From positions 1-41,448 of the forward strand of contig CAZUCB010000004.1 of NCBI GenBank assembly GCA_964618755.1: 41,448 nt of DNA. Direction: 5' to 3'. Positions 1 to 41,448 of the stretch are shown one piece after another. The first letter of the stretch is position 1, and each line of letters begins with the position of its first letter. The notes below the pieces were generated by a model. That model was not told the origin of the DNA. It did not search any database and saw nothing but the letters and a program-made list of their open reading frames with translations. A program made the translations under genes and the position numbers. The stretch is from an uncultured Bacteroides sp. Its GTDB lineage: Bacteria > Bacteroidota > Bacteroidia > Bacteroidales > JACABE01.

Positions 1-277
1 ATTTTATTTTAACAATGTAAAATCTGAATTGTTTATTTAAGGGTTTATTTTTATATGTTCCGTAGGAACTTACTGTTAATAGCTCAATAAATGCTACTGA
101 TAATAAAGCCTCGGAGAGGCGTACTGTTTTACAGATATAAATGTTCTTATGTTTTTTAACAGATTGAATTTATTTTTAGTAGCTTTGGCAGCTAAAGAGG
201 AGTTAAACATAATGTGGTTATACAGATGTTATACCGAATACTTTGGTGCTATTAATTAACAATAATTGTAAACATAT

Positions 278-844
278 ATGGAAAGATTTTTAAAAGCGAA
301 ACATTGGCAAATTTTTATGCTGACATTTGGGATACCTTTAGTTTTAGAATTAATTCTGATACCATTTATCATTTTTAGTAAAAACTTTAAGATTATGTAC
401 ATTCTCTTTCCAATCATTACATTATTCTTTGTCGGTGGATTTTTCGGATGGTTTTGGTCGATTGGGATTGGACTTCAATACAAAGTACCAGAAGGAGTTA
501 AAATGAAAGTTAAAAAGTTTAAGACTTTCTTAATTATTCCTTTGATATACATGGTATTGTTACTTGGATTCATGATGTTCTCGTTTAGTGAAGTTTTGGA
601 TAGTGCTCAAGAAACAAGCGGTGGACTGATTGGTGGATTCATTGGCTTAATTTTTCCTTTGCATTTATTCTCTATGTTTTGTATTTTCTATTGTCTTTAT
701 TTTGTTGCAAAAACTTTCAAGACAGTAGAATTACAGAGAGAAGTAACATTTTCTGATTTTGCCGGAGAATTTTTCATAATTTGGTTCTTTCCAATTGGTA
801 TTTGGATAATTCAACCAAAGATTAATAAGATGGTTACAAATTAA
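278..844 (+). CDS. hypothetical multi-pass membrane protein
   Basis: ATG-started 188-aa ORF with about 5-6 hydrophobic segments (e.g. IFMLTFGIPLVLELILIPFIIF, FFIIWFFPIGIWIIQP). I recognise no catalytic motif. Confidence 0.5.
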   Translation: MERFLKAKHWQIFMLTFGIPLVLELILIPFIIFSKNFKIMYILFPIITLFFVGGFFGWFWSIGIGLQYKVPEGVKMKVKKFKTFLIIPLIYMVLLLGFMMFSFSEVLDSAQETSGGLIGGFIGLIFPLHLFSMFCIFYCLYFVAKTFKTVELQREVTFSDFAGEFFIIWFFPIGIWIIQPKINKMVTN

Positions 845-950
845 AAAAGTTTGATAGTAATACTCTATTCATCCTATCGTCTCGCTACGATGCTAAAAAA
901 AGACATTTTTCCAGCAGTTTGCTGTACTATCAATTAATTCACAACCACCA

Positions 951-990
951 CTTCAAATCACCAAATCTTCAAATCACCCTATCACCAAAT
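951..990 (+). repeat. short degenerate direct repeats (CTTCAAATCACC x2, then ATCACCAAAT)
   Basis: The sequence cttcaaatcaccaaatcttcaaatcaccctatcaccaaat is read directly. The related string AAATCACCAA recurs in reverse orientation at 38592-38615. Confidence 0.6.
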
Positions 991-1022
991 AAAAAGCCCC
1001 GAATATTTCTACTCGAGGCTTT
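991..1022 (-). terminator. rho-independent terminator of hydrogenase operon 1
   Basis: The minus strand reads AAGCCTCGA-GTAGAAATAT-TCGGGGCTTTTT, a GC-rich stem with one mismatch followed by a T-run. It lies 24 nt downstream of the nuoE-like stop at 1046. Confidence 0.6.
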
Positions 1023-1045
1023 CATCGTTAATAAGCATTAAATAA

Positions 1046-1522
1046 TTATTTGTATTCTGCAATAATAGCTTTTACACCATCAGGCGAAACACGTCCGTAA
1101 ACCTTTTCGCCAATAAGCACAACGGGAGCCAATCCGCAAGCACCTACACAACGCAAACAGCTTAAAGAGAATTTACCATCTTTTGAGGTTTCGCCAACCG
1201 CAATTTTCAATTCGCGTTTAAACTCTTCCAGTACTTTTTCGGCACCTCTTACATAGCAAGCCGTACCGGTACATACCGAAATAGGAAATTCGCCCTTGGG
1301 TATCATGGTAAAGAAAGAGTAAAACGTAACTACTCCATACACATGAGCAGTAGAAACATTTAATTCCCTAGCAATTATTTCCTGTACCTCGGCAGGCAGA
1401 TAACCGTACATGGTTTGGGTTTTGTGCAACACATTAATCAGTTCGCCGCCTTCGTTGTTGAAGGATTTGCAAATATCCTTTATCTTGTTTATTTTATCTT
1501 CTGATAATTTAATATTAACCAT
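1046..1522 (-). CDS. hydC: NuoE/HydC-type [2Fe-2S] subunit of the NAD(P)H-linked [FeFe]-hydrogenase
   Basis: Thioredoxin-like 2Fe-2S pattern: VTFYSFF, CTGTAC (Cx4C) and CLRCVGACGLAP (Cx3C). The track start at 1558 is a TTG overlapping hydA, so I prefer the ATG at 1522 (MVNIKLSEDK), which gives 158 aa. Confidence 0.85.
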   Translation of the reverse strand: MVNIKLSEDKINKIKDICKSFNNEGGELINVLHKTQTMYGYLPAEVQEIIARELNVSTAHVYGVVTFYSFFTMIPKGEFPISVCTGTACYVRGAEKVLEEFKRELKIAVGETSKDGKFSLSCLRCVGACGLAPVVLIGEKVYGRVSPDGVKAIIAEYK

Positions 1523-1547
1523 AACATTTATTTTTTTAAGATTGTTA

Positions 1548-3320
1548 TTACTCTTCAATAAATACTTCGTTGCTTTTGTCGAAATAGTGCGTATGCAATA
1601 AATGATGCGATTTTTCGCCGCAAGGTTTGCCTAAGAATTCATCGTAAAGTTTGATAATATCAGGATTTTCGTGCGATTTACGAATAGGTTTACCGGCGTC
1701 TTCGCGGTAAATAGAAGCAGCACGTTTTTTCAAAATTTCACTATTACCAAAGTTTAATGGTTGACCACCGCCACCGATGCATCCACCAGGGCAAGCCATA
1801 ATTTCGATAGCATGGAATTTAGAAATCCCGGCTCTAACGTCGTTCAACAATTTACGGGCATTACCCAAACCATGAGCAATACCGATATTAATTGGTAAAC
1901 CGTCAAAATCAATAGTAGCCGAACGAATACCGTCCATACCTCTTAGTTCGTTGAATTCAACTTTGTCAAGTTTTTTTCCGGTATGAACTTCGTAAGCAGT
2001 ACGACAAGCAGCTTCGATAACACCACCTGTATTCCCGAAAATAACAGCAGCACCAGTTGATTCGCCCATCGGATGATCGAAATCTTCATCAGGTAAATTC
2101 ATGAAATCAATATTGGCTTGTTTGATAAAATGAGCCAATTCGCGGGTTGATAATGAAAAGTCAACATCAGGATTGCCATCTACTTTAAACTCGTCGCGTT
2201 GACATTCGTATTTCTTAGCCAAACAAGGCATAATAGAAACCACTACCATATCTTTGCGGTTTACACCGATTTTGTCGGCAAAATAAGTTTTAGCAATAGC
2301 ACCAAACATTTGTTGAGGTGATTTAGCTGTAGATGGAATGTCTAACATATCTGAAAAATTATGTTCAAAAAAGTTAACCCAACCCGGACAGCAACTTGTT
2401 AAAATAGGTAATTTAACGGTTTTGTCACCAGCTAAGTGTTTTCCTAAACGACCCAATAATTCAGTCCCTTCTTCCATAATGGTTAAATCGGCTGCAAAAT
2501 CGGTATCAAATACATATTTGAAACCCAAACGACGCAAAGCAGCTGCCATTTTGCCTGTAACAGAAGTACCGGCTTCCATGCCAAATTCTTCGCCCAAAGC
2601 AGCACGAACAGCAGGAGCGGTTTGTACAATTACGGTTTTGGTTTTGTCAGATAAAGCTCTTATAACATTGCTGGTATGATCTACTTCGGTTAATGCACCT
2701 GTAGGACATACCGAAACACATTGACCACAATACGTACAAGGCGATTTTTCCAGATTCATTTCAAATGCAGGAGCAACTACAGAAGTAAATCCACGATTTA
2801 CAGCCGATAAAGCACCTACCGTTTGAACGTCATTACACATCATTTCGCAACGACGGCACATGATACATTTATCCACATCGCGAATAATAGAAGGAGAAGT
2901 ATCCACACGATAAGTTGATTTTTCGCCTTGGTAAGGAATTTCGCGGATGCCAAATTTCTGAGCCATTGTTTGTAATTCGCAGTTGCCCGATTTTGCACAA
3001 ATCAAGCAGTCGAACGGATGGTCAGAAAGCATAAGTTCTACAACAGTACGTCTTGTATTTAACACACGAATATTGTGAGTATCTACAACCATACCATCAA
3101 AAGCTTCGGTAGCGCAGGCAGGAGCAAGGTTTTTGCGACCTTCAATTTCCACAACACAAACGCGGCATCCACCGGGTTTGTTTTCAATTTTCATATCGCC
3201 CAATTCAAAATAACAAAGCGTAGGAATATCGATACCTACTTTTCTTGCTGCTTTCAAAACGGTGGTGCCTTTTTCTACTTCAACGATTTTATTATCTATT
3301 GTTAATTTAATCATTTCCAT
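1548..3320 (-). CDS. hydA: [FeFe]-hydrogenase catalytic subunit (multi-FeS, clostridial/bifurcating type), paralog 1
   Basis: All three canonical H-cluster motifs are present: L1 TSCCPGW, L2 MPCLAKKYE, L3 EIMACPGGCIGGGGQP. The N-terminus has a 2Fe-2S region (CRVCVVEI), a His-ligated cluster region (HPFDCLICAKSGNCELQ) and 2x CxxCxxCxxxCP. The C-terminal tail reads RKSHENP...HTHY. Confidence 0.95.
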   Translation of the reverse strand: MEMIKLTIDNKIVEVEKGTTVLKAARKVGIDIPTLCYFELGDMKIENKPGGCRVCVVEIEGRKNLAPACATEAFDGMVVDTHNIRVLNTRRTVVELMLSDHPFDCLICAKSGNCELQTMAQKFGIREIPYQGEKSTYRVDTSPSIIRDVDKCIMCRRCEMMCNDVQTVGALSAVNRGFTSVVAPAFEMNLEKSPCTYCGQCVSVCPTGALTEVDHTSNVIRALSDKTKTVIVQTAPAVRAALGEEFGMEAGTSVTGKMAAALRRLGFKYVFDTDFAADLTIMEEGTELLGRLGKHLAGDKTVKLPILTSCCPGWVNFFEHNFSDMLDIPSTAKSPQQMFGAIAKTYFADKIGVNRKDMVVVSIMPCLAKKYECQRDEFKVDGNPDVDFSLSTRELAHFIKQANIDFMNLPDEDFDHPMGESTGAAVIFGNTGGVIEAACRTAYEVHTGKKLDKVEFNELRGMDGIRSATIDFDGLPINIGIAHGLGNARKLLNDVRAGISKFHAIEIMACPGGCIGGGGQPLNFGNSEILKKRAASIYREDAGKPIRKSHENPDIIKLYDEFLGKPCGEKSHHLLHTHYFDKSNEVFIEE

Positions 3321-3340
3321 GTCTTGAATATATTTTTATA

Positions 3341-5134
3341 TTATTTTATACTAATTGCGTTAAATTTACATTTTTCCATACAAGCACCGCATTTGATACA
3401 AATATCTTGGTTAATGTAATGAGCTAGTTTTCTTTCACCGGTAATGGCATTTACAGGGCAATTGCGTGCACATGCAGTACAACCAACGCATTGTTCAGCA
3501 TCAATAATATATTGCATCAATGCTTTACATTGTCCCGAACGACATTTTTTCTCGTTGATGTGTTCTAAATACTCATCCCAAAAGTTATCTAAGGTAGAAA
3601 GTACAGGGTTTGGAGAAGTTTGACCTAAACCACACAATGAAGCATCTTTGATAACCTGGCTTAAATTTTTCAATTTGTCCAAATCAGCCATTGTACCTTT
3701 ACCTTGTGTAATAGTTTCCAGAATCTCATACAGACGTTTGTTACCAATACGACAAGGTGTACATTTACCGCAAGATTCTTCAACAGTAAAATCTAAATAG
3801 AATTTAGCAACAGAAACCATACAATCGTCTTCGTCCATTACAATCATTCCACCTGAGCCCATCATCGAACCAGCTGCAATTAAATTATCATAATCGATAG
3901 GAGTGTCAAGATGACGTTCTGTTAAGCAACCACCTGAAGGACCTCCTGTTTGTACTGCTTTAAATTTTTTACCATCTTTAATGCCACCACCAATTTCGTA
4001 TATAATTTCACGCAAAGTGATGCCCATCGGTACTTCAATTAAACCAACATTGTTGATTTTTCCGGCCAAAGCAAATACTTTTGTACCTTTTGATTTTTCA
4101 GTTCCAATGCTCGAAAACCATTCAGCACCTTTATTGATAATAACAGGAACACTTGCAAAAGTTTCTACATTGTTTACATTGGTTGGTTTTCCTAGATAAC
4201 CCGAAACAGAAGGGAAAGGAGGTTTAAATGTAGGTTCACCACGCATACCTTCCATTGAGTGAATTAATGCAGTTTCTTCACCACAAACAAAAGCACCGGC
4301 ACCGTAACGCAATTCGATATCAAAATCGAATCCACTGCCTAAAATATCTTTACCTAACAAACCATATTCTCTGGCCTGATCAATAGCAATTTTCAAACGA
4401 GTAATAGCCAAAGGATATTCAGCACGAATATATACCAAACCTTTGGTTCCGCCTATTGAATAACCACAAATAGCCATTGCTTCAATTACTGAATGAGGGT
4501 CACCTTCTAAGATAGAACGATCCATAAAAGCACCTGGGTCACCTTCGTCGGCATTACAAACTACATATTTTTGGTCAGCTTGCGATTTGCTGGTAATTTC
4601 CCATTTCAAACCAGTAGGGAATCCACCACCGCCACGACCACGTAAGCCTGATTTTTTTATGATATCAATGGTTTGTTGAGCATCCATTTCGGTAAGAACT
4701 TTACCCAATGCTTCATAACCATCGCGAGCGATATATTCATCTATATTTTCAGGATCAATAAAACCACAGTTTCTTAAAGCTATTCGAATTTGTTTTTTAT
4801 AAAATCCCATATGTTTTGAATCACTTACGTGTTCTTTGTTTTCAGGATCTTTGTACAACAATCGGGTAACTTTTCTACCTTTGATGATATGTTCTTCAAT
4901 AATTTCTCTTGCATCTCCGGGCTTTACTTCTGTATAAAAAGTATTGTCAGGCATCACTTTAACGATAGGACCTTTTTCGCAAAAACCAAAACAACCAGTC
5001 ATAACAACTTGTATCTCGTGATCCAATCCTTTTTCTATAAGGATTTCTTTTAGGTTGTCACCTACAGTTTTACTCAATGATGCATGGCAACCTGTACCTC
5101 CACATACAAGAAGATGCATTTTAAATTTTGCCAT
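3341..5134 (-). CDS. hydB: NuoF/HydB-type flavoprotein subunit, long form with extra FeS domains
   Basis: NADH/FMN site GLRGRGGGGFPTGLKWE and N3 cluster ESCGKCTPCRIG. An N-terminal thioredoxin-like 2Fe-2S domain is present (CGGTGCHAS...CFGFCEKGP). The C-terminus has 2x[4Fe-4S] (CVGCTACARNCP, CIKCGACMEKC). A strong SD, AAGGAGGAA, sits 7 nt upstream. Confidence 0.95.
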   Translation of the reverse strand: MAKFKMHLLVCGGTGCHASLSKTVGDNLKEILIEKGLDHEIQVVMTGCFGFCEKGPIVKVMPDNTFYTEVKPGDAREIIEEHIIKGRKVTRLLYKDPENKEHVSDSKHMGFYKKQIRIALRNCGFIDPENIDEYIARDGYEALGKVLTEMDAQQTIDIIKKSGLRGRGGGGFPTGLKWEITSKSQADQKYVVCNADEGDPGAFMDRSILEGDPHSVIEAMAICGYSIGGTKGLVYIRAEYPLAITRLKIAIDQAREYGLLGKDILGSGFDFDIELRYGAGAFVCGEETALIHSMEGMRGEPTFKPPFPSVSGYLGKPTNVNNVETFASVPVIINKGAEWFSSIGTEKSKGTKVFALAGKINNVGLIEVPMGITLREIIYEIGGGIKDGKKFKAVQTGGPSGGCLTERHLDTPIDYDNLIAAGSMMGSGGMIVMDEDDCMVSVAKFYLDFTVEESCGKCTPCRIGNKRLYEILETITQGKGTMADLDKLKNLSQVIKDASLCGLGQTSPNPVLSTLDNFWDEYLEHINEKKCRSGQCKALMQYIIDAEQCVGCTACARNCPVNAITGERKLAHYINQDICIKCGACMEKCKFNAISIK

Positions 5135-5156
5135 AATTTATTTCCTCCTTTTATTA

Positions 5157-5552
5157 TTATTTTTGAATACTTTCGTAATTTACAGGAATAATACCATCAA
5201 CCAACTCATTGTTTTTGATGTATTTTTCAATAATTTCGTTTGCTTTTTTCTCGTTCACATAGCCAAAAACAACTGGATCCTGATTGGGTAATGTTACTTC
5301 GATCGTAGGTTCAGCATAACAATAACCCATACAACCCGTTTGAGTAACAATAGCCTCGATGTTTCTTTTTTCAAGTTCATCAATAAAATATTCCATCACA
5401 GTTTTTGCTCCGGATGCAATACCACAAGTTGCCATAGCAACTCTAATCTGAACCAAACTCTCAGTATTATTGCCTTTTTCTCTAAGATTCAGTTTAGATT
5501 CAAGCCCTTCCTTCATCTTTCTGAGATCTGCCAAAGATTTTACTTTTGTCAT
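5157..5552 (-). CDS. small thioredoxin-like [2Fe-2S] ferredoxin subunit (HydD/HndB-like)
   Basis: 131 aa with ATCGIASGA and GCMGYCYAEP Cys pairs, and an AGGAGA SD 5 nt upstream. It occupies the position immediately before the NuoF-like gene, as in four-subunit hydrogenases. Confidence 0.8.
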   Translation of the reverse strand: MTKVKSLADLRKMKEGLESKLNLREKGNNTESLVQIRVAMATCGIASGAKTVMEYFIDELEKRNIEAIVTQTGCMGYCYAEPTIEVTLPNQDPVVFGYVNEKKANEIIEKYIKNNELVDGIIPVNYESIQK

Positions 5553-5576
5553 AATGTTCTCCTTTTTTATTATAAA

Positions 5577-6125
5577 TTAGTTTGAATAATGTATTTCTGT
5601 TAAATTCTCTTTAATCATTTCTTTTAAATATCTGATTACTTGCGGTTGGTTAATACTCATGCCATCCATAGCTTCTTTTATTTCATCCGTATCAAAAATA
5701 TATTCACCTGTTTCAGTTGTATGGGTATATATAAAGTGTATGTTTTCGTTAGCTGCAACTGTTAGTACTATTACACCGGCAATATCACCTAACATTGGTC
5801 TGTCGAAGTTATTGTGCTGGAATATTGCTGTTAACACAGTTCCCTTGCCTAAGGTAGAATCAATTGTAAAACTTCCTCCGGCTCTTTCAGCGTTCTGCTT
5901 AAACAATGGAATTCCCAATCCAACCTTGCGTGTAGTACGTGAAGTACAATAAGAATCGGTTACATTTGCTAGCATTTCTTTTGTCATTCCTTTGCCATTG
6001 TCTTTGATACTTATACTGTATATATTGTCTGCCTTATTCTCAACAATCATTATTTCAATTAAATCAGCATTTGCTACTATTGAATTTTGAACGATGTCTA
6101 ATATGTGCAAAGATAATTCTTTCAT
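5577..6125 (-). CDS. stand-alone GHKL (HATPase_c) ATP-binding protein, no DHp/His domain
   Basis: N-box-like LHILDIVQNSIVANA, G1 DNGKGM, G2 GLGIPL, then GKGTVLTAIF, plus a C-terminal extension of about 80 aa. No H-box is present. Confidence 0.75.
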   Translation of the reverse strand: MKELSLHILDIVQNSIVANADLIEIMIVENKADNIYSISIKDNGKGMTKEMLANVTDSYCTSRTTRKVGLGIPLFKQNAERAGGSFTIDSTLGKGTVLTAIFQHNNFDRPMLGDIAGVIVLTVAANENIHFIYTHTTETGEYIFDTDEIKEAMDGMSINQPQVIRYLKEMIKENLTEIHYSN

Positions 6126-6152
6126 TGTTATTATAATAACAGTTTCGGCAAT

Positions 6153-6887
6153 TTAATTTAATACTTTCCTGTTTTCTTTACCAGCCAATGCTTTCCTGAT
6201 TTCATCAAAAGAAACTTCTTCCATTTCAAATTGAGATGTAATTTCCCCAATACTATTAATAAAGTGCGAATCAGAATTTTGTAATATCGTAAAAGCATTT
6301 AAGTAAGTGTATTGTTTCAAAAACTCCAACTTTGTAATATGCTTTGTTATTTCAAAAGCATCTGCTTTAATATCTGGAGGAATAAATCCCAACTGACTTA
6401 TCAAACTGAATTTTGGGCGATTTACATGAGCCGGAATAAACAAGCCATTCAATTCATGTACTTTATCTGCTAATTCATCAATAGATATATTCAGTGCCGA
6501 ACTCAGCAATATTTCTTCTTCAGCTATAATATTTTCTTCCTCATCTACTATTAATTGATAGCCAAATCGTTTTATATCATTTTTAATTTTTGGTAAATGA
6601 GTTTCAATATATTGTTGAAAATCAAGTAATCTTTCATTATTTTCAAAGAACGTAAGGCAGTGTAATTCCTCTTTCGTTGTTATTTCTGCTCCACAAAGTA
6701 CAAAAATTCCATTTTTTTTACCAATTTCTCTGGTAACTTTGCATTGTTTTGTACTGTTATGGTCGGTTAAACCGATGATGTCAAGTTTTCTTTCTTTTGC
6801 TTTATTTATAATATTTATTGGGCTCATTTCCAAATCAGCACAAGGCGATAAAACGCTATGAATATGCAAATCAGCCCTGTAAATCAT
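6153..6887 (-). CDS. PHP-domain metal-dependent phosphoesterase
   Basis: ADLHIHSVLSPCA near the N-terminus, LTDHNS, and later AHVNRP and SDSH motifs typical of PHP (polymerase/histidinol-phosphatase) folds. Its start overlaps the upstream stop (TAATG at 6885-6889). Confidence 0.8.
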   Translation of the reverse strand: MIYRADLHIHSVLSPCADLEMSPINIINKAKERKLDIIGLTDHNSTKQCKVTREIGKKNGIFVLCGAEITTKEELHCLTFFENNERLLDFQQYIETHLPKIKNDIKRFGYQLIVDEEENIIAEEEILLSSALNISIDELADKVHELNGLFIPAHVNRPKFSLISQLGFIPPDIKADAFEITKHITKLEFLKQYTYLNAFTILQNSDSHFINSIGEITSQFEMEEVSFDEIRKALAGKENRKVLN

Positions 6888-7222
6888 TACTTTTTCAATA
6901 AGTTAAAAAGTTCTCCCGAAATTTCAAAAGCCTGTTTATTAGTTCCCAATACAGGGATATTTTCTTCATTGCTTTGAGCTGCCATGTCTTCTTCAGGTTT
7001 AAAACCTTTAACTAAAATAATTGCTGCCAATTCCTTAAGAGATGCAATTGCCATAACATTTTTATGAGTTTGCAATGTTATCCATGTACTTCCTGCTTCG
7101 GCACTTCCCATTACATCACTTAGTAAATCAGACGAATATCCATTTGTTATTTCATTTGAAAGACCTTTTTCTCCTGAAAAAATCTTTAAATCCAATGCTT
7201 TTACAATTTCTTCAACTTTCAT
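6887..7222 (-). CDS. DRTGG-like small domain protein (copy 2)
   Basis: 111 aa with SSDLLSDVMGS and AAIILVKGFKPEED segments, resembling the small DRTGG proteins I remember next to hydrogenase genes. It is a paralog of the 9002-9346 product. This is a family call from memory, not a search. Confidence 0.6.
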   Translation of the reverse strand: MKVEEIVKALDLKIFSGEKGLSNEITNGYSSDLLSDVMGSAEAGSTWITLQTHKNVMAIASLKELAAIILVKGFKPEEDMAAQSNEENIPVLGTNKQAFEISGELFNLLKK

Positions 7223-7226
7223 TTTC

Positions 7227-8579
7227 TTATTTTGTATTAAATTTATCGCCCCAAATACGTTTCATTTTTGCGATAGCTTCATTCATTGTCATACTTCCTT
7301 TTTGTTCCATAATACGCTGAATAAAAATACAATCAGTAATATCAGCTCTGCTCATTACAATGTCTTCGGCCAATGTTTGGCAGGTAGAAGCACCACACAT
7401 TCCGCAATCAGTTTTTGGTAAATACTCCATAATTTCATGCATCTTGCCCATCTTTTTGATAGCTTCCGACATATCTTCATCCAATTTTAGCATCGAACGT
7501 GGCATAATCTTGGAAACGTTCATGTTTTCAATCAGATATTTCTTGTAATTATTCAATTCTTTTGAAATACAGGATTCTTTTTTTTGATTTTCGTCAGTAG
7601 ATTTGGCTCTGTTTTTCATTCTTTCAACTGTTAGAAAGCGATTTCCACTGGTTAGCACGCCACCTGCACAACTTTCGTCGCAAGCTCTGAGTTCCAGAAA
7701 ATCTATATCTGAAATTTCTTCACTTTCTATCTTTTCCAAAAATTCTATAACATTGTGTATTTCATCAATAGCCAAAGCTCTGCCATCTGAAGTATCTCTT
7801 TCACCATTCGTTAAACTCCATAATATACCTTTTGAATCTAATTCATCTTTTTGAGGAACAGCACAGTAATCTTTTCCGTTTTGCTTGATACTTTTATATA
7901 TTTTATTGTAAATGAAATCAAGGTTAATGACCCCTGTAATAGTAGATTTTTCTTCACCAACTGGACTTTTTACTGCGGCTATCTTTGCTGCACAAGGTGT
8001 TATGTAGAATATACCAATTTCATTTTCCGTATAACCTTGTTCAGTAAGAAGTTTTTTATAGTATAAGGCTGCAATATCCAAAGGTGACTTTAATAAAATT
8101 AAATTATCAACCAAAGCAGGAAATTTAACTTGTATTAAACGTATAACTGCAGGGCAAAATGTTGAAATCAATGGTTTAATTGAAGGATTTTTTTTCTTAA
8201 AATCTTCACGGGCTTCCAACAAAAGATCAACAGTATGTTCTATTTCAAAAACATGAGTAAATCCAATTGCAATTAATTCGTTATAAATTTGTTGAGTTGA
8301 AATATTTTCCGGAAACTGTCCAATTAAAACACCTGGTACTAAAGCAATACGATAATTGTAATTAAAAATCTGCATAAAGTCATCGTGATCAACATAAATT
8401 GCATTTACCGGACAAACCCTGAAACACTCACCACAGTCAACACAACGGTTTTCAAACAAATGGGCCTTTCCATTTTTCACTCTAATAGCCTCTGTAGGGC
8501 ATACTTTAATACAGTGAGTACATCCTATGCAATTAGGCTCACTAATTTTTAAAGCATGGTGGAAATATTGTTTGTCCAT
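7227..8579 (-). CDS. H-cluster-domain-like FeS protein (putative sensory [FeFe]-hydrogenase homolog, no PAS domain)
   Basis: The N-terminus has 2x[4Fe-4S] (CIGCTHCIKVCP, CVDCGECFRVCP). The L motifs are degenerate: L1 STFCPAV, L2 ITPCAAK, L3 ELRACDESCAGG. The C-terminal motif CGMCGASTC-X16-C equals Cx2Cx4Cx16C (aa 392-417). Confidence 0.8.
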   Translation of the reverse strand: MDKQYFHHALKISEPNCIGCTHCIKVCPTEAIRVKNGKAHLFENRCVDCGECFRVCPVNAIYVDHDDFMQIFNYNYRIALVPGVLIGQFPENISTQQIYNELIAIGFTHVFEIEHTVDLLLEAREDFKKKNPSIKPLISTFCPAVIRLIQVKFPALVDNLILLKSPLDIAALYYKKLLTEQGYTENEIGIFYITPCAAKIAAVKSPVGEEKSTITGVINLDFIYNKIYKSIKQNGKDYCAVPQKDELDSKGILWSLTNGERDTSDGRALAIDEIHNVIEFLEKIESEEISDIDFLELRACDESCAGGVLTSGNRFLTVERMKNRAKSTDENQKKESCISKELNNYKKYLIENMNVSKIMPRSMLKLDEDMSEAIKKMGKMHEIMEYLPKTDCGMCGASTCQTLAEDIVMSRADITDCIFIQRIMEQKGSMTMNEAIAKMKRIWGDKFNTK

Positions 8580-8586
8580 TTTATTT

Positions 8587-9000
8587 TTAAGCTAATTTTA
8601 CCATTATTGTAACTTCTGTTCCAATACCAACTTCGCTTTTAATTTCTAATTTATCAGCATTTTTTTTTATATTTGGTAATCCCATTCCTGCACCAAATCC
8701 CATTTCTCTAACCTGATGGCTAGCAGTAGAGTAACCTTCTTTCATTGCCTGTGAAATATCTGGAATTCCTGGTCCAGTATCTTTTAATCGTAAAATTATT
8801 TTATCAGTATCAATATCAGCAAAAATTGTACCTCCAAAGGAGTGGGCAACAATATTAACTTCAGCTTCATACAAAGCGACAACGATTCGTTTAATTCTAA
8901 CAGAATCAACATTTAATTGCTTCAAAATTTTTTTTATCTGGCTTGAAGCAGTTCCTGCATTTGAGAAATCTCCACTAACGATTTTATATTCGAAATGCAT
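8587..9000 (-). CDS. RsbW/SpoIIAB-like GHKL Ser/Thr kinase-type protein (anti-sigma regulatory factor family)
   Basis: 137 aa with N box EAEVNIVAHS, G1 DTGPGIPD, G2 GFGAGMGLPN, then GTEVTI. It has no DHp domain. Confidence 0.75.
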   Translation of the reverse strand: MHFEYKIVSGDFSNAGTASSQIKKILKQLNVDSVRIKRIVVALYEAEVNIVAHSFGGTIFADIDTDKIILRLKDTGPGIPDISQAMKEGYSTASHQVREMGFGAGMGLPNIKKNADKLEIKSEVGIGTEVTIMVKLA

Positions 9001-9001
9001 T

Positions 9002-9346
9002 TTAATAAATTGGTTTTATACCATTATTGTAAAGAATTCCAGAAGTCTTAAACATTGAGTAATCACATTCTATTAATAAAATTCCATTTTCCTCAGCTAA
9101 ATCTTTCATTTCTGCAGTTACTTTCTTTCCTCTTACATAAATTATATTAATTATATCTGACATTTCTGCAGTTCTAATTGATTGAATATTTGATAAACCT
9201 GTAAGTAAAAGAACATTTTGAGCTTTAACCGTAAGAACATCGCTCATTAAATCCGATGAAAACGCAAACTCTACTTCATTTTCAAGCATTTTTTCGTTTC
9301 CGTAAGTTTTTGCGTTTAGTAGTGTTTTAATATCTTTAATTCTCAT
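9002..9346 (-). CDS. DRTGG-like small domain protein (copy 1)
   Basis: SSDLMSDVL, LLLTGLSN and IIYVRGKK segments parallel the 6887-7222 product. The track start at 9388 is a TTG that overlaps the predicted -7 box, so I prefer the ATG at 9346 (MRIKDIK). Confidence 0.6.
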   Translation of the reverse strand: MRIKDIKTLLNAKTYGNEKMLENEVEFAFSSDLMSDVLTVKAQNVLLLTGLSNIQSIRTAEMSDIINIIYVRGKKVTAEMKDLAEENGILLIECDYSMFKTSGILYNNGIKPIY

Positions 9347-9385
9347 TTTAGAAAGGATTAACCTAAAAAATAATATTTTCGGCTG

Positions 9386-9393
9386 CAAAATTA
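9386..9393 (-). promoter_or_regulatory. Bacteroidota-type -7 promoter box TAATTTTG for hydrogenase operon 1
   Basis: The plus strand reads CAAAATTA, which is minus-strand TAATTTTG and matches the TAnnTTTG consensus. It lies 40 nt upstream of the ATG at 9346. Confidence 0.4.
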
Positions 9394-9421
9394 TAATGAT
9401 TTTACATAAAAAACAAGTTTA

Positions 9422-9455
9422 TTGTGAAAAACATAACAATGTGAAAAAAATAACA
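9422..9455. promoter_or_regulatory. tandem Rex/CRP-like operator repeats
   Basis: TTGTGAA-AAAC-ATAACAA (9422-9439) is followed directly by TGTGAAAAAAATAACA (9440-9455). The two 16-nt cores, TGTGAAAAA[C/A]ATAACA, are 15/16 identical. Confidence 0.4.
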
Positions 9456-9492
9456 CTAATTTATTAATACTCTAAACTAATTTTTGCTGGTT

Positions 9493-9527
9493 AAAAAAAG
9501 TAAGGCTGTTGGAAAAATCCAACAGCC
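9493..9527 (-). terminator. rho-independent terminator of hydrogenase operon 2
   Basis: Perfect 9-bp stem GGCTGTTGG / CCAACAGCC with loop AAAAAT. A 7-nt T-run follows on the minus strand (plus-strand A-run 9493-9499). It lies 34 nt after the hydA2 stop. Confidence 0.7.
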
Positions 9528-9560
9528 CTTTTCATAATAGATAGTTTAAAAAAAGACTTG

Positions 9561-11351
9561 TTAGTACCTTTTTCTTGGTTTATAATGGGTATGTAACAAA
9601 TCATGTGATTTATGTCCTAAAGGTTCACCAAGAAAATCCTTGTAAATCTGAGCAACTTCTGGGTTTTCATGTGATTTTCTTAGAGGTAAGCCTTCATCTT
9701 CAGAATAAATTGCAGTAGCACGTTTTTGACGAATTTCAGGACTTGTTGGAATTGGTTGTCCTCCTCCGCCCAAGCATCCACCAGGGCATCCCATAATTTC
9801 AATGAAATGGTAGTTAGCTTTGCCTGATCTGATTGCTTTCATTAATTCATTTGCATTGTGTAAGCCATGAGCAATAGCAACACTTAGTTCAGCTCCTTCT
9901 AGAAATCCCCATTCTGGCTTAACATCTTTAATCATTATTTTGGCTTCTTTTATGCCTTCAAAACCTCTTACGGGCATAATTTTAAGATTGGTAAATGGAA
10001 CCTCACGTCCAGTAACTATTTCATAAGCAGTACGCAATGCGGCTTCCATAACACCTCCAGTAGCTCCGAAAATTACAGCAGCTCCAGTAGAATTACCCAT
10101 AATGCTGTCGTATTTTTCATCATCTAATTTCATGAAATCAATACCGGCTTGTTTAACCATCATTGCTAATTCACGAGTAGTTAAAACATAATCAACATCT
10201 TGATAACCACTGTCTCGCATTTCTGGTCTTACACATTCGAATTTTTTAGCAGTACAAGGCATAATAGAAACAGAGACCATGTTTTTTGCATCTATACCTT
10301 TTTTCTTTGCATAATATGTTTTCGCCAGTGCACCAAACATTTGTTGTGGTGATTTACAAGTTGATAAATTTTCTAATAAATCTGGAAACATGTGTTCTTG
10401 AAATTTTATCCAACCTGGAGAACAAGAAGTCATCATTGGTAAAGCTACTTTTTCTCCATCAACTAATGCTCTTTTTAAGCGGGTTAAAAGCTCTGTTCCT
10501 TCTTCCATAATTGTTAAATCTGCAGTAAAATCGGTGTCTAATACAGAATCGAAACCAATATGTCTTAACGCAGCTACCATTTTACCTGTAACTCTTTCAC
10601 CTGGTTCATATCCTAAGTCTTCACCCAAACCTATTCTAACAGCTGGTGCAGTTTGTACAACAACATGTTTTGAAGGGTCGTTAATTGCATTCCAAACTTC
10701 ATCTAAATAAGTTCTTTCTGTTAATGATCCAGTTGGGCAACGATTGATACATTGACCACAATTTGTACAAACTACTTCATCCAACGGTTTATTCATAAAA
10801 GTAGAAATCCTTTGATGGTCGCCTTTTTTTACAACTGCTAATGCACTAACTGCTTGTAATTCCTCACAGGTTCTAACACAACGTTGACAACGAATACATT
10901 TGCTGTCATCTTTTGAAATGGAAGGAGAAGAAATGTCAATAATTTTATCTTTCGCTTTTACCAAGTCAATGAAAATATGATCACCAATACGATACTCAGA
11001 AGCAAGTTCTTGTAATTCGCAATTACCATTTTTAAAACATTTGGTGCAATCAGCATTGTGTTCCGATAATAGTAATTCAATGACATGTTTACGTGCTGTT
11101 CTAACTTTTTCACTATTGGTAAAAACTTCCATACCTTCTGAAACTGGAGTGGCACAAGAAGCAGCTAATAATCTTGCACCTTTAACTTCAACTACACATA
11201 CGCGACAGTTTCCTGCTACACTTAAATCAGGGTGATTACAAAGTGTTGGTATATTGAAATTAAGCTTTTTAGCTGCATCAAGAATGGTGGTTCCTTCTTT
11301 AACGGATACCACTATATTATTGATTTTTAGATTTACTAAATATTCGCTCAT
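9561..11351 (-). CDS. hydA: [FeFe]-hydrogenase catalytic subunit, paralog 2, with atypical L1 motif
   Basis: Same domain order as paralog 1. L2 MPCTAKKFE and L3 EIMGCPGGCLGGGGQP are canonical. L1 reads TSCSPGW instead of TSCCPGW. Confidence 0.95.
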   Translation of the reverse strand: MSEYLVNLKINNIVVSVKEGTTILDAAKKLNFNIPTLCNHPDLSVAGNCRVCVVEVKGARLLAASCATPVSEGMEVFTNSEKVRTARKHVIELLLSEHNADCTKCFKNGNCELQELASEYRIGDHIFIDLVKAKDKIIDISSPSISKDDSKCIRCQRCVRTCEELQAVSALAVVKKGDHQRISTFMNKPLDEVVCTNCGQCINRCPTGSLTERTYLDEVWNAINDPSKHVVVQTAPAVRIGLGEDLGYEPGERVTGKMVAALRHIGFDSVLDTDFTADLTIMEEGTELLTRLKRALVDGEKVALPMMTSCSPGWIKFQEHMFPDLLENLSTCKSPQQMFGALAKTYYAKKKGIDAKNMVSVSIMPCTAKKFECVRPEMRDSGYQDVDYVLTTRELAMMVKQAGIDFMKLDDEKYDSIMGNSTGAAVIFGATGGVMEAALRTAYEIVTGREVPFTNLKIMPVRGFEGIKEAKIMIKDVKPEWGFLEGAELSVAIAHGLHNANELMKAIRSGKANYHFIEIMGCPGGCLGGGGQPIPTSPEIRQKRATAIYSEDEGLPLRKSHENPEVAQIYKDFLGEPLGHKSHDLLHTHYKPRKRY

Positions 11352-11383
11352 TTTATTATTTTTTTAATGTTATCAAATAAATA

Positions 11384-12553
11384 TTAATAGATGATTTCTT
11401 CTCTGAAGTTATCAACAATAGAATTAAAGGGATTAGCAACTGATTGTCCCAAACCACATTTTGCTGAAACTTTCATGGTGCTTGCTAATTTTTTCAACTC
11501 ATCAAGATACTGAGGTTTTCTTTCTCCTTTTTTTACAGCTTCCATTCCTCTTAGTAATTGTTGACATCCAATTCGACAAGGTGAACATTGTCCACACGAT
11601 TCTTCATTAAAGAATTCAAGATAATCATGTAAAACATTATACATTGATCGCGAACTATTGAAAATCATCATAGAACCACCTGTTGGGATACCTTCAAATC
11701 CAATAATTGTATCTTTAAATTGTTTTCTAGGTACACAATGTCCAGAAGCACCTCCAACTTGAACAGCCTTGGTATCACCGTCACCAAAATCTTCAACAAA
11801 ATCAGCCAAAGGCATGCCTAATTCTAATTCATAAATACCAGGGGTAGGAGTGTCACCAGAAACAGAAAATACTTTACTACCTCTTGAGTCTTTAGTTCCT
11901 AATTCTTTAAACCTTTCAACACCCATTTTGCAAATCATGGTCACATAAACCAATGTTTCTACATTATTTATAACAGTAGGTTTACTATTGTATCCAGAAA
12001 CGGCTGGATATGGAGGTTTGTTTCTTGGTTCTCCACGTTTTCCTTCCATTGATTCGAACAAAGCACTTTCTTCACCGCAAATATAAGCTCCACTTCCAGA
12101 TTTAATATAAATCGCAAACTCAATGTTTTTTGATTTAAGCTGTTTATTAAATTCGTCAATAATTTTATTTAGTTGAGGAAGTAAATAATTGTATTCACCT
12201 CTAAGGTAAATATAACCTTCTTTTGCTCCAATTGCATAGCCACAAATTGTCATACCGCCTAATACTTTGCAAGCAACAGTTTCAAGAATTTCTCTATCTT
12301 TAAAAGTGCCAGGTTCTCCTTCATCTGCATTACAAATTACATATTTTACAGGATTGTCTTCATTTTTGGTAAATTTCCACTTTAATCCTGTAGGGAATCC
12401 TGCACCACCTCTTCCTTTTAGCCCAGAATCTATTACATCTAAAATAATATCGTCAGGAGATTTCGTAAAAGTTTTGGTAATTACATCCATTACTTCATTT
12501 ACAGTGCATTCCTGAAATATATAATCAACTTTCTTTAAGATTTTATTTTCCAT
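11384..12553 (-). CDS. NuoF-like flavoprotein subunit, short form (core only)
   Basis: GLKGRGGAGFPTGLKWKF and ESCGQCSPCRIG are present. At 389 aa versus 597 aa for the paralog, it has neither the N-terminal 2Fe-2S domain nor the C-terminal CxxCxxCxxxCP ferredoxin motifs. Confidence 0.9.
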   Translation of the reverse strand: MENKILKKVDYIFQECTVNEVMDVITKTFTKSPDDIILDVIDSGLKGRGGAGFPTGLKWKFTKNEDNPVKYVICNADEGEPGTFKDREILETVACKVLGGMTICGYAIGAKEGYIYLRGEYNYLLPQLNKIIDEFNKQLKSKNIEFAIYIKSGSGAYICGEESALFESMEGKRGEPRNKPPYPAVSGYNSKPTVINNVETLVYVTMICKMGVERFKELGTKDSRGSKVFSVSGDTPTPGIYELELGMPLADFVEDFGDGDTKAVQVGGASGHCVPRKQFKDTIIGFEGIPTGGSMMIFNSSRSMYNVLHDYLEFFNEESCGQCSPCRIGCQQLLRGMEAVKKGERKPQYLDELKKLASTMKVSAKCGLGQSVANPFNSIVDNFREEIIY

Positions 12554-12590
12554 TTTTCTTTATTGTTTGAATTTTAAAACTAATTCTTAA

Positions 12591-13061
12591 TTATTTAGAA
12601 GCTTTTGCATAGCTTTCAATAACTTCTAATGCCTTATCTGTAGTAAGTTCTGGGAATACTACATCATTTACCAGCATTACAGGACCTTTATGACACCAGC
12701 CTAAGCAATTTGCTGTAAGTAATGTAAACTTTTTGTCGTGAGTTGTTTCTCCGACTTTAATTTTTAAGGTATTTTCCATTGCTTCAATAATTTCATCTTT
12801 ACCTTTCATGTGGCATGAAATTGTTTTGCAAATTCTAATAATATTCTTGCCTCGAGGTTCTGTATCAAGAAAAGTGTAAAAAGAAGCTGTTCCAAATACT
12901 TCAGCTGCTGATAGGTCTAATTCTCTTGCTACTGTAATCATAGCTTCTTCGGAAAGAAATCTTTCTTCTTTTACAATACCTTGTAAAACAGGCATCAAAC
13001 TGTTTCTTGTTTTGCCATGTTTTTCAACTAAGTTCTTTACTAATGTTTCAATATCGGACAT
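12591..13061 (-). CDS. NuoE-like [2Fe-2S] subunit, paralog 2
   Basis: SFYTFL, CKTISC (Cx4C) and CLGWCHKGP (Cx3C). The second in-frame ATG at 13061 (MSDIETL) has GGAGGA 5 nt upstream. That SD is formed by the codons of the track's earlier start at 13073. Confidence 0.85.
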   Translation of the reverse strand: MSDIETLVKNLVEKHGKTRNSLMPVLQGIVKEERFLSEEAMITVARELDLSAAEVFGTASFYTFLDTEPRGKNIIRICKTISCHMKGKDEIIEAMENTLKIKVGETTHDKKFTLLTANCLGWCHKGPVMLVNDVVFPELTTDKALEVIESYAKASK

Positions 13062-13130
13062 GTTATCCTCCAAATTTTTGTTAATATGATTGATTAATTC
13101 TACTGTTATTTTTATAACAATTTAAAAGTT

Positions 13131-13138
13131 CAAAATTA
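13131..13138 (-). promoter_or_regulatory. -7 promoter box TAATTTTG for hydrogenase operon 2
   Basis: The plus strand reads CAAAATTA, which is minus-strand TAATTTTG. A TTTG (-33-like; plus-strand CAAA 13157-13160) lies 18 nt further upstream. Confidence 0.4.
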
Positions 13139-13149
13139 ATTCTTTTTTG

Positions 13150-13167
13150 TTGTTAACAAAATAACAA
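13150..13167. promoter_or_regulatory. Rex-like operator TTGTTAA-CAAA-ATAACAA
   Basis: It has one mismatch to the clostridial-type Rex consensus TTGTTAAnnnnTTAACAA. It covers the -33 region of the operon 2 promoter. Confidence 0.45.
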
Positions 13168-13315
13168 AGTCGTTTTTTTTTCAAAAAACGGTAATTTAGA
13201 TTATTTCTAAATTACATCTATGATTAAATTTCACTTATTCAATTGTATAGGTTTTTTTAATATTTTTAAGTATAAATTTTTTTATTTAAATTTTGAAAAA
13301 TTATAATTTATGATG

Positions 13316-13323
13316 TAATTTTG
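13316..13323 (+). promoter_or_regulatory. -7 promoter box TAATTTTG
   Basis: Matches TAnnTTTG and lies 28 nt upstream of the ATG at 13352. Confidence 0.4.
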
Positions 13324-13351
13324 CTTTTGAAATATTAGAATAAACAAGAGT

Positions 13352-13831
13352 ATGAAAAAAATCAATTTTTTTTTGGTATTTATTTTATTTTTTACCTGCA
13401 TAGTAGCAAAATCGCAAACAAATGAAAAGAATAATGATAAAGATTTGTGGGTAAATAGTTTCGAAAAGGCAAAACTCGTTTCTTCAAAAAAGAAAGTTTC
13501 GATTTTGTTATTTTTTACTGGAACTGATACTTGTAAAAACTGTATTAAAATGCGGCAGAATATCCTAGATTCCAAGGAATTTATTGAATATAGCCGCAAT
13601 AATTTTGTCATGCTTCATGTAGATTATCCTAATGCCAAAACAAATAAGCTATCACCCATTCAACTAAAAAAAAATAAAGAATTGGTAGCAAAATATAATC
13701 CTCAAGGTAAAATTCCTCAAATAGTTATTCTTGAACCTAAAGGTGGCGTAAAAGCAACTGCAAATTATTTAGATATTCCAGTTTCGGAATATCTACCTCA
13801 GTTCATAGCATTACTGAATATGTTTAAGTAG
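13352..13831 (+). CDS. secreted thioredoxin-fold family protein
   Basis: Signal-peptide-like N-terminus MKKINFFLVFILFFTCIVAKS, then a CxxC motif in a thioredoxin-like context (LLFFTGTDTCKNCIKM). Confidence 0.6.
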   Translation: MKKINFFLVFILFFTCIVAKSQTNEKNNDKDLWVNSFEKAKLVSSKKKVSILLFFTGTDTCKNCIKMRQNILDSKEFIEYSRNNFVMLHVDYPNAKTNKLSPIQLKKNKELVAKYNPQGKIPQIVILEPKGGVKATANYLDIPVSEYLPQFIALLNMFK

Positions 13832-13929
13832 GAAAAATCAAATAACTTTTGTTTTCATTGAATATAAAATATTTTTCAATTGATTTCTGATTTTTTTGTA
13901 GGTTTGTACAAAACTTATAAATAAAAAGC

Positions 13930-14691
13930 GTGAGTAGATATTTTTTACATTTGGCTTATAATGGTAAGAATTTTCATGGTTGGCAAATTCAAAACAATGC
14001 CATAACAGTTCAACAGGTTTTGAATGAAACGTTAAGATTGTTTTTTAAAACTACAATTGAATTAACTGGAGCTGGAAGAACCGACACTGGAGTGCATGCC
14101 AAAGATTTTTATGCTCATTTTGATTTACCAACAAATCTAAATAATGAGGATATTCCGTATATCATACATAAATTAAATGGGTTTTTGAAGCAAGATATTG
14201 CTATTTACGATATAATTCATGTAAAAGATGAGGCTCATGCACGTTTTGATGCCATTTCAAGAACTTACAATTATTACATTAATACAAAAAAAGATATTTT
14301 TAATTTTGATTACTCTTTTTCAATTTACGGGAGTTTGGATGTTGATGCAATGAATGAAGCAGCTCAATTGCTTTTTGATTATACTGATTTTTCATGTTTT
14401 TCGAAATCGAATACACAAACCAAGACCAATAATTGTAAAATTATTAAAGCATTTTGGGAGCAAAACAACGAAAGCTTGGTATTTACAATTACTGCAGATC
14501 GCTTTTTGCGAAACATGGTAAGAGCTATTGTAGGAACACTCTTAGAAATTGGTTTTCATAAAATTAACAATGAAGATTTTATGAGAATTATTGAAAATAA
14601 AAATCGTTCAGATGCTGGTTACTCTGTGCCTGCAAAAGCTTTGTTCCTTTCAAAAATTGTTTATCCTGAATCTTTATTTCTAACAAAATAA
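13930..14691 (+). CDS. truA: tRNA pseudouridine(38-40) synthase TruA
   Basis: RYFLHLAYNGKNFHGWQIQ, GAGRTDTGVHA (catalytic Asp) and FLRNMVRAIVGTL. It has a GTG start. Confidence 0.9.
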   Translation: MSRYFLHLAYNGKNFHGWQIQNNAITVQQVLNETLRLFFKTTIELTGAGRTDTGVHAKDFYAHFDLPTNLNNEDIPYIIHKLNGFLKQDIAIYDIIHVKDEAHARFDAISRTYNYYINTKKDIFNFDYSFSIYGSLDVDAMNEAAQLLFDYTDFSCFSKSNTQTKTNNCKIIKAFWEQNNESLVFTITADRFLRNMVRAIVGTLLEIGFHKINNEDFMRIIENKNRSDAGYSVPAKALFLSKIVYPESLFLTK

Positions 14692-14704
14692 AAACTGAAA
14701 ACAA

Positions 14705-15217
14705 ATGTCTTTAGAATCTTTGCTTTATGATAGCAGTAGAATGGTTATTGAAATAGCAGCAAATTCTATTGAAGAACATCCTGAGCAATTGAATGCGATG
14801 TTTGATCTTTGTTTCAAGCCTTACCCAATTTCGATGCGGGCTGCGCGTGTTGTGCAATTGTATTGCATAAAACATCCTGATGCTACTATGCCTTTTCTTG
14901 GCATTCTTACTGATGAGTTACTAAAGACAAAGGTTGATGGTGTAAAACGTAGTTTCTTAAAGATTATGATTGAAGTGGTGGATGTTAAGAATATTCATAA
15001 TGCAGGTTTAGTGTTGAATAAATGCTTAGATTGGTTACTTTCAGATAAAGAAACGATTGCAGTAAGAGCATATAGTATTGATTTAATAATAAAATTTGCT
15101 AAAGAAGAACCTGATTTAAAAAACGAATTGATATTGGTGTTTGAAAGCATACCATTAGAAGAATATCCAAGTTTGAAAGTTAGATGCAAAAAAGGGTTGA
15201 AGCTTATGAGAAATTAG
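14705..15217 (+). CDS. hypothetical cytoplasmic all-helical protein
   Basis: 170-aa ATG-started ORF, 13 nt after truA. I recognise no motif. Confidence 0.45.
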   Translation: MSLESLLYDSSRMVIEIAANSIEEHPEQLNAMFDLCFKPYPISMRAARVVQLYCIKHPDATMPFLGILTDELLKTKVDGVKRSFLKIMIEVVDVKNIHNAGLVLNKCLDWLLSDKETIAVRAYSIDLIIKFAKEEPDLKNELILVFESIPLEEYPSLKVRCKKGLKLMRN

Positions 15218-15241
15218 AATCAAACAGCTACAATTTTTTTA

Positions 15242-15280
15242 GTATTCTGGTCAAAAAAACATCATTTCTGACCAGAATAC
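15242..15280. terminator. hairpin between convergent genes (possible terminator)
   Basis: Perfect 12-bp stem GTATTCTGGTCA / TGACCAGAATAC with a 15-nt loop. There is no clean U-tract on either side. Confidence 0.3.
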
Positions 15281-15296
15281 CAATTCTAATAAATTT

Positions 15297-16982
15297 TTAA
15301 TTCATAATCAAATTTCTATCCTTATCGTATTTTATAGTGTAGGTAAAGTTAACTACTTTGTTTTCTTTGGGCTTAAGTTTCAATTTCCATGAAAGCATGC
15401 CCGTATTTTCGTTGTAATTGCCTGTAAAATTTTCTGAATCAAAACTAACTTTTATATCTTTATCATTGCTAATAGGAATTTGGTCTTCTAATGAAATGTC
15501 AATAGCAGAATTTTTATTGTTTCTTATCGTAACTTCCATGCAAATTGTTTTGCTTCGCGAATTTCCTATTATTTGTTCCTTTTCTTTATCTTTTAATTTT
15601 TTACGTTGAATAGCAATACCTTTATCTCGCCCTAATGAAAGTTCTAAAGTATCGGCAATTATATTAGGATCAATGGTGGTTTCCCCTATGTAAGCCCCTT
15701 CAAAATATATATTGGCTTTTGCTGTTAATAAATTCAAATCTTCCCAACCGCTGAGTTTGGCAATTAAGAAAGCATCTTTGTCAATTTTAGGTGCTGTAAA
15801 ATAATTGTAAACGGTAGAAATATTATCATGATTTTGAACATAAACTAAATGATATTTCCCATCAGAAGGTATGGAATATGGTAAATCAATGCTATATTCC
15901 ATAGCTGTTAAGTTTTGAGTTTGGGTAGTATAATTTGAAGCCAATTGAGCAGCAGGTACTTTATAATTGGCAACTGCATCGTCAAGAGAGTTTGCTTTTT
16001 CTTCGCGGGAAACTGATGCTGGTGCACTTCCCATTGAAATATTGGAGGAATAAACATTTACAGGCATATAATAATTCAAATACCATGCTGCTAAGTAGGG
16101 TTTGATATTACTTTTATTGGGATTATTAGTAGATAGTTTTAGTTTTACATTGCTCCAGTCTTCACCTGTATTTTGGTAAACATTTGCTTTAAAAGTTAAT
16201 TCTACAGGTGCATTGATGTCATTTACTCGGATGTCGTAAGCAGGTGTCCATCCGGCATTTGTACAACTGTATGAAATTGATAAGCTGCCAGTAACTGCTT
16301 CTTTTGCCGATACAGTCACTATTACCTGATATATTGGATCGGTAGATTTAGTTTTTTCGCTAATAATTCTTTCTTTGTAAGCTAAAAGTTCGTTGTAACG
16401 AGTTTGAAGTTGTGTTTTTTTAAGTATTACTTTGTTTTCTTCGCGTTTTATTCTTTGAAGTTCGGAATTTATCGAATTCATTTTCGCATTGTAAAATTCC
16501 ATTGCATCTTTTAATATTGGTAAAGAATCACTTTTCCCACCACCACGCATAAGTGGATTGTTGGTTAGCATATCTTTTTGTTTTATGTAAAGGTCTTTAC
16601 GGTCTTTAATTACATCATAATCATAATTTATATCGTTTAATGTATCTAGTGTTGCTTCTATTTTGCGTTGCAATGCAGCGGGAATAAGTATTTCTGGATT
16701 ATCGGTAGGCTCTGGATATTCTATATTATGACGGGAATCGAGAATAACAAAGTTCCCTTTACCTGAGGGTTGAATGCTTGACACATTTGTATAGGGTGAA
16801 ATGCCATTAAAAACTAATTCGCTCACACCAGGCTGAAGGTTAATGGTTGCACTACGTATAATTTGAGCGCCATTAGAGAATATAGTAACTTCTTTGACCG
16901 ATGATTTTAAATCTTTTGGAGATTGTGCAATTACTAAATACTTACATGCAAGTAATAGCATAATGATGCTGATTTTTTTCAT
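15297..16982 (-). CDS. secreted DUF4139-like (MuiA-family-like) protein
   Basis: Signal peptide MKKISIIMLLLACKYLVIAQS, an N-terminal VTIFSNGAQIIRS segment, a central coiled-coil-like region and a beta-rich C-terminus. The family assignment is from memory of Bacteroidota homologs. Confidence 0.55.
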   Translation of the reverse strand: MKKISIIMLLLACKYLVIAQSPKDLKSSVKEVTIFSNGAQIIRSATINLQPGVSELVFNGISPYTNVSSIQPSGKGNFVILDSRHNIEYPEPTDNPEILIPAALQRKIEATLDTLNDINYDYDVIKDRKDLYIKQKDMLTNNPLMRGGGKSDSLPILKDAMEFYNAKMNSINSELQRIKREENKVILKKTQLQTRYNELLAYKERIISEKTKSTDPIYQVIVTVSAKEAVTGSLSISYSCTNAGWTPAYDIRVNDINAPVELTFKANVYQNTGEDWSNVKLKLSTNNPNKSNIKPYLAAWYLNYYMPVNVYSSNISMGSAPASVSREEKANSLDDAVANYKVPAAQLASNYTTQTQNLTAMEYSIDLPYSIPSDGKYHLVYVQNHDNISTVYNYFTAPKIDKDAFLIAKLSGWEDLNLLTAKANIYFEGAYIGETTIDPNIIADTLELSLGRDKGIAIQRKKLKDKEKEQIIGNSRSKTICMEVTIRNNKNSAIDISLEDQIPISNDKDIKVSFDSENFTGNYNENTGMLSWKLKLKPKENKVVNFTYTIKYDKDRNLIMN

Positions 16983-17331
16983 AATTTATTGAAAGATTAA
17001 AGATTAATTGAAAATGATTATATATTCTATTTAGCAAAATACATGCCATTTTCTAAAAAGATTTGAAAATTATATAAACTAAAAAATTAATATTATGTAA
17101 AATAAAACAATAAAATAAAATTTTCATTTTTACAGCTTTGTTTAGTTGGGAAATAGATTTAAATATTTTTTAAGACAGTTTGTATTTCTATATTTATTTA
17201 TATTTGAAGTTCTTAATGATAAATTTGAAAGAATTAAGTGGTTTGTTTTATATGTAATTTCAGAATTTGTGAAGAAAAAACCATTTTATTAAAGAATCGT
17301 TAAACCATAATTAGATATCCTTTATTAATAT

Positions 17332-17339
17332 TACTTTTG
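17332..17339 (+). promoter_or_regulatory. -7 promoter box TACTTTTG
   Basis: Matches TAnnTTTG and lies 17 nt upstream of the ATG at 17357. Confidence 0.4.
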
Positions 17340-17356
17340 TAAAAAATATAATAACA

Positions 17357-18466
17357 ATGAAGAAAATAGTTTTACTAATAGTAATCGTTTTTATAGGATT
17401 TACTATAACAGCTCAAAACAATGCTGAGAAATCATTTACTATTGCCGCAAACATTAAAGGTTTGAAAGATACAAAGGTGAAAATAATGATGAGTAATCAA
17501 GGTGGTGAGCCAAAGATAATAGATTCTGTAATAAGTAAAGCAGGTGTGTTTAAGTTAAAAGGTAAGCTTTCTATTCCTGATGTATGCCGCATTACTATGG
17601 GGAGTGATGACAAACAACTTACTTTTTTTCTTGAAAATTCAGAAATTCAGATTACAGGATTTATAGACTCTTTGGAAAGAGTAACATACTCTGGTAGTAC
17701 TACCCAGAATATTTTTGCAAAAGTCATGGGAGAAGTTAATGTTTTTTCTTATTTGCAAAAAGAATGTGAAACCAAATATAAGGAAGCTCAATCAAAAAAT
17801 GATTTTAAAACCATGCAGCTTTATGATTCAGTTTCTACAACTGTTTTTAATAATCAAATAAAATTTCTGTGCAATTTTGCTTTAGAAAATAACAAAACTG
17901 TAGTATCTCCTTATATTGTTTTAACGCAACTGATTTATTATATTGATTTGCCGATGTTAGATTCAATTACCAGAAATTTTGACAAAAGTATTTATCCGTC
18001 TTTGTATGTAAAACAATTACAAGAAAGGGTAATCGTGCTGAAAAGAACTGATATTGGTATGCCGGCACCAGAAATAGCAATGGCTGATTCATCAGGCAAT
18101 ATCTTTAGACTTTCTTCACTGAAAGGGAAATACATTTTAATTGACTTTTGGGCATCATGGTGCAGTCCTTGTCGTAAAGAAAACCCTAATGTAGTGGCTG
18201 CTTACCAGTTGTTTAAAGACAAAGGATTTGATATTTTAGGTGTTTCATTTGATCAAAAGCGTTCAAACTGGCTCAAAGCAATTAAAGATGATAATTTAGT
18301 TTGGCATCATGTTTCAGATTTACAAGGATGGGGAAATGAAGCAGGAAAGATTTATGGTATAAACTCAATACCCCATTCGGTACTAATTGATAAAAATGGA
18401 ATTATTGTTGCCAAAAATTTAAGAGGTGAAGAGCTAGTGAAAAAACTAAGCGAATTAATGCCTTAA
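17357..18466 (+). CDS. TlpA-family thiol:disulfide oxidoreductase (AhpC/TSA fold) with N-terminal extension
   Basis: Signal peptide followed by the active site FWASWCSPCRKENP, and a C-terminal IPHSVLIDKNG segment. Confidence 0.85.
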   Translation: MKKIVLLIVIVFIGFTITAQNNAEKSFTIAANIKGLKDTKVKIMMSNQGGEPKIIDSVISKAGVFKLKGKLSIPDVCRITMGSDDKQLTFFLENSEIQITGFIDSLERVTYSGSTTQNIFAKVMGEVNVFSYLQKECETKYKEAQSKNDFKTMQLYDSVSTTVFNNQIKFLCNFALENNKTVVSPYIVLTQLIYYIDLPMLDSITRNFDKSIYPSLYVKQLQERVIVLKRTDIGMPAPEIAMADSSGNIFRLSSLKGKYILIDFWASWCSPCRKENPNVVAAYQLFKDKGFDILGVSFDQKRSNWLKAIKDDNLVWHHVSDLQGWGNEAGKIYGINSIPHSVLIDKNGIIVAKNLRGEELVKKLSELMP

Positions 18467-18514
18467 ATTATTTAAAGTATAGGATTGAATTCAAGTAAGC
18501 CCTTAGGATATTAA

Positions 18515-19783
18515 TTATTTTTGCATTTCAACCCAAAGTTTCTTGCCCATTTCCCGGCAAAAACTAAGTACTTCACTTTCGTCAACGGTAGTAACGATAT
18601 TATCTTTTACAATGAGTTTGCCGTTTGAAATTACATGTTGTACATGTTTTGAATTCATTCCATAAACAAAATGTCCTGCAAAATTACTACTGTTAATTTC
18701 GGTGGGGGTGTCGTAATCCAATACAACAAGGTTATTAGCAGCATCGCCAGTAAAATTATTGGTATTAATATATTGATGTACATTTCTAAAGCGTTGATAA
18801 GCATCAATAGGACCCATCATTTCATGATCTTTGCCGGCTAAAAAAACAGAACGGGCACTTTGCAACATATCACTGTGCATACCATCAGTTCCTAACATTA
18901 TACGATTTCCTAAGCCATTGCCATCAAAATAACCAACTCTGTTATTCAAATTGCTTTCCATGTTCTGAACCACCCAAGAGCGGGAGTTGGAAATAGTTTT
19001 CTTTTCTGTATCATTTAAAAACAGACAATGTCCGAGTATGGTTTTGTCGAAATTAAGTACTGCATGTTTTTGCATACGCTCAATTACACGCATTCCATAG
19101 TTGTCAATACAATGCTCTTGGTCGTAATTATCTTCTGCTATGTGAATATGCAAACCTGAATTGTATTGCTTTGAAAGACTTACAGCTTTTTGTAAGGTGT
19201 CATCACCAATAGTAAAAGAGGCGTGTAAGCCTACTAAGCCTTGTTGTGTTTGCAGATAACGTTCAGTTTCTTCCAAAGCTTTAGCGGTTTTATCTAATCC
19301 ATCTCTATCGGTAATTTCGTAACATAACAGATGCGAAACTCCAATTTTATCAAAAGCATCGGCAATAATTTGTAACGAATTATCTATAGCCATGGGCGAA
19401 GCATGGTGGTCGATGACGAAACTAACACCATTTTTGGCACAAGCAAGAGCAGTAGCCAAAGCACTGGCTTGTATCATGTCTTTATCTAAGCATTTATCCA
19501 GTGTCCACCAGATGTATTGCAATACTTCGTAAAAGTTAACTGGAATTTTCTTTGGTGCACCCATTCCTCTCGCCAAAGCCGAATAAACATGATGGTGCCC
19601 GTTAGCAAAAGCATGCGTAACTAATTTCCCTTTGCAATCAATGGTATCTGTTACCACTAAATCGGCTGGTTTTTGATTGTAAAAATGGAAATTTCCGTTT
19701 AAACTTTCTTCAACAAGGATATCAGTTGTTGTAAATTCAAGTGTTTCGCTATTGATGTATGTACAATTTTTAAGATAAATCAT
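18515..19783 (-). CDS. amidohydrolase-superfamily protein (SsnA/chlorohydrolase-like)
   Basis: Metal-binding HAFANGHHHVYSALARG near the N-terminus, later HIHIAED and a GTDG..SD segment typical of the cytosine-deaminase-like subgroup. Confidence 0.7.
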   Translation of the reverse strand: MIYLKNCTYINSETLEFTTTDILVEESLNGNFHFYNQKPADLVVTDTIDCKGKLVTHAFANGHHHVYSALARGMGAPKKIPVNFYEVLQYIWWTLDKCLDKDMIQASALATALACAKNGVSFVIDHHASPMAIDNSLQIIADAFDKIGVSHLLCYEITDRDGLDKTAKALEETERYLQTQQGLVGLHASFTIGDDTLQKAVSLSKQYNSGLHIHIAEDNYDQEHCIDNYGMRVIERMQKHAVLNFDKTILGHCLFLNDTEKKTISNSRSWVVQNMESNLNNRVGYFDGNGLGNRIMLGTDGMHSDMLQSARSVFLAGKDHEMMGPIDAYQRFRNVHQYINTNNFTGDAANNLVVLDYDTPTEINSSNFAGHFVYGMNSKHVQHVISNGKLIVKDNIVTTVDESEVLSFCREMGKKLWVEMQK

Positions 19784-19979
19784 GGCTGTTGTTTTTGCAA
19801 ATGTATGATTTGTAAGCTATTTTAGAGCATAAGCTTTAATAAACCCAAAGCAAGTATGAAGTAACAAAAATACTAAAAATATGTAAATACACGATTCTTA
19901 AAAATCAATTTTAAATAGAAGAATTTAGTATTTACTTTGTTTTCCTTATTCTAATATAAATAAGTAAAGCTATTATTTG

Positions 19980-19987
19980 TAAATTTG
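19980..19987 (+). promoter_or_regulatory. -7-like box TAAATTTG
   Basis: Matches TAnnTTTG but lies 150 nt upstream of the ATG at 20138, so the assignment is weak. Confidence 0.3.
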
Positions 19988-20137
19988 CATCTTCTAACAA
20001 TGTGAAAATTATATGAATCATCAATAATATAGTTTGACGCTGAGATTAATGGAAATAAGAATATTGTTTTTTTAAATTAATTATAATTACTTTAAGAAAT
20101 TCAATGGTATTGATTTGTATTAAGTTATTAAAAGAAA

Positions 20138-22141
20138 ATGATTGGATTTGATTTAATGATAAACCTATCTTTGGGAATTACTCTTTCTGCTATTATTGCC
20201 ATGTTTTATACACCATTAAAGCTGAAATCAAATCTTGCGGCATTGATTATTTTTATAAATGCTTTGCTTTTTAGTTGTGTAAGTTTCCCTGCTATTTATG
20301 GTAATGTTGTAGAATATTCGCTGAATGCTGGAAATTTTATGGGAAATATTCCCCTTCGAATTGATGCATTATCTGCTTGGTTTATACTTATTATTAGTTT
20401 TACTTCACTTACAGGTGTAATTTATGGAGGTGGTTACCTAAAAACCTATCAATCATCTAAATCAGAACTTAATCTGCATTGGATATTGTTTGTTTTGTTT
20501 CAGCTTTCGATGATTTGGGTTTGTATATTACAACACGGACTGGCATTTCTGATTGCATGGGAAATCATGTCGTTGTCTTCGATGATGTTGGTAATTTTTG
20601 AACATAATAATCCTAAAACTATTAAAGCGGGCATTAACTATATGGTTCAGATGCATATCAGTGTGGTTTTGCTTACTGTTGGTTTTATCTGGGTTTATTT
20701 CAAAACTGGTTTATTTGATTTCGATGCTTTCAATACATTTTTCAATGGCAATGACAATATCTGGCTTTTTCTGATTTTCTTTCTGGGTTTTGGTTTCAAA
20801 GCTGGATTTATTCCTTTGCACACCTGGTTGCCTCATGCTCATCCGGCAGCACCATCTCATGTGTCGGGTGTAATGTCGGGTGTAATTGTAAAAATGGGAA
20901 TTTATGGTATTTTCAGAATTATCACTTTTCTAAAAACAGATTTTTTATTAATTGGCGAAATTATTGTCACAGTTTCTGTCTTCACCGGATTGTATGGAAT
21001 ACTGAATGCTGCTGTACATCGAGATTTTAAAAGGATGCTTGCTTATTGTACTATCGAAAATATTGGCATTATAGGTATCGGAATCGGAATGGGTATGATG
21101 GGATTGGGGAATAATAATCCGATGCTTTATTATCTGGGCTTTGGAGGTGCATTACTCCATGTGCTTAATCATTCTTTATTCAAATCTTTACTTTTCTATT
21201 CAGCAGGTTCGGTTTATCAACAAACATATACTCGAAACATGGAACACTTGGGTGGTTTGATAAAATATATGCCCAAAACTGCAATGATTTTCTTGGTAGG
21301 AGCAATAGCCATTGGTGGAATCCCTCCATTTAATGGCTTTGTTTCGGAATTTATAATTTATAGTGGATTGCTCGAAGGAATGAAGTCATGCAACTTAAAT
21401 CAGCTTAGTTTACTGATACTTACTTTTGCTGGACTAAGTTTAATTGGTGGTATTTCCATTCTTGCTTTTACCAAAGCTTTTGGAACTATTTTTCTGGGTA
21501 CCGAACGTGATAAATTAGAGCATAAGCCTGTTGAAGTTTCTTTAAGAATGCTTATCCCTCAATATATTATTATTGTTGTAATGCTTAGCATTGCTTTCTT
21601 TCCACAAATATTTCTTAATGCAATAGGGAATATTTTAGAAGGAATGAATATTTCTCGTTCGAAATTTGAAATTGCCAATTTTGCCAAATATACCTCTGTT
21701 ATCTCCAATATAAGCTTTTTTTCTGCTTTTTTTGTCGTCTTATTGGTAATTATTTGGGGTATACGTTATTGTTTAACAAAAGCTTATCCCCAAAAAATAG
21801 ATATAACTTGGGGTTGTGGTTATGTAGGTTTTGTTCAAAAAGCACAATATTCAGGAAAGTCATTTTCAAAACCATTTAGCAAAATAATGAGTTTTATAAT
21901 CATTGAAAAAAAGAAGTATATTGAAATTAAATCGGGTGAAATATTCCCAAATGAAAGAAAATATTCATCGAATTATCATGATTTCTTTGAATTTTTCTTT
22001 ATTAAAACATTAAGTAAAAAGCTAATTTATTTAACGAATTATTTTAAATTTATTCAAAACGGCAGAATACAATCCTATGTAATTTATGGAGTTGTTTTTA
22101 TTATTGCAATGTTTATTGTTTTTATGTTCGTAAATGCTTAA
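20138..22141 (+). CDS. HyfB/NuoL-type proton-conducting antiporter-like membrane subunit (orphan)
   Basis: 667 aa and about 16 TM segments. Conserved antiporter-subunit segments are WEIMSLSS, GFKAGFIPLHTWLPHAHPAAPSHVSGVMSG and HSLFKSLLF. The C-terminal TWGCGY...AQYSGKSFSKPF resembles the HyfB/HycC tail. Confidence 0.8.
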   Translation: MIGFDLMINLSLGITLSAIIAMFYTPLKLKSNLAALIIFINALLFSCVSFPAIYGNVVEYSLNAGNFMGNIPLRIDALSAWFILIISFTSLTGVIYGGGYLKTYQSSKSELNLHWILFVLFQLSMIWVCILQHGLAFLIAWEIMSLSSMMLVIFEHNNPKTIKAGINYMVQMHISVVLLTVGFIWVYFKTGLFDFDAFNTFFNGNDNIWLFLIFFLGFGFKAGFIPLHTWLPHAHPAAPSHVSGVMSGVIVKMGIYGIFRIITFLKTDFLLIGEIIVTVSVFTGLYGILNAAVHRDFKRMLAYCTIENIGIIGIGIGMGMMGLGNNNPMLYYLGFGGALLHVLNHSLFKSLLFYSAGSVYQQTYTRNMEHLGGLIKYMPKTAMIFLVGAIAIGGIPPFNGFVSEFIIYSGLLEGMKSCNLNQLSLLILTFAGLSLIGGISILAFTKAFGTIFLGTERDKLEHKPVEVSLRMLIPQYIIIVVMLSIAFFPQIFLNAIGNILEGMNISRSKFEIANFAKYTSVISNISFFSAFFVVLLVIIWGIRYCLTKAYPQKIDITWGCGYVGFVQKAQYSGKSFSKPFSKIMSFIIIEKKKYIEIKSGEIFPNERKYSSNYHDFFEFFFIKTLSKKLIYLTNYFKFIQNGRIQSYVIYGVVFIIAMFIVFMFVNA

Positions 22142-22261
22142 TAAATAGAAGATTGAATTGAGTGTTTTTATTATTTATAGCAGCGTTTTTTTCTTTGCCT
22201 ATTATTTTGGCCTTGGGATAGTTTTTTAGCATCATTTCAGTAATATAATCAATAAAATTAG

Positions 22262-22948
22262 ATGAAAACCATAGTAATATTAACAGGTGCAGGAATTAGT
22301 GCCGAAAGTGGAATTAAAACATTTAGAGATAGCGATGGACTTTGGGAAGAATATCGTATAGAAGATGTTGCTACTTTTGAAGCATGGCAACGCAATCAGG
22401 CTTTAGTTATTGACTTTTACAATCGAAGGCGTAAACAATTAATGGAAGTAGAACCTAATGCAGCTCATTTTGCATTGGTCCATTTAGAAGAAAAGTACAA
22501 TGTTCAGATTATTACACAAAATGTAGATGATTTGCACGAACGTGCAGGTTCTAATAATGTTATGCATCTACATGGCGAGCTAAAAAAAATTAGAAGTACT
22601 GTTGACGACAATTTAATTTACAACTTACAAGGCTGGGAATTAAAAAAGGGTGATCTTTGTGAAAAAGGTTCGCAATTGCGTCCACACATTGTATGGTTTG
22701 GCGAAGAAGTTCCTCAAATAATTCCTGCCGCCGAATTATCAGCAAAAGCAGATATATTAATAGTTGTTGGTACTTCGCTTAATGTTTATCCTGCAGCCGG
22801 ATTACTCAACTATGTTGCTGCACAACACCCCAAATATTTGATAGACACAAACGCTAAAGATAATTATTATATCAGTAATCTTACTATCATTAAAGAAAAA
22901 GCTGGAATTGCTTTGCCAAAATTAGTTGAAGAATTACTCAAAGATTAG
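22262..22948 (+). CDS. cobB: NAD-dependent protein deacylase (short Sir2/CobB type)
   Basis: GAGISAESGIKTFRDSDGLWE, QNVDDLHERAG, HG..., RPHIVWFGE and VVGTSLNVYPAA. Confidence 0.9.
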   Translation: MKTIVILTGAGISAESGIKTFRDSDGLWEEYRIEDVATFEAWQRNQALVIDFYNRRRKQLMEVEPNAAHFALVHLEEKYNVQIITQNVDDLHERAGSNNVMHLHGELKKIRSTVDDNLIYNLQGWELKKGDLCEKGSQLRPHIVWFGEEVPQIIPAAELSAKADILIVVGTSLNVYPAAGLLNYVAAQHPKYLIDTNAKDNYYISNLTIIKEKAGIALPKLVEELLKD

Positions 22949-22982
22949 AAATAAATAGAAAATTTATTTAATTTTGCAAACT

Positions 22983-23978
22983 ATGGAAATAGTAGTAAGC
23001 GGAATCAGACCAACTGGTGATTTACATTTAGGAAATTATTTCGGAGCTCTCCGAAATTTTTTAAAAATGCAACATCAAAATAATTGTTATTTTTTTATTG
23101 CGGATTATCATTCATTAACCACACATCCTACTCCTGGAGATTTACATGGGAATGTAAAACGTGTGTTGATTAATTATTTGGCTGCAGGACTGGACCCTGA
23201 AGCAGCAACAGTTTATATTCAAAGCGATGTTCCACAAGTTGCCGAATTATATTTGTTATTAAATATGAATGCATATGTTGGTGAATTGGAGAGAGTAGTA
23301 TCGTTTAAAGAAAAAATACGAAGACAACCCAATAATGTAAACGCAGGATTACTCACTTATCCTACATTAATGGCAGCTGATATTATCATTCATCGTGCAC
23401 ATAAAGTGCCTGTTGGAAAAGATCAGGAACAACATTTGGAAATGACTCGTAATTTTGTGAATCGCTTTAACAGAATGTACAATGTAGATTATTTCCCAGA
23501 ACCTACAGCCTATAATTTTGGCGAAGAATTAATTAAAATTCCTGGTTTAGATGGAAGTACTAAGATGTCAAAATCTGATAACGAAAACTCATGTATTTTT
23601 TTGGGTGATGCTCCTGAACTTATCCGCAAAAAAGTGATGAAAGCTGTTACAGACCAAGGTCCTACAGAACCAAATCAACCAAAGGCACAAGCTATTGAAA
23701 ATATCTTCAATATTATGAAAGTTGTTTCTACTGAAGAAACTTACACTCATTTTAGTGATTTATACAATACTTGTCAGATACGTTATGGTGATATGAAAAA
23801 ACAATTAGCTGAAGATGTTGCTAATTTCACTGCACCATTTCGTGAAAAAATATTAGAATTAAGCTCAGATAATGATTTTTTGAGAAAAATAGCCGAAAAA
23901 GGAGCAGAAAAAGCTCGCGAAAGTGCTTCAAAAACAATTAAAGAAGTTCGAGAAATTATTGGGTTTAAATCATTTTAA
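22983..23978 (+). CDS. trpS: tryptophan--tRNA ligase
   Basis: SGIRPTGDLHLGNY (HIGH-type) and KMSKS (STKMSKSD). The track start at 22974 is a TTG, so I prefer the ATG at 22983. Confidence 0.92.
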   Translation: MEIVVSGIRPTGDLHLGNYFGALRNFLKMQHQNNCYFFIADYHSLTTHPTPGDLHGNVKRVLINYLAAGLDPEAATVYIQSDVPQVAELYLLLNMNAYVGELERVVSFKEKIRRQPNNVNAGLLTYPTLMAADIIIHRAHKVPVGKDQEQHLEMTRNFVNRFNRMYNVDYFPEPTAYNFGEELIKIPGLDGSTKMSKSDNENSCIFLGDAPELIRKKVMKAVTDQGPTEPNQPKAQAIENIFNIMKVVSTEETYTHFSDLYNTCQIRYGDMKKQLAEDVANFTAPFREKILELSSDNDFLRKIAEKGAEKARESASKTIKEVREIIGFKSF

Positions 23979-23992
23979 CAAATTTACACACT

Positions 23993-24379
23993 ATGAGTCC
24001 AAGTACAAAGCCTACACAACATTCAAATAAATCATCTTACTTCAACGAAATTTTTTTAAAAGTTGGCGTTGTTTTCTTTATATTTGGAATTACATTTAAT
24101 TTGTTTTCTTCATCTAATGAAATCAATGATTTTGAAACTTTTATTAAAATACTTTCAATAATTTTATTTTTTGTATTAAGCTTGTTTACAATAGCAATGC
24201 CAAAAAAGTTTTTTAAAAGCTTTGTTTTTTTTCTTGTTTTTATTGCCAGTTTTTTCAAAATTATTGTTCATCTTTCTGAAAGAAACATTAACATTGAAAT
24301 AGTTTCTGTTTATTTTTTAATAATTACAATGTCGTTATTTCTACTTCCAAAATCCTCGTCACATTCACACAGATCATAA
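23993..24379 (+). CDS. hypothetical small membrane protein
   Basis: 128 aa with four hydrophobic segments, and low complexity. Coding status rests only on ORF length and its position between trpS and hflX. Confidence 0.4.
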   Translation: MSPSTKPTQHSNKSSYFNEIFLKVGVVFFIFGITFNLFSSSNEINDFETFIKILSIILFFVLSLFTIAMPKKFFKSFVFFLVFIASFFKIIVHLSERNINIEIVSVYFLIITMSLFLLPKSSSHSHRS

Positions 24380-24394
24380 AATTATCCTTACAAA

Positions 24395-25579
24395 TTGATA
24401 GAAACTACTTCAAAACAAGAAACAGCAGTATTAATTGGTTTGATTTATCAAAATCAAGATATTGAACAAGTAAACGAATATCTTGATGAACTCGCATTTT
24501 TGGTAGATACAGCAGGGGGGATTGCTATAAAACGTTTTATACAGCGATTGGAAAGACCCGATTCTAGAACCTTTGTTGGTTCAGGAAAATTGGCTGAAAT
24601 TAAAGAATATATCGAAGCCGAAAGTGTTAATATTGCAGTTTTTGATGATGAATTAACACCTTCGCAAATCAGAAATATTGAGAAAGAGCTGGAATGCAAA
24701 ATTTTAGATAGAACCAATCTTATTTTAGATATTTTTGCCAGAAGAGCACGAACATCGCATGCTAAAACACAGGTTGAATTAGCTCAATATCAATATTTAT
24801 TACCTCGCTTAACTCGAATGTGGACGCATTTAACCCGTCAACGTGGTGGTATGGGAATGCGTGGACCCGGCGAAAAAGAAATTGAAACTGACCGTCGTAT
24901 AATTCGTGACAAAATTACATTGTTAAAAGAAAAGCTGAAAGATATCGACAAGCAAATGACTACGCAGCGAAAAAACCGCGAAGATATGGTAAGGGTTGCT
25001 TTGGTAGGCTACACCAATGTTGGTAAATCTACCATTATGAATTTGTTGTGCAAATCGGAAGTTTTTGCCGAAAACAAACTTTTCGCTACACTCGATACTA
25101 CCGTTAGAAAAATGGTTATAGGGAATCTGCCTTTTTTATTAACCGATACCGTTGGTTTTATTCGTAAATTACCCCACGATTTGGTAGAATCTTTTAAATC
25201 TACATTAGACGAAGTACGAGAAGCTGATATTTTAATACATGTTGTAGATATTTCGCATTCAGGATTTGAAGAGCAAATTGATGTTGTAAAACAAACATTA
25301 AGCGATTTAAAGGCAAATGACAAGCCGTACATTACTCTATTCAATAAAATTGATGCCTATCGTTTTGTAGAACAAGAAGAGGACGATTTATTGCCAGCTA
25401 CCAAAGAAAATTTAAGCCTCGATGAACTAAAGAACACTTGGATGGCTAAATCTAACAGCCCAGCCCTGTTTATTTCTGCCAAAGAAAAAGAAAATATTGA
25501 CCAATTGAAAGATTTTTTGTACGAAGAAGTAAAACGCATCCATATTGTTCGATATCCTTATAATAACTTTTTATTTTAA
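24395..25579 (+). CDS. hflX: ribosome-associated GTPase HflX
   Basis: HflX N-domain segments (LDELAFLVDTAGG, RTNLILDIFARRA), a coiled linker and the GTPase motifs GYTNVGKST, DTVGF and NKID. It has a TTG start. Confidence 0.9.
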   Translation: MIETTSKQETAVLIGLIYQNQDIEQVNEYLDELAFLVDTAGGIAIKRFIQRLERPDSRTFVGSGKLAEIKEYIEAESVNIAVFDDELTPSQIRNIEKELECKILDRTNLILDIFARRARTSHAKTQVELAQYQYLLPRLTRMWTHLTRQRGGMGMRGPGEKEIETDRRIIRDKITLLKEKLKDIDKQMTTQRKNREDMVRVALVGYTNVGKSTIMNLLCKSEVFAENKLFATLDTTVRKMVIGNLPFLLTDTVGFIRKLPHDLVESFKSTLDEVREADILIHVVDISHSGFEEQIDVVKQTLSDLKANDKPYITLFNKIDAYRFVEQEEDDLLPATKENLSLDELKNTWMAKSNSPALFISAKEKENIDQLKDFLYEEVKRIHIVRYPYNNFLF

Positions 25580-25644
25580 TCACAATAAGAAAAAATGTTT
25601 GAAAGAACATCTTTAAAAATATTTTCATAAACATCATTAATCAA

Positions 25645-26985
25645 ATGAATATAATTATTGCAGGAGATGGTGAAGTTGGTTTTCATTTAGCCAAATCACT
25701 TTCATTCGATAAACACAACATAACTGTAATAGATGCTAATCAGGAATTACTAAAAATGATTGAATCACATACTGATTTAATGACAATAAAAGGAGATTCC
25801 ACATCAATAGCAGTTTTGGAAAATGCTAATATTGGAAATGCAGATTTACTAATTTCCGTTGTTCATCACGAACATATTAACTTAATGACATGTATTTTAG
25901 GTAAAAAATTAGGTGCAAAAAAGACCATAGCTAGAATTAACAATGTTGAATATCTCACTGCTGAAAATCGTGAACTATTCCAATATTTAGGAATTGACTC
26001 ATTGGTTTGCCCCGAAAGAATTGCAGCCAAAGAAATTATTAATTTACTCAATCAAACAGTTGCTACAGAAGTCTTTGATTTTTCTGAAGGAAAGTTAATG
26101 TTATTTTTAATACGATTGGATGAAAATGCATTGGTATTAGATAAAACGCTCAATCAAATTGCAAAAGAACATTCTAATCTTGACTTTAGAGCAGTTGCCA
26201 TACACAGAAACTCTAAAACGATTATACCCAGAGGAACTGATACTTTTCAGAAAAATGATTTAATCTATGTAATTACAAAACCATCTGGTATGAACGAATT
26301 GTTTAAATTAGGTGGAAAGGTTAAAATTGATATTAAAAATATTATGATTGTCGGAGGAGGAAGAATTGCCAGAAAAGCAGCGATTAGTCTTCAGGATAAA
26401 TTTAATATTAAACTTTTTGAGATTAATAAAGAAAGATGTTTTATGTTGACTGAAGATCTAGATAAAACGCTAATTATTAACGGAGATGCAACAGATATTC
26501 AACTTCTTGAAGAAGAAGGTATTCATAAAATGGATGCATTTATTGCGTTAACTGATCATACAGAAACAAATATTTTAACTTGTTTACACGCAAGAAAATT
26601 CGGTGTAAAAAGAACCATAGCTCTAGTTGAAAATATTGACTATATTGATATTTCGCAGAATATTGGTATTGATACCATTATCAACAAAAAACTTATTACA
26701 GCAAGTTATATTGCTCGCTTTACCATAGACGCATTGGTTACTTCCATCAAATGTCTGAGCGGAATTGATGCAGAAGTGCTTGAATTTTTAGTTAAACCAG
26801 GTTCATTAATTACAAAAAAACCAATTCAAAAGCTTGATTTTCCTGAAGGTGCAATTATTGGAGGAATAACCAGAGGCGATAATAGTTATATTGCAATTGG
26901 TGGTTTTCAAATTCTAGAAAATGACAAAGTTGTAGTTTTTGCATTGCCCGAAGCCATACATAAAATTTCCAAATTATTTCATTAG
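25645..26985 (+). CDS. trkA: Trk potassium uptake system NAD-binding protein TrkA (two RCK repeats)
   Basis: Two Rossmann starts, IIIAGDGEVG and IMIVGGGRIA, each followed by an RCK_C-like segment. Confidence 0.9.
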   Translation: MNIIIAGDGEVGFHLAKSLSFDKHNITVIDANQELLKMIESHTDLMTIKGDSTSIAVLENANIGNADLLISVVHHEHINLMTCILGKKLGAKKTIARINNVEYLTAENRELFQYLGIDSLVCPERIAAKEIINLLNQTVATEVFDFSEGKLMLFLIRLDENALVLDKTLNQIAKEHSNLDFRAVAIHRNSKTIIPRGTDTFQKNDLIYVITKPSGMNELFKLGGKVKIDIKNIMIVGGGRIARKAAISLQDKFNIKLFEINKERCFMLTEDLDKTLIINGDATDIQLLEEEGIHKMDAFIALTDHTETNILTCLHARKFGVKRTIALVENIDYIDISQNIGIDTIINKKLITASYIARFTIDALVTSIKCLSGIDAEVLEFLVKPGSLITKKPIQKLDFPEGAIIGGITRGDNSYIAIGGFQILENDKVVVFALPEAIHKISKLFH

Positions 26986-27006
26986 AACCGAAAAACTAAC
27001 TAAGAA

Positions 27007-28461
27007 ATGAATTTTTTACTTGTTATAAGATTTATCAGTATTCTTTTGCTAATTGAAGGCGGGTTTATATTAACAGCCCTCCCTTTTTCTTATTATTATG
27101 GTGGGTCTGATTTTAATGCCATTTTGATTTCAGGTTTGATTACTCTTTTTGTTGGATTTCTAATTCGAGTTTTTACCAAAGATGCAGATGCAAAAGGAAT
27201 AGGGAAAAGAGAAGGCTATTTAATTGTTACTTCTTCATGGCTCGTCATTTCCATTTTTGGAACTTTGCCTTTCCTTTTGAGTGGTTCAATTACAAACTTT
27301 ACAGATGCTTTTTTTGAAACCATGTCAGGATTTTCCACAACAGGAGCATCTATATTCAAAGATATTGAAGTAGTTCCTAAAGGAGTTTTATTTTGGAGAA
27401 GTATGACACATTGGATAGGTGGCATGGGAATTGTTGTATTAACAGTTGCTGTTTTACCATTATTGGGTATTGGAGGTATGCAATTATTTAATGCTGAGTC
27501 ATCAGGACCTACTAAAGATAAATTTCATCCTCGTATTACAGAAACAGCAAAAAGATTATGGGGTATTTATGTTTTATTAACTTTTGCTGAAATAGTGTTA
27601 CTTTTGGCTGGAGGTATGAATCTATTTGAGTCAATGTGTCATTCATTTGGGACAATTGCTACAGGAGGTTTTTCTCCTTTAAATAGTAGTATCACAAACT
27701 ACTCACCATATATACATTATGTGATAACTCTTTTTATGATGTTAGCTGGGATTAGTTTTACACTTCATTATTTTATTTTAAAAGGCAAATTTAAAAGGGT
27801 TTGGTTTGATGAGGAAGTAAGATTTTATCTTATCATTATTTTTGGAGCTAGTTTAATAATAGGTTCATTTCTATTTTATGATTCTTTCAATCATTATAAT
27901 AGCATTGAAAAAGCATTCAGAGACGCATTATTTCAAGTAACGAGTATAGTTACTTGTACCGGTTTTGCTACAGCTGATTATATGAAATGGGCTCCAGCTC
28001 TTTGGTTCTTTATTTTCTTATTAATGTTTAGCGGAGGTTGTGCCGGTTCCACCGCAGGAGGTATAAAAGTTATACGTCACTTATTGCTTTTTAAGAATGC
28101 ATCTTTAGAATTTAAACGATTAGTGCATCCTTCAGCTGTGATACCTGTTAGATTAAATGGGAAACCAGTATCTCAGGATATTATTTTTAATATTCTTGCT
28201 TTTTTTCTAATGTATATAACAATCTGGGCAATAGCATCCCTTTTGTTAAGTGCTTTGGGCTTAGATCCTTATTCTGCTATGGGATCTGTTGCTACAACGA
28301 TGGGAGGTATAGGGCCAGGTTTGGGAACAACAGGACCTGCATCTAATTTTGCTATGGTACCAGATTTAGGAAAATGGATACTTTCATTTATGATGCTGAT
28401 AGGTCGTTTAGAAATTTTTACAGTTTTCATACTTTTTGCTCCAAGTTTCTGGAAAAAATAA
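27007..28461 (+). CDS. trkH: TrkH-family potassium transporter
   Basis: 484 aa, multi-pass, with repeated pore-loop-like SGFSTTGAS, ATGGFS, CTGFAT and TMGGIGPG segments. It lies immediately downstream of trkA. Confidence 0.9.
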   Translation: MNFLLVIRFISILLLIEGGFILTALPFSYYYGGSDFNAILISGLITLFVGFLIRVFTKDADAKGIGKREGYLIVTSSWLVISIFGTLPFLLSGSITNFTDAFFETMSGFSTTGASIFKDIEVVPKGVLFWRSMTHWIGGMGIVVLTVAVLPLLGIGGMQLFNAESSGPTKDKFHPRITETAKRLWGIYVLLTFAEIVLLLAGGMNLFESMCHSFGTIATGGFSPLNSSITNYSPYIHYVITLFMMLAGISFTLHYFILKGKFKRVWFDEEVRFYLIIIFGASLIIGSFLFYDSFNHYNSIEKAFRDALFQVTSIVTCTGFATADYMKWAPALWFFIFLLMFSGGCAGSTAGGIKVIRHLLLFKNASLEFKRLVHPSAVIPVRLNGKPVSQDIIFNILAFFLMYITIWAIASLLLSALGLDPYSAMGSVATTMGGIGPGLGTTGPASNFAMVPDLGKWILSFMMLIGRLEIFTVFILFAPSFWKK

Positions 28462-28472
28462 AAACTATTAGC

Positions 28473-29717
28473 ATGCAGTTAAGTCAATATGATGTTATTA
28501 TAGTTGGTGGTGGTGCAGCTGGTTTATTTGCTGCAGGTCATGCGGCTGAAAACGGCGCAAAAGTGCTGTTGCTCGAAAAAATGAATCAACTTGGCCGTAA
28601 ACTTCGAATTACAGGCAAAGGAAGATGTAATCTGACCAATATGGCGCCCATGCGAGAATTTATGGAACATATTGGTGAAAACTCAAGGTTTTTACGCCAT
28701 TCCTTTTCTTGCTTTTTCTCCAAAGAATTAATTGAGTTTTTTGAAAACAAAGGTGTTCCAATTACCGTTGAACGCGGAGAAAGAGCATTTCCAACAAGTG
28801 AACAGGCTCAAGATATTTTTAATGCGTTGGTTGGCTGGGTCGAAAAACTAAAGGTAAGTATTCGCAAAGATAGTAATGTTACTAAAATACTGTACAACGA
28901 AGGCTGCATTCAGGGTGTGGAAGTAAATAATACACAGCTCTATTATGCTCCTAAGATAATTGTAGCCACAGGAGGTTGTTCTTATCCCGCCACAGGTTCT
29001 ACGGGAGATGGTTATAAACTTGCCAAAAGTCTCGGACATAGCATTACAAAAATATGTCCAGCATTGGTGCCTATGGAAACCAAAGGCAATACTGCCCCAG
29101 AACTGCAAGGGCTCAGCCTTAAAAATGTAAAAGCTAGTATCTGGATAGATGGTAAGAAAAAGGGAGATGCCTTTGGTGAAATGATGTTTACTCATTTTGG
29201 TATTACAGGTCCAATAGTATTAACCCTGAGTAGGAAATTTTCGCAAGAATTGCAAGCACGTCAATCCATGATTTTTTCAATCGACCTTAAACCCGCACTG
29301 GATGATAATATTTTAGATGCACGCTTACTCAGAGATTTGAACGAACATGGTAAAATGAAATTTCAATCAGCATTAAGGCTTTGGTTGCCGGGCAAATTAG
29401 CAGTTATCGCAGGAGATTTATTAAAAATTTCGGCAGATAAATTGTGCAATCAGATTTCGGCCGAAGAACGCAAACGCATACGCTTATGGTTGAAAGATTT
29501 TAGATTTGAAATTACAGGCAGCCGCTCCTTTGCCGAAGCCATCATAACCGCCGGAGGTATCGATTTAAAAGAAGTAAATCCAAAAACCATGGAATCGAAA
29601 CTTATAAAAGGATTGTTCTTTGCAGGAGAAGTCCTCGATCTGGATGCAGATACAGGCGGTTACAACTTACAGATAGCTTTTTCTACTGCCTGGCTGGCAG
29701 CAGGCATGAGTTCGTAA
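28473..29717 (+). CDS. HI0933/YhiN(BaiN)-family FAD-dependent oxidoreductase
   Basis: YDVIIVGGGAAGLFAA, GRKLRITGKGRCNLTN and GEVLDLDADTGGYNLQIAFSTAW. The track start at 28374 overlaps trkH, and the ATG at 28473 sits just before the dinucleotide-binding motif. Confidence 0.85.
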   Translation: MQLSQYDVIIVGGGAAGLFAAGHAAENGAKVLLLEKMNQLGRKLRITGKGRCNLTNMAPMREFMEHIGENSRFLRHSFSCFFSKELIEFFENKGVPITVERGERAFPTSEQAQDIFNALVGWVEKLKVSIRKDSNVTKILYNEGCIQGVEVNNTQLYYAPKIIVATGGCSYPATGSTGDGYKLAKSLGHSITKICPALVPMETKGNTAPELQGLSLKNVKASIWIDGKKKGDAFGEMMFTHFGITGPIVLTLSRKFSQELQARQSMIFSIDLKPALDDNILDARLLRDLNEHGKMKFQSALRLWLPGKLAVIAGDLLKISADKLCNQISAEERKRIRLWLKDFRFEITGSRSFAEAIITAGGIDLKEVNPKTMESKLIKGLFFAGEVLDLDADTGGYNLQIAFSTAWLAAGMSS

Positions 29718-29752
29718 ATTAAAAACCCTGCTTTTAAATCCTTAATAATTAC

Positions 29753-29760
29753 TATTTTTG
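29753..29760 (+). promoter_or_regulatory. -7 promoter box TATTTTTG
   Basis: Matches TAnnTTTG and lies 38 nt upstream of the trmD ATG. Confidence 0.4.
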
Positions 29761-29798
29761 CACACAAATTAATTCAATCACCACATCTGGCAAAATTT

Positions 29799-30473
29799 AT
29801 GCGTATAGATATTATTACCATATTTCCCGAAATGTTTGACGGACCTTTTAATCATTCCATCGTAAAAAGGGCTCAGCAAAAAGGGCATGTTGAAATTCAT
29901 TTGCATCAATTGCGGGATTATTCTACCAACAAACACAATAATATTGACGATGCCCCTTTTGCCGGAGGTGCAGGCATGGTAATGATGATAGAACCCGTTG
30001 CTTTGTGTATCGACAAATTAAAATCGGAACGCGAATACGACGAAGTAATTTATACCAGCCCGGATGGAGTATTGTTGAATCAAAAAAACGCAAATAGCTT
30101 ATCTTTATTGAATAATATCATTATTCTATGCGGTCATTACAAAGGAATTGACGAAAGAATCAGAGAACACTATATTACTTCCGAAATATCCATCGGTAAC
30201 TATGTATTATCGGGAGGCGAATTGGCTGCTGCTGTAATTACTGATTCAATAATTCGTTTGATACCCGGAGTACTGAACGACGAAACCTCTGCATTATCCG
30301 ATTCTTTTCAGGACGATTTGGTTTCACCACCTGTATATACCCGTCCTGCTGATTTCAAAGGATGGAAAGTACCCGATATTCTTTTAAGTGGTAACGAAAA
30401 ACTAATCAATGAATGGAAACACGAACAATCCGTTGAACGCACCAAAGAAAGAAGACCAGAAATGCTGAAGTAA
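29799..30473 (+). CDS. trmD: tRNA (guanine37-N1)-methyltransferase
   Basis: [39 protein letters not shown] and [13 protein letters not shown]. Confidence 0.93.
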
Positions 30474-30598
30474 ATTGTGCCAAAGTGATTTCCATTTCTT
30501 TTTGCATAATATTCATTTTTTCTTTTTGCAAAAGCCTAACTAAATTAATGTTCTTATTTACCTTTTAACGAAGAAAATTTTTTATTGAAACCGAATGT

Positions 30599-30647
30599 CA
30601 AACTAACAAAGAAGCCGCTCATTTTGAGCGGCTTCTTTGTTAGTTTG
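30599..30647. terminator. perfect 22-bp-stem hairpin between convergent trmD and hsp20
   Basis: CAAACTAACAAAGAAGCCGCTC-ATTTT-GAGCGGCTTCTTTGTTAGTTTG. It ends 3 nt from the hsp20 stop. There is no separate U-tract, but the outer stem is U/A-rich. Confidence 0.65.
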
Positions 30648-30649
30648 AT

Positions 30650-31081
30650 TTATGAAATACTTATTTGTCTTGCAGGTTTTTCTTTTGCTTCTTCTCTTTT
30701 AGGAATTTCGATATTTAAAACTCCATTTGTATGAGAAGCAGCAATTTTGTCGTATTCTATTAAATCAGGCAAGCTAAATGCACGTTTAAAAGAGCAATAA
30801 CTGAATTCACGGCGCATGATTTTTTCATGATTTTCTTCATTTTTTTCTTCTTTTTCCGAAGAAATAGTGAGTAAATTATTGTGAATATCAATCTTGAAAT
30901 CTTCTTTGTTTAAGCCTGGAGCAGCTACTTCTATTCTGAAGCTATCTTTGGTTTCGATAACATTTACTGCAGGCATACTATAACTGCATTGATTTTCTAC
31001 AAGAGTTGATAAAAAATCTTTACCAAAAAATTCATCTGCGAAACTTGGTAAATAACTGTGTTTCCTTAACATTGGTAACAT
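30650..31081 (-). CDS. Hsp20/alpha-crystallin small heat-shock protein
   Basis: Alpha-crystallin domain (PAVNVIETKDSFRIEVAAPGLNKEDFKIDI, FSLP, NGVLNIEIPK). A strong SD, AGGAGGA, sits 6 nt upstream of the ATG. Confidence 0.9.
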   Translation of the reverse strand: MLPMLRKHSYLPSFADEFFGKDFLSTLVENQCSYSMPAVNVIETKDSFRIEVAAPGLNKEDFKIDIHNNLLTISSEKEEKNEENHEKIMRREFSYCSFKRAFSLPDLIEYDKIAASHTNGVLNIEIPKREEAKEKPARQISIS

Positions 31082-31282
31082 AATTTTGTCCTCCTATTGT
31101 TTAATTATTAATTTATTTTTATTTGAAACTCTGTAATCAATCAGCGTGCCAAAAAACAAAATAATAATTTTTGAAAGAAGCTATCTGACAAAATGGCAGG
31201 AAGTGAGAAATAATTTCATTTTTAGTCGAAAATAAATGACAAAATGACATGTTTTTATAATTAAAATACTAAAAAGGATCAA

Positions 31283-32551
31283 TTATAATAAGCTAATTAA
31301 CAACTTAATATTCAAAAATGTGATTATAGCTCCAATAATTAATAAAATAATTGTTGTAATTTTTTTATTGGTATATTTTCCCATTACTTTTGGAGAGGAT
31401 GTAAGATAAACCTGCATAAATATAGTAAAAGGAAGTTGAATACTTAAAAGCATCTGTGATATTATCAATCCTTTAAATGGGTTATTTATAAGGAATATTA
31501 TGCCTAAAGCAAGTATTAAAGAAATACCAACGCCTATTTTTGAATGATTGTCTTTTAAATCATAAGGTTCGCCAAATATACCCGCAAAAATAGAACCTCC
31601 TGCCATGCCTGAAGTTATTGTAGAAGCAATACCTGCAAATAAAAGTGCAATAGCAAAAATATTTGAGGCATTATTTCCTAAAAGTGGCATTAGGATACTT
31701 TTAGCTTGTTGTAATTCATTAACCAATACTCCACTTTTAAAAAAAACAGCTGCTGCAAGTAAAATCATTGCACTATTAATTGCCCATCCTACAATCATTG
31801 AGATTAATGTGTCAAAAAGTTCATAATCCAATTGTTTTTTTATAACTTTTTCATTTTCTAAATTCCATTTACGGCTTTGTATAATTTCAGAATGTAAAAA
31901 CAAATTATGAGGCATTACAACAGCACCCAAAACGCTCATTACAATAACCATACTTCCATTTGGTATAACAGGCTTTACCCAACCAATTCCAGCTTCAACC
32001 CAATTTATATCTACTAAAGTTAACTCGTAAATAAATGATATCCCTATTATTGAAACGAAAGCAATAATCCATTTTTCGATTTTTCGATATGTATTACTAA
32101 GCAACATTATATACACAAATATAACAACTAATACTGCACCAATTTGTATTGGGATATTAAAAAGCATATTAAGTGCAATAGAAGCTCCTAATATTTCAGC
32201 TAAAGATGTTGAAATCGAAGCTAATACTGCAGATGAAAGCACAGGTTTTGATATCCATTTTGGTGTATGTAGATTTGTTGCTTCTGCTAAGCATAAACCA
32301 GTTGCAATGCCGAGATGAGCAACATTATGTTGTAATATAATTAGCATGATGGTTGAAAGAGTTACCATCCATAAAAGTGTGTAGCCATATTCTGAACCTG
32401 CAGCAATATTTGAAGCCCAATTACCTGGGTCAATAAAGCCAACTGTAACCAATAAGCCTGGACCAATATAGTGTAAAATGTCTAAACCACCCAATTGTGG
32501 TTTGTGATCTTTTCTTTTTATATCATTTATAAAGGCCTTTAGAAATTGCAT
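31283..32551 (-). CDS. mntH: Nramp-family divalent metal (Mn2+/Fe2+) transporter
   Basis: GFIDPGNWASNIAAGSEYGY (DPGN motif), MPHNLFLHSE, and about 11 TM segments. Confidence 0.9.
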   Translation of the reverse strand: MQFLKAFINDIKRKDHKPQLGGLDILHYIGPGLLVTVGFIDPGNWASNIAAGSEYGYTLLWMVTLSTIMLIILQHNVAHLGIATGLCLAEATNLHTPKWISKPVLSSAVLASISTSLAEILGASIALNMLFNIPIQIGAVLVVIFVYIMLLSNTYRKIEKWIIAFVSIIGISFIYELTLVDINWVEAGIGWVKPVIPNGSMVIVMSVLGAVVMPHNLFLHSEIIQSRKWNLENEKVIKKQLDYELFDTLISMIVGWAINSAMILLAAAVFFKSGVLVNELQQAKSILMPLLGNNASNIFAIALLFAGIASTITSGMAGGSIFAGIFGEPYDLKDNHSKIGVGISLILALGIIFLINNPFKGLIISQMLLSIQLPFTIFMQVYLTSSPKVMGKYTNKKITTIILLIIGAIITFLNIKLLISLL

Positions 32552-32595
32552 AAAGAGAGTGTTTTTAAACTAACAAATTCTACTAAAAATGGTTT

Positions 32596-32631
32596 AAAAA
32601 AAAGGCTATCTTAAATCGATAGCCTTTTTTT
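32596..32631. terminator. bidirectional-type rho-independent terminator
   Basis: 10-bp stem AAAGGCTATC / GATAGCCTTT with a 7-nt loop, flanked by an A-run upstream and a T-run downstream. It lies after the lipoprotein gene stop (32663) on the minus strand. Confidence 0.65.
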
Positions 32632-32662
32632 ATCTTGAAATATTTGTTATAAACAATTATTG

Positions 32663-33613
32663 TTATGGGAGAGCAAGGAAAATTGTTCCCGAATAACTAC
32701 CTTTTACCCAATCAACTTTTAGATGTGTAGGACGAATATTAGGGTCAGTTACAACTTGGTTATTATTGTTGTACCCAAAAGTAATTGTTGCTTTTTTATT
32801 ATCTGAAGGAATTTGATGTATTTTTATACCTGAAACAGGATCCCATCCCCATTTTTGTTTGTGAACAACAGTTTGGTTAATTTGTGTGTAAAAATTTTCT
32901 CCATGACGATTCGTACCCCAAACAACAAGATTGTTATAGTCAGGTGTACTGCCAAGTCCAGATAATGATAATGTTAAATCATTATTAGCATAATTGCCAG
33001 TGTATGTAAATTGGCGATTAACATTCCATGTACGGTTAGTGTTGTCATTAAAAGTAGCTTGTAATGAACCTGCTACTGTATAAACTACAGAACCAGTTCC
33101 ACTTAAATTTTTAATAAGTCCACCGCTAACGTTTTTCCAAATTTTTGTTCCATTAAGAATAAGCCAATTGCCATTAGGAATTCCATTTGGTGCTTTTTCA
33201 ATTTTTAAATTATTAAAAGTAATAAAAACAGTAGTTCCTGCCATTGACCAATGATCAGATACTTTTTTCTTTATACTTAATGAACCTGTTTTTTTCTTTG
33301 TACCTGCACAATTTAAACCATTAAATGTAATAGTATATGTTACTGTGTCAAGACCTATTGAAAAAGTAGAGTCTATTACTGCATTACAAGGTAAGTTTTG
33401 TAAATTTTTTGTATTATCTTTTGATAATACATCATTTGCATCGCTTAATGCATCTTCTGAACTTGATTCCATGGTTATTTCATCTTTTACAAGTTGTTGA
33501 ATTGAAGAAGAATCTGGAATTTTATCGTCTTTTTCATCTTTACTACAAGCTGTAGTCATGAAAGCTACCATTGCAACTGCAAAAAGTAGATTAATAACTT
33601 TTGTTAATTTCAT
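32663..33613 (-). CDS. hypothetical lipoprotein (beta-rich, Asn/Thr/Gly-rich)
   Basis: Lipobox-like signal MKLTKVINLLFAVAMVAFMTTAC|SKD. I recognise no catalytic motif. Confidence 0.55.
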   Translation of the reverse strand: MKLTKVINLLFAVAMVAFMTTACSKDEKDDKIPDSSSIQQLVKDEITMESSSEDALSDANDVLSKDNTKNLQNLPCNAVIDSTFSIGLDTVTYTITFNGLNCAGTKKKTGSLSIKKKVSDHWSMAGTTVFITFNNLKIEKAPNGIPNGNWLILNGTKIWKNVSGGLIKNLSGTGSVVYTVAGSLQATFNDNTNRTWNVNRQFTYTGNYANNDLTLSLSGLGSTPDYNNLVVWGTNRHGENFYTQINQTVVHKQKWGWDPVSGIKIHQIPSDNKKATITFGYNNNNQVVTDPNIRPTHLKVDWVKGSYSGTIFLALP

Positions 33614-33683
33614 TGTTTTGTTTTTTTAGTTTATAATGAAAGTTAGATGTATAAAAAACAAAAAGGTTTAACCAATACTGTTT

Positions 33684-34391
33684 TTATTCATCAATTTCTA
33701 ACTTAAAACCGGCTCCATGAACGTTTGTAATACATATTTTTGGATCTTCTTTTAAGTATTTTCTTAATTTAGTGATAAATACATCCATACTTCTACCTAT
33801 AAAATAATTATCATCACCCCAAATTGTTTTTAAAGCAGTTTCTCTTTTTAATAAAAGATTTTTATTATCACATAACAGTTTTAATAAGTCAACTTCTTTA
33901 CGAGTTAAGTTATACTTGGTGTTAGGGGAAATTAAAGTCATATTTGTATAATCAAAAACAAAACTACCTATATTGAAGACTATTTGTCTTTCAGCAGTAG
34001 AGAGATTGCTTTTTATCATACATCTTTTTAAGATAGCATCAATTCGAAGACTTAACTCTTCAGTGCTAAATGGTTTTGTAATGTAATCATCACACCCAAT
34101 TTTAAAACCTCTAATACGGTCTTCTTTTAGCGATTTTGCTGTAAGAAAAATAATAGGAATGTCTTGATTGAGTTTGCGGATATCATCTGCTAATGTAAAC
34201 CCATCTTTTTTAGGCATCATTACGTCTAGTAGACATAAATCAAAGTGAGTTGTTTTAAATGTGTTAAGTCCATGGACTCCATCCTTACATAGGATTGTTT
34301 CGTAAGTGAGCAATTCAAGATAATCTACTAAAATTAAACTTAAATTTGGATCGTCTTCTACTAATAATATTTTAGCTTTGTACTTTTTCAT
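33684..34391 (-). CDS. OmpR/PhoB-family response regulator
   Basis: Receiver domain (ILLVEDD, LDVMMPKKDG, LTAK) followed by a winged-helix output (LTRKEVDLLKLL...VFITKLRKYL). Confidence 0.9.
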   Translation of the reverse strand: MKKYKAKILLVEDDPNLSLILVDYLELLTYETILCKDGVHGLNTFKTTHFDLCLLDVMMPKKDGFTLADDIRKLNQDIPIIFLTAKSLKEDRIRGFKIGCDDYITKPFSTEELSLRIDAILKRCMIKSNLSTAERQIVFNIGSFVFDYTNMTLISPNTKYNLTRKEVDLLKLLCDNKNLLLKRETALKTIWGDDNYFIGRSMDVFITKLRKYLKEDPKICITNVHGAGFKLEIDE

Positions 34392-34398
34392 GATTTTA

Positions 34399-35712
34399 TT
34401 ATGTATTTAAATTGTGATTAAATGGGAAAAATATTTCAAATGTGCTACCTTTTTTTAATTCGCTCTTTAATTTAATATTACCGCCGTGTGCTTCTACCAT
34501 TGTCTTTACATAAAAAAGACCAAGTCCAAATCCTTTAACATTATGTACATTTCCAGTCGAAACGCGATATAATTTTTTATAAATGTATTTTGCATTTTCT
34601 GCACTTATACCAATACCTTCATCTGAAATATATACTATTATTCCAATATTATTACTTTTTGTAGTAATTGTAATTATCGGTTCTTCAAATGAGTATTTAA
34701 TAGCATTGTCAATTAAATTAGATATAATATGGTAAAAATGAGTTGGGTCTGCAAGAATATGATATGGCTCTGCTTTTAGTTCTAAATTGATTGTGCCATT
34801 TCTTTGTTGTACAACCAACTGAAAATTGCTAACTACATTTTCGATAATTTCATGAACATCTATATCTTTTTTTAATAGTTTAAAATTCCTTTTATCTAAA
34901 ACAGATATTTGCAGAACTTGTTCAACTTGAGTTTTCAAACGAGTATTTTCGTCGAATATTATATTTGCATATTGTAATATTTTTTCTTTTGATTCTAAAA
35001 CGTTTGTCTTTGTAAGCATTTCACTAGCAAGTGATATAGTAGATATAGGAGTTTTAAATTCATGAGTCATATTATTTACAAAATCTGATTTCATTTCCGA
35101 CAATTTTTTCTGCCTTAATAAAATCAATACAGTGAGAATGAAACTAACAATAACTACTAATAAAAATAATGAAGATACAATAAGGAGAAAAATCATCCTA
35201 TTGAGAATATAAGTTTGTTGATTTGGAAAAAAAATTCCTAAATAAATATTTTCATTATTTTTAACGCAAGGAAATGGGAAGGTATGATATGTGTTGAGTA
35301 ATTCATTGTAATATGATTTATTAGAGCAAGTTATTAAACGTTTACTTTTGCCATCTATTATTCCATAAACGTAATCTTTGTTTACTTTCATTCTATTACA
35401 GAACTCACTTTCCATAATAGAATCAAGCTTAATCATGTTTATATTGTGAATCTTGACAAAATTTTTAGCACAAGTATTATGATTGTTTCCATTATTGTTA
35501 TCAAGTAAACATGGCTTACATCCTTCTCTAAAGCTACATCCTTCATCTGTAATTTTTGAAATCACTTCTTCTAAAAACACTTGAACTCTATTATTAAATA
35601 TTTCACCTCTTAATTTCAATGCATAGTTAGCCCAAAGTAATTGAATAACAATAACTCCAATAAGAGAAAGGCTTGAGACAATTGTTATTATTGAAATAAT
35701 TTTCTTATTCAT
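34399..35712 (-). CDS. sensor histidine kinase with Cys-rich extracytoplasmic domain
   Basis: Two TM segments bracket a region of about 140 aa with 7 Cys (GCSFREGCKPC, TCAKN, FCN, TCS, PCV). H box MTHEFKTPISTI, N box NLIDNAIKY, G boxes DEGIGI and GFGLGL. Confidence 0.85.
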   Translation of the reverse strand: MNKKIISIITIVSSLSLIGVIVIQLLWANYALKLRGEIFNNRVQVFLEEVISKITDEGCSFREGCKPCLLDNNNGNNHNTCAKNFVKIHNINMIKLDSIMESEFCNRMKVNKDYVYGIIDGKSKRLITCSNKSYYNELLNTYHTFPFPCVKNNENIYLGIFFPNQQTYILNRMIFLLIVSSLFLLVVIVSFILTVLILLRQKKLSEMKSDFVNNMTHEFKTPISTISLASEMLTKTNVLESKEKILQYANIIFDENTRLKTQVEQVLQISVLDKRNFKLLKKDIDVHEIIENVVSNFQLVVQQRNGTINLELKAEPYHILADPTHFYHIISNLIDNAIKYSFEEPIITITTKSNNIGIIVYISDEGIGISAENAKYIYKKLYRVSTGNVHNVKGFGLGLFYVKTMVEAHGGNIKLKSELKKGSTFEIFFPFNHNLNT

Positions 35713-35901
35713 TCAATTTTTTTAAATAAAGCAAGAAATATTAATATAAAAATTATACTTTTGCAAAGTTATTTGTTATATAGTTTACGTTAACAAAAAT
35801 AATCTTTCAAAATTAATGAAATTTTGTTAATTAGTTTAATATTTAACCATAATATAACACAATTAACTTAAGTGTAACAATATTTGTGTTATTTATAATT
35901 G

Positions 35902-35909
35902 TAATTTTG
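35902..35909 (+). promoter_or_regulatory. -7 promoter box TAATTTTG
   Basis: Matches TAnnTTTG and lies 24 nt upstream of the ATG at 35934. It sits inside the track's longer ORF, which argues for the downstream start. Confidence 0.4.
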
Positions 35910-35933
35910 TATCATAATTTAAATTTTAAAACA

Positions 35934-36254
35934 ATGAAAAAATTAATCGTAACAATTTCTTTGATGACTTTCGTTCTATTTGTTTATACAACAAATGCTA
36001 ATAACGTAAAACAAGACAAAACTAAAGCTGCAGTTACAGTAACTGAAAAAGCAACTAAAGATGGTGCTCATAAATGTTGTGCTGGTGACAAAAAAGCTGA
36101 TGCAAAATGTTGCAAAGGTGACGCAAAAGCTTGCAAAGGTGATGCAAAAGCTTGCAAAGGTGATGCTAAAGCTTGCAAAGGTGATGCTAAAAAAGATGCT
36201 AAATGTGAACCTAAAGCTGGTTGTTCAAAAACTTGCGGTGGTGCAAAAAAATAA
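35934..36254 (+). CDS. small secreted Cys/Lys-rich repeat protein (CKGDAKA heptads)
   Basis: Signal peptide MKKLIVTISLMTFVLFVYTTNA, then a mature part of about 84 aa with 11 Cys: CCAGDKKADAKCCKGDAKACKGDAKACKGDAKACKGDAKKDAKCEPKAGCSKTCGG. Confidence 0.6.
   Translation: MKKLIVTISLMTFVLFVYTTNANNVKQDKTKAAVTVTEKATKDGAHKCCAGDKKADAKCCKGDAKACKGDAKACKGDAKACKGDAKKDAKCEPKAGCSKTCGGAKK
36111..36194 (+). repeat. 4 x 21-bp in-frame tandem repeat (TGCAAAGGTGAYGCWAAAGCT)
   Basis: Units at 36111, 36132, 36153 and 36174, read directly. Units 1-3 differ by one or two silent third-position changes, and unit 4 diverges at its 3' end. Confidence 0.9.
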
Positions 36255-36335
36255 GCAAAATTGTATGGTGTGAAAATAATTTTTCTTTTTTATAAATAAG
36301 AAAATTAGTTTTTATACATAAATTAGTTTTAAGAA

Positions 36336-36364
36336 AAAGCTTCTATAAAATGGGAGCTTTTTTT
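36336..36364 (+). terminator. possible rho-independent terminator after the Cys-rich gene
   Basis: 8-bp stem AAAGCTTC / GGAGCTTT (one G-U pair), a 9-nt loop, then a T-run. Confidence 0.4.
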
Positions 36365-36408
36365 ATTTATTTTTATACCTTTTATATTTACATTTAATAA
36401 AATATGAA

Positions 36409-36416
36409 TATATTTG
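36409..36416 (+). promoter_or_regulatory. -7 promoter box TATATTTG
   Basis: Matches TAnnTTTG and lies 37 nt upstream of the ATG at 36454. Confidence 0.35.
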
Positions 36417-36453
36417 TGAAAAATAGTCTTAATGTATTAAATTCAACAAAAAA

Positions 36454-36849
36454 ATGGAATCATTAACTCTTACTTTAGGGATTAAAGGTGTTAAAGAAAT
36501 TATTGTAAAAGATGAAGACACTGCTGCTCACTATGGATCTGGATTAATTGAAGTATTTGCAACACCAGCAATGATTGGTTTAATGGAAAAAACTGCTCAG
36601 CAAAGCATTCAGCCTTATTTACCTGATGGTTTCATTACTTTGGGTACTGAAGTTAGTATTAAACATCTTAAAGCGACACTAATTGGAATTAAAGTGAAAT
36701 GTGAGTCAAAATTAATTAGGCAAGAAGGGAAAAAGCTTTTTTTTGAAGTAAATGTCTGGGACGAAAATGGACAAATTGGAAGTGGAACTCATGCAAGGTA
36801 TATAGTAGATAATCAAAAATTTATGGAAAAGTTATCACAAACAATATAA
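36454..36849 (+). CDS. hotdog-fold thioesterase family protein
   Basis: 131 aa. HYGSGLIEVFATPAMIGLME, followed by a central helix and beta-sheet pattern and GSGTHARYIV, resembles small predicted thioesterases. This is recognised from memory only. Confidence 0.65.
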   Translation: MESLTLTLGIKGVKEIIVKDEDTAAHYGSGLIEVFATPAMIGLMEKTAQQSIQPYLPDGFITLGTEVSIKHLKATLIGIKVKCESKLIRQEGKKLFFEVNVWDENGQIGSGTHARYIVDNQKFMEKLSQTI

Positions 36850-36854
36850 AAATT

Positions 36855-38021
36855 ATGGCTGAAATTTTTTTAATGGTTGCTAAAACCATGAATGGTTTAG
36901 AAGAAATTCTTGCAAACGAACTAAATGATATAGGTGCAACTGATATTGAAATTTCTAACAGAGCTGTTAGTTTTAAGGGTGATACCAGTACAATGTATAA
37001 AGCTAACTATTGGTGTAGGACAGCATTGCATATTTTAAAACCTATTGCAAATTTCTATATCAGAAGAGAAGAGGATTTATACAAAAAAATTTACGATATT
37101 AAGTGGGAAGAATATTTAGATGAATCTTCTACCTTGGCTGTAGATGCTGTTGTAAATGCCTCCGTTATGAATCATTCACACTATGCTGCTTTAAAAACAA
37201 AGGATGCAATTGTTGATAGATTTAGAGATTTAACAGATCGTCGACCAAGTGTTGATACTGAGAATCCTGATGTAAGAATTAATATTCATCTTTTTAAAAA
37301 CTTATGCAACGTTTCTATTGATAGTTCAGGCTATTCTTTACATAAAAGAGGTTATAGAATAAAAACAGGTGCAGCACCAATCAGCGAAGTATTAGCAGCA
37401 GGAATGATTTTATTAAGTGGATGGGATAAGAAGTGTAATTTTATTGATCCAATGTGTGGTTCTGGAACAATAGTTTGCGAAGCTGCTTTGATAGCAAATA
37501 ATATTCCTCCAGGATACTATAGAAAAACTTTTGGTTTTGAAAAATGGAAAGACTTTGATAAAGAACTTTGGGAAAAAATAAAAACAGATGCTTTGTCAGA
37601 TCAATATGAGTTTGAATATGAAATAGTTGGTTCCGATATTTCTCGTGAAAGTGTCGAAATTGCCATAGAAAATGCAAAATCTGCAAAATTGCATAAAGAT
37701 ATTTCTTTTAAAGTAAGTTCTTTTGAAACGCAAATTCCTCCTGAAGGTGGTGGAGTTATGGTTTGCAACCCACCTTATGGCGAACGAATTGTTCCAGATG
37801 ATATTATTAAATTATACCAAGAAATTGGTAATGGTTTGAAAAAGAACTATAAGGGTTATAATGCATGGATTATTAGTTCTGATATAAATGCATTAAAGTT
37901 TATAGGCTTAAGACCTACTCGGAAAATTGCGCTTTTCAATGGAGCTTTAGATTGTCGTTTTGCAAAATTTGAGATTTATGAAGGGAGCAAAAGGACGCAT
38001 AAATATGAAGATACTGAATAA
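36855..38021 (+). CDS. THUMP-domain class I SAM-dependent RNA methyltransferase (RlmL/UPF0020-like)
   Basis: N-terminal THUMP-like region, SAM motif I DPMCGSGTI and catalytic NPPYGER. Confidence 0.85.
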   Translation: MAEIFLMVAKTMNGLEEILANELNDIGATDIEISNRAVSFKGDTSTMYKANYWCRTALHILKPIANFYIRREEDLYKKIYDIKWEEYLDESSTLAVDAVVNASVMNHSHYAALKTKDAIVDRFRDLTDRRPSVDTENPDVRINIHLFKNLCNVSIDSSGYSLHKRGYRIKTGAAPISEVLAAGMILLSGWDKKCNFIDPMCGSGTIVCEAALIANNIPPGYYRKTFGFEKWKDFDKELWEKIKTDALSDQYEFEYEIVGSDISRESVEIAIENAKSAKLHKDISFKVSSFETQIPPEGGGVMVCNPPYGERIVPDDIIKLYQEIGNGLKKNYKGYNAWIISSDINALKFIGLRPTRKIALFNGALDCRFAKFEIYEGSKRTHKYEDTE

Positions 38022-38024
38022 TTA

Positions 38025-38591
38025 CTACAGAGTTATTAACTCTTCAATAACTTTAGGGAAGTATTTATGTTCTAGTAAATGAATCTTATTTGCTAAGATA
38101 TCTGGAGTATCATTTTCTTCAATTGTACATTTAGCTTGAAAAATAATATTTCCTTCATCGTATTTTTCATTTACATAGTGAATTGTAATACCACTTTCTT
38201 TCTCTTTATTAGCAATCACAACTTCGTGAACCTTTATTCCATACATACCTTTTCCTCCATATTTTGGTAAAAGTGCAGGATGTATATTTATAATTCTACT
38301 TTTAAAAGTATGAATAATTTCTGAAGGAATCAATAACAAAAAACCAGCTAAAATCACCCAATCAATTTGATATTCTTTTAATATATTCAATAATGCATCA
38401 GAATGGACAATTTCATTTTTACTCATGTAAATTGATTTTATACCGAGCTTTTTTGCTCTTTCTCTAACAAAAGCATTTTCTTTGTTATATATAATAAAAG
38501 GGAAACAAATATTTTTATTTGCTGAAAAATATTCAATAATGCGTTGTGCATTACTTCCACTACCTGAGGCTAAGATGGCAATTTTTATCAT
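38025..38591 (-). CDS. purN: phosphoribosylglycinamide formyltransferase
   Basis: IAILASGSGSNAQ, IINIHPALLPKYGG and HYVNEKYDEG. I prefer the ATG at 38591 (MIKIAIL). The track's 9 extra codons are translated from the heptamer-like repeat 38592-38615. Confidence 0.9.
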   Translation of the reverse strand: MIKIAILASGSGSNAQRIIEYFSANKNICFPFIIYNKENAFVRERAKKLGIKSIYMSKNEIVHSDALLNILKEYQIDWVILAGFLLLIPSEIIHTFKSRIINIHPALLPKYGGKGMYGIKVHEVVIANKEKESGITIHYVNEKYDEGNIIFQAKCTIEENDTPDILANKIHLLEHKYFPKVIEELITL

Positions 38592-38833
38592 TTGGTGATT
38601 TGGTAATTTGGCAATCAATATTCACTAATATCTGATAATTGTTTTAAGATTAAACGACAAAGGTAGTTTTTTTTAATATGATAAAACAGAAATTCTACAT
38701 CTCTTAAAAACTATGTAAATTATTGTTTTAAATATATTTAACAATTCTTGTTAGTAAAAAAACATCTTTTTTTTTGTTTATCGGACAATAAATTTGTTAC
38801 TTTGCACCCACGTTTAACCAAAATAGAAAAAAA

Positions 38834-39070
38834 ATGTCTGAAATTTCAACAAAAGTAAAAGCTATCATCATTGATAAGCTTGGCGTTGACGAAAACGAAG
38901 TTACACCTGAAGCAAGTTTCACAAATGATTTAGGTGCTGATTCACTTGACACAGTTGAACTAATCATGGAATTAGAAAAAGAATTTAACATTGCAATTCC
39001 TGATGATCAAGCTGAAAAAATCAATACTGTTGGTGATGCTATTGCATACATAGAAAACAATACTAAATAA
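38834..39070 (+). CDS. acpP: acyl carrier protein
   Basis: [16 protein letters not shown], including the phosphopantetheine Ser. 78 aa. Confidence 0.95.
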
Positions 39071-39083
39071 ATTTCATTTTTAG

Positions 39084-40337
39084 ATGGAGTTAAAAAGAGT
39101 TGTTGTAACAGGTCTTGGATCGCTTACTCCATTAGGTAATACCATTCCTGAATATTGGGATGCATTGCTTAATGGAATAAGTGGTGCCGATTTTATCACC
39201 CATTTCGATGCTTCAAAATTTAAAACACAATTTGCTTGTGAAGTTAAAAATTTTGATGCAAGTAATTTTTTCGACAGAAAAGAAGCTCGAAAGTTTGATT
39301 TATACGCACAATATGGAATCGTTGCATCTAATGAAGCGATTAAAGATTCAGGAATAGACATTGAGAAAATTGATCTCGACCGTGCTGGTGTTATTTGGGC
39401 ATCTGGAATAGGAGGGTTAGGTACTTTTTATAACGAAGTTTCTGACTTTGCTAAAGGTGATGGAACCCCAAGGTTCAATCCATTTTTTATTCCCAAAATG
39501 ATTGCTGATATCTCCGCTGGTCATATTTCCATAATAAATGGATTTAGAGGTCCAAACTTCGCAACAGTTTCTGCTTGTGCTTCTTCGGCTAATGCTTTGG
39601 CTGATGCACTTTTTTATATCCGTTTGGGTAAAGCAGATTTTTTTGTATGTGGTGGTTCGGAAGCTTCTTGTTCACAAGCTGGTGTGGGTGGTTTTAATGC
39701 AATGCAAGCATTATCAACTCGCAATGACGATCCTAAAACAGCATCTCGTCCTTATGATAAAGATAGAGATGGTTTTGTGTTAGGTGAAGGAGGTGCTGCA
39801 CTCATTTTTGAGGAAATGGAGCATGCTTTGGCAAGAGGTGCTAAAATTTATTGTGAAGTAGCTGGTGCAGGCCTTTCAGCTGATGCTTATCACATGACAG
39901 CTCCTCACCCTGAGGGTCGAGGTGCTTATATGTCGATGAAAACTGCATTGGATGATGCTGGTTTAAAAACAGAAGATGTTGATCATATTAATACACATGG
40001 AACTTCTACACCCCTAGGTGATATTGTTGAACCATTGGCTATAGCAAGACTTTTCGGAGAGCATGCTTATAAGATTAATATTAATTCAACCAAATCTATG
40101 ACAGGGCACTTATTAGGCGCAGCTGGTGCAGCAGAAGCAATTGCTGCTGTTTTAGCTGTTAAAAATGATATTGTTCCCCCTACTATCAACCATTTTACAG
40201 ATGATCCTGAAATTGATCCAAAACTAAACTTTACTTTTAACAAAGCAGTTAAACGTACTGTTAATGTTGCATTAAGTAATGCATTTGGTTTTGGTGGTCA
40301 TAATGCATCTCTTGTATTTAAAAAATTCAATCGCTAA
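39084..40337 (+). CDS. fabF: beta-ketoacyl-ACP synthase II
   Basis: Active-site ACASS (Cys), HMTAP and HGTSTPLGD (His-His), and a GFGGHNASLVF tail. Confidence 0.95.
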   Translation: MELKRVVVTGLGSLTPLGNTIPEYWDALLNGISGADFITHFDASKFKTQFACEVKNFDASNFFDRKEARKFDLYAQYGIVASNEAIKDSGIDIEKIDLDRAGVIWASGIGGLGTFYNEVSDFAKGDGTPRFNPFFIPKMIADISAGHISIINGFRGPNFATVSACASSANALADALFYIRLGKADFFVCGGSEASCSQAGVGGFNAMQALSTRNDDPKTASRPYDKDRDGFVLGEGGAALIFEEMEHALARGAKIYCEVAGAGLSADAYHMTAPHPEGRGAYMSMKTALDDAGLKTEDVDHINTHGTSTPLGDIVEPLAIARLFGEHAYKININSTKSMTGHLLGAAGAAEAIAAVLAVKNDIVPPTINHFTDDPEIDPKLNFTFNKAVKRTVNVALSNAFGFGGHNASLVFKKFNR

Positions 40338-40343
40338 AAAGTT

Positions 40344-41075
40344 TTGACATTTTTACCGATATTTAAAGCTTATTTTTCTGCGGACAAGCAATTGTACCAA
40401 TCGATAAAGAATATTCTCGGGTTTTATCCCGGGAATATTTTTGTTTATAAGCTTGCCTTTTTACATAAATCTGCATCTCAAGAAACCCGAAAAGGGATAA
40501 AAATAAGCAATGAAAGGCTTGAGTATTTGGGTGATACTATTTTAAGTACTGTGGTTGCTGATTATCTTTTTAAAAAATACCCATTCAATGATGAAGGTTT
40601 TTTAACTGAACTGCGTTCAAAGATAGTAAGTCGTACCAACTTAAATAAGCTTTCAAAAAAAATGGGACTCAATCATTTAATTCAGCGTGATAATGAGTCA
40701 AATAATCTTTACCGTTCTATTGAAGGTGATACTTTTGAAGCATTGATTGGCGCTATTTATTTAGATAAAGGTTTTAATTTTACCCATCGTGTTATTGTCA
40801 ATCGCATTATTCATGTGCATCTTGATATTGATGAAATAGAGCATAAGCAATGGAACTTTAAAAGTAAACTGATAGATTGGGCACAAAGAGAAAGAAAAAC
40901 TGCTGGATATAATGTTGTAGATGTAATTGGAGGTGGCTATACAAAGCAATACAAAGTTGAGCTAACGATTGATGGCGAACCTATTGCTTGCGGGCAGGAT
41001 TATTCGATTAAAGCGGCTGAACAATTAGCATCTGAAAAAGCTTATATGATATTAACTAATATTCAGGTAGTTTAA
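40344..41075 (+). CDS. rnc: ribonuclease III
   Basis: Signature NERLEYLGDTIL, EALIGAIYLD and a C-terminal dsRBD (KSKLIDWAQ...AAEQLASEKA). It has a TTG start and the exact start is uncertain. Confidence 0.9.
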   Translation: MTFLPIFKAYFSADKQLYQSIKNILGFYPGNIFVYKLAFLHKSASQETRKGIKISNERLEYLGDTILSTVVADYLFKKYPFNDEGFLTELRSKIVSRTNLNKLSKKMGLNHLIQRDNESNNLYRSIEGDTFEALIGAIYLDKGFNFTHRVIVNRIIHVHLDIDEIEHKQWNFKSKLIDWAQRERKTAGYNVVDVIGGGYTKQYKVELTIDGEPIACGQDYSIKAAEQLASEKAYMILTNIQVV

Positions 41076-41107
41076 GCTTATAGGTAATTGTAAATTAATT
41101 TAATAAA

Positions 41108-41144
41108 AGAGGGTGGAATTATTTATTAATTCCACCCTCTTTTT
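41108..41144. terminator. bidirectional rho-independent terminator
   Basis: Perfect 14-bp stem AGAGGGTGGAATTA / TAATTCCACCCTCT with loop TTTAT, flanked by A-run and T-run. It lies between the convergent rnc gene and the T9SS-cargo gene. Confidence 0.75.
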
Positions 41145-41154
41145 AAGTAAAGTT

Positions 41155-41448
41155 TTAATGTATTATTACAAATTTAATATTCTGATTAGGTGTATTATCA
41201 GTAAATAATTTCAGAATATAATTTCCGTTTGGTAAACTATAAAAAGGGAACTCAAAGCTATGATTTCCTGCTGAGAGTTTACCTAATTCATATTCAGCAA
41301 TTTTCTCTCCAAGAATATTAAAAATGCTAAATTTTGACTCTGAAGGTTTAGGGATATAAAAGTCAACAAAACTATTGTTATTAATAGGAACTGGATATAT
41401 ATTCAATATTTTTGTAGTATTTGTATTGTCTTCTAAACTTGATGTTCC
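41155..41448 (-). CDS. C-terminal fragment of a T9SS-secreted protein (Por C-terminal sorting domain); 5' end outside window
   Basis: The frame stays open to the window edge. The terminal ~80 aa (NIYPVPINN...FSIFNILGEKI...LPNGNYILKL) have the typical T9SS type A sorting-domain pattern. Confidence 0.75.
   Translation of the reverse strand, partial: GTSSLEDNTNTTKILNIYPVPINNNSFVDFYIPKPSESKFSIFNILGEKIAEYELGKLSAGNHSFEFPFYSLPNGNYILKLFTDNTPNQNIKFVIIH

What the first reader, a model, noticed from the sequence alone, without database searches (positions are those of the whole stretch)
5577..9346. Uncharacterised six-gene sensor/kinase/phosphoesterase cassette in front of a multimeric [FeFe]-hydrogenase
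Seen in sequence:
- Ten minus-strand genes run from 9346 down to 1046 with gaps of only 1-27 nt. One junction is a TAATG stop/start overlap at 6885-6889.
- I find a terminator only after the last gene (991-1022) and a promoter-like box only before the first (9386-9393).
- The first six genes encode a DRTGG-like protein, a 137-aa GHKL ATPase, a 450-aa H-cluster-like FeS protein, a second DRTGG-like protein, a PHP phosphoesterase and a second GHKL ATPase (182 aa).
- Neither ATPase has a DHp/His phosphoacceptor domain.
- The cassette has no receiver, STAS, sigma-factor or DNA-binding domain.

Established knowledge: small GHKL proteins of this kind act as Ser/Thr kinases in RsbW/SpoIIAB partner-switching. 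From memory, similar DRTGG/GHKL/PHP genes flank hydABC in Thermotogae and Thermoanaerobacterales, and no function has been demonstrated for them.

Inference: the input (H2 or redox, via the FeS protein) is guessable, but the output is not. The duplicated DRTGG+GHKL pairs plus a PHP phosphatase look like a kinase/phosphatase switch with DRTGG proteins as substrates or partners. It may act post-translationally on the co-encoded enzyme.
Basis: partly seen in the sequence, partly recalled or inferred. Interest (0 to 1): 0.75.

Follow-up and report, generated by a model that had tools for sequence, protein, structure and literature searches.

The report
Hydrogen-sensor cassette beside bifurcating hydrogenase
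Six small genes in front of a multi-subunit iron hydrogenase encode a probable hydrogen sensor and its likely signalling partners; this gene set is widespread and has been noted before, but nobody knows how it works.

Summary
Ten minus-strand genes (9346 to 1046) form one predicted operon. It has one Bacteroidetes-type promoter, tandem Rex-like operator boxes and one strong terminator. All six domain calls are confirmed. The 450-aa FeS protein has the architecture of a group D (M2e) putative sensory [FeFe]-hydrogenase (HydS, as in Thermoanaerobacter mathranii TamHydS). Papers from 2012-2020 already linked such genes to kinases and bifurcating hydrogenases. A 2026 paper still calls the signalling partners unknown.

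New here:
- The gene order is conserved in 80 Bacteroidales species. The core (DRTGG, SpoIIAB-like GHKL, HydS, DRTGG, PHP) recurs in Firmicutes and Syntrophorhabdaceae.
- The cassette splits into two modules: DRTGG-a/GHKL/HydS and DRTGG-b/PHP/GHKL-long.
- Natural fusions (DRTGG-a–HydS, GHKL–HydS, HydS–DRTGG-b) point to direct partners of HydS.
- The second GHKL looks MutL/TopoVI-B-like and, outside Bacteroidales, sits next to HydD.
- The PHP protein's solved relatives act on nucleic acids or nucleotides, not proteins.

Best reading: an ATP-driven, H2-responsive protein switch acts on the co-encoded enzyme, while Rex controls transcription. The chemistry is unproven. This is a new member of a known, uncharacterised kind, of moderate interest.

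The parts
9423..9455 (-). Two tandem Rex-like operator boxes (TGTKA-N6-TMACA; 9423-9438 and 9440-9455) just upstream of the promoter
   Evidence: 5 hits in the window against 0.45 expected, all next to hyd genes; 53 of 77 orthologous loci have a box upstream of g1, and 135 of 150 boxes in 1.36 Mb lie upstream of a cassette or hyd gene.
9386..9417 (-). Bacteroidetes-type promoter: -33 CTTG, 20-nt spacer, -7 TAATTTTG
   Evidence: It is conserved in orthologous upstream regions. The only other full match on this strand near the hyd genes is at 13160-13131.
9002..9346 (-). g1, DRTGG-a (114 aa): small DRTGG-fold adaptor, predicted partner of the N-terminal side of HydS and of g2
   Evidence: paralogue of g4, E 3e-14; D32, S35 and T49 invariant; N-terminal DRTGG-a-HydS fusions P0205 and P0230.
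8587..9000 (-). g2, GHKL-s (137 aa): SpoIIAB/RsbW-type ATP-binding protein (HATPase_c_2), putative Ser/Thr kinase or ATP-dependent binding switch
   Evidence: N, G1 and G2 boxes invariant; GHKL-HydS fusion P0161; CBS-GHKL fusion in Koleobacter.
7227..8579 (-). g3, HydS: group D (M2e)-type putative sensory [FeFe]-hydrogenase. It has two N-terminal [4Fe-4S] sites, an H-domain and a C-terminal four-Cys FeS domain, and no PAS domain
   Evidence: Invariant Cys 17/20/23/27/46/49/52/56, 142/196/300/304 and 392/395/400/417. The motif reads STFCP (F141 before C142) where group A has TSCCP with the proton-relay Cys; I read this from the sequences and aligned them by eye. Literature.
6887..7222 (-). g4, DRTGG-b (111 aa): DRTGG-fold adaptor, predicted partner of the C-terminal side of HydS and of the PHP protein
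   Evidence: DRTGG 25.9 bits; Hpr_kinase_N; AF2 pLDDT 98; TM 0.85 to 2ioj; C-terminal HydS-DRTGG-b fusions; 1-nt stop/start overlap with g5.
6153..6887 (-). g5, PHP phosphoesterase (244 aa) with a complete metal-ligand set; EndoQ-like PHP domain without a DNA-binding module
   Evidence: Invariant across four phyla: D42, H43, E68, H76, H154, D206 and H208; D6, H8 and H10 are nearly invariant.
6126..6141 (-). Single palindromic Rex-like box (TGTTATTATAATAACA) filling the g5/g6 gap and abutting the g6 ATG
   Evidence: Conserved only in close relatives: 3 of 63 loci before g6 and 9 of 55 before g7.
5577..6125 (-). g6, GHKL-l (182 aa): mini GHL-type ATPase, a Bergerat fold plus a small alpha/beta domain; the counterpart of A. 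woodii 'HydE'
   Evidence: pLDDT 90.9; full-length matches to MutL/PMS2 and TopoVI-B, while histidine-kinase CA domains match only about 105 columns.
5157..5552 (-). g7, HydD (131 aa): degenerate paralogue of the HydB N-terminal [2Fe-2S] domain, with only three Cys
   Evidence: Adjacent to GHKL-l in Firmicutes and Syntrophorhabdaceae loci.
3341..5134 (-). HydB (597 aa), NuoF-like flavoprotein subunit
1548..3320 (-). HydA (590 aa), catalytic [FeFe]-hydrogenase subunit, NCBIfam 'NADH-dependent, group A6'
   Evidence: 901 bits, cutoff 765.
1046..1558 (-). HydC (NuoE-like [2Fe-2S] subunit); the start codon is uncertain (TTG at 1558 or an internal ATG)
992..1023 (-). Intrinsic terminator that ends the ten-gene unit
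   Evidence: 14-bp stem followed by a T run.
9502..9529 (-). Intrinsic terminator of the upstream HydC'B'A' operon; it marks the 5' boundary of the unit
   Evidence: 12-bp stem, 6 GC pairs.

Best explanation
The cassette is the signalling apparatus of a group D (M2e)-type sensory [FeFe]-hydrogenase. It most likely sets the activity of the co-transcribed NADH/ferredoxin-dependent HydABC(D) hydrogenase at the protein level, in response to H2.

Proposed steps:
1. [Shown by sequence and comparison] All ten genes are transcribed from one promoter guarded by tandem Rex-like operators. Expression is therefore probably set by the NADH/NAD+ ratio, and the cassette needs no DNA-binding output of its own.
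2. [Inferred from the TamHydS literature and conserved ligands] HydS binds an H-cluster but lacks the proton-relay cysteine. It therefore reports H2 rather than turning it over.
3. [Inferred from strict synteny and natural fusions] HydS forms a complex with DRTGG-a on its N-terminal side, DRTGG-b on its C-terminal side, and the SpoIIAB-like GHKL-s.
4. [Inference only] The H2 state of HydS changes what GHKL-s does with ATP. Most likely it phosphorylates a DRTGG protein on the invariant Ser35, which caps a helix beside invariant Asp32 and Thr49. Alternatively it switches binding partners.
5. [Inference only] The PHP enzyme, delivered by DRTGG-b, reverses that state.
6. [Inference from gene adjacency] The signal reaches the enzyme through GHKL-l, a MutL-like ATP clamp, and HydD, a cluster-poor mimic of the HydB N-terminal domain.
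For: - Architecture and invariant cysteines of g3.
- TamHydS is sensor-like, and its partners are explicitly unknown.
- The order g1-g10 is conserved in most of 80 Bacteroidales species. Module A (g1-g2-g3) is never split. Module B (g4-g5-g6) moves as a block.
- g1-g2-g3-g4 are in the same order in Koleobacter, Acetivibrio, Natranaerovirga, Syntrophorhabdaceae and two further loci.
- Rosetta-stone fusions: DRTGG-a-HydS (P0205, P0230), GHKL-HydS (P0161) and HydS-DRTGG-b (P0136, P0148, P0212, P0221, P0225, P0234). The fusion order matches the gene order.
- ATP-binding boxes are intact in both GHKLs, and the PHP metal ligands are intact.
- D32, S35 and T49 are invariant in both DRTGG paralogues across four phyla. 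They sit at strand-end and helix-cap positions in a pLDDT-98 model.
- g2 belongs to the RsbW/SpoIIAB Pfam family, and its gene follows a small partner gene, as spoIIAB follows spoIIAA (gene order from my own knowledge).
- No transcription factor lies next to the cassette in any of 86 loci except rex in Koleobacter.
- Rex-like boxes are specific to the g1 and HydC' promoters.
- GHKL-l and HydD are adjacent in three phyla.
- In A. woodii, 'HydE' is described as not part of the active enzyme but possibly signalling.
Against: - No phosphorylation, binding or H2 response has been measured for any of these proteins.
- In some Bacteroidales, module A stands alone, several kilobases or more from any hyd gene. 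In Natranaerovirga the cassette precedes rnf, not hyd. The target is therefore not necessarily HydABC.
- DRTGG domains are known only as dimerising or regulatory parts of nucleotide-regulated enzymes, never as phospho-acceptors. The fold search finds no STAS protein.
- The PHP protein's relatives are nucleases and nucleotide phosphoesterases.
- GHKL-l looks more like a clamp ATPase than a kinase.
- The C-terminal cluster of TamHydS does not respond to H2, so the route of the signal inside HydS is open.
- The fusion proteins come from metagenome gene calls. Some could be frameshift artefacts, although nine independent 50%-identity clusters show them.
Confidence: 0.45

Rival explanations
1. Nucleotide-signal integrator without protein phosphorylation. 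The DRTGG modules (and CBS modules in other phyla) bind an adenine nucleotide or dinucleotide. The PHP enzyme hydrolyses that small molecule, or a nucleotidyl-protein bond. Both GHKLs act as ATP-dependent clamps or binders. H2 and energy or redox charge are combined to set hydrogenase activity.
For: - All solved relatives of g5 act on nucleic acids or nucleotides: EndoQ, RNase AM, pAp phosphatase-like proteins and PolC PHP.
- In CBS-pyrophosphatases, only the DRTGG-containing type responds to diadenosine polyphosphates.
- GHKL-s is fused to CBS domains in Koleobacter, and a CBS protein precedes GHKL-l in Syntrophorhabdaceae.
- GHKL-l resembles MutL/TopoVI-B clamps.
- D32, S35 and T49 sit where alpha/beta folds usually bind phosphate groups (inference).
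Against: - g2 belongs to the SpoIIAB/RsbW family, whose characterised members are protein Ser kinases (from my own knowledge).
- In CBS-PPases the nucleotides bind the CBS domains, not DRTGG.
- The Bacteroidales cassette has no CBS domain.
- No nucleotide cyclase or synthetase is encoded nearby.
Confidence: 0.2
2. Transcriptional output through a factor encoded elsewhere. GHKL-s works as an anti-sigma or anti-regulator that holds a sigma factor or transcription factor and releases it when H2 is sensed, with DRTGG-a as its antagonist.
For: - g2's best matches are SpoIIAB and RsbW.
- The literature's default assumption is a regulatory, two-component-like role.
- Module A occurs alone, far from hyd genes.
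- A group C HydS is fused to a sigma-54 activator next door in Koleobacter, so H2-to-transcription coupling does exist in this enzyme family.
Against: - None of 86 loci has a sigma-factor or DNA-binding gene conserved next to the cassette.
- Bacteroidota lack the sigma-B/sigma-F group targeted by SpoIIAB/RsbW (from my own knowledge).
- The operon already carries a conserved Rex-type operator that accounts for transcriptional control.
- GHKL-s is fused to HydS, not to a regulator.
Confidence: 0.2
3. Assembly or maturation helpers. The GHKL ATPases act as chaperones, HydS as a scaffold, and the PHP and DRTGG proteins as accessory factors for building or repairing HydABC.
For: - The A. woodii authors left 'assembly or signalling' open for HydE.
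- GHKL ATPases include chaperones such as Hsp90, and Grp94 appears among the structural matches.
- The genes are co-transcribed with the structural genes.
Against: - HydS keeps every H-cluster ligand and is active as a hydrogenase in vitro.
- Module A occurs without hyd genes nearby and next to rnf.
- According to the literature, A. woodii makes active enzyme with only HydE and HydD; I did not check the A. woodii genome for the other cassette genes.
Confidence: 0.07
4. HydS is a second catalytic subunit that shares HydB/HydC, and the small genes are unrelated passengers; or the PHP and GHKL genes form an anti-phage defence island.
For: - g3 has a complete H-cluster site.
- PHP and GHKL domains occur in defence systems. 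There are weak NCBIfam hits to TrlF and Ppl.
Against: - The PADLOC scan found nothing significant.
- Synteny is conserved across 80 species and several phyla, and fusions to HydS exist. This rules out passengers.
- Low turnover is reported for the group D enzyme.
Confidence: 0.03

Closest known systems
Group D (M2e) putative sensory [FeFe]-hydrogenase gene clusters upstream of bifurcating HydABC (TamHydS of Thermoanaerobacter mathranii; Cthe_0335, TTE0887, Csac_1857, Athe_1292; Halanaerobium Halsa_1862-1871)
   Same: - The HydS architecture is the same: two [4Fe-4S] sites, an H-domain and a C-terminal four-Cys cluster, with no PAS domain and no proton-relay Cys.
- The position upstream of trimeric hyd genes is the same.
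- The accompanying 'anti-sigma factor/Ser kinase', PHP and 'histidine kinase' genes are the same.
   Different: - This copy is from Bacteroidales, not Firmicutes.
- HydC comes last rather than between PHP and GHKL-l.
- The literature names only 'a kinase' (and, for TamHydS, an AraC regulator) as neighbours. It has not recognised the two DRTGG proteins, the two-module structure or the fusions.
Group C (M2f) sensory HydS systems (Thermotoga maritima HydS; the Ruminococcus albus HydS and Thermoanaerobacterium hfs clusters, both from my own knowledge)
   Same: A HydS-type hydrogenase with the same C-terminal FeS domain, located beside a bifurcating hydrogenase and proposed to sense H2.
   Different: Group C carries a PAS domain. 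It is linked to PP2C phosphatases and kinases, or is fused to a sigma-54 activator as in L081. The cassette here has no PAS domain and no PP2C, and uses DRTGG and PHP proteins instead.
SpoIIAA/SpoIIAB/SpoIIE and RsbV/RsbW/RsbU partner switching
   Same: - A small GHKL protein of the HATPase_c_2 family without a DHp domain.
- It is encoded directly after a ~110-aa alpha/beta partner protein.
- A separate metal-dependent hydrolase could reverse the modification.
   Different: - The partner has a DRTGG fold, not STAS.
- The hydrolase is PHP, not PP2C.
- The third gene is an FeS sensor, not a sigma factor.
- g2 scores below the SpoIIAB and RsbW equivalog cutoffs.
A. woodii HydE/HydD (hydC-hydE-hydD-hydB-hydA)
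   Same: - g6 is a ~180-aa histidine-kinase-like ATP-binding protein.
- g7 is a small protein with no, or poor, cofactor sites.
- The two are adjacent to each other and to hydB.
   Different: - In this window they follow the sensor cassette in the same operon.
- My model suggests GHKL-l is a GHL-type clamp with an extra domain. I did not find this stated in the papers I read.
CBS-DRTGG regulatory insert of family II pyrophosphatases; HPr kinase N-terminal domain; AF1212
   Same: The DRTGG fold of g4 matches with TM 0.85 to 2ioj and about 0.7 to 3l2b/3l31 and 1ko7/1knx.
   Different: Here DRTGG is a stand-alone protein with its own invariant SDLxSDV motif. It is associated with a hydrogenase-type sensor, not a pyrophosphatase or kinase.
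Endonuclease Q / TIGR00375 PHP domain
   Same: The whole PHP domain aligns at profile E 4e-18, and the metal ligands are conserved.
   Different: g5 lacks EndoQ's zinc-finger and C-terminal DNA-binding domains. Nothing suggests a DNA-repair role.
Rex (NADH/NAD+-sensing repressor) regulon of fermentative hydrogenases
   Same: - The operator has the TTGTKA-N6-TMACAA shape and lies in front of hyd operons.
- The rex gene is adjacent in Koleobacter.
   Different: - No rex gene lies in this window.
- Binding has not been tested.
- The Bacteroidales sites come as tandem pairs.

Membership tests
Group D (M2e) putative sensory [FeFe]-hydrogenase (HydS) | H-domain with the four H-cluster cysteines | tested here: met
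   Fe_hyd_lg_C at 85 bits. C142, C196, C300 and C304 are invariant or nearly invariant in 52 diverse homologues.
Group D (M2e) putative sensory [FeFe]-hydrogenase (HydS) | N-terminal two-[4Fe-4S] domain plus a C-terminal four-Cys cluster domain, and no PAS domain | tested here: met
   Fer4 pair at residues 11-62 and PF04060 at 387-419, with no PAS hit. Eight plus four Cys are invariant.
Group D (M2e) putative sensory [FeFe]-hydrogenase (HydS) | Loss of the group A proton-relay cysteine (CpI C299) and of the methionines that flank the diiron site | tested here: met
   The sequence shows ISTFCP where group A has TSCCP, ITPC where it has MPC, and ELRAC where it has ExMxC. I aligned these by eye with HydA of the same window. 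The criterion comes from PMC8163306.
Group D (M2e) putative sensory [FeFe]-hydrogenase (HydS) | Phylogenetic placement with TamHydS, apart from groups A-C | not tested
The assignment rests on architecture and motifs.
Group D (M2e) putative sensory [FeFe]-hydrogenase (HydS) | H2-dependent sensing behaviour (low turnover, CO tolerance, structural change on H2) | not testable with these tools
   Biochemistry is known only for TamHydS.
SpoIIAB/RsbW-type partner-switching kinase (for g2) | Bergerat ATP-binding fold with N, G1 and G2 boxes, no DHp domain, about 140 aa | tested here: met
   HATPase_c_2 at 40 bits against a cutoff of 27.4. E45/N49, D74xGxG78 and G101-G107 are invariant.
SpoIIAB/RsbW-type partner-switching kinase (for g2) | Scores as an equivalog of SpoIIAB or RsbW | tested here: not met
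   TIGR01925 at 59 bits against a cutoff of 135. RsbW models at 17-22 bits against 145-155.
SpoIIAB/RsbW-type partner-switching kinase (for g2) | STAS-domain antagonist as substrate | tested here: not met
   No STAS domain in the cassette. The g4 model matches DRTGG structures only, with no STAS protein in the top 50.
SpoIIAB/RsbW-type partner-switching kinase (for g2) | Ser/Thr kinase activity towards the partner | not testable with these tools
   Needs an in vitro [gamma-32P]ATP or Phos-tag assay.
DRTGG domain (for g1 and g4) | Pfam PF07085 match above the gathering score | tested here: met
   g4 scores 25.9 bits against 25.2. g1 has no direct hit but is homologous to g4. Orthologues in other phyla carry DRTGG hits.
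DRTGG domain (for g1 and g4) | DRTGG three-dimensional fold | tested here: met
   AF2 pLDDT 98. Foldseek: 2ioj TM 0.85, 3l2b/3l31 about 0.70, HprK N-domain about 0.7.
PHP phosphoesterase (for g5) | PHP domain with the His/Asp/Glu metal-ligand set | tested here: met
   PF02811 at 34.8 bits against 26.4. D42, H43, E68, H76, H154, D206 and H208 are invariant, and D6, H8 and H10 nearly invariant, across four phyla.
PHP-type protein phosphatase (CpsB/YwqE-like) | Detectable homology to the protein-tyrosine phosphatase branch of PHP | tested here: not met
   The profile search against PDB returns EndoQ, nucleotide phosphoesterases, RNase AM, PolC and YcdX, but no CpsB or YwqE.
Endonuclease Q (TIGR00375) | PHP domain plus zinc-finger and C-terminal DNA-binding domains, about 400 aa | tested here: not met
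   Only the PHP part aligns (query 6-245 to EndoQ 5-233). g5 ends at residue 244. TIGR00375 scores 29.9 bits against a cutoff of 326.
Two-component histidine kinase (for g2 and g6) | HisKA/DHp phospho-acceptor domain and a cognate receiver | tested here: not met
   No HisKA and no Response_reg in the ten genes. The nearest canonical pair is 25 kb away, at 33684-35712.
GHL clamp ATPases (MutL / TopoVI-B / MORC) (for g6) | Bergerat fold followed by a second (transducer-like) domain | tested here: inconclusive
   HATPase_c_3 hit. Full-length Foldseek matches to MutL, PMS2 and TopoVI-B cover 164-190 columns, but TM is only 0.46-0.57 and rmsd about 5 A or more. The extra domain is much smaller than a true transducer.
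Rex regulon | Palindromic TTGTKAA-N4-TTMACAA operator in the promoter region | tested here: met
Rex regulon | A Rex protein in the genome that binds the site in an NADH-sensitive way | not testable with these tools
   No rex gene in the 41-kb window. The rest of the genome was not available.
Anti-phage defence system | Match to a PADLOC model | tested here: not met
   Only chance-level hits, E of about 2e-3 or weaker and 14 bits.

The most novel reading that the evidence does not exclude
The cassette is a previously unrecognised type of partner-switching module. Stand-alone DRTGG proteins take the role of STAS antagonists and are phosphorylated on the invariant Ser35 by a SpoIIAB-like GHKL. 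A PHP enzyme takes the role of the PP2C phosphatase. A hydrogenase-derived FeS protein supplies the H2 input. The output is direct, ATP-dependent gating of an electron-bifurcating hydrogenase (or of Rnf) through a MutL-like mini-clamp and the pseudo-ferredoxin HydD. That would be post-translational control of a bioenergetic enzyme by its own product gas.
Probability: 0.2. Interest if true: 0.8.

Novelty: new member of a known kind. Interest (0 to 1): 0.5.

Why it matters
Electron-bifurcating hydrogenases set the H2 output of fermenters in guts, sediments and digesters. How cells sense H2 with [FeFe]-type sensors is an acknowledged open question. The 2026 TamHydS paper ends by asking for the interaction partners.

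The comparative data here name concrete candidates: two DRTGG adaptors, a SpoIIAB-like GHKL and a PHP enzyme. Nature has fused the two DRTGG adaptors and the GHKL to HydS in some lineages. The data also separate a probable Rex-based transcriptional layer from a probable protein-level layer. That turns a vague statement ('a kinase is nearby') into pull-down, phosphorylation and activity experiments that can be done with proteins already being expressed in several laboratories.

If the switch really gates the enzyme, it would be a handle for engineering H2 or ethanol yields.

Tried and rejected
- A cross-phylum locus search with a 52-sequence alignment failed because no stretch was conserved enough. 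The narrower alignment returned only Bacteroidales. Other phyla were reached through the look-up of encoding contigs instead.
It was solved by using the natural HydS-DRTGG fusion proteins as alignment rows.
- The DRTGG profile search against PDB gave top hits to designed 'Pizza' repeat proteins. These are repeat-summing artefacts and were discarded.
- STAS-likeness of the DRTGG proteins was rejected by the fold search.
- The anti-phage defence reading was rejected.
- Riboswitch or sRNA in the leader and junctions: nothing reached the Rfam threshold. The only hit is the terminator hairpin at 9503-9557, scoring as 'P26' below the gathering score.
- The sigma-70 consensus scan is uninformative in this AT-rich Bacteroidales DNA: 55 hits against 53 expected. 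It was replaced by the Bacteroidetes -33/-7 pattern.
- Literature searches for DRTGG with hydrogenase, PHP with a bifurcating hydrogenase, and partner-switching with a sensory hydrogenase found no mechanistic paper.
- A rex gene was looked for among the window's ORFs and not found.

Full report
**1. What is in the sequence**

All are on the minus strand. They are followed by four hydrogenase genes: g7 HydD 5157-5552, HydB 3341-5134, HydA 1548-3320 and HydC 1046-1558. Junctions range from a 1-nt overlap to a 27-nt gap. One is the TAATG stop/start overlap between g4 and g5.

A 12-bp-stem terminator at 9529-9502 closes a separate upstream operon. That operon (HydC' 12591-13073, a short HydB' 11384-12553 and HydA' 9561-11351) encodes a second trimeric hydrogenase. 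A 14-bp-stem terminator at 1023-992 closes the ten-gene unit.

The generic sigma-70 scan is uninformative here, with 55 hits against 53 expected. The organism is a Bacteroidales bacterium: its nearest relative among 185,000 species genomes is a Bacteroidales MAG with 91% HydS identity. I therefore searched for the Bacteroidetes promoter pattern instead (-33 YTTG, 18-21 nt, TAnnTTTG). On the minus strand near the hyd genes it occurs only at 9417-9386 and 13160-13131. The TTG at 9388 therefore cannot be the g1 start. Orthologues begin at the ATG at 9346.

**2. Domain assignments**

- Pfam and NCBIfam confirm g2 as HATPase_c/HATPase_c_2. Its best named relatives are SpoIIAB and RsbW, below their cutoffs.
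- g3 has two Fer4 domains, Fe_hyd_lg_C and the PF04060 FeS domain.
- g4 is DRTGG, just above the cutoff, and also hits Hpr_kinase_N.
- g5 is PHP plus PHP_C.
- g6 is HATPase_c/HATPase_c_3.
- g1 has no Pfam hit of its own but is a clear paralogue of g4 (29% identity, E 3e-14).
- No HisKA, receiver, STAS, sigma-factor or helix-turn-helix domain is present.
- An AlphaFold model of g4 (pLDDT 98) superposes on the DRTGG protein AF1212 (TM 0.85). It also superposes on the DRTGG domain of Clostridium perfringens CBS-pyrophosphatase and the N-domain of HPr kinase (TM about 0.7). No STAS protein appears among the 50 best matches.

**3. The FeS protein is a known type**

The architecture of g3 is that of the M2e or group D [FeFe]-hydrogenases: two N-terminal [4Fe-4S] sites, an H-domain and a C-terminal four-Cys cluster, with no PAS domain. 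All sixteen cluster cysteines are conserved in 52 homologues of 25-69% identity. The group A proton-relay cysteine is replaced: STFCP stands where group A has TSCCP.

The T. mathranii member, TamHydS, has been characterised as a putative H2 sensor (PMC8163306). Carere et al. [quoted passage not shown] Verbeke et al. 2013 noted the same arrangement in all Thermoanaerobacter strains (PMC3608648). The Halanaerobium hydrogeniformans operon Halsa_1862-1871 was listed gene by gene in 2014, including the PHP protein, the 'anti-sigma factor Ser/Thr kinase' and an unidentified ORF (PMC4237134). [quoted passage not shown] HydD is described there as lacking cofactor sites (PMC3315566).

The mechanism is still open. 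In April 2026 the TamHydS group showed that the C-terminal cluster does not respond to H2. They wrote that identifying the interaction partners is critical (PMC13104023). My searches found no paper that defines the mechanism.

**4. Comparative genomics**

Eighty Bacteroidales loci encoding a HydS relative (49-91% identity) were fetched. They were annotated by BLAST against the window's proteins.

- The order g1 to g10 is kept in the large majority.
- The cassette resolves into two modules. Module A (g1-g2-g3) is never split. It sometimes stands alone among unrelated housekeeping genes.
- Module B (g4-g5-g6) moves as a block. In L042, L046, L055, L070 and L077 it lies in front of module A; where the contig reaches them (L042, L070), the hyd genes are divergent. 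In other loci module B is missing.
- Six loci from other lineages were read through the look-up of encoding contigs: Koleobacter, Acetivibrio saccincola, Natranaerovirga pectinivora, a Syntrophorhabdaceae MAG and two unnamed long contigs. All have g1-g2-g3-g4 in the same order (32-55% identity). Five have the PHP gene and five have GHKL-l.
- In Koleobacter and one unnamed contig (L085) the order continues PHP-HydC-GHKL-l-HydD-HydB. In Syntrophorhabdaceae a CBS protein, GHKL-l, HydD, NuoE and NuoF lie next to a formate dehydrogenase. In Natranaerovirga the cassette lacks PHP and precedes rnfCDGEAB.
- GHKL-l therefore sits at the border between the sensor genes and the enzyme genes. In three phyla it lies next to HydD.

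**5. Fusions**

Among 50%-identity cluster representatives of the HydS family, several are 530-610 aa long. Pfam and alignment show three kinds of fusion:
- P0205 and P0230 are DRTGG-HydS fusions whose DRTGG part is of the g1 type (LLTGL..IRTAE).
- P0161 is an HATPase_c_2-HydS fusion.
- P0136, P0148, P0212, P0221, P0225 and P0234 are HydS-DRTGG fusions whose DRTGG part is of the g4 type (W.T.QTH.N).

The fusion order reproduces the gene order. This is the strongest available evidence that g1, g2 and g4 are physical partners of HydS. In Koleobacter, g2 is instead fused to CBS domains.

**6. Conserved residues**

- Both GHKLs keep the N, G1 and G2 boxes, so both should bind ATP.
- The PHP protein keeps D42, H43, E68, H76, H154, D206 and H208 invariant, and D6, H8 and H10 nearly invariant, across four phyla. 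It should be an active metallo-phosphoesterase.
- Both DRTGG paralogues share the motif SDL[LM]S[DE]V. D32, S35 and T49 are invariant in 56 sequences from four phyla. In the model, D32 follows strand 28-30, S35 caps helix 34-40 and T49 ends strand 46-49. T49 is the T of the family signature. These positions are typical of a phosphate-binding or phospho-acceptor site. That last point is inference.

**7.

- The g6 model (pLDDT 90.9) has a Bergerat fold (residues 1-103) plus a small alpha/beta domain (115-177). Over its full length it matches MutL/PMS2 and TopoVI-B N-terminal fragments (164-190 columns, TM 0.46-0.57). Histidine-kinase CA domains cover only about 105 columns. With its HATPase_c_3 hit, this suggests a clamp-type ATPase rather than a second SpoIIAB-like kinase. 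The TM scores are modest, so this is not settled.
- A profile of g5 orthologues hits Endonuclease Q over the whole PHP domain (E 4e-18). It then hits nucleotide phosphoesterases, RNase AM, PolC PHP and YcdX, and no CpsB/YwqE-type protein phosphatase. A protein-phosphatase role is possible but is not the homology-favoured one.
- HydD is a degenerate copy of the HydB N-terminal [2Fe-2S] domain (30% identity). It lacks one of the four Cys, and the remaining three are replaced in 6 to 9 of 56 orthologues.

**8. Transcriptional layer**

A palindrome, TGTKA-N6-TMACA, occurs five times in the window against 0.45 expected:
- twice in tandem at 9423-9455, directly upstream of the g1 promoter;
- twice upstream of the HydC' operon (13104-13166);
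- once in the g5/g6 gap (6126-6141).

In the 80 Bacteroidales loci, 135 of 150 occurrences lie within 220 nt upstream of a cassette or hyd gene. That holds for 53 of 77 g1 promoters and 19 of 26 HydC' promoters. The same box precedes the cassette in the Koleobacter, Acetivibrio and one unnamed locus. In Koleobacter a rex gene sits immediately upstream.

From my own knowledge, the motif matches the published Rex operator. The operon is thus probably under NADH/NAD+ control. This gives a plausible reason why the cassette carries no DNA-binding output. No rex gene is in the window, so this remains a prediction.

**9. Mechanism**

I commit to the following at 0.45 overall. HydS, DRTGG-a, DRTGG-b and GHKL-s form an H2-sensing complex. 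The H2 state of HydS changes an ATP-dependent step of GHKL-s, most likely phosphorylation of a DRTGG protein on Ser35. The DRTGG-b-associated PHP enzyme reverses that step. The state is passed to the co-encoded enzyme through GHKL-l and HydD.

What is shown and what is inferred:
- Shown: the parts, their conservation, their modular linkage, the fusions, the intact active sites and the operator.
- Inferred: complex formation, the chemistry, the direction of control and the target.

Rivals:
- a nucleotide-ligand version without protein phosphorylation (0.2);
- a transcriptional output through an unlinked factor (0.2);
- an assembly role (0.07);
- trivial or defence readings (0.03). PADLOC finds nothing and Rfam finds nothing.

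**10. Verdict**

The object is a new, Bacteroidales member of a gene-cluster type that has been recognised for over a decade but never explained. It is not new as a kind.

Its value is that the comparative evidence assembled here makes the field's stated open question directly testable. That evidence is the two modules, the Rosetta-stone fusions, the invariant DRTGG motif, the EndoQ-like PHP, the MutL-like GHKL-l paired with HydD, and the Rex layer. Interest: 0.5.

Noticed in passing
window 9423-9455, 13104-13166, 6126-6141: Rex-like palindromes (TGTKA-N6-TMACA): 5 in the window against 0.45 expected, and all lie next to hyd genes. Tandem pairs sit in front of both hydrogenase operons. The motif is conserved in 53 of 77 orthologous g1 promoters and in Firmicutes loci. 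No rex gene is in the window.
   Followed up: yes
window 9561-13073 (minus strand): A second trimeric [FeFe]-hydrogenase operon lies directly upstream: HydC' 160 aa, a short 389-aa HydB' lacking the N- and C-terminal ferredoxin domains, and HydA' 596 aa. It has its own promoter, Rex-like boxes and terminator, but no sensor cassette, GHKL or HydD. It is present in roughly a third of the related loci. Its cofactor specificity, and why only one of the two enzymes carries the cassette, are unexplained.
   Followed up: partly
window 5157-5552: HydD is a degenerate paralogue of the HydB N-terminal [2Fe-2S] domain. The first Cys motif is shortened (CG----IAS against CGGTGCHAS). The three remaining Cys are replaced by Ser, Asp or Asn in 6 to 9 of 56 orthologues, so it is probably cluster-free in some lineages.
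   Followed up: partly
L081 17010-19380 (Koleobacter methoxysyntrophicus CP059066): Directly after hydA lies a protein of at least 869 aa that joins a HydS-type H-domain, the FeS domain, PAS domains and a sigma-54 activator AAA+ domain. This would be a one-protein H2-sensor/transcription-factor fusion of the group C type. I did not check whether it has been described.
   Followed up: no
L084 8083-16477 (Natranaerovirga pectinivora): Here the cassette (DRTGG, GHKL, HydS, DRTGG, GHKL-l, without PHP) is followed by rnfCDGEAB instead of hyd genes. This suggests the sensor can be coupled to other ferredoxin/NADH enzymes.
   Followed up: no
L081 6436-8984: In Koleobacter the SpoIIAB-like GHKL is fused to CBS domains (283 aa). 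An IS element (DDE_Tnp_1) has been inserted between the DRTGG-a/CBS genes and this gene.
   Followed up: no
P0265 (562 aa; HydS-family cluster representative): Its C-terminal extension is not DRTGG. It is a Cys-rich segment with CxxC pairs, possibly a zinc ribbon.
   Followed up: no
window 1522-1558: The HydC start is ambiguous. The listed TTG at 1558 overlaps the end of hydA by 11 nt. An in-frame ATG 12 codons downstream would leave a gap of about 25 nt.
   Followed up: no
window 33684-35712 (minus strand): A canonical two-component pair (HisKA+HATPase_c kinase and an OmpR-type response regulator) lies about 25 kb from the cassette. Nothing links it to the hydrogenase genes.
   Followed up: no
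window 20138-22141: A lone Proton_antipo_M (NuoL/Mrp-type) membrane protein gene. A Sir2-family deacetylase gene follows at 22262-22948. Neither was examined further.
   Followed up: no

What the first reader, a model, noticed from the sequence alone, without database searches (positions are those of the whole stretch)
7227..8579. H-cluster-like protein keeps the four cluster-ligand cysteines but lacks the proton-relay and Met residues, and carries a Cx2Cx4Cx16C cluster without a PAS domain
Seen in sequence, aligning by eye to the two catalytic paralogs in this window:
- L1 is STFCPAV (canonical TSCCPGW). The relay Cys position is Phe and the ligand Cys is kept.
- L2 is ITPCAAKIAA (canonical MPCxxKxxE). 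The Met is replaced by Thr, the Lys is kept and the Glu is lost.
- L3 is ELRACDESCAGG (canonical ExMxCxxGCxxGG). The Met is replaced by Arg and both Cys are kept.
- The C-terminus has CGMCGASTC-X16-C (aa 392-417, nt 7329-7406).
- Only about 70 aa separate L3 from that motif, which is too short for a PAS domain.

Established knowledge (from memory): putative sensory group C [FeFe]-hydrogenases such as HydS lack the proton-transfer Cys and the Met residues near the H-cluster. They carry a C-terminal Cx2Cx4Cx16C [4Fe-4S] motif, usually together with a PAS domain.

Inference: this is a minimal, PAS-less sensory-type homolog. Its signal would have to be relayed through the neighbouring DRTGG and GHKL proteins.
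Basis: partly seen in the sequence, partly recalled or inferred. Interest (0 to 1): 0.7.

Follow-up and report, generated by a model that had tools for sequence, protein, structure and literature searches.

The report
PAS-less sensory-type [FeFe]-hydrogenase (Group D)
The gene encodes an ordinary member of an already described class of probable hydrogen-sensing [FeFe]-hydrogenases (subclass M2e, "Group D"), sitting in its usual place beside small kinase-type regulators and an electron-bifurcating hydrogenase in a Bacteroidales genome.

Summary
ORF 7227-8579(-) encodes a 450-aa protein with two N-terminal [4Fe-4S] motifs, an H-domain and a C-terminal Cx2Cx4Cx16C cluster. The H-domain keeps all four H-cluster cysteines and Lys358. 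It replaces Cys299 (Phe141), Met353 (Thr194), Met497 (Arg298) and Glu361 (Ala202). No PAS domain is present.

The class is not new. It is the M2e subclass, "Group D", probably HydDB Group C1. It was named in 2010-2012 as a PAS-less sensory hydrogenase lying next to protein kinases and bifurcating HydABC. Its model enzyme, TamHydS, was studied biochemically in 2019-2026.

The window protein is 39% identical to TamHydS over its full length. It carries the Group-D-specific proton-path residues (E260, E296, T257, D272) and the conserved acidic residues around the C-terminal cluster. Published Group D lists already include Bacteroidota. At least 572 GTDB species genomes encode close relatives.

One piece of my evidence I did not find in the literature. 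The sensor sits in a cassette conserved across phyla: DRTGG, SpoIIAB-like kinase, HydS, DRTGG, PHP. Natural HydS-DRTGG and kinase-HydS fusions exist.

Verdict: new member of a known kind, low interest.

The parts
7227..8579 (-). HydS-type Group D (M2e) putative sensory [FeFe]-hydrogenase, 450 aa
   Evidence: Pfam Fer4x2 + Fe_hyd_lg_C + PF04060. 39% identity to TamHydS over its full length. AF2 pLDDT 86.8. Foldseek top hits are [FeFe]-hydrogenases, TMq 0.57-0.66 among the listed hits.
8412..8531 (-). N-terminal F-domain with two [4Fe-4S] motifs (C17,C20,C23,C27 / C46,C49,C52,C56)
   Evidence: All eight Cys are invariant in 36 homologs.
8145..8165 (-). L1 STFCPAV: Phe141 replaces the proton-relay Cys299; Cys142 is the ligand Cys300
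   Evidence: F141 and C142 are invariant in the Bacteroidota clade.
7974..8003 (-). L2 ITPCAAKIAA: Thr194 at the Met353 position, Cys196, Lys199, Ala202 at the Glu361 position
   Evidence: Ser/Thr at the M353 position is the published M2e hallmark (PMC8163306).
7659..7694 (-). L3 ELRACDESCAGG: Glu296 (TamHydS E289), Arg298 at the Met497 position, Cys300, Cys304
7329..7406 (-). C-terminal Cx2Cx4Cx16C [4Fe-4S] motif (C392,C395,C400,C417), with D391, E405, D406 and D416
   Evidence: PF04060 E 5.8e-12. The acidic residues match the Group-D-conserved D378/E392/D393/D403 of TamHydS (PMC13104023).
8587..9000 (-). SpoIIAB/RsbW-like GHKL serine-kinase-type protein, 137 aa, 7 nt upstream of hydS
   Evidence: HATPase_c_2 / HATPase_c. 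TIGR01925 anti-sigma F factor E 4.6e-16, below cutoff. N-, G1- and G2-box residues are conserved in 84 orthologs. The gene lies directly upstream of HydS in 80/80 Bacteroidales loci and in 7/7 sampled distant relatives.
9002..9388 (-). DRTGG-like small protein A (ORF from TTG 9388; more likely starts at ATG 9346, giving 114 aa)
   Evidence: 29% identity to the downstream DRTGG protein, E 3e-14. Pfam DRTGG E 0.017. Synteny is conserved.
6887..7222 (-). DRTGG-domain small protein B, 111 aa, 4 nt downstream of hydS
   Evidence: Pfam DRTGG and Hpr_kinase_N. The SSDLLSDV motif is conserved. It is found fused to the HydS C-terminus in 6 cluster representatives.
6153..6887 (-). PHP-family phosphoesterase, 244 aa
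   Evidence: Pfam PHP and PHP_C. Metal-binding HxH, DH, E, H and DxH positions are conserved. It is syntenic in Bacteroidales and in 5/7 distant contexts.
5577..6125 (-). Second GHKL ATPase (HATPase_c / HATPase_c_3), 182 aa, with no HisKA domain
   Evidence: Conserved position inside the hyd operon.
1046..5552 (-). Bifurcating-type HydABC set downstream: 2Fe-2S ferredoxin-like protein (5157-5552), HydB/NuoF-like (3341-5134), HydA (1548-3320), HydC/NuoE-like (1046-1558)
   Evidence: Pfam and NCBIfam. HydA passes the NF040763 'NADH-dependent [FeFe] hydrogenase, group A6' cutoff.
9561..13073 (-). Second HydABC-type set upstream: NuoE-like (12591-13073), short NuoF-like (11384-12553), HydA paralog with TSCSPGW (9561-11351)
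   Evidence: It is present upstream in most, not all, related loci.

Best explanation
The ORF encodes a Group D (M2e; probably HydDB Group C1) HydS-type [FeFe]-hydrogenase.

Proposed mechanism, in order:
1. The protein binds a normal H-cluster through C142, C196, C300 and C304, with K199 contacting the cofactor.
2. It lacks the group A proton relay. It uses the Group D alternative path instead (E260 -> E296 -> T257 -> D272). It should therefore react with H2 slowly and hold reduced H-cluster states, acting as a detector rather than a bulk catalyst.
3. Its state is read by the co-transcribed small proteins: a SpoIIAB-like serine-kinase-type GHKL protein, two DRTGG-domain paralogs and a PHP phosphoesterase. 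These would act as a partner-switching or phospho-relay module.
4. The module tunes the adjacent electron-bifurcating HydABC hydrogenase according to H2 pressure.

Shown here: domain architecture, residue identities, homology to TamHydS, synteny and gene fusions.
Taken from the literature on TamHydS: cofactor binding, slow turnover, H2-induced structural change.
Inferred: that this protein senses H2, that the kinase, DRTGG and PHP proteins transmit the signal, and what the output is.
For: Domain architecture:
- Fer4x2 + H-domain + PF04060, with no PAS domain.
- The AF2 model is confident (pLDDT 86.8, pTM 0.85). The linker at aa 310-390 is helical and the tail after C417 is only 33 aa.
- Foldseek top hits are all [FeFe]-hydrogenases.

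Homology to TamHydS:
- I rebuilt TamHydS from the SI of PMC13104023. It is 435 aa and every residue number cited in the papers checks out.
- It aligns end to end with the window protein at 39% identity.
- A137->F141, S at the M353 position->T194, L291->R298, E252->E260, E289->E296, S249->T257, D265->D272, D378/E392/D393/D403->D391/E405/D406/D416, R30->R33, K35->K38.
- E252 and D265 are described as specific to Group D, not conserved in Groups A-C (PMC10407848).

Family size and variation:
- 325 clusters at 50% identity match with E<=1e-30.
- None of the 17 longest of the 150 nearest representatives has a PAS domain.
- NJ tree: the window protein lies in a clade with the F/Y-T/A-E-R/K signature, inside the radiation that also holds TamHydS. 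The window's group A paralogs serve as outgroup.

Context:
- The order DRTGG-like, HATPase137, HydS, DRTGG, PHP, HATPase182, Fdx, HydB, HydA, HydC holds in all 80 related loci as far as each contig reaches.
- The kinase gene is directly upstream of HydS in 7/7 sampled distant relatives. DRTGG is upstream in 6/7. A DRTGG-like gene plus PHP is downstream in 5/7.

Gene fusions among the nearest representatives:
- 6 HydS-DRTGG fusions (C-terminal).
- 2 DRTGG-HydS fusions (N-terminal).
- 1 HATPase-HydS fusion.

Literature:
- M2e / Group D is classed as sensory from kinase and HydABC proximity (PMC3561251, PMC8163306).
- TamHydS binds [2Fe]adt, has low activity and high H2 affinity, and changes secondary structure on H2 exposure (PMC8163306, PMC13104023).
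Against: - No experiment shows a sensory role for any Group D enzyme. TamHydS is catalytically competent.
- The TamHydS C-terminal cluster is not reduced by H2, which argues against a redox relay through it (PMC13104023).
- No sigma factor or DNA-binding regulator is encoded nearby, so the output of the proposed relay is unknown.
- Phe at the Cys299 position is bulkier than the Ala of the characterised enzymes. I could not inspect model coordinates to check that the [2Fe] pocket stays open.
- Whether the DRTGG proteins are phosphorylated is untested.
- I did not run a formal HydDB classification or a maximum-likelihood tree with curated Group C references.
- HydEFG maturases are not in the ORFs scanned, which cover about 1-24 kb of the window. 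The ORFs beyond about 24 kb were not scanned.
Confidence: 0.8

Rival explanations
1. It is a working, low-rate catalytic hydrogenase. It would be a fourth redox module or alternative H2 site serving HydABC or ferredoxin, not a sensor. The neighbouring kinase-like genes would regulate it rather than being regulated by it.
For: - TamHydS evolves and oxidises H2 (PMC8163306, PMC10407848).
- The N-terminal 2x[4Fe-4S] domain is a normal electron wire.
- A metabolic role for Group C1 enzymes clustered with bifurcation subunits has been raised (PMC8542988).
- The gene is in the same transcription direction as HydABC, with intergenic gaps of only a few bases to its immediate neighbours.
Against: - Loss of the whole group A proton pathway and very low rates in the model enzyme (PMC8163306).
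- The five-gene cassette also occurs without any hydrogenase nearby (L081, L087) and next to Rnf (L089). This fits a regulator better than a subunit.
- Fusions are to DRTGG and kinase domains, not to redox subunits.
Confidence: 0.12
2. It is an H-cluster-less Fe-S protein, like Nar1/NARF, or a redox sensor that reads ferredoxin/NADH poise. It would keep a [4Fe-4S] cluster at the H-site but bind no [2Fe] subcluster. The bulky Phe141 and Arg298 would fill the pocket.
For: - Phe at the Cys299 position and Arg at the Met497 position are invariant in this Bacteroidota clade. Both differ from the Ala and Leu of the only characterised Group D enzyme.
- No HydEFG genes among the window ORFs scanned.
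Against: - All four H-cluster Cys, Lys199 (K358) and the Group D proton-path residues E260/E296/D272 are invariant. That is hard to explain without a [2Fe] site that exchanges protons.
- Phe is the third most common residue at this position across the family (20 of 129 representatives). It is a regular variant, not a sign of decay.
- The genome encodes two HydA enzymes that need the maturases anyway.
Confidence: 0.06

Closest known systems
TamHydS, the Group D (M2e) putative sensory [FeFe]-hydrogenase of Thermoanaerobacter mathranii (PMC8163306, PMC10407848, PMC13104023)
   Same: - Same three-part architecture: 2x[4Fe-4S], H-domain, Cx2Cx4Cx16C. No PAS domain.
- 39% identity over the full length.
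- Hydroxyl residue at the M353 position.
- Group D proton path E/E/(S,T)/D.
- Acidic residues beside the C-terminal cluster.
- Encoded upstream of a bifurcating HydABC and next to a histidine-kinase-like ATPase.
   Different: - Phe141 instead of Ala137 at the Cys299 position.
- Arg298 instead of Leu at the Met497 position.
- Ile61 instead of Lys58.
- 15 aa longer.
- Bacteroidales host rather than a thermophilic Firmicute.
- No AraC-type regulator found among the neighbouring ORFs scanned.
Group C (M2f) HydS: Thermotoga maritima TmHydS, Ruminococcus albus HydS, Thermoanaerobacterium HfsB
   Same: - Loss of Cys299 and of both Met residues.
- The same C-terminal Cx2Cx4Cx16C cluster.
- Proposed H2 sensing that controls other hydrogenases.
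   Different: - Group C carries a PAS domain after the cluster motif and pairs with PP2C phosphatase and Ser/Thr kinase genes (PMC5707799, PMC11837493).
- The window protein has only a 33-aa tail. It pairs with DRTGG, SpoIIAB-like and PHP genes and carries the Group-D-only E252/D265 equivalents.
HydDB [FeFe] Group C1 ('histidine-kinase-linked' putative sensory hydrogenases; Greening 2016 and Sondergaard 2016, as cited in PMC6163223 and PMC8542988)
   Same: Monomeric, directly downstream of a histidine-kinase-domain gene, and sometimes clustered with bifurcating hydrogenase or Rnf genes. This matches the pattern.
   Different: I could not run the HydDB classifier. That 'Group D' equals Group C1 is my inference from the descriptions.
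SpoIIAB/SpoIIAA/SpoIIE and RsbW/RsbV/RsbU partner-switching modules
   Same: A small GHKL serine-kinase-type protein with intact ATP-binding boxes, small partner proteins encoded beside it, and a phosphoesterase in the same operon.
   Different: - The partners are DRTGG domains, not STAS.
- The phosphoesterase is PHP, not PP2C.
- No sigma factor is nearby.
- Phosphorylation is untested.
- This is a resemblance in how it may work, not membership. The TIGR01925 score of 59 bits is below the cutoff of 135.

Membership tests
[FeFe]-hydrogenase H-domain proteins | Four H-cluster ligand cysteines (C300, C355, C499, C503 in CpI) within the L1, L2 and L3 motifs | tested here: met
   C142, C196, C300 and C304 align to them. 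Pfam Fe_hyd_lg_C E 5.7e-24. Foldseek matches to CpI, DdH and CbA5H have probability 1.00.
[FeFe]-hydrogenase H-domain proteins | Binds the [2Fe] subcluster and reacts with H2 | not testable with these tools
   This needs in vitro maturation with [2Fe]adt plus FTIR/EPR. It has been shown only for the homolog TamHydS (PMC8163306).
Group D / M2e putative sensory [FeFe]-hydrogenase | Architecture: N-terminal 2x[4Fe-4S], H-domain, C-terminal Cx2Cx4Cx16C, and no PAS domain | tested here: met
   AF2 shows only helices after L3 and a 33-aa tail.
Group D / M2e putative sensory [FeFe]-hydrogenase | Group A proton relay absent (C299 not Cys) and M353 replaced by Ser or Thr | tested here: met
   F141 and T194. 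Across 129 representatives the M353 position is T in 59 and S in 50.
Group D / M2e putative sensory [FeFe]-hydrogenase | Group-D-specific alternative proton path (TamHydS E252, E289, S249, D265) | tested here: met
   E260, E296, T257 and D272. All four are invariant in 36 Bacteroidota homologs.
Group D / M2e putative sensory [FeFe]-hydrogenase | Phylogenetic placement with Group D rather than Groups A, B or C | tested here: inconclusive
   The NJ tree places it in the same radiation as TamHydS, with the window's group A paralogs as outgroup. No curated Group B or C references were available, deep branches are poorly resolved, and HydDB could not be run.
Group D / M2e putative sensory [FeFe]-hydrogenase | Encoded beside a protein kinase-type gene and a bifurcating HydABC | tested here: met
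Group C / M2f HydS | PAS domain C-terminal to the Cx2Cx4Cx16C motif | tested here: not met
   There is no PAS hit at E<=10 on aa 314-450. Only 33 residues follow C417.
SpoIIAB-type partner-switching module (for the neighbours) | Kinase phosphorylates a STAS partner, a PP2C phosphatase reverses it, and a sigma factor is the output | tested here: not met
   The partners are DRTGG and the phosphoesterase is PHP. No sigma factor lies among the neighbouring ORFs scanned. Only the kinase fold and ATP-binding boxes match.

The most novel reading that the evidence does not exclude
The missing signal path of Group D H2 sensors is a dedicated five-gene cassette that can move between operons: DRTGG, SpoIIAB-like kinase, HydS, DRTGG, PHP phosphoesterase.
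- HydS would dock the DRTGG proteins and the kinase. Natural fusions of HydS to each of them support this.
- An invariant serine in the conserved [SA]DL[ML]SD[VA] motif of the DRTGG proteins would be phosphorylated.
- The PHP enzyme would reset it.
- The cassette can be attached to different redox machines (HydABC, Rnf).

This would be a non-STAS, non-PP2C version of partner switching. In the searchable literature I found no description of the DRTGG or PHP components with hydrogenases.
Probability: 0.3. Interest if true: 0.55.

Novelty: new member of a known kind. Interest (0 to 1): 0.2.

Why it matters
For this protein the value is mainly correct annotation. Databases label it '4Fe-4S binding protein', 'RnfB' or 'hydrogenase large subunit C-terminal domain-containing protein'. 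It is in fact a Group D HydS-type putative H2 sensor, widespread in Bacteroidales of anoxic sediments, digesters and guts.

The Bacteroidales clade offers natural variants at two second-sphere positions that enzymologists have been mutating: Phe or Tyr at the Cys299 position, and Arg or Lys at the Met497 position.

The more useful lead concerns signalling. The TamHydS papers state that how Group D enzymes signal without a PAS domain is an open question. The conserved DRTGG, kinase and PHP neighbours, and their fusions to HydS, name concrete binding partners to test.

Tried and rejected
- PAS or another output domain inside the protein: rejected (Pfam at E<=10; AF2 secondary structure).
- Nar1/NARF-like or unrelated Fe-S protein: rejected. 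The full-length alignment to TamHydS conserves the Group D marker residues, and the fold matches hydrogenases.
- Long-tailed relatives are PAS-bearing Group C enzymes: rejected. Their extensions are DRTGG or HATPase domains.
- Phe141 is a unique oddity: rejected. Phe is the third most common residue at that position (20 of 129 representatives). The peptide pattern FCPA[IV][VI]RLI, together with RACD[EQ][SG]CAG, found relatives in at least 572 GTDB species genomes.
- PDB sequence search: only group A hydrogenases and ferredoxins. No Group C or D structure exists.
- NCBIfam: no specific model exists for this protein or for the DRTGG or PHP neighbours. All hits are below cutoff.
- Matching hits to the accessions in the published Group D list: no overlap among the ten clusters examined.
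- Greening 2016 could not be read because it is not held.
- Model coordinates are not exposed, so the [2Fe] pocket around Phe141 could not be inspected.
Full report
**What is in the sequence**

ORF 7227-8579 on the minus strand encodes 450 aa. Pfam finds three parts:
- a 2x[4Fe-4S] ferredoxin domain at aa 11-62;
- the [FeFe]-hydrogenase H-domain at aa 90-307 (PF02906, E 5.7e-24);
- PF04060 'putative Fe-S cluster' at aa 387-419 (E 5.8e-12).

- STFCPAV (aa 139-145);
- ITPCAAKIAA (aa 193-202);
- ELRACDESCAGG (aa 296-307);
- C392-x2-C395-x4-C400-x16-C417 (nt 7329-7406).

I aligned the protein with the window's two group A paralogs and with TamHydS. The mapping onto CpI residues is:
- Phe141 at the Cys299 position;
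- Cys142 at the Cys300 position;
- Thr194, Cys196, Lys199 and Ala202 on Met353, Cys355, Lys358 and Glu361;
- Arg298, Cys300 and Cys304 on Met497, Cys499 and Cys503.

First, the gap between L3 and the cluster motif is about 85-88 aa, not about 70.

Second, in Group C enzymes the PAS domain follows the Cx2Cx4Cx16C motif; it does not precede it (PMC8163306, PMC13104023). The segment to examine is therefore the tail after Cys417. That tail is 33 aa. Pfam on aa 314-450 at E<=10 returns only PF04060. The AlphaFold2 model (pLDDT 86.8, pTM 0.85) shows only helices from aa 314 to the end. No PAS domain is present.

**What it is**

The literature search shows this is a described class.
- Carere et al. 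2012 (PMC3561251) list 'D M2e' monomeric sensory hydrogenases, for example TTE0887, Cthe_0335 and Athe_1292. [quoted passage not shown]
- Land et al. 2020 (PMC8163306) characterised TamHydS from Thermoanaerobacter mathranii as the first M2e / Group D enzyme. They describe the same architecture, the lost Cys299 and proton pathway, Ser/Thr at the Met353 position as an M2e hallmark, and a variable Met497 position.
- Cabotaje et al. 2023 (PMC10407848) defined a Group-D-specific proton path: E252, E289, S249, D265.
- Schumann et al. 2026 (PMC13104023) studied the C-terminal cluster. They list 70 Group D members, including Bacteroidota: Parabacteroides, Odoribacter, Alkaliflexus, Anaerophaga, Marinilabilia and Proteiniphilum.

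I rebuilt the TamHydS protein from the coding sequence in that paper's supplement. It is 435 aa, and all residue numbers cited in the papers check out. The window protein aligns to it end to end at 39% identity. Conserved positions:
- the Group D proton path (E260, E296, T257, D272);
- the acidic residues flanking the C-terminal cluster (D391, E405, D406, D416);
- the N-terminal R33 and K38.

Foldseek against the PDB returns only [FeFe]-hydrogenases. No Group C or D structure has been solved.

In HydDB terms the description fits Group C1, 'histidine-kinase-linked' (PMC6163223, PMC8542988). I could not run that classifier.

**How common it is**

- A scan of one genome per GTDB species found at least 572 species genomes encoding relatives. 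The best 80 were all from Bacteroidota, nearly all labelled Bacteroidales. The best match was 91% identical.
- The large protein database holds 3,968 hits at E<=1e-10. The closest is 90% identical.
- An exhaustive search of cluster representatives at 50% identity gave 325 clusters at E<=1e-30.

Among 129 near-full-length representatives, residue counts are:

| Position (CpI or TamHydS) | Counts |
|---|---|
| Cys299 | Ala 40, Ser 24, Phe 20, Thr 14, Tyr 5 |
| Met353 | Thr 59, Ser 50 |
| Met497 | Arg 31, Leu 17 |
| TamHydS E252 | Glu 93, Gln 16 |

Phe141, Thr194 and Arg298 are thus regular variants. In 36 Bacteroidota homologs F141 and R298 are invariant and T194 is conserved in at least 90%. 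Together they mark a clade with the F/Y-T/A-E-R/K signature in a neighbour-joining tree. That clade has not been studied biochemically. I found no published comment on Phe at this position.

**Surroundings**

The gene is tightly packed between small genes, with a gap of 7 nt upstream and 4 nt downstream. The minus-strand order is:
1. a second HydABC-type set: NuoE-like 12591-13073, short NuoF-like 11384-12553, HydA 9561-11351;
2. a 114-128-aa protein (9002-9388). Pfam misses it at default thresholds, but it is a DRTGG-like paralog of the downstream DRTGG protein (29% identity, E 3e-14);
3. a 137-aa SpoIIAB/RsbW-like GHKL protein (8587-9000);
4. HydS;
5. a 111-aa DRTGG protein (6887-7222);
6. 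a 244-aa PHP phosphoesterase (6153-6887);
7. a 182-aa GHKL ATPase (5577-6125);
8. a 2Fe-2S ferredoxin-like protein, then HydB, HydA and HydC.

This order is kept in all 80 related loci as far as each contig reaches.

I also sampled seven distant cluster representatives from outside this clade.
- The kinase gene is directly upstream of HydS in 7/7.
- A DRTGG gene lies upstream of the kinase in 6/7.
- A DRTGG-like gene plus PHP follows in 5/7.
- What lies beyond varies: HydABC, an Rnf operon (L089) or unrelated genes.

Among the 150 nearest representatives I found nine fusions:
- six proteins with DRTGG fused to the HydS C-terminus;
- two with DRTGG fused to the N-terminus;
- one with the HATPase domain fused to the N-terminus.

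None of the 17 longest representatives has a PAS domain.

Further points on the neighbours:
- The kinase keeps its N, G1 and G2 ATP-binding boxes.
- The PHP protein keeps its metal-binding His, Asp and Glu positions.
- Both DRTGG paralogs, their distant orthologs and four of the fused tails share a [SA]DL[ML]SD[VA] motif.
- No sigma factor or DNA-binding regulator is encoded among the neighbouring ORFs scanned.

**Most likely mechanism**

The protein most likely binds a standard H-cluster, reacts slowly with H2, and holds reduced states. This is shown for TamHydS and inferred here. It would report H2 pressure by changing its contacts with the co-encoded DRTGG proteins and the small kinase, and the PHP enzyme would reverse the signal. 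The result would adjust the neighbouring bifurcating hydrogenase.

The synteny and fusions are shown. The phospho-relay, its direction and its output are inferred. For TamHydS the C-terminal cluster does not change redox state under H2 (PMC13104023), so a conformational signal is more likely than a redox signal.

Rivals:
- a slow catalytic subunit (about 0.12);
- an H-cluster-less Fe-S or redox sensor (about 0.06). This is disfavoured because the cofactor-contacting and proton-path residues are invariant.

**Novelty and score**

The class, its PAS-less architecture, its active-site substitutions and the kinase-relay idea are all published. This protein is a new, uncharacterised member from Bacteroidales.

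The part I could not find in the literature is the involvement of DRTGG and PHP proteins and the fusions. A search for 'DRTGG' with 'hydrogenase' gave two irrelevant papers. That is a testable lead on an open question, not a discovery.

Interest is 0.2. The novel reading has a probability of about 0.3 and would merit about 0.55 if true.

Noticed in passing
window 9561-11351 (-), L1 motif: The upstream HydA paralog (596 aa) has TSCSPGW instead of TSCCPGW, so the second Cys (the [4Fe-4S]H ligand Cys300 of CpI) is Ser. The L2 and L3 motifs are intact, and the protein passes the NCBIfam group A6 cutoff. About 50 HydA-type ORFs in the related loci, presumably its orthologs, carry the same TSCSP motif, while the other HydA-type ORFs keep TSCCP. 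The only mention I found is a remark on Melainabacteria hydrogenases (PMC3787301).
   Followed up: partly
window 9002-9388 (-): An ORF with no Pfam hit at default thresholds is a second DRTGG-like paralog (29% identity to 6887-7222, E 3e-14). The TTG start at 9388 is probably wrong. ATG at 9346 gives a 114-aa protein that matches its paralog from residue 1.
   Followed up: yes
P0136, P0148, P0203, P0221, P0225, P0234 (C-terminal); P0205, P0230 (N-terminal); P0161 (N-terminal HATPase): Natural fusions of HydS-type proteins to DRTGG or to the SpoIIAB-like HATPase domain occur among the nearest cluster representatives. Some DRTGG hits fall just below Pfam's gathering score.
   Followed up: partly
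L089:4796-13200; L081:7161-9261; L087:5137-8443: The DRTGG, kinase, HydS, DRTGG, PHP cassette also occurs directly upstream of an rnfCDGEAB operon (L089, where the kinase carries CBS domains). It also occurs with no hydrogenase or Rnf genes nearby (L081, L087).
   Followed up: partly
window 6887-7222 and 9002-9346 (-); L081-L089: A short motif, [SA]DL[ML]SD[VA] (SSDLLSDV / SSDLMSDV in the window), is conserved in both DRTGG paralogs across phyla and in four of the fused tails. It is a candidate phosphorylation or ligand-binding site. Its function is unknown.
   Followed up: partly
window 11384-12553 (-) versus 3341-5134 (-): The two NuoF-like HydB paralogs differ in architecture. The 389-aa one lacks the N-terminal thioredoxin-like 2Fe-2S domain and the C-terminal 2x[4Fe-4S] domain that the 597-aa one has. 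The two HydABC sets may therefore differ in their electron paths.
   Followed up: no
database names for homologs: Close homologs are annotated inconsistently, as '4Fe-4S binding protein', 'RnfB' or '[Fe-Fe] hydrogenase large subunit C-terminal domain-containing protein'. No NCBIfam model exists for Group C/D HydS-type proteins.
   Followed up: no
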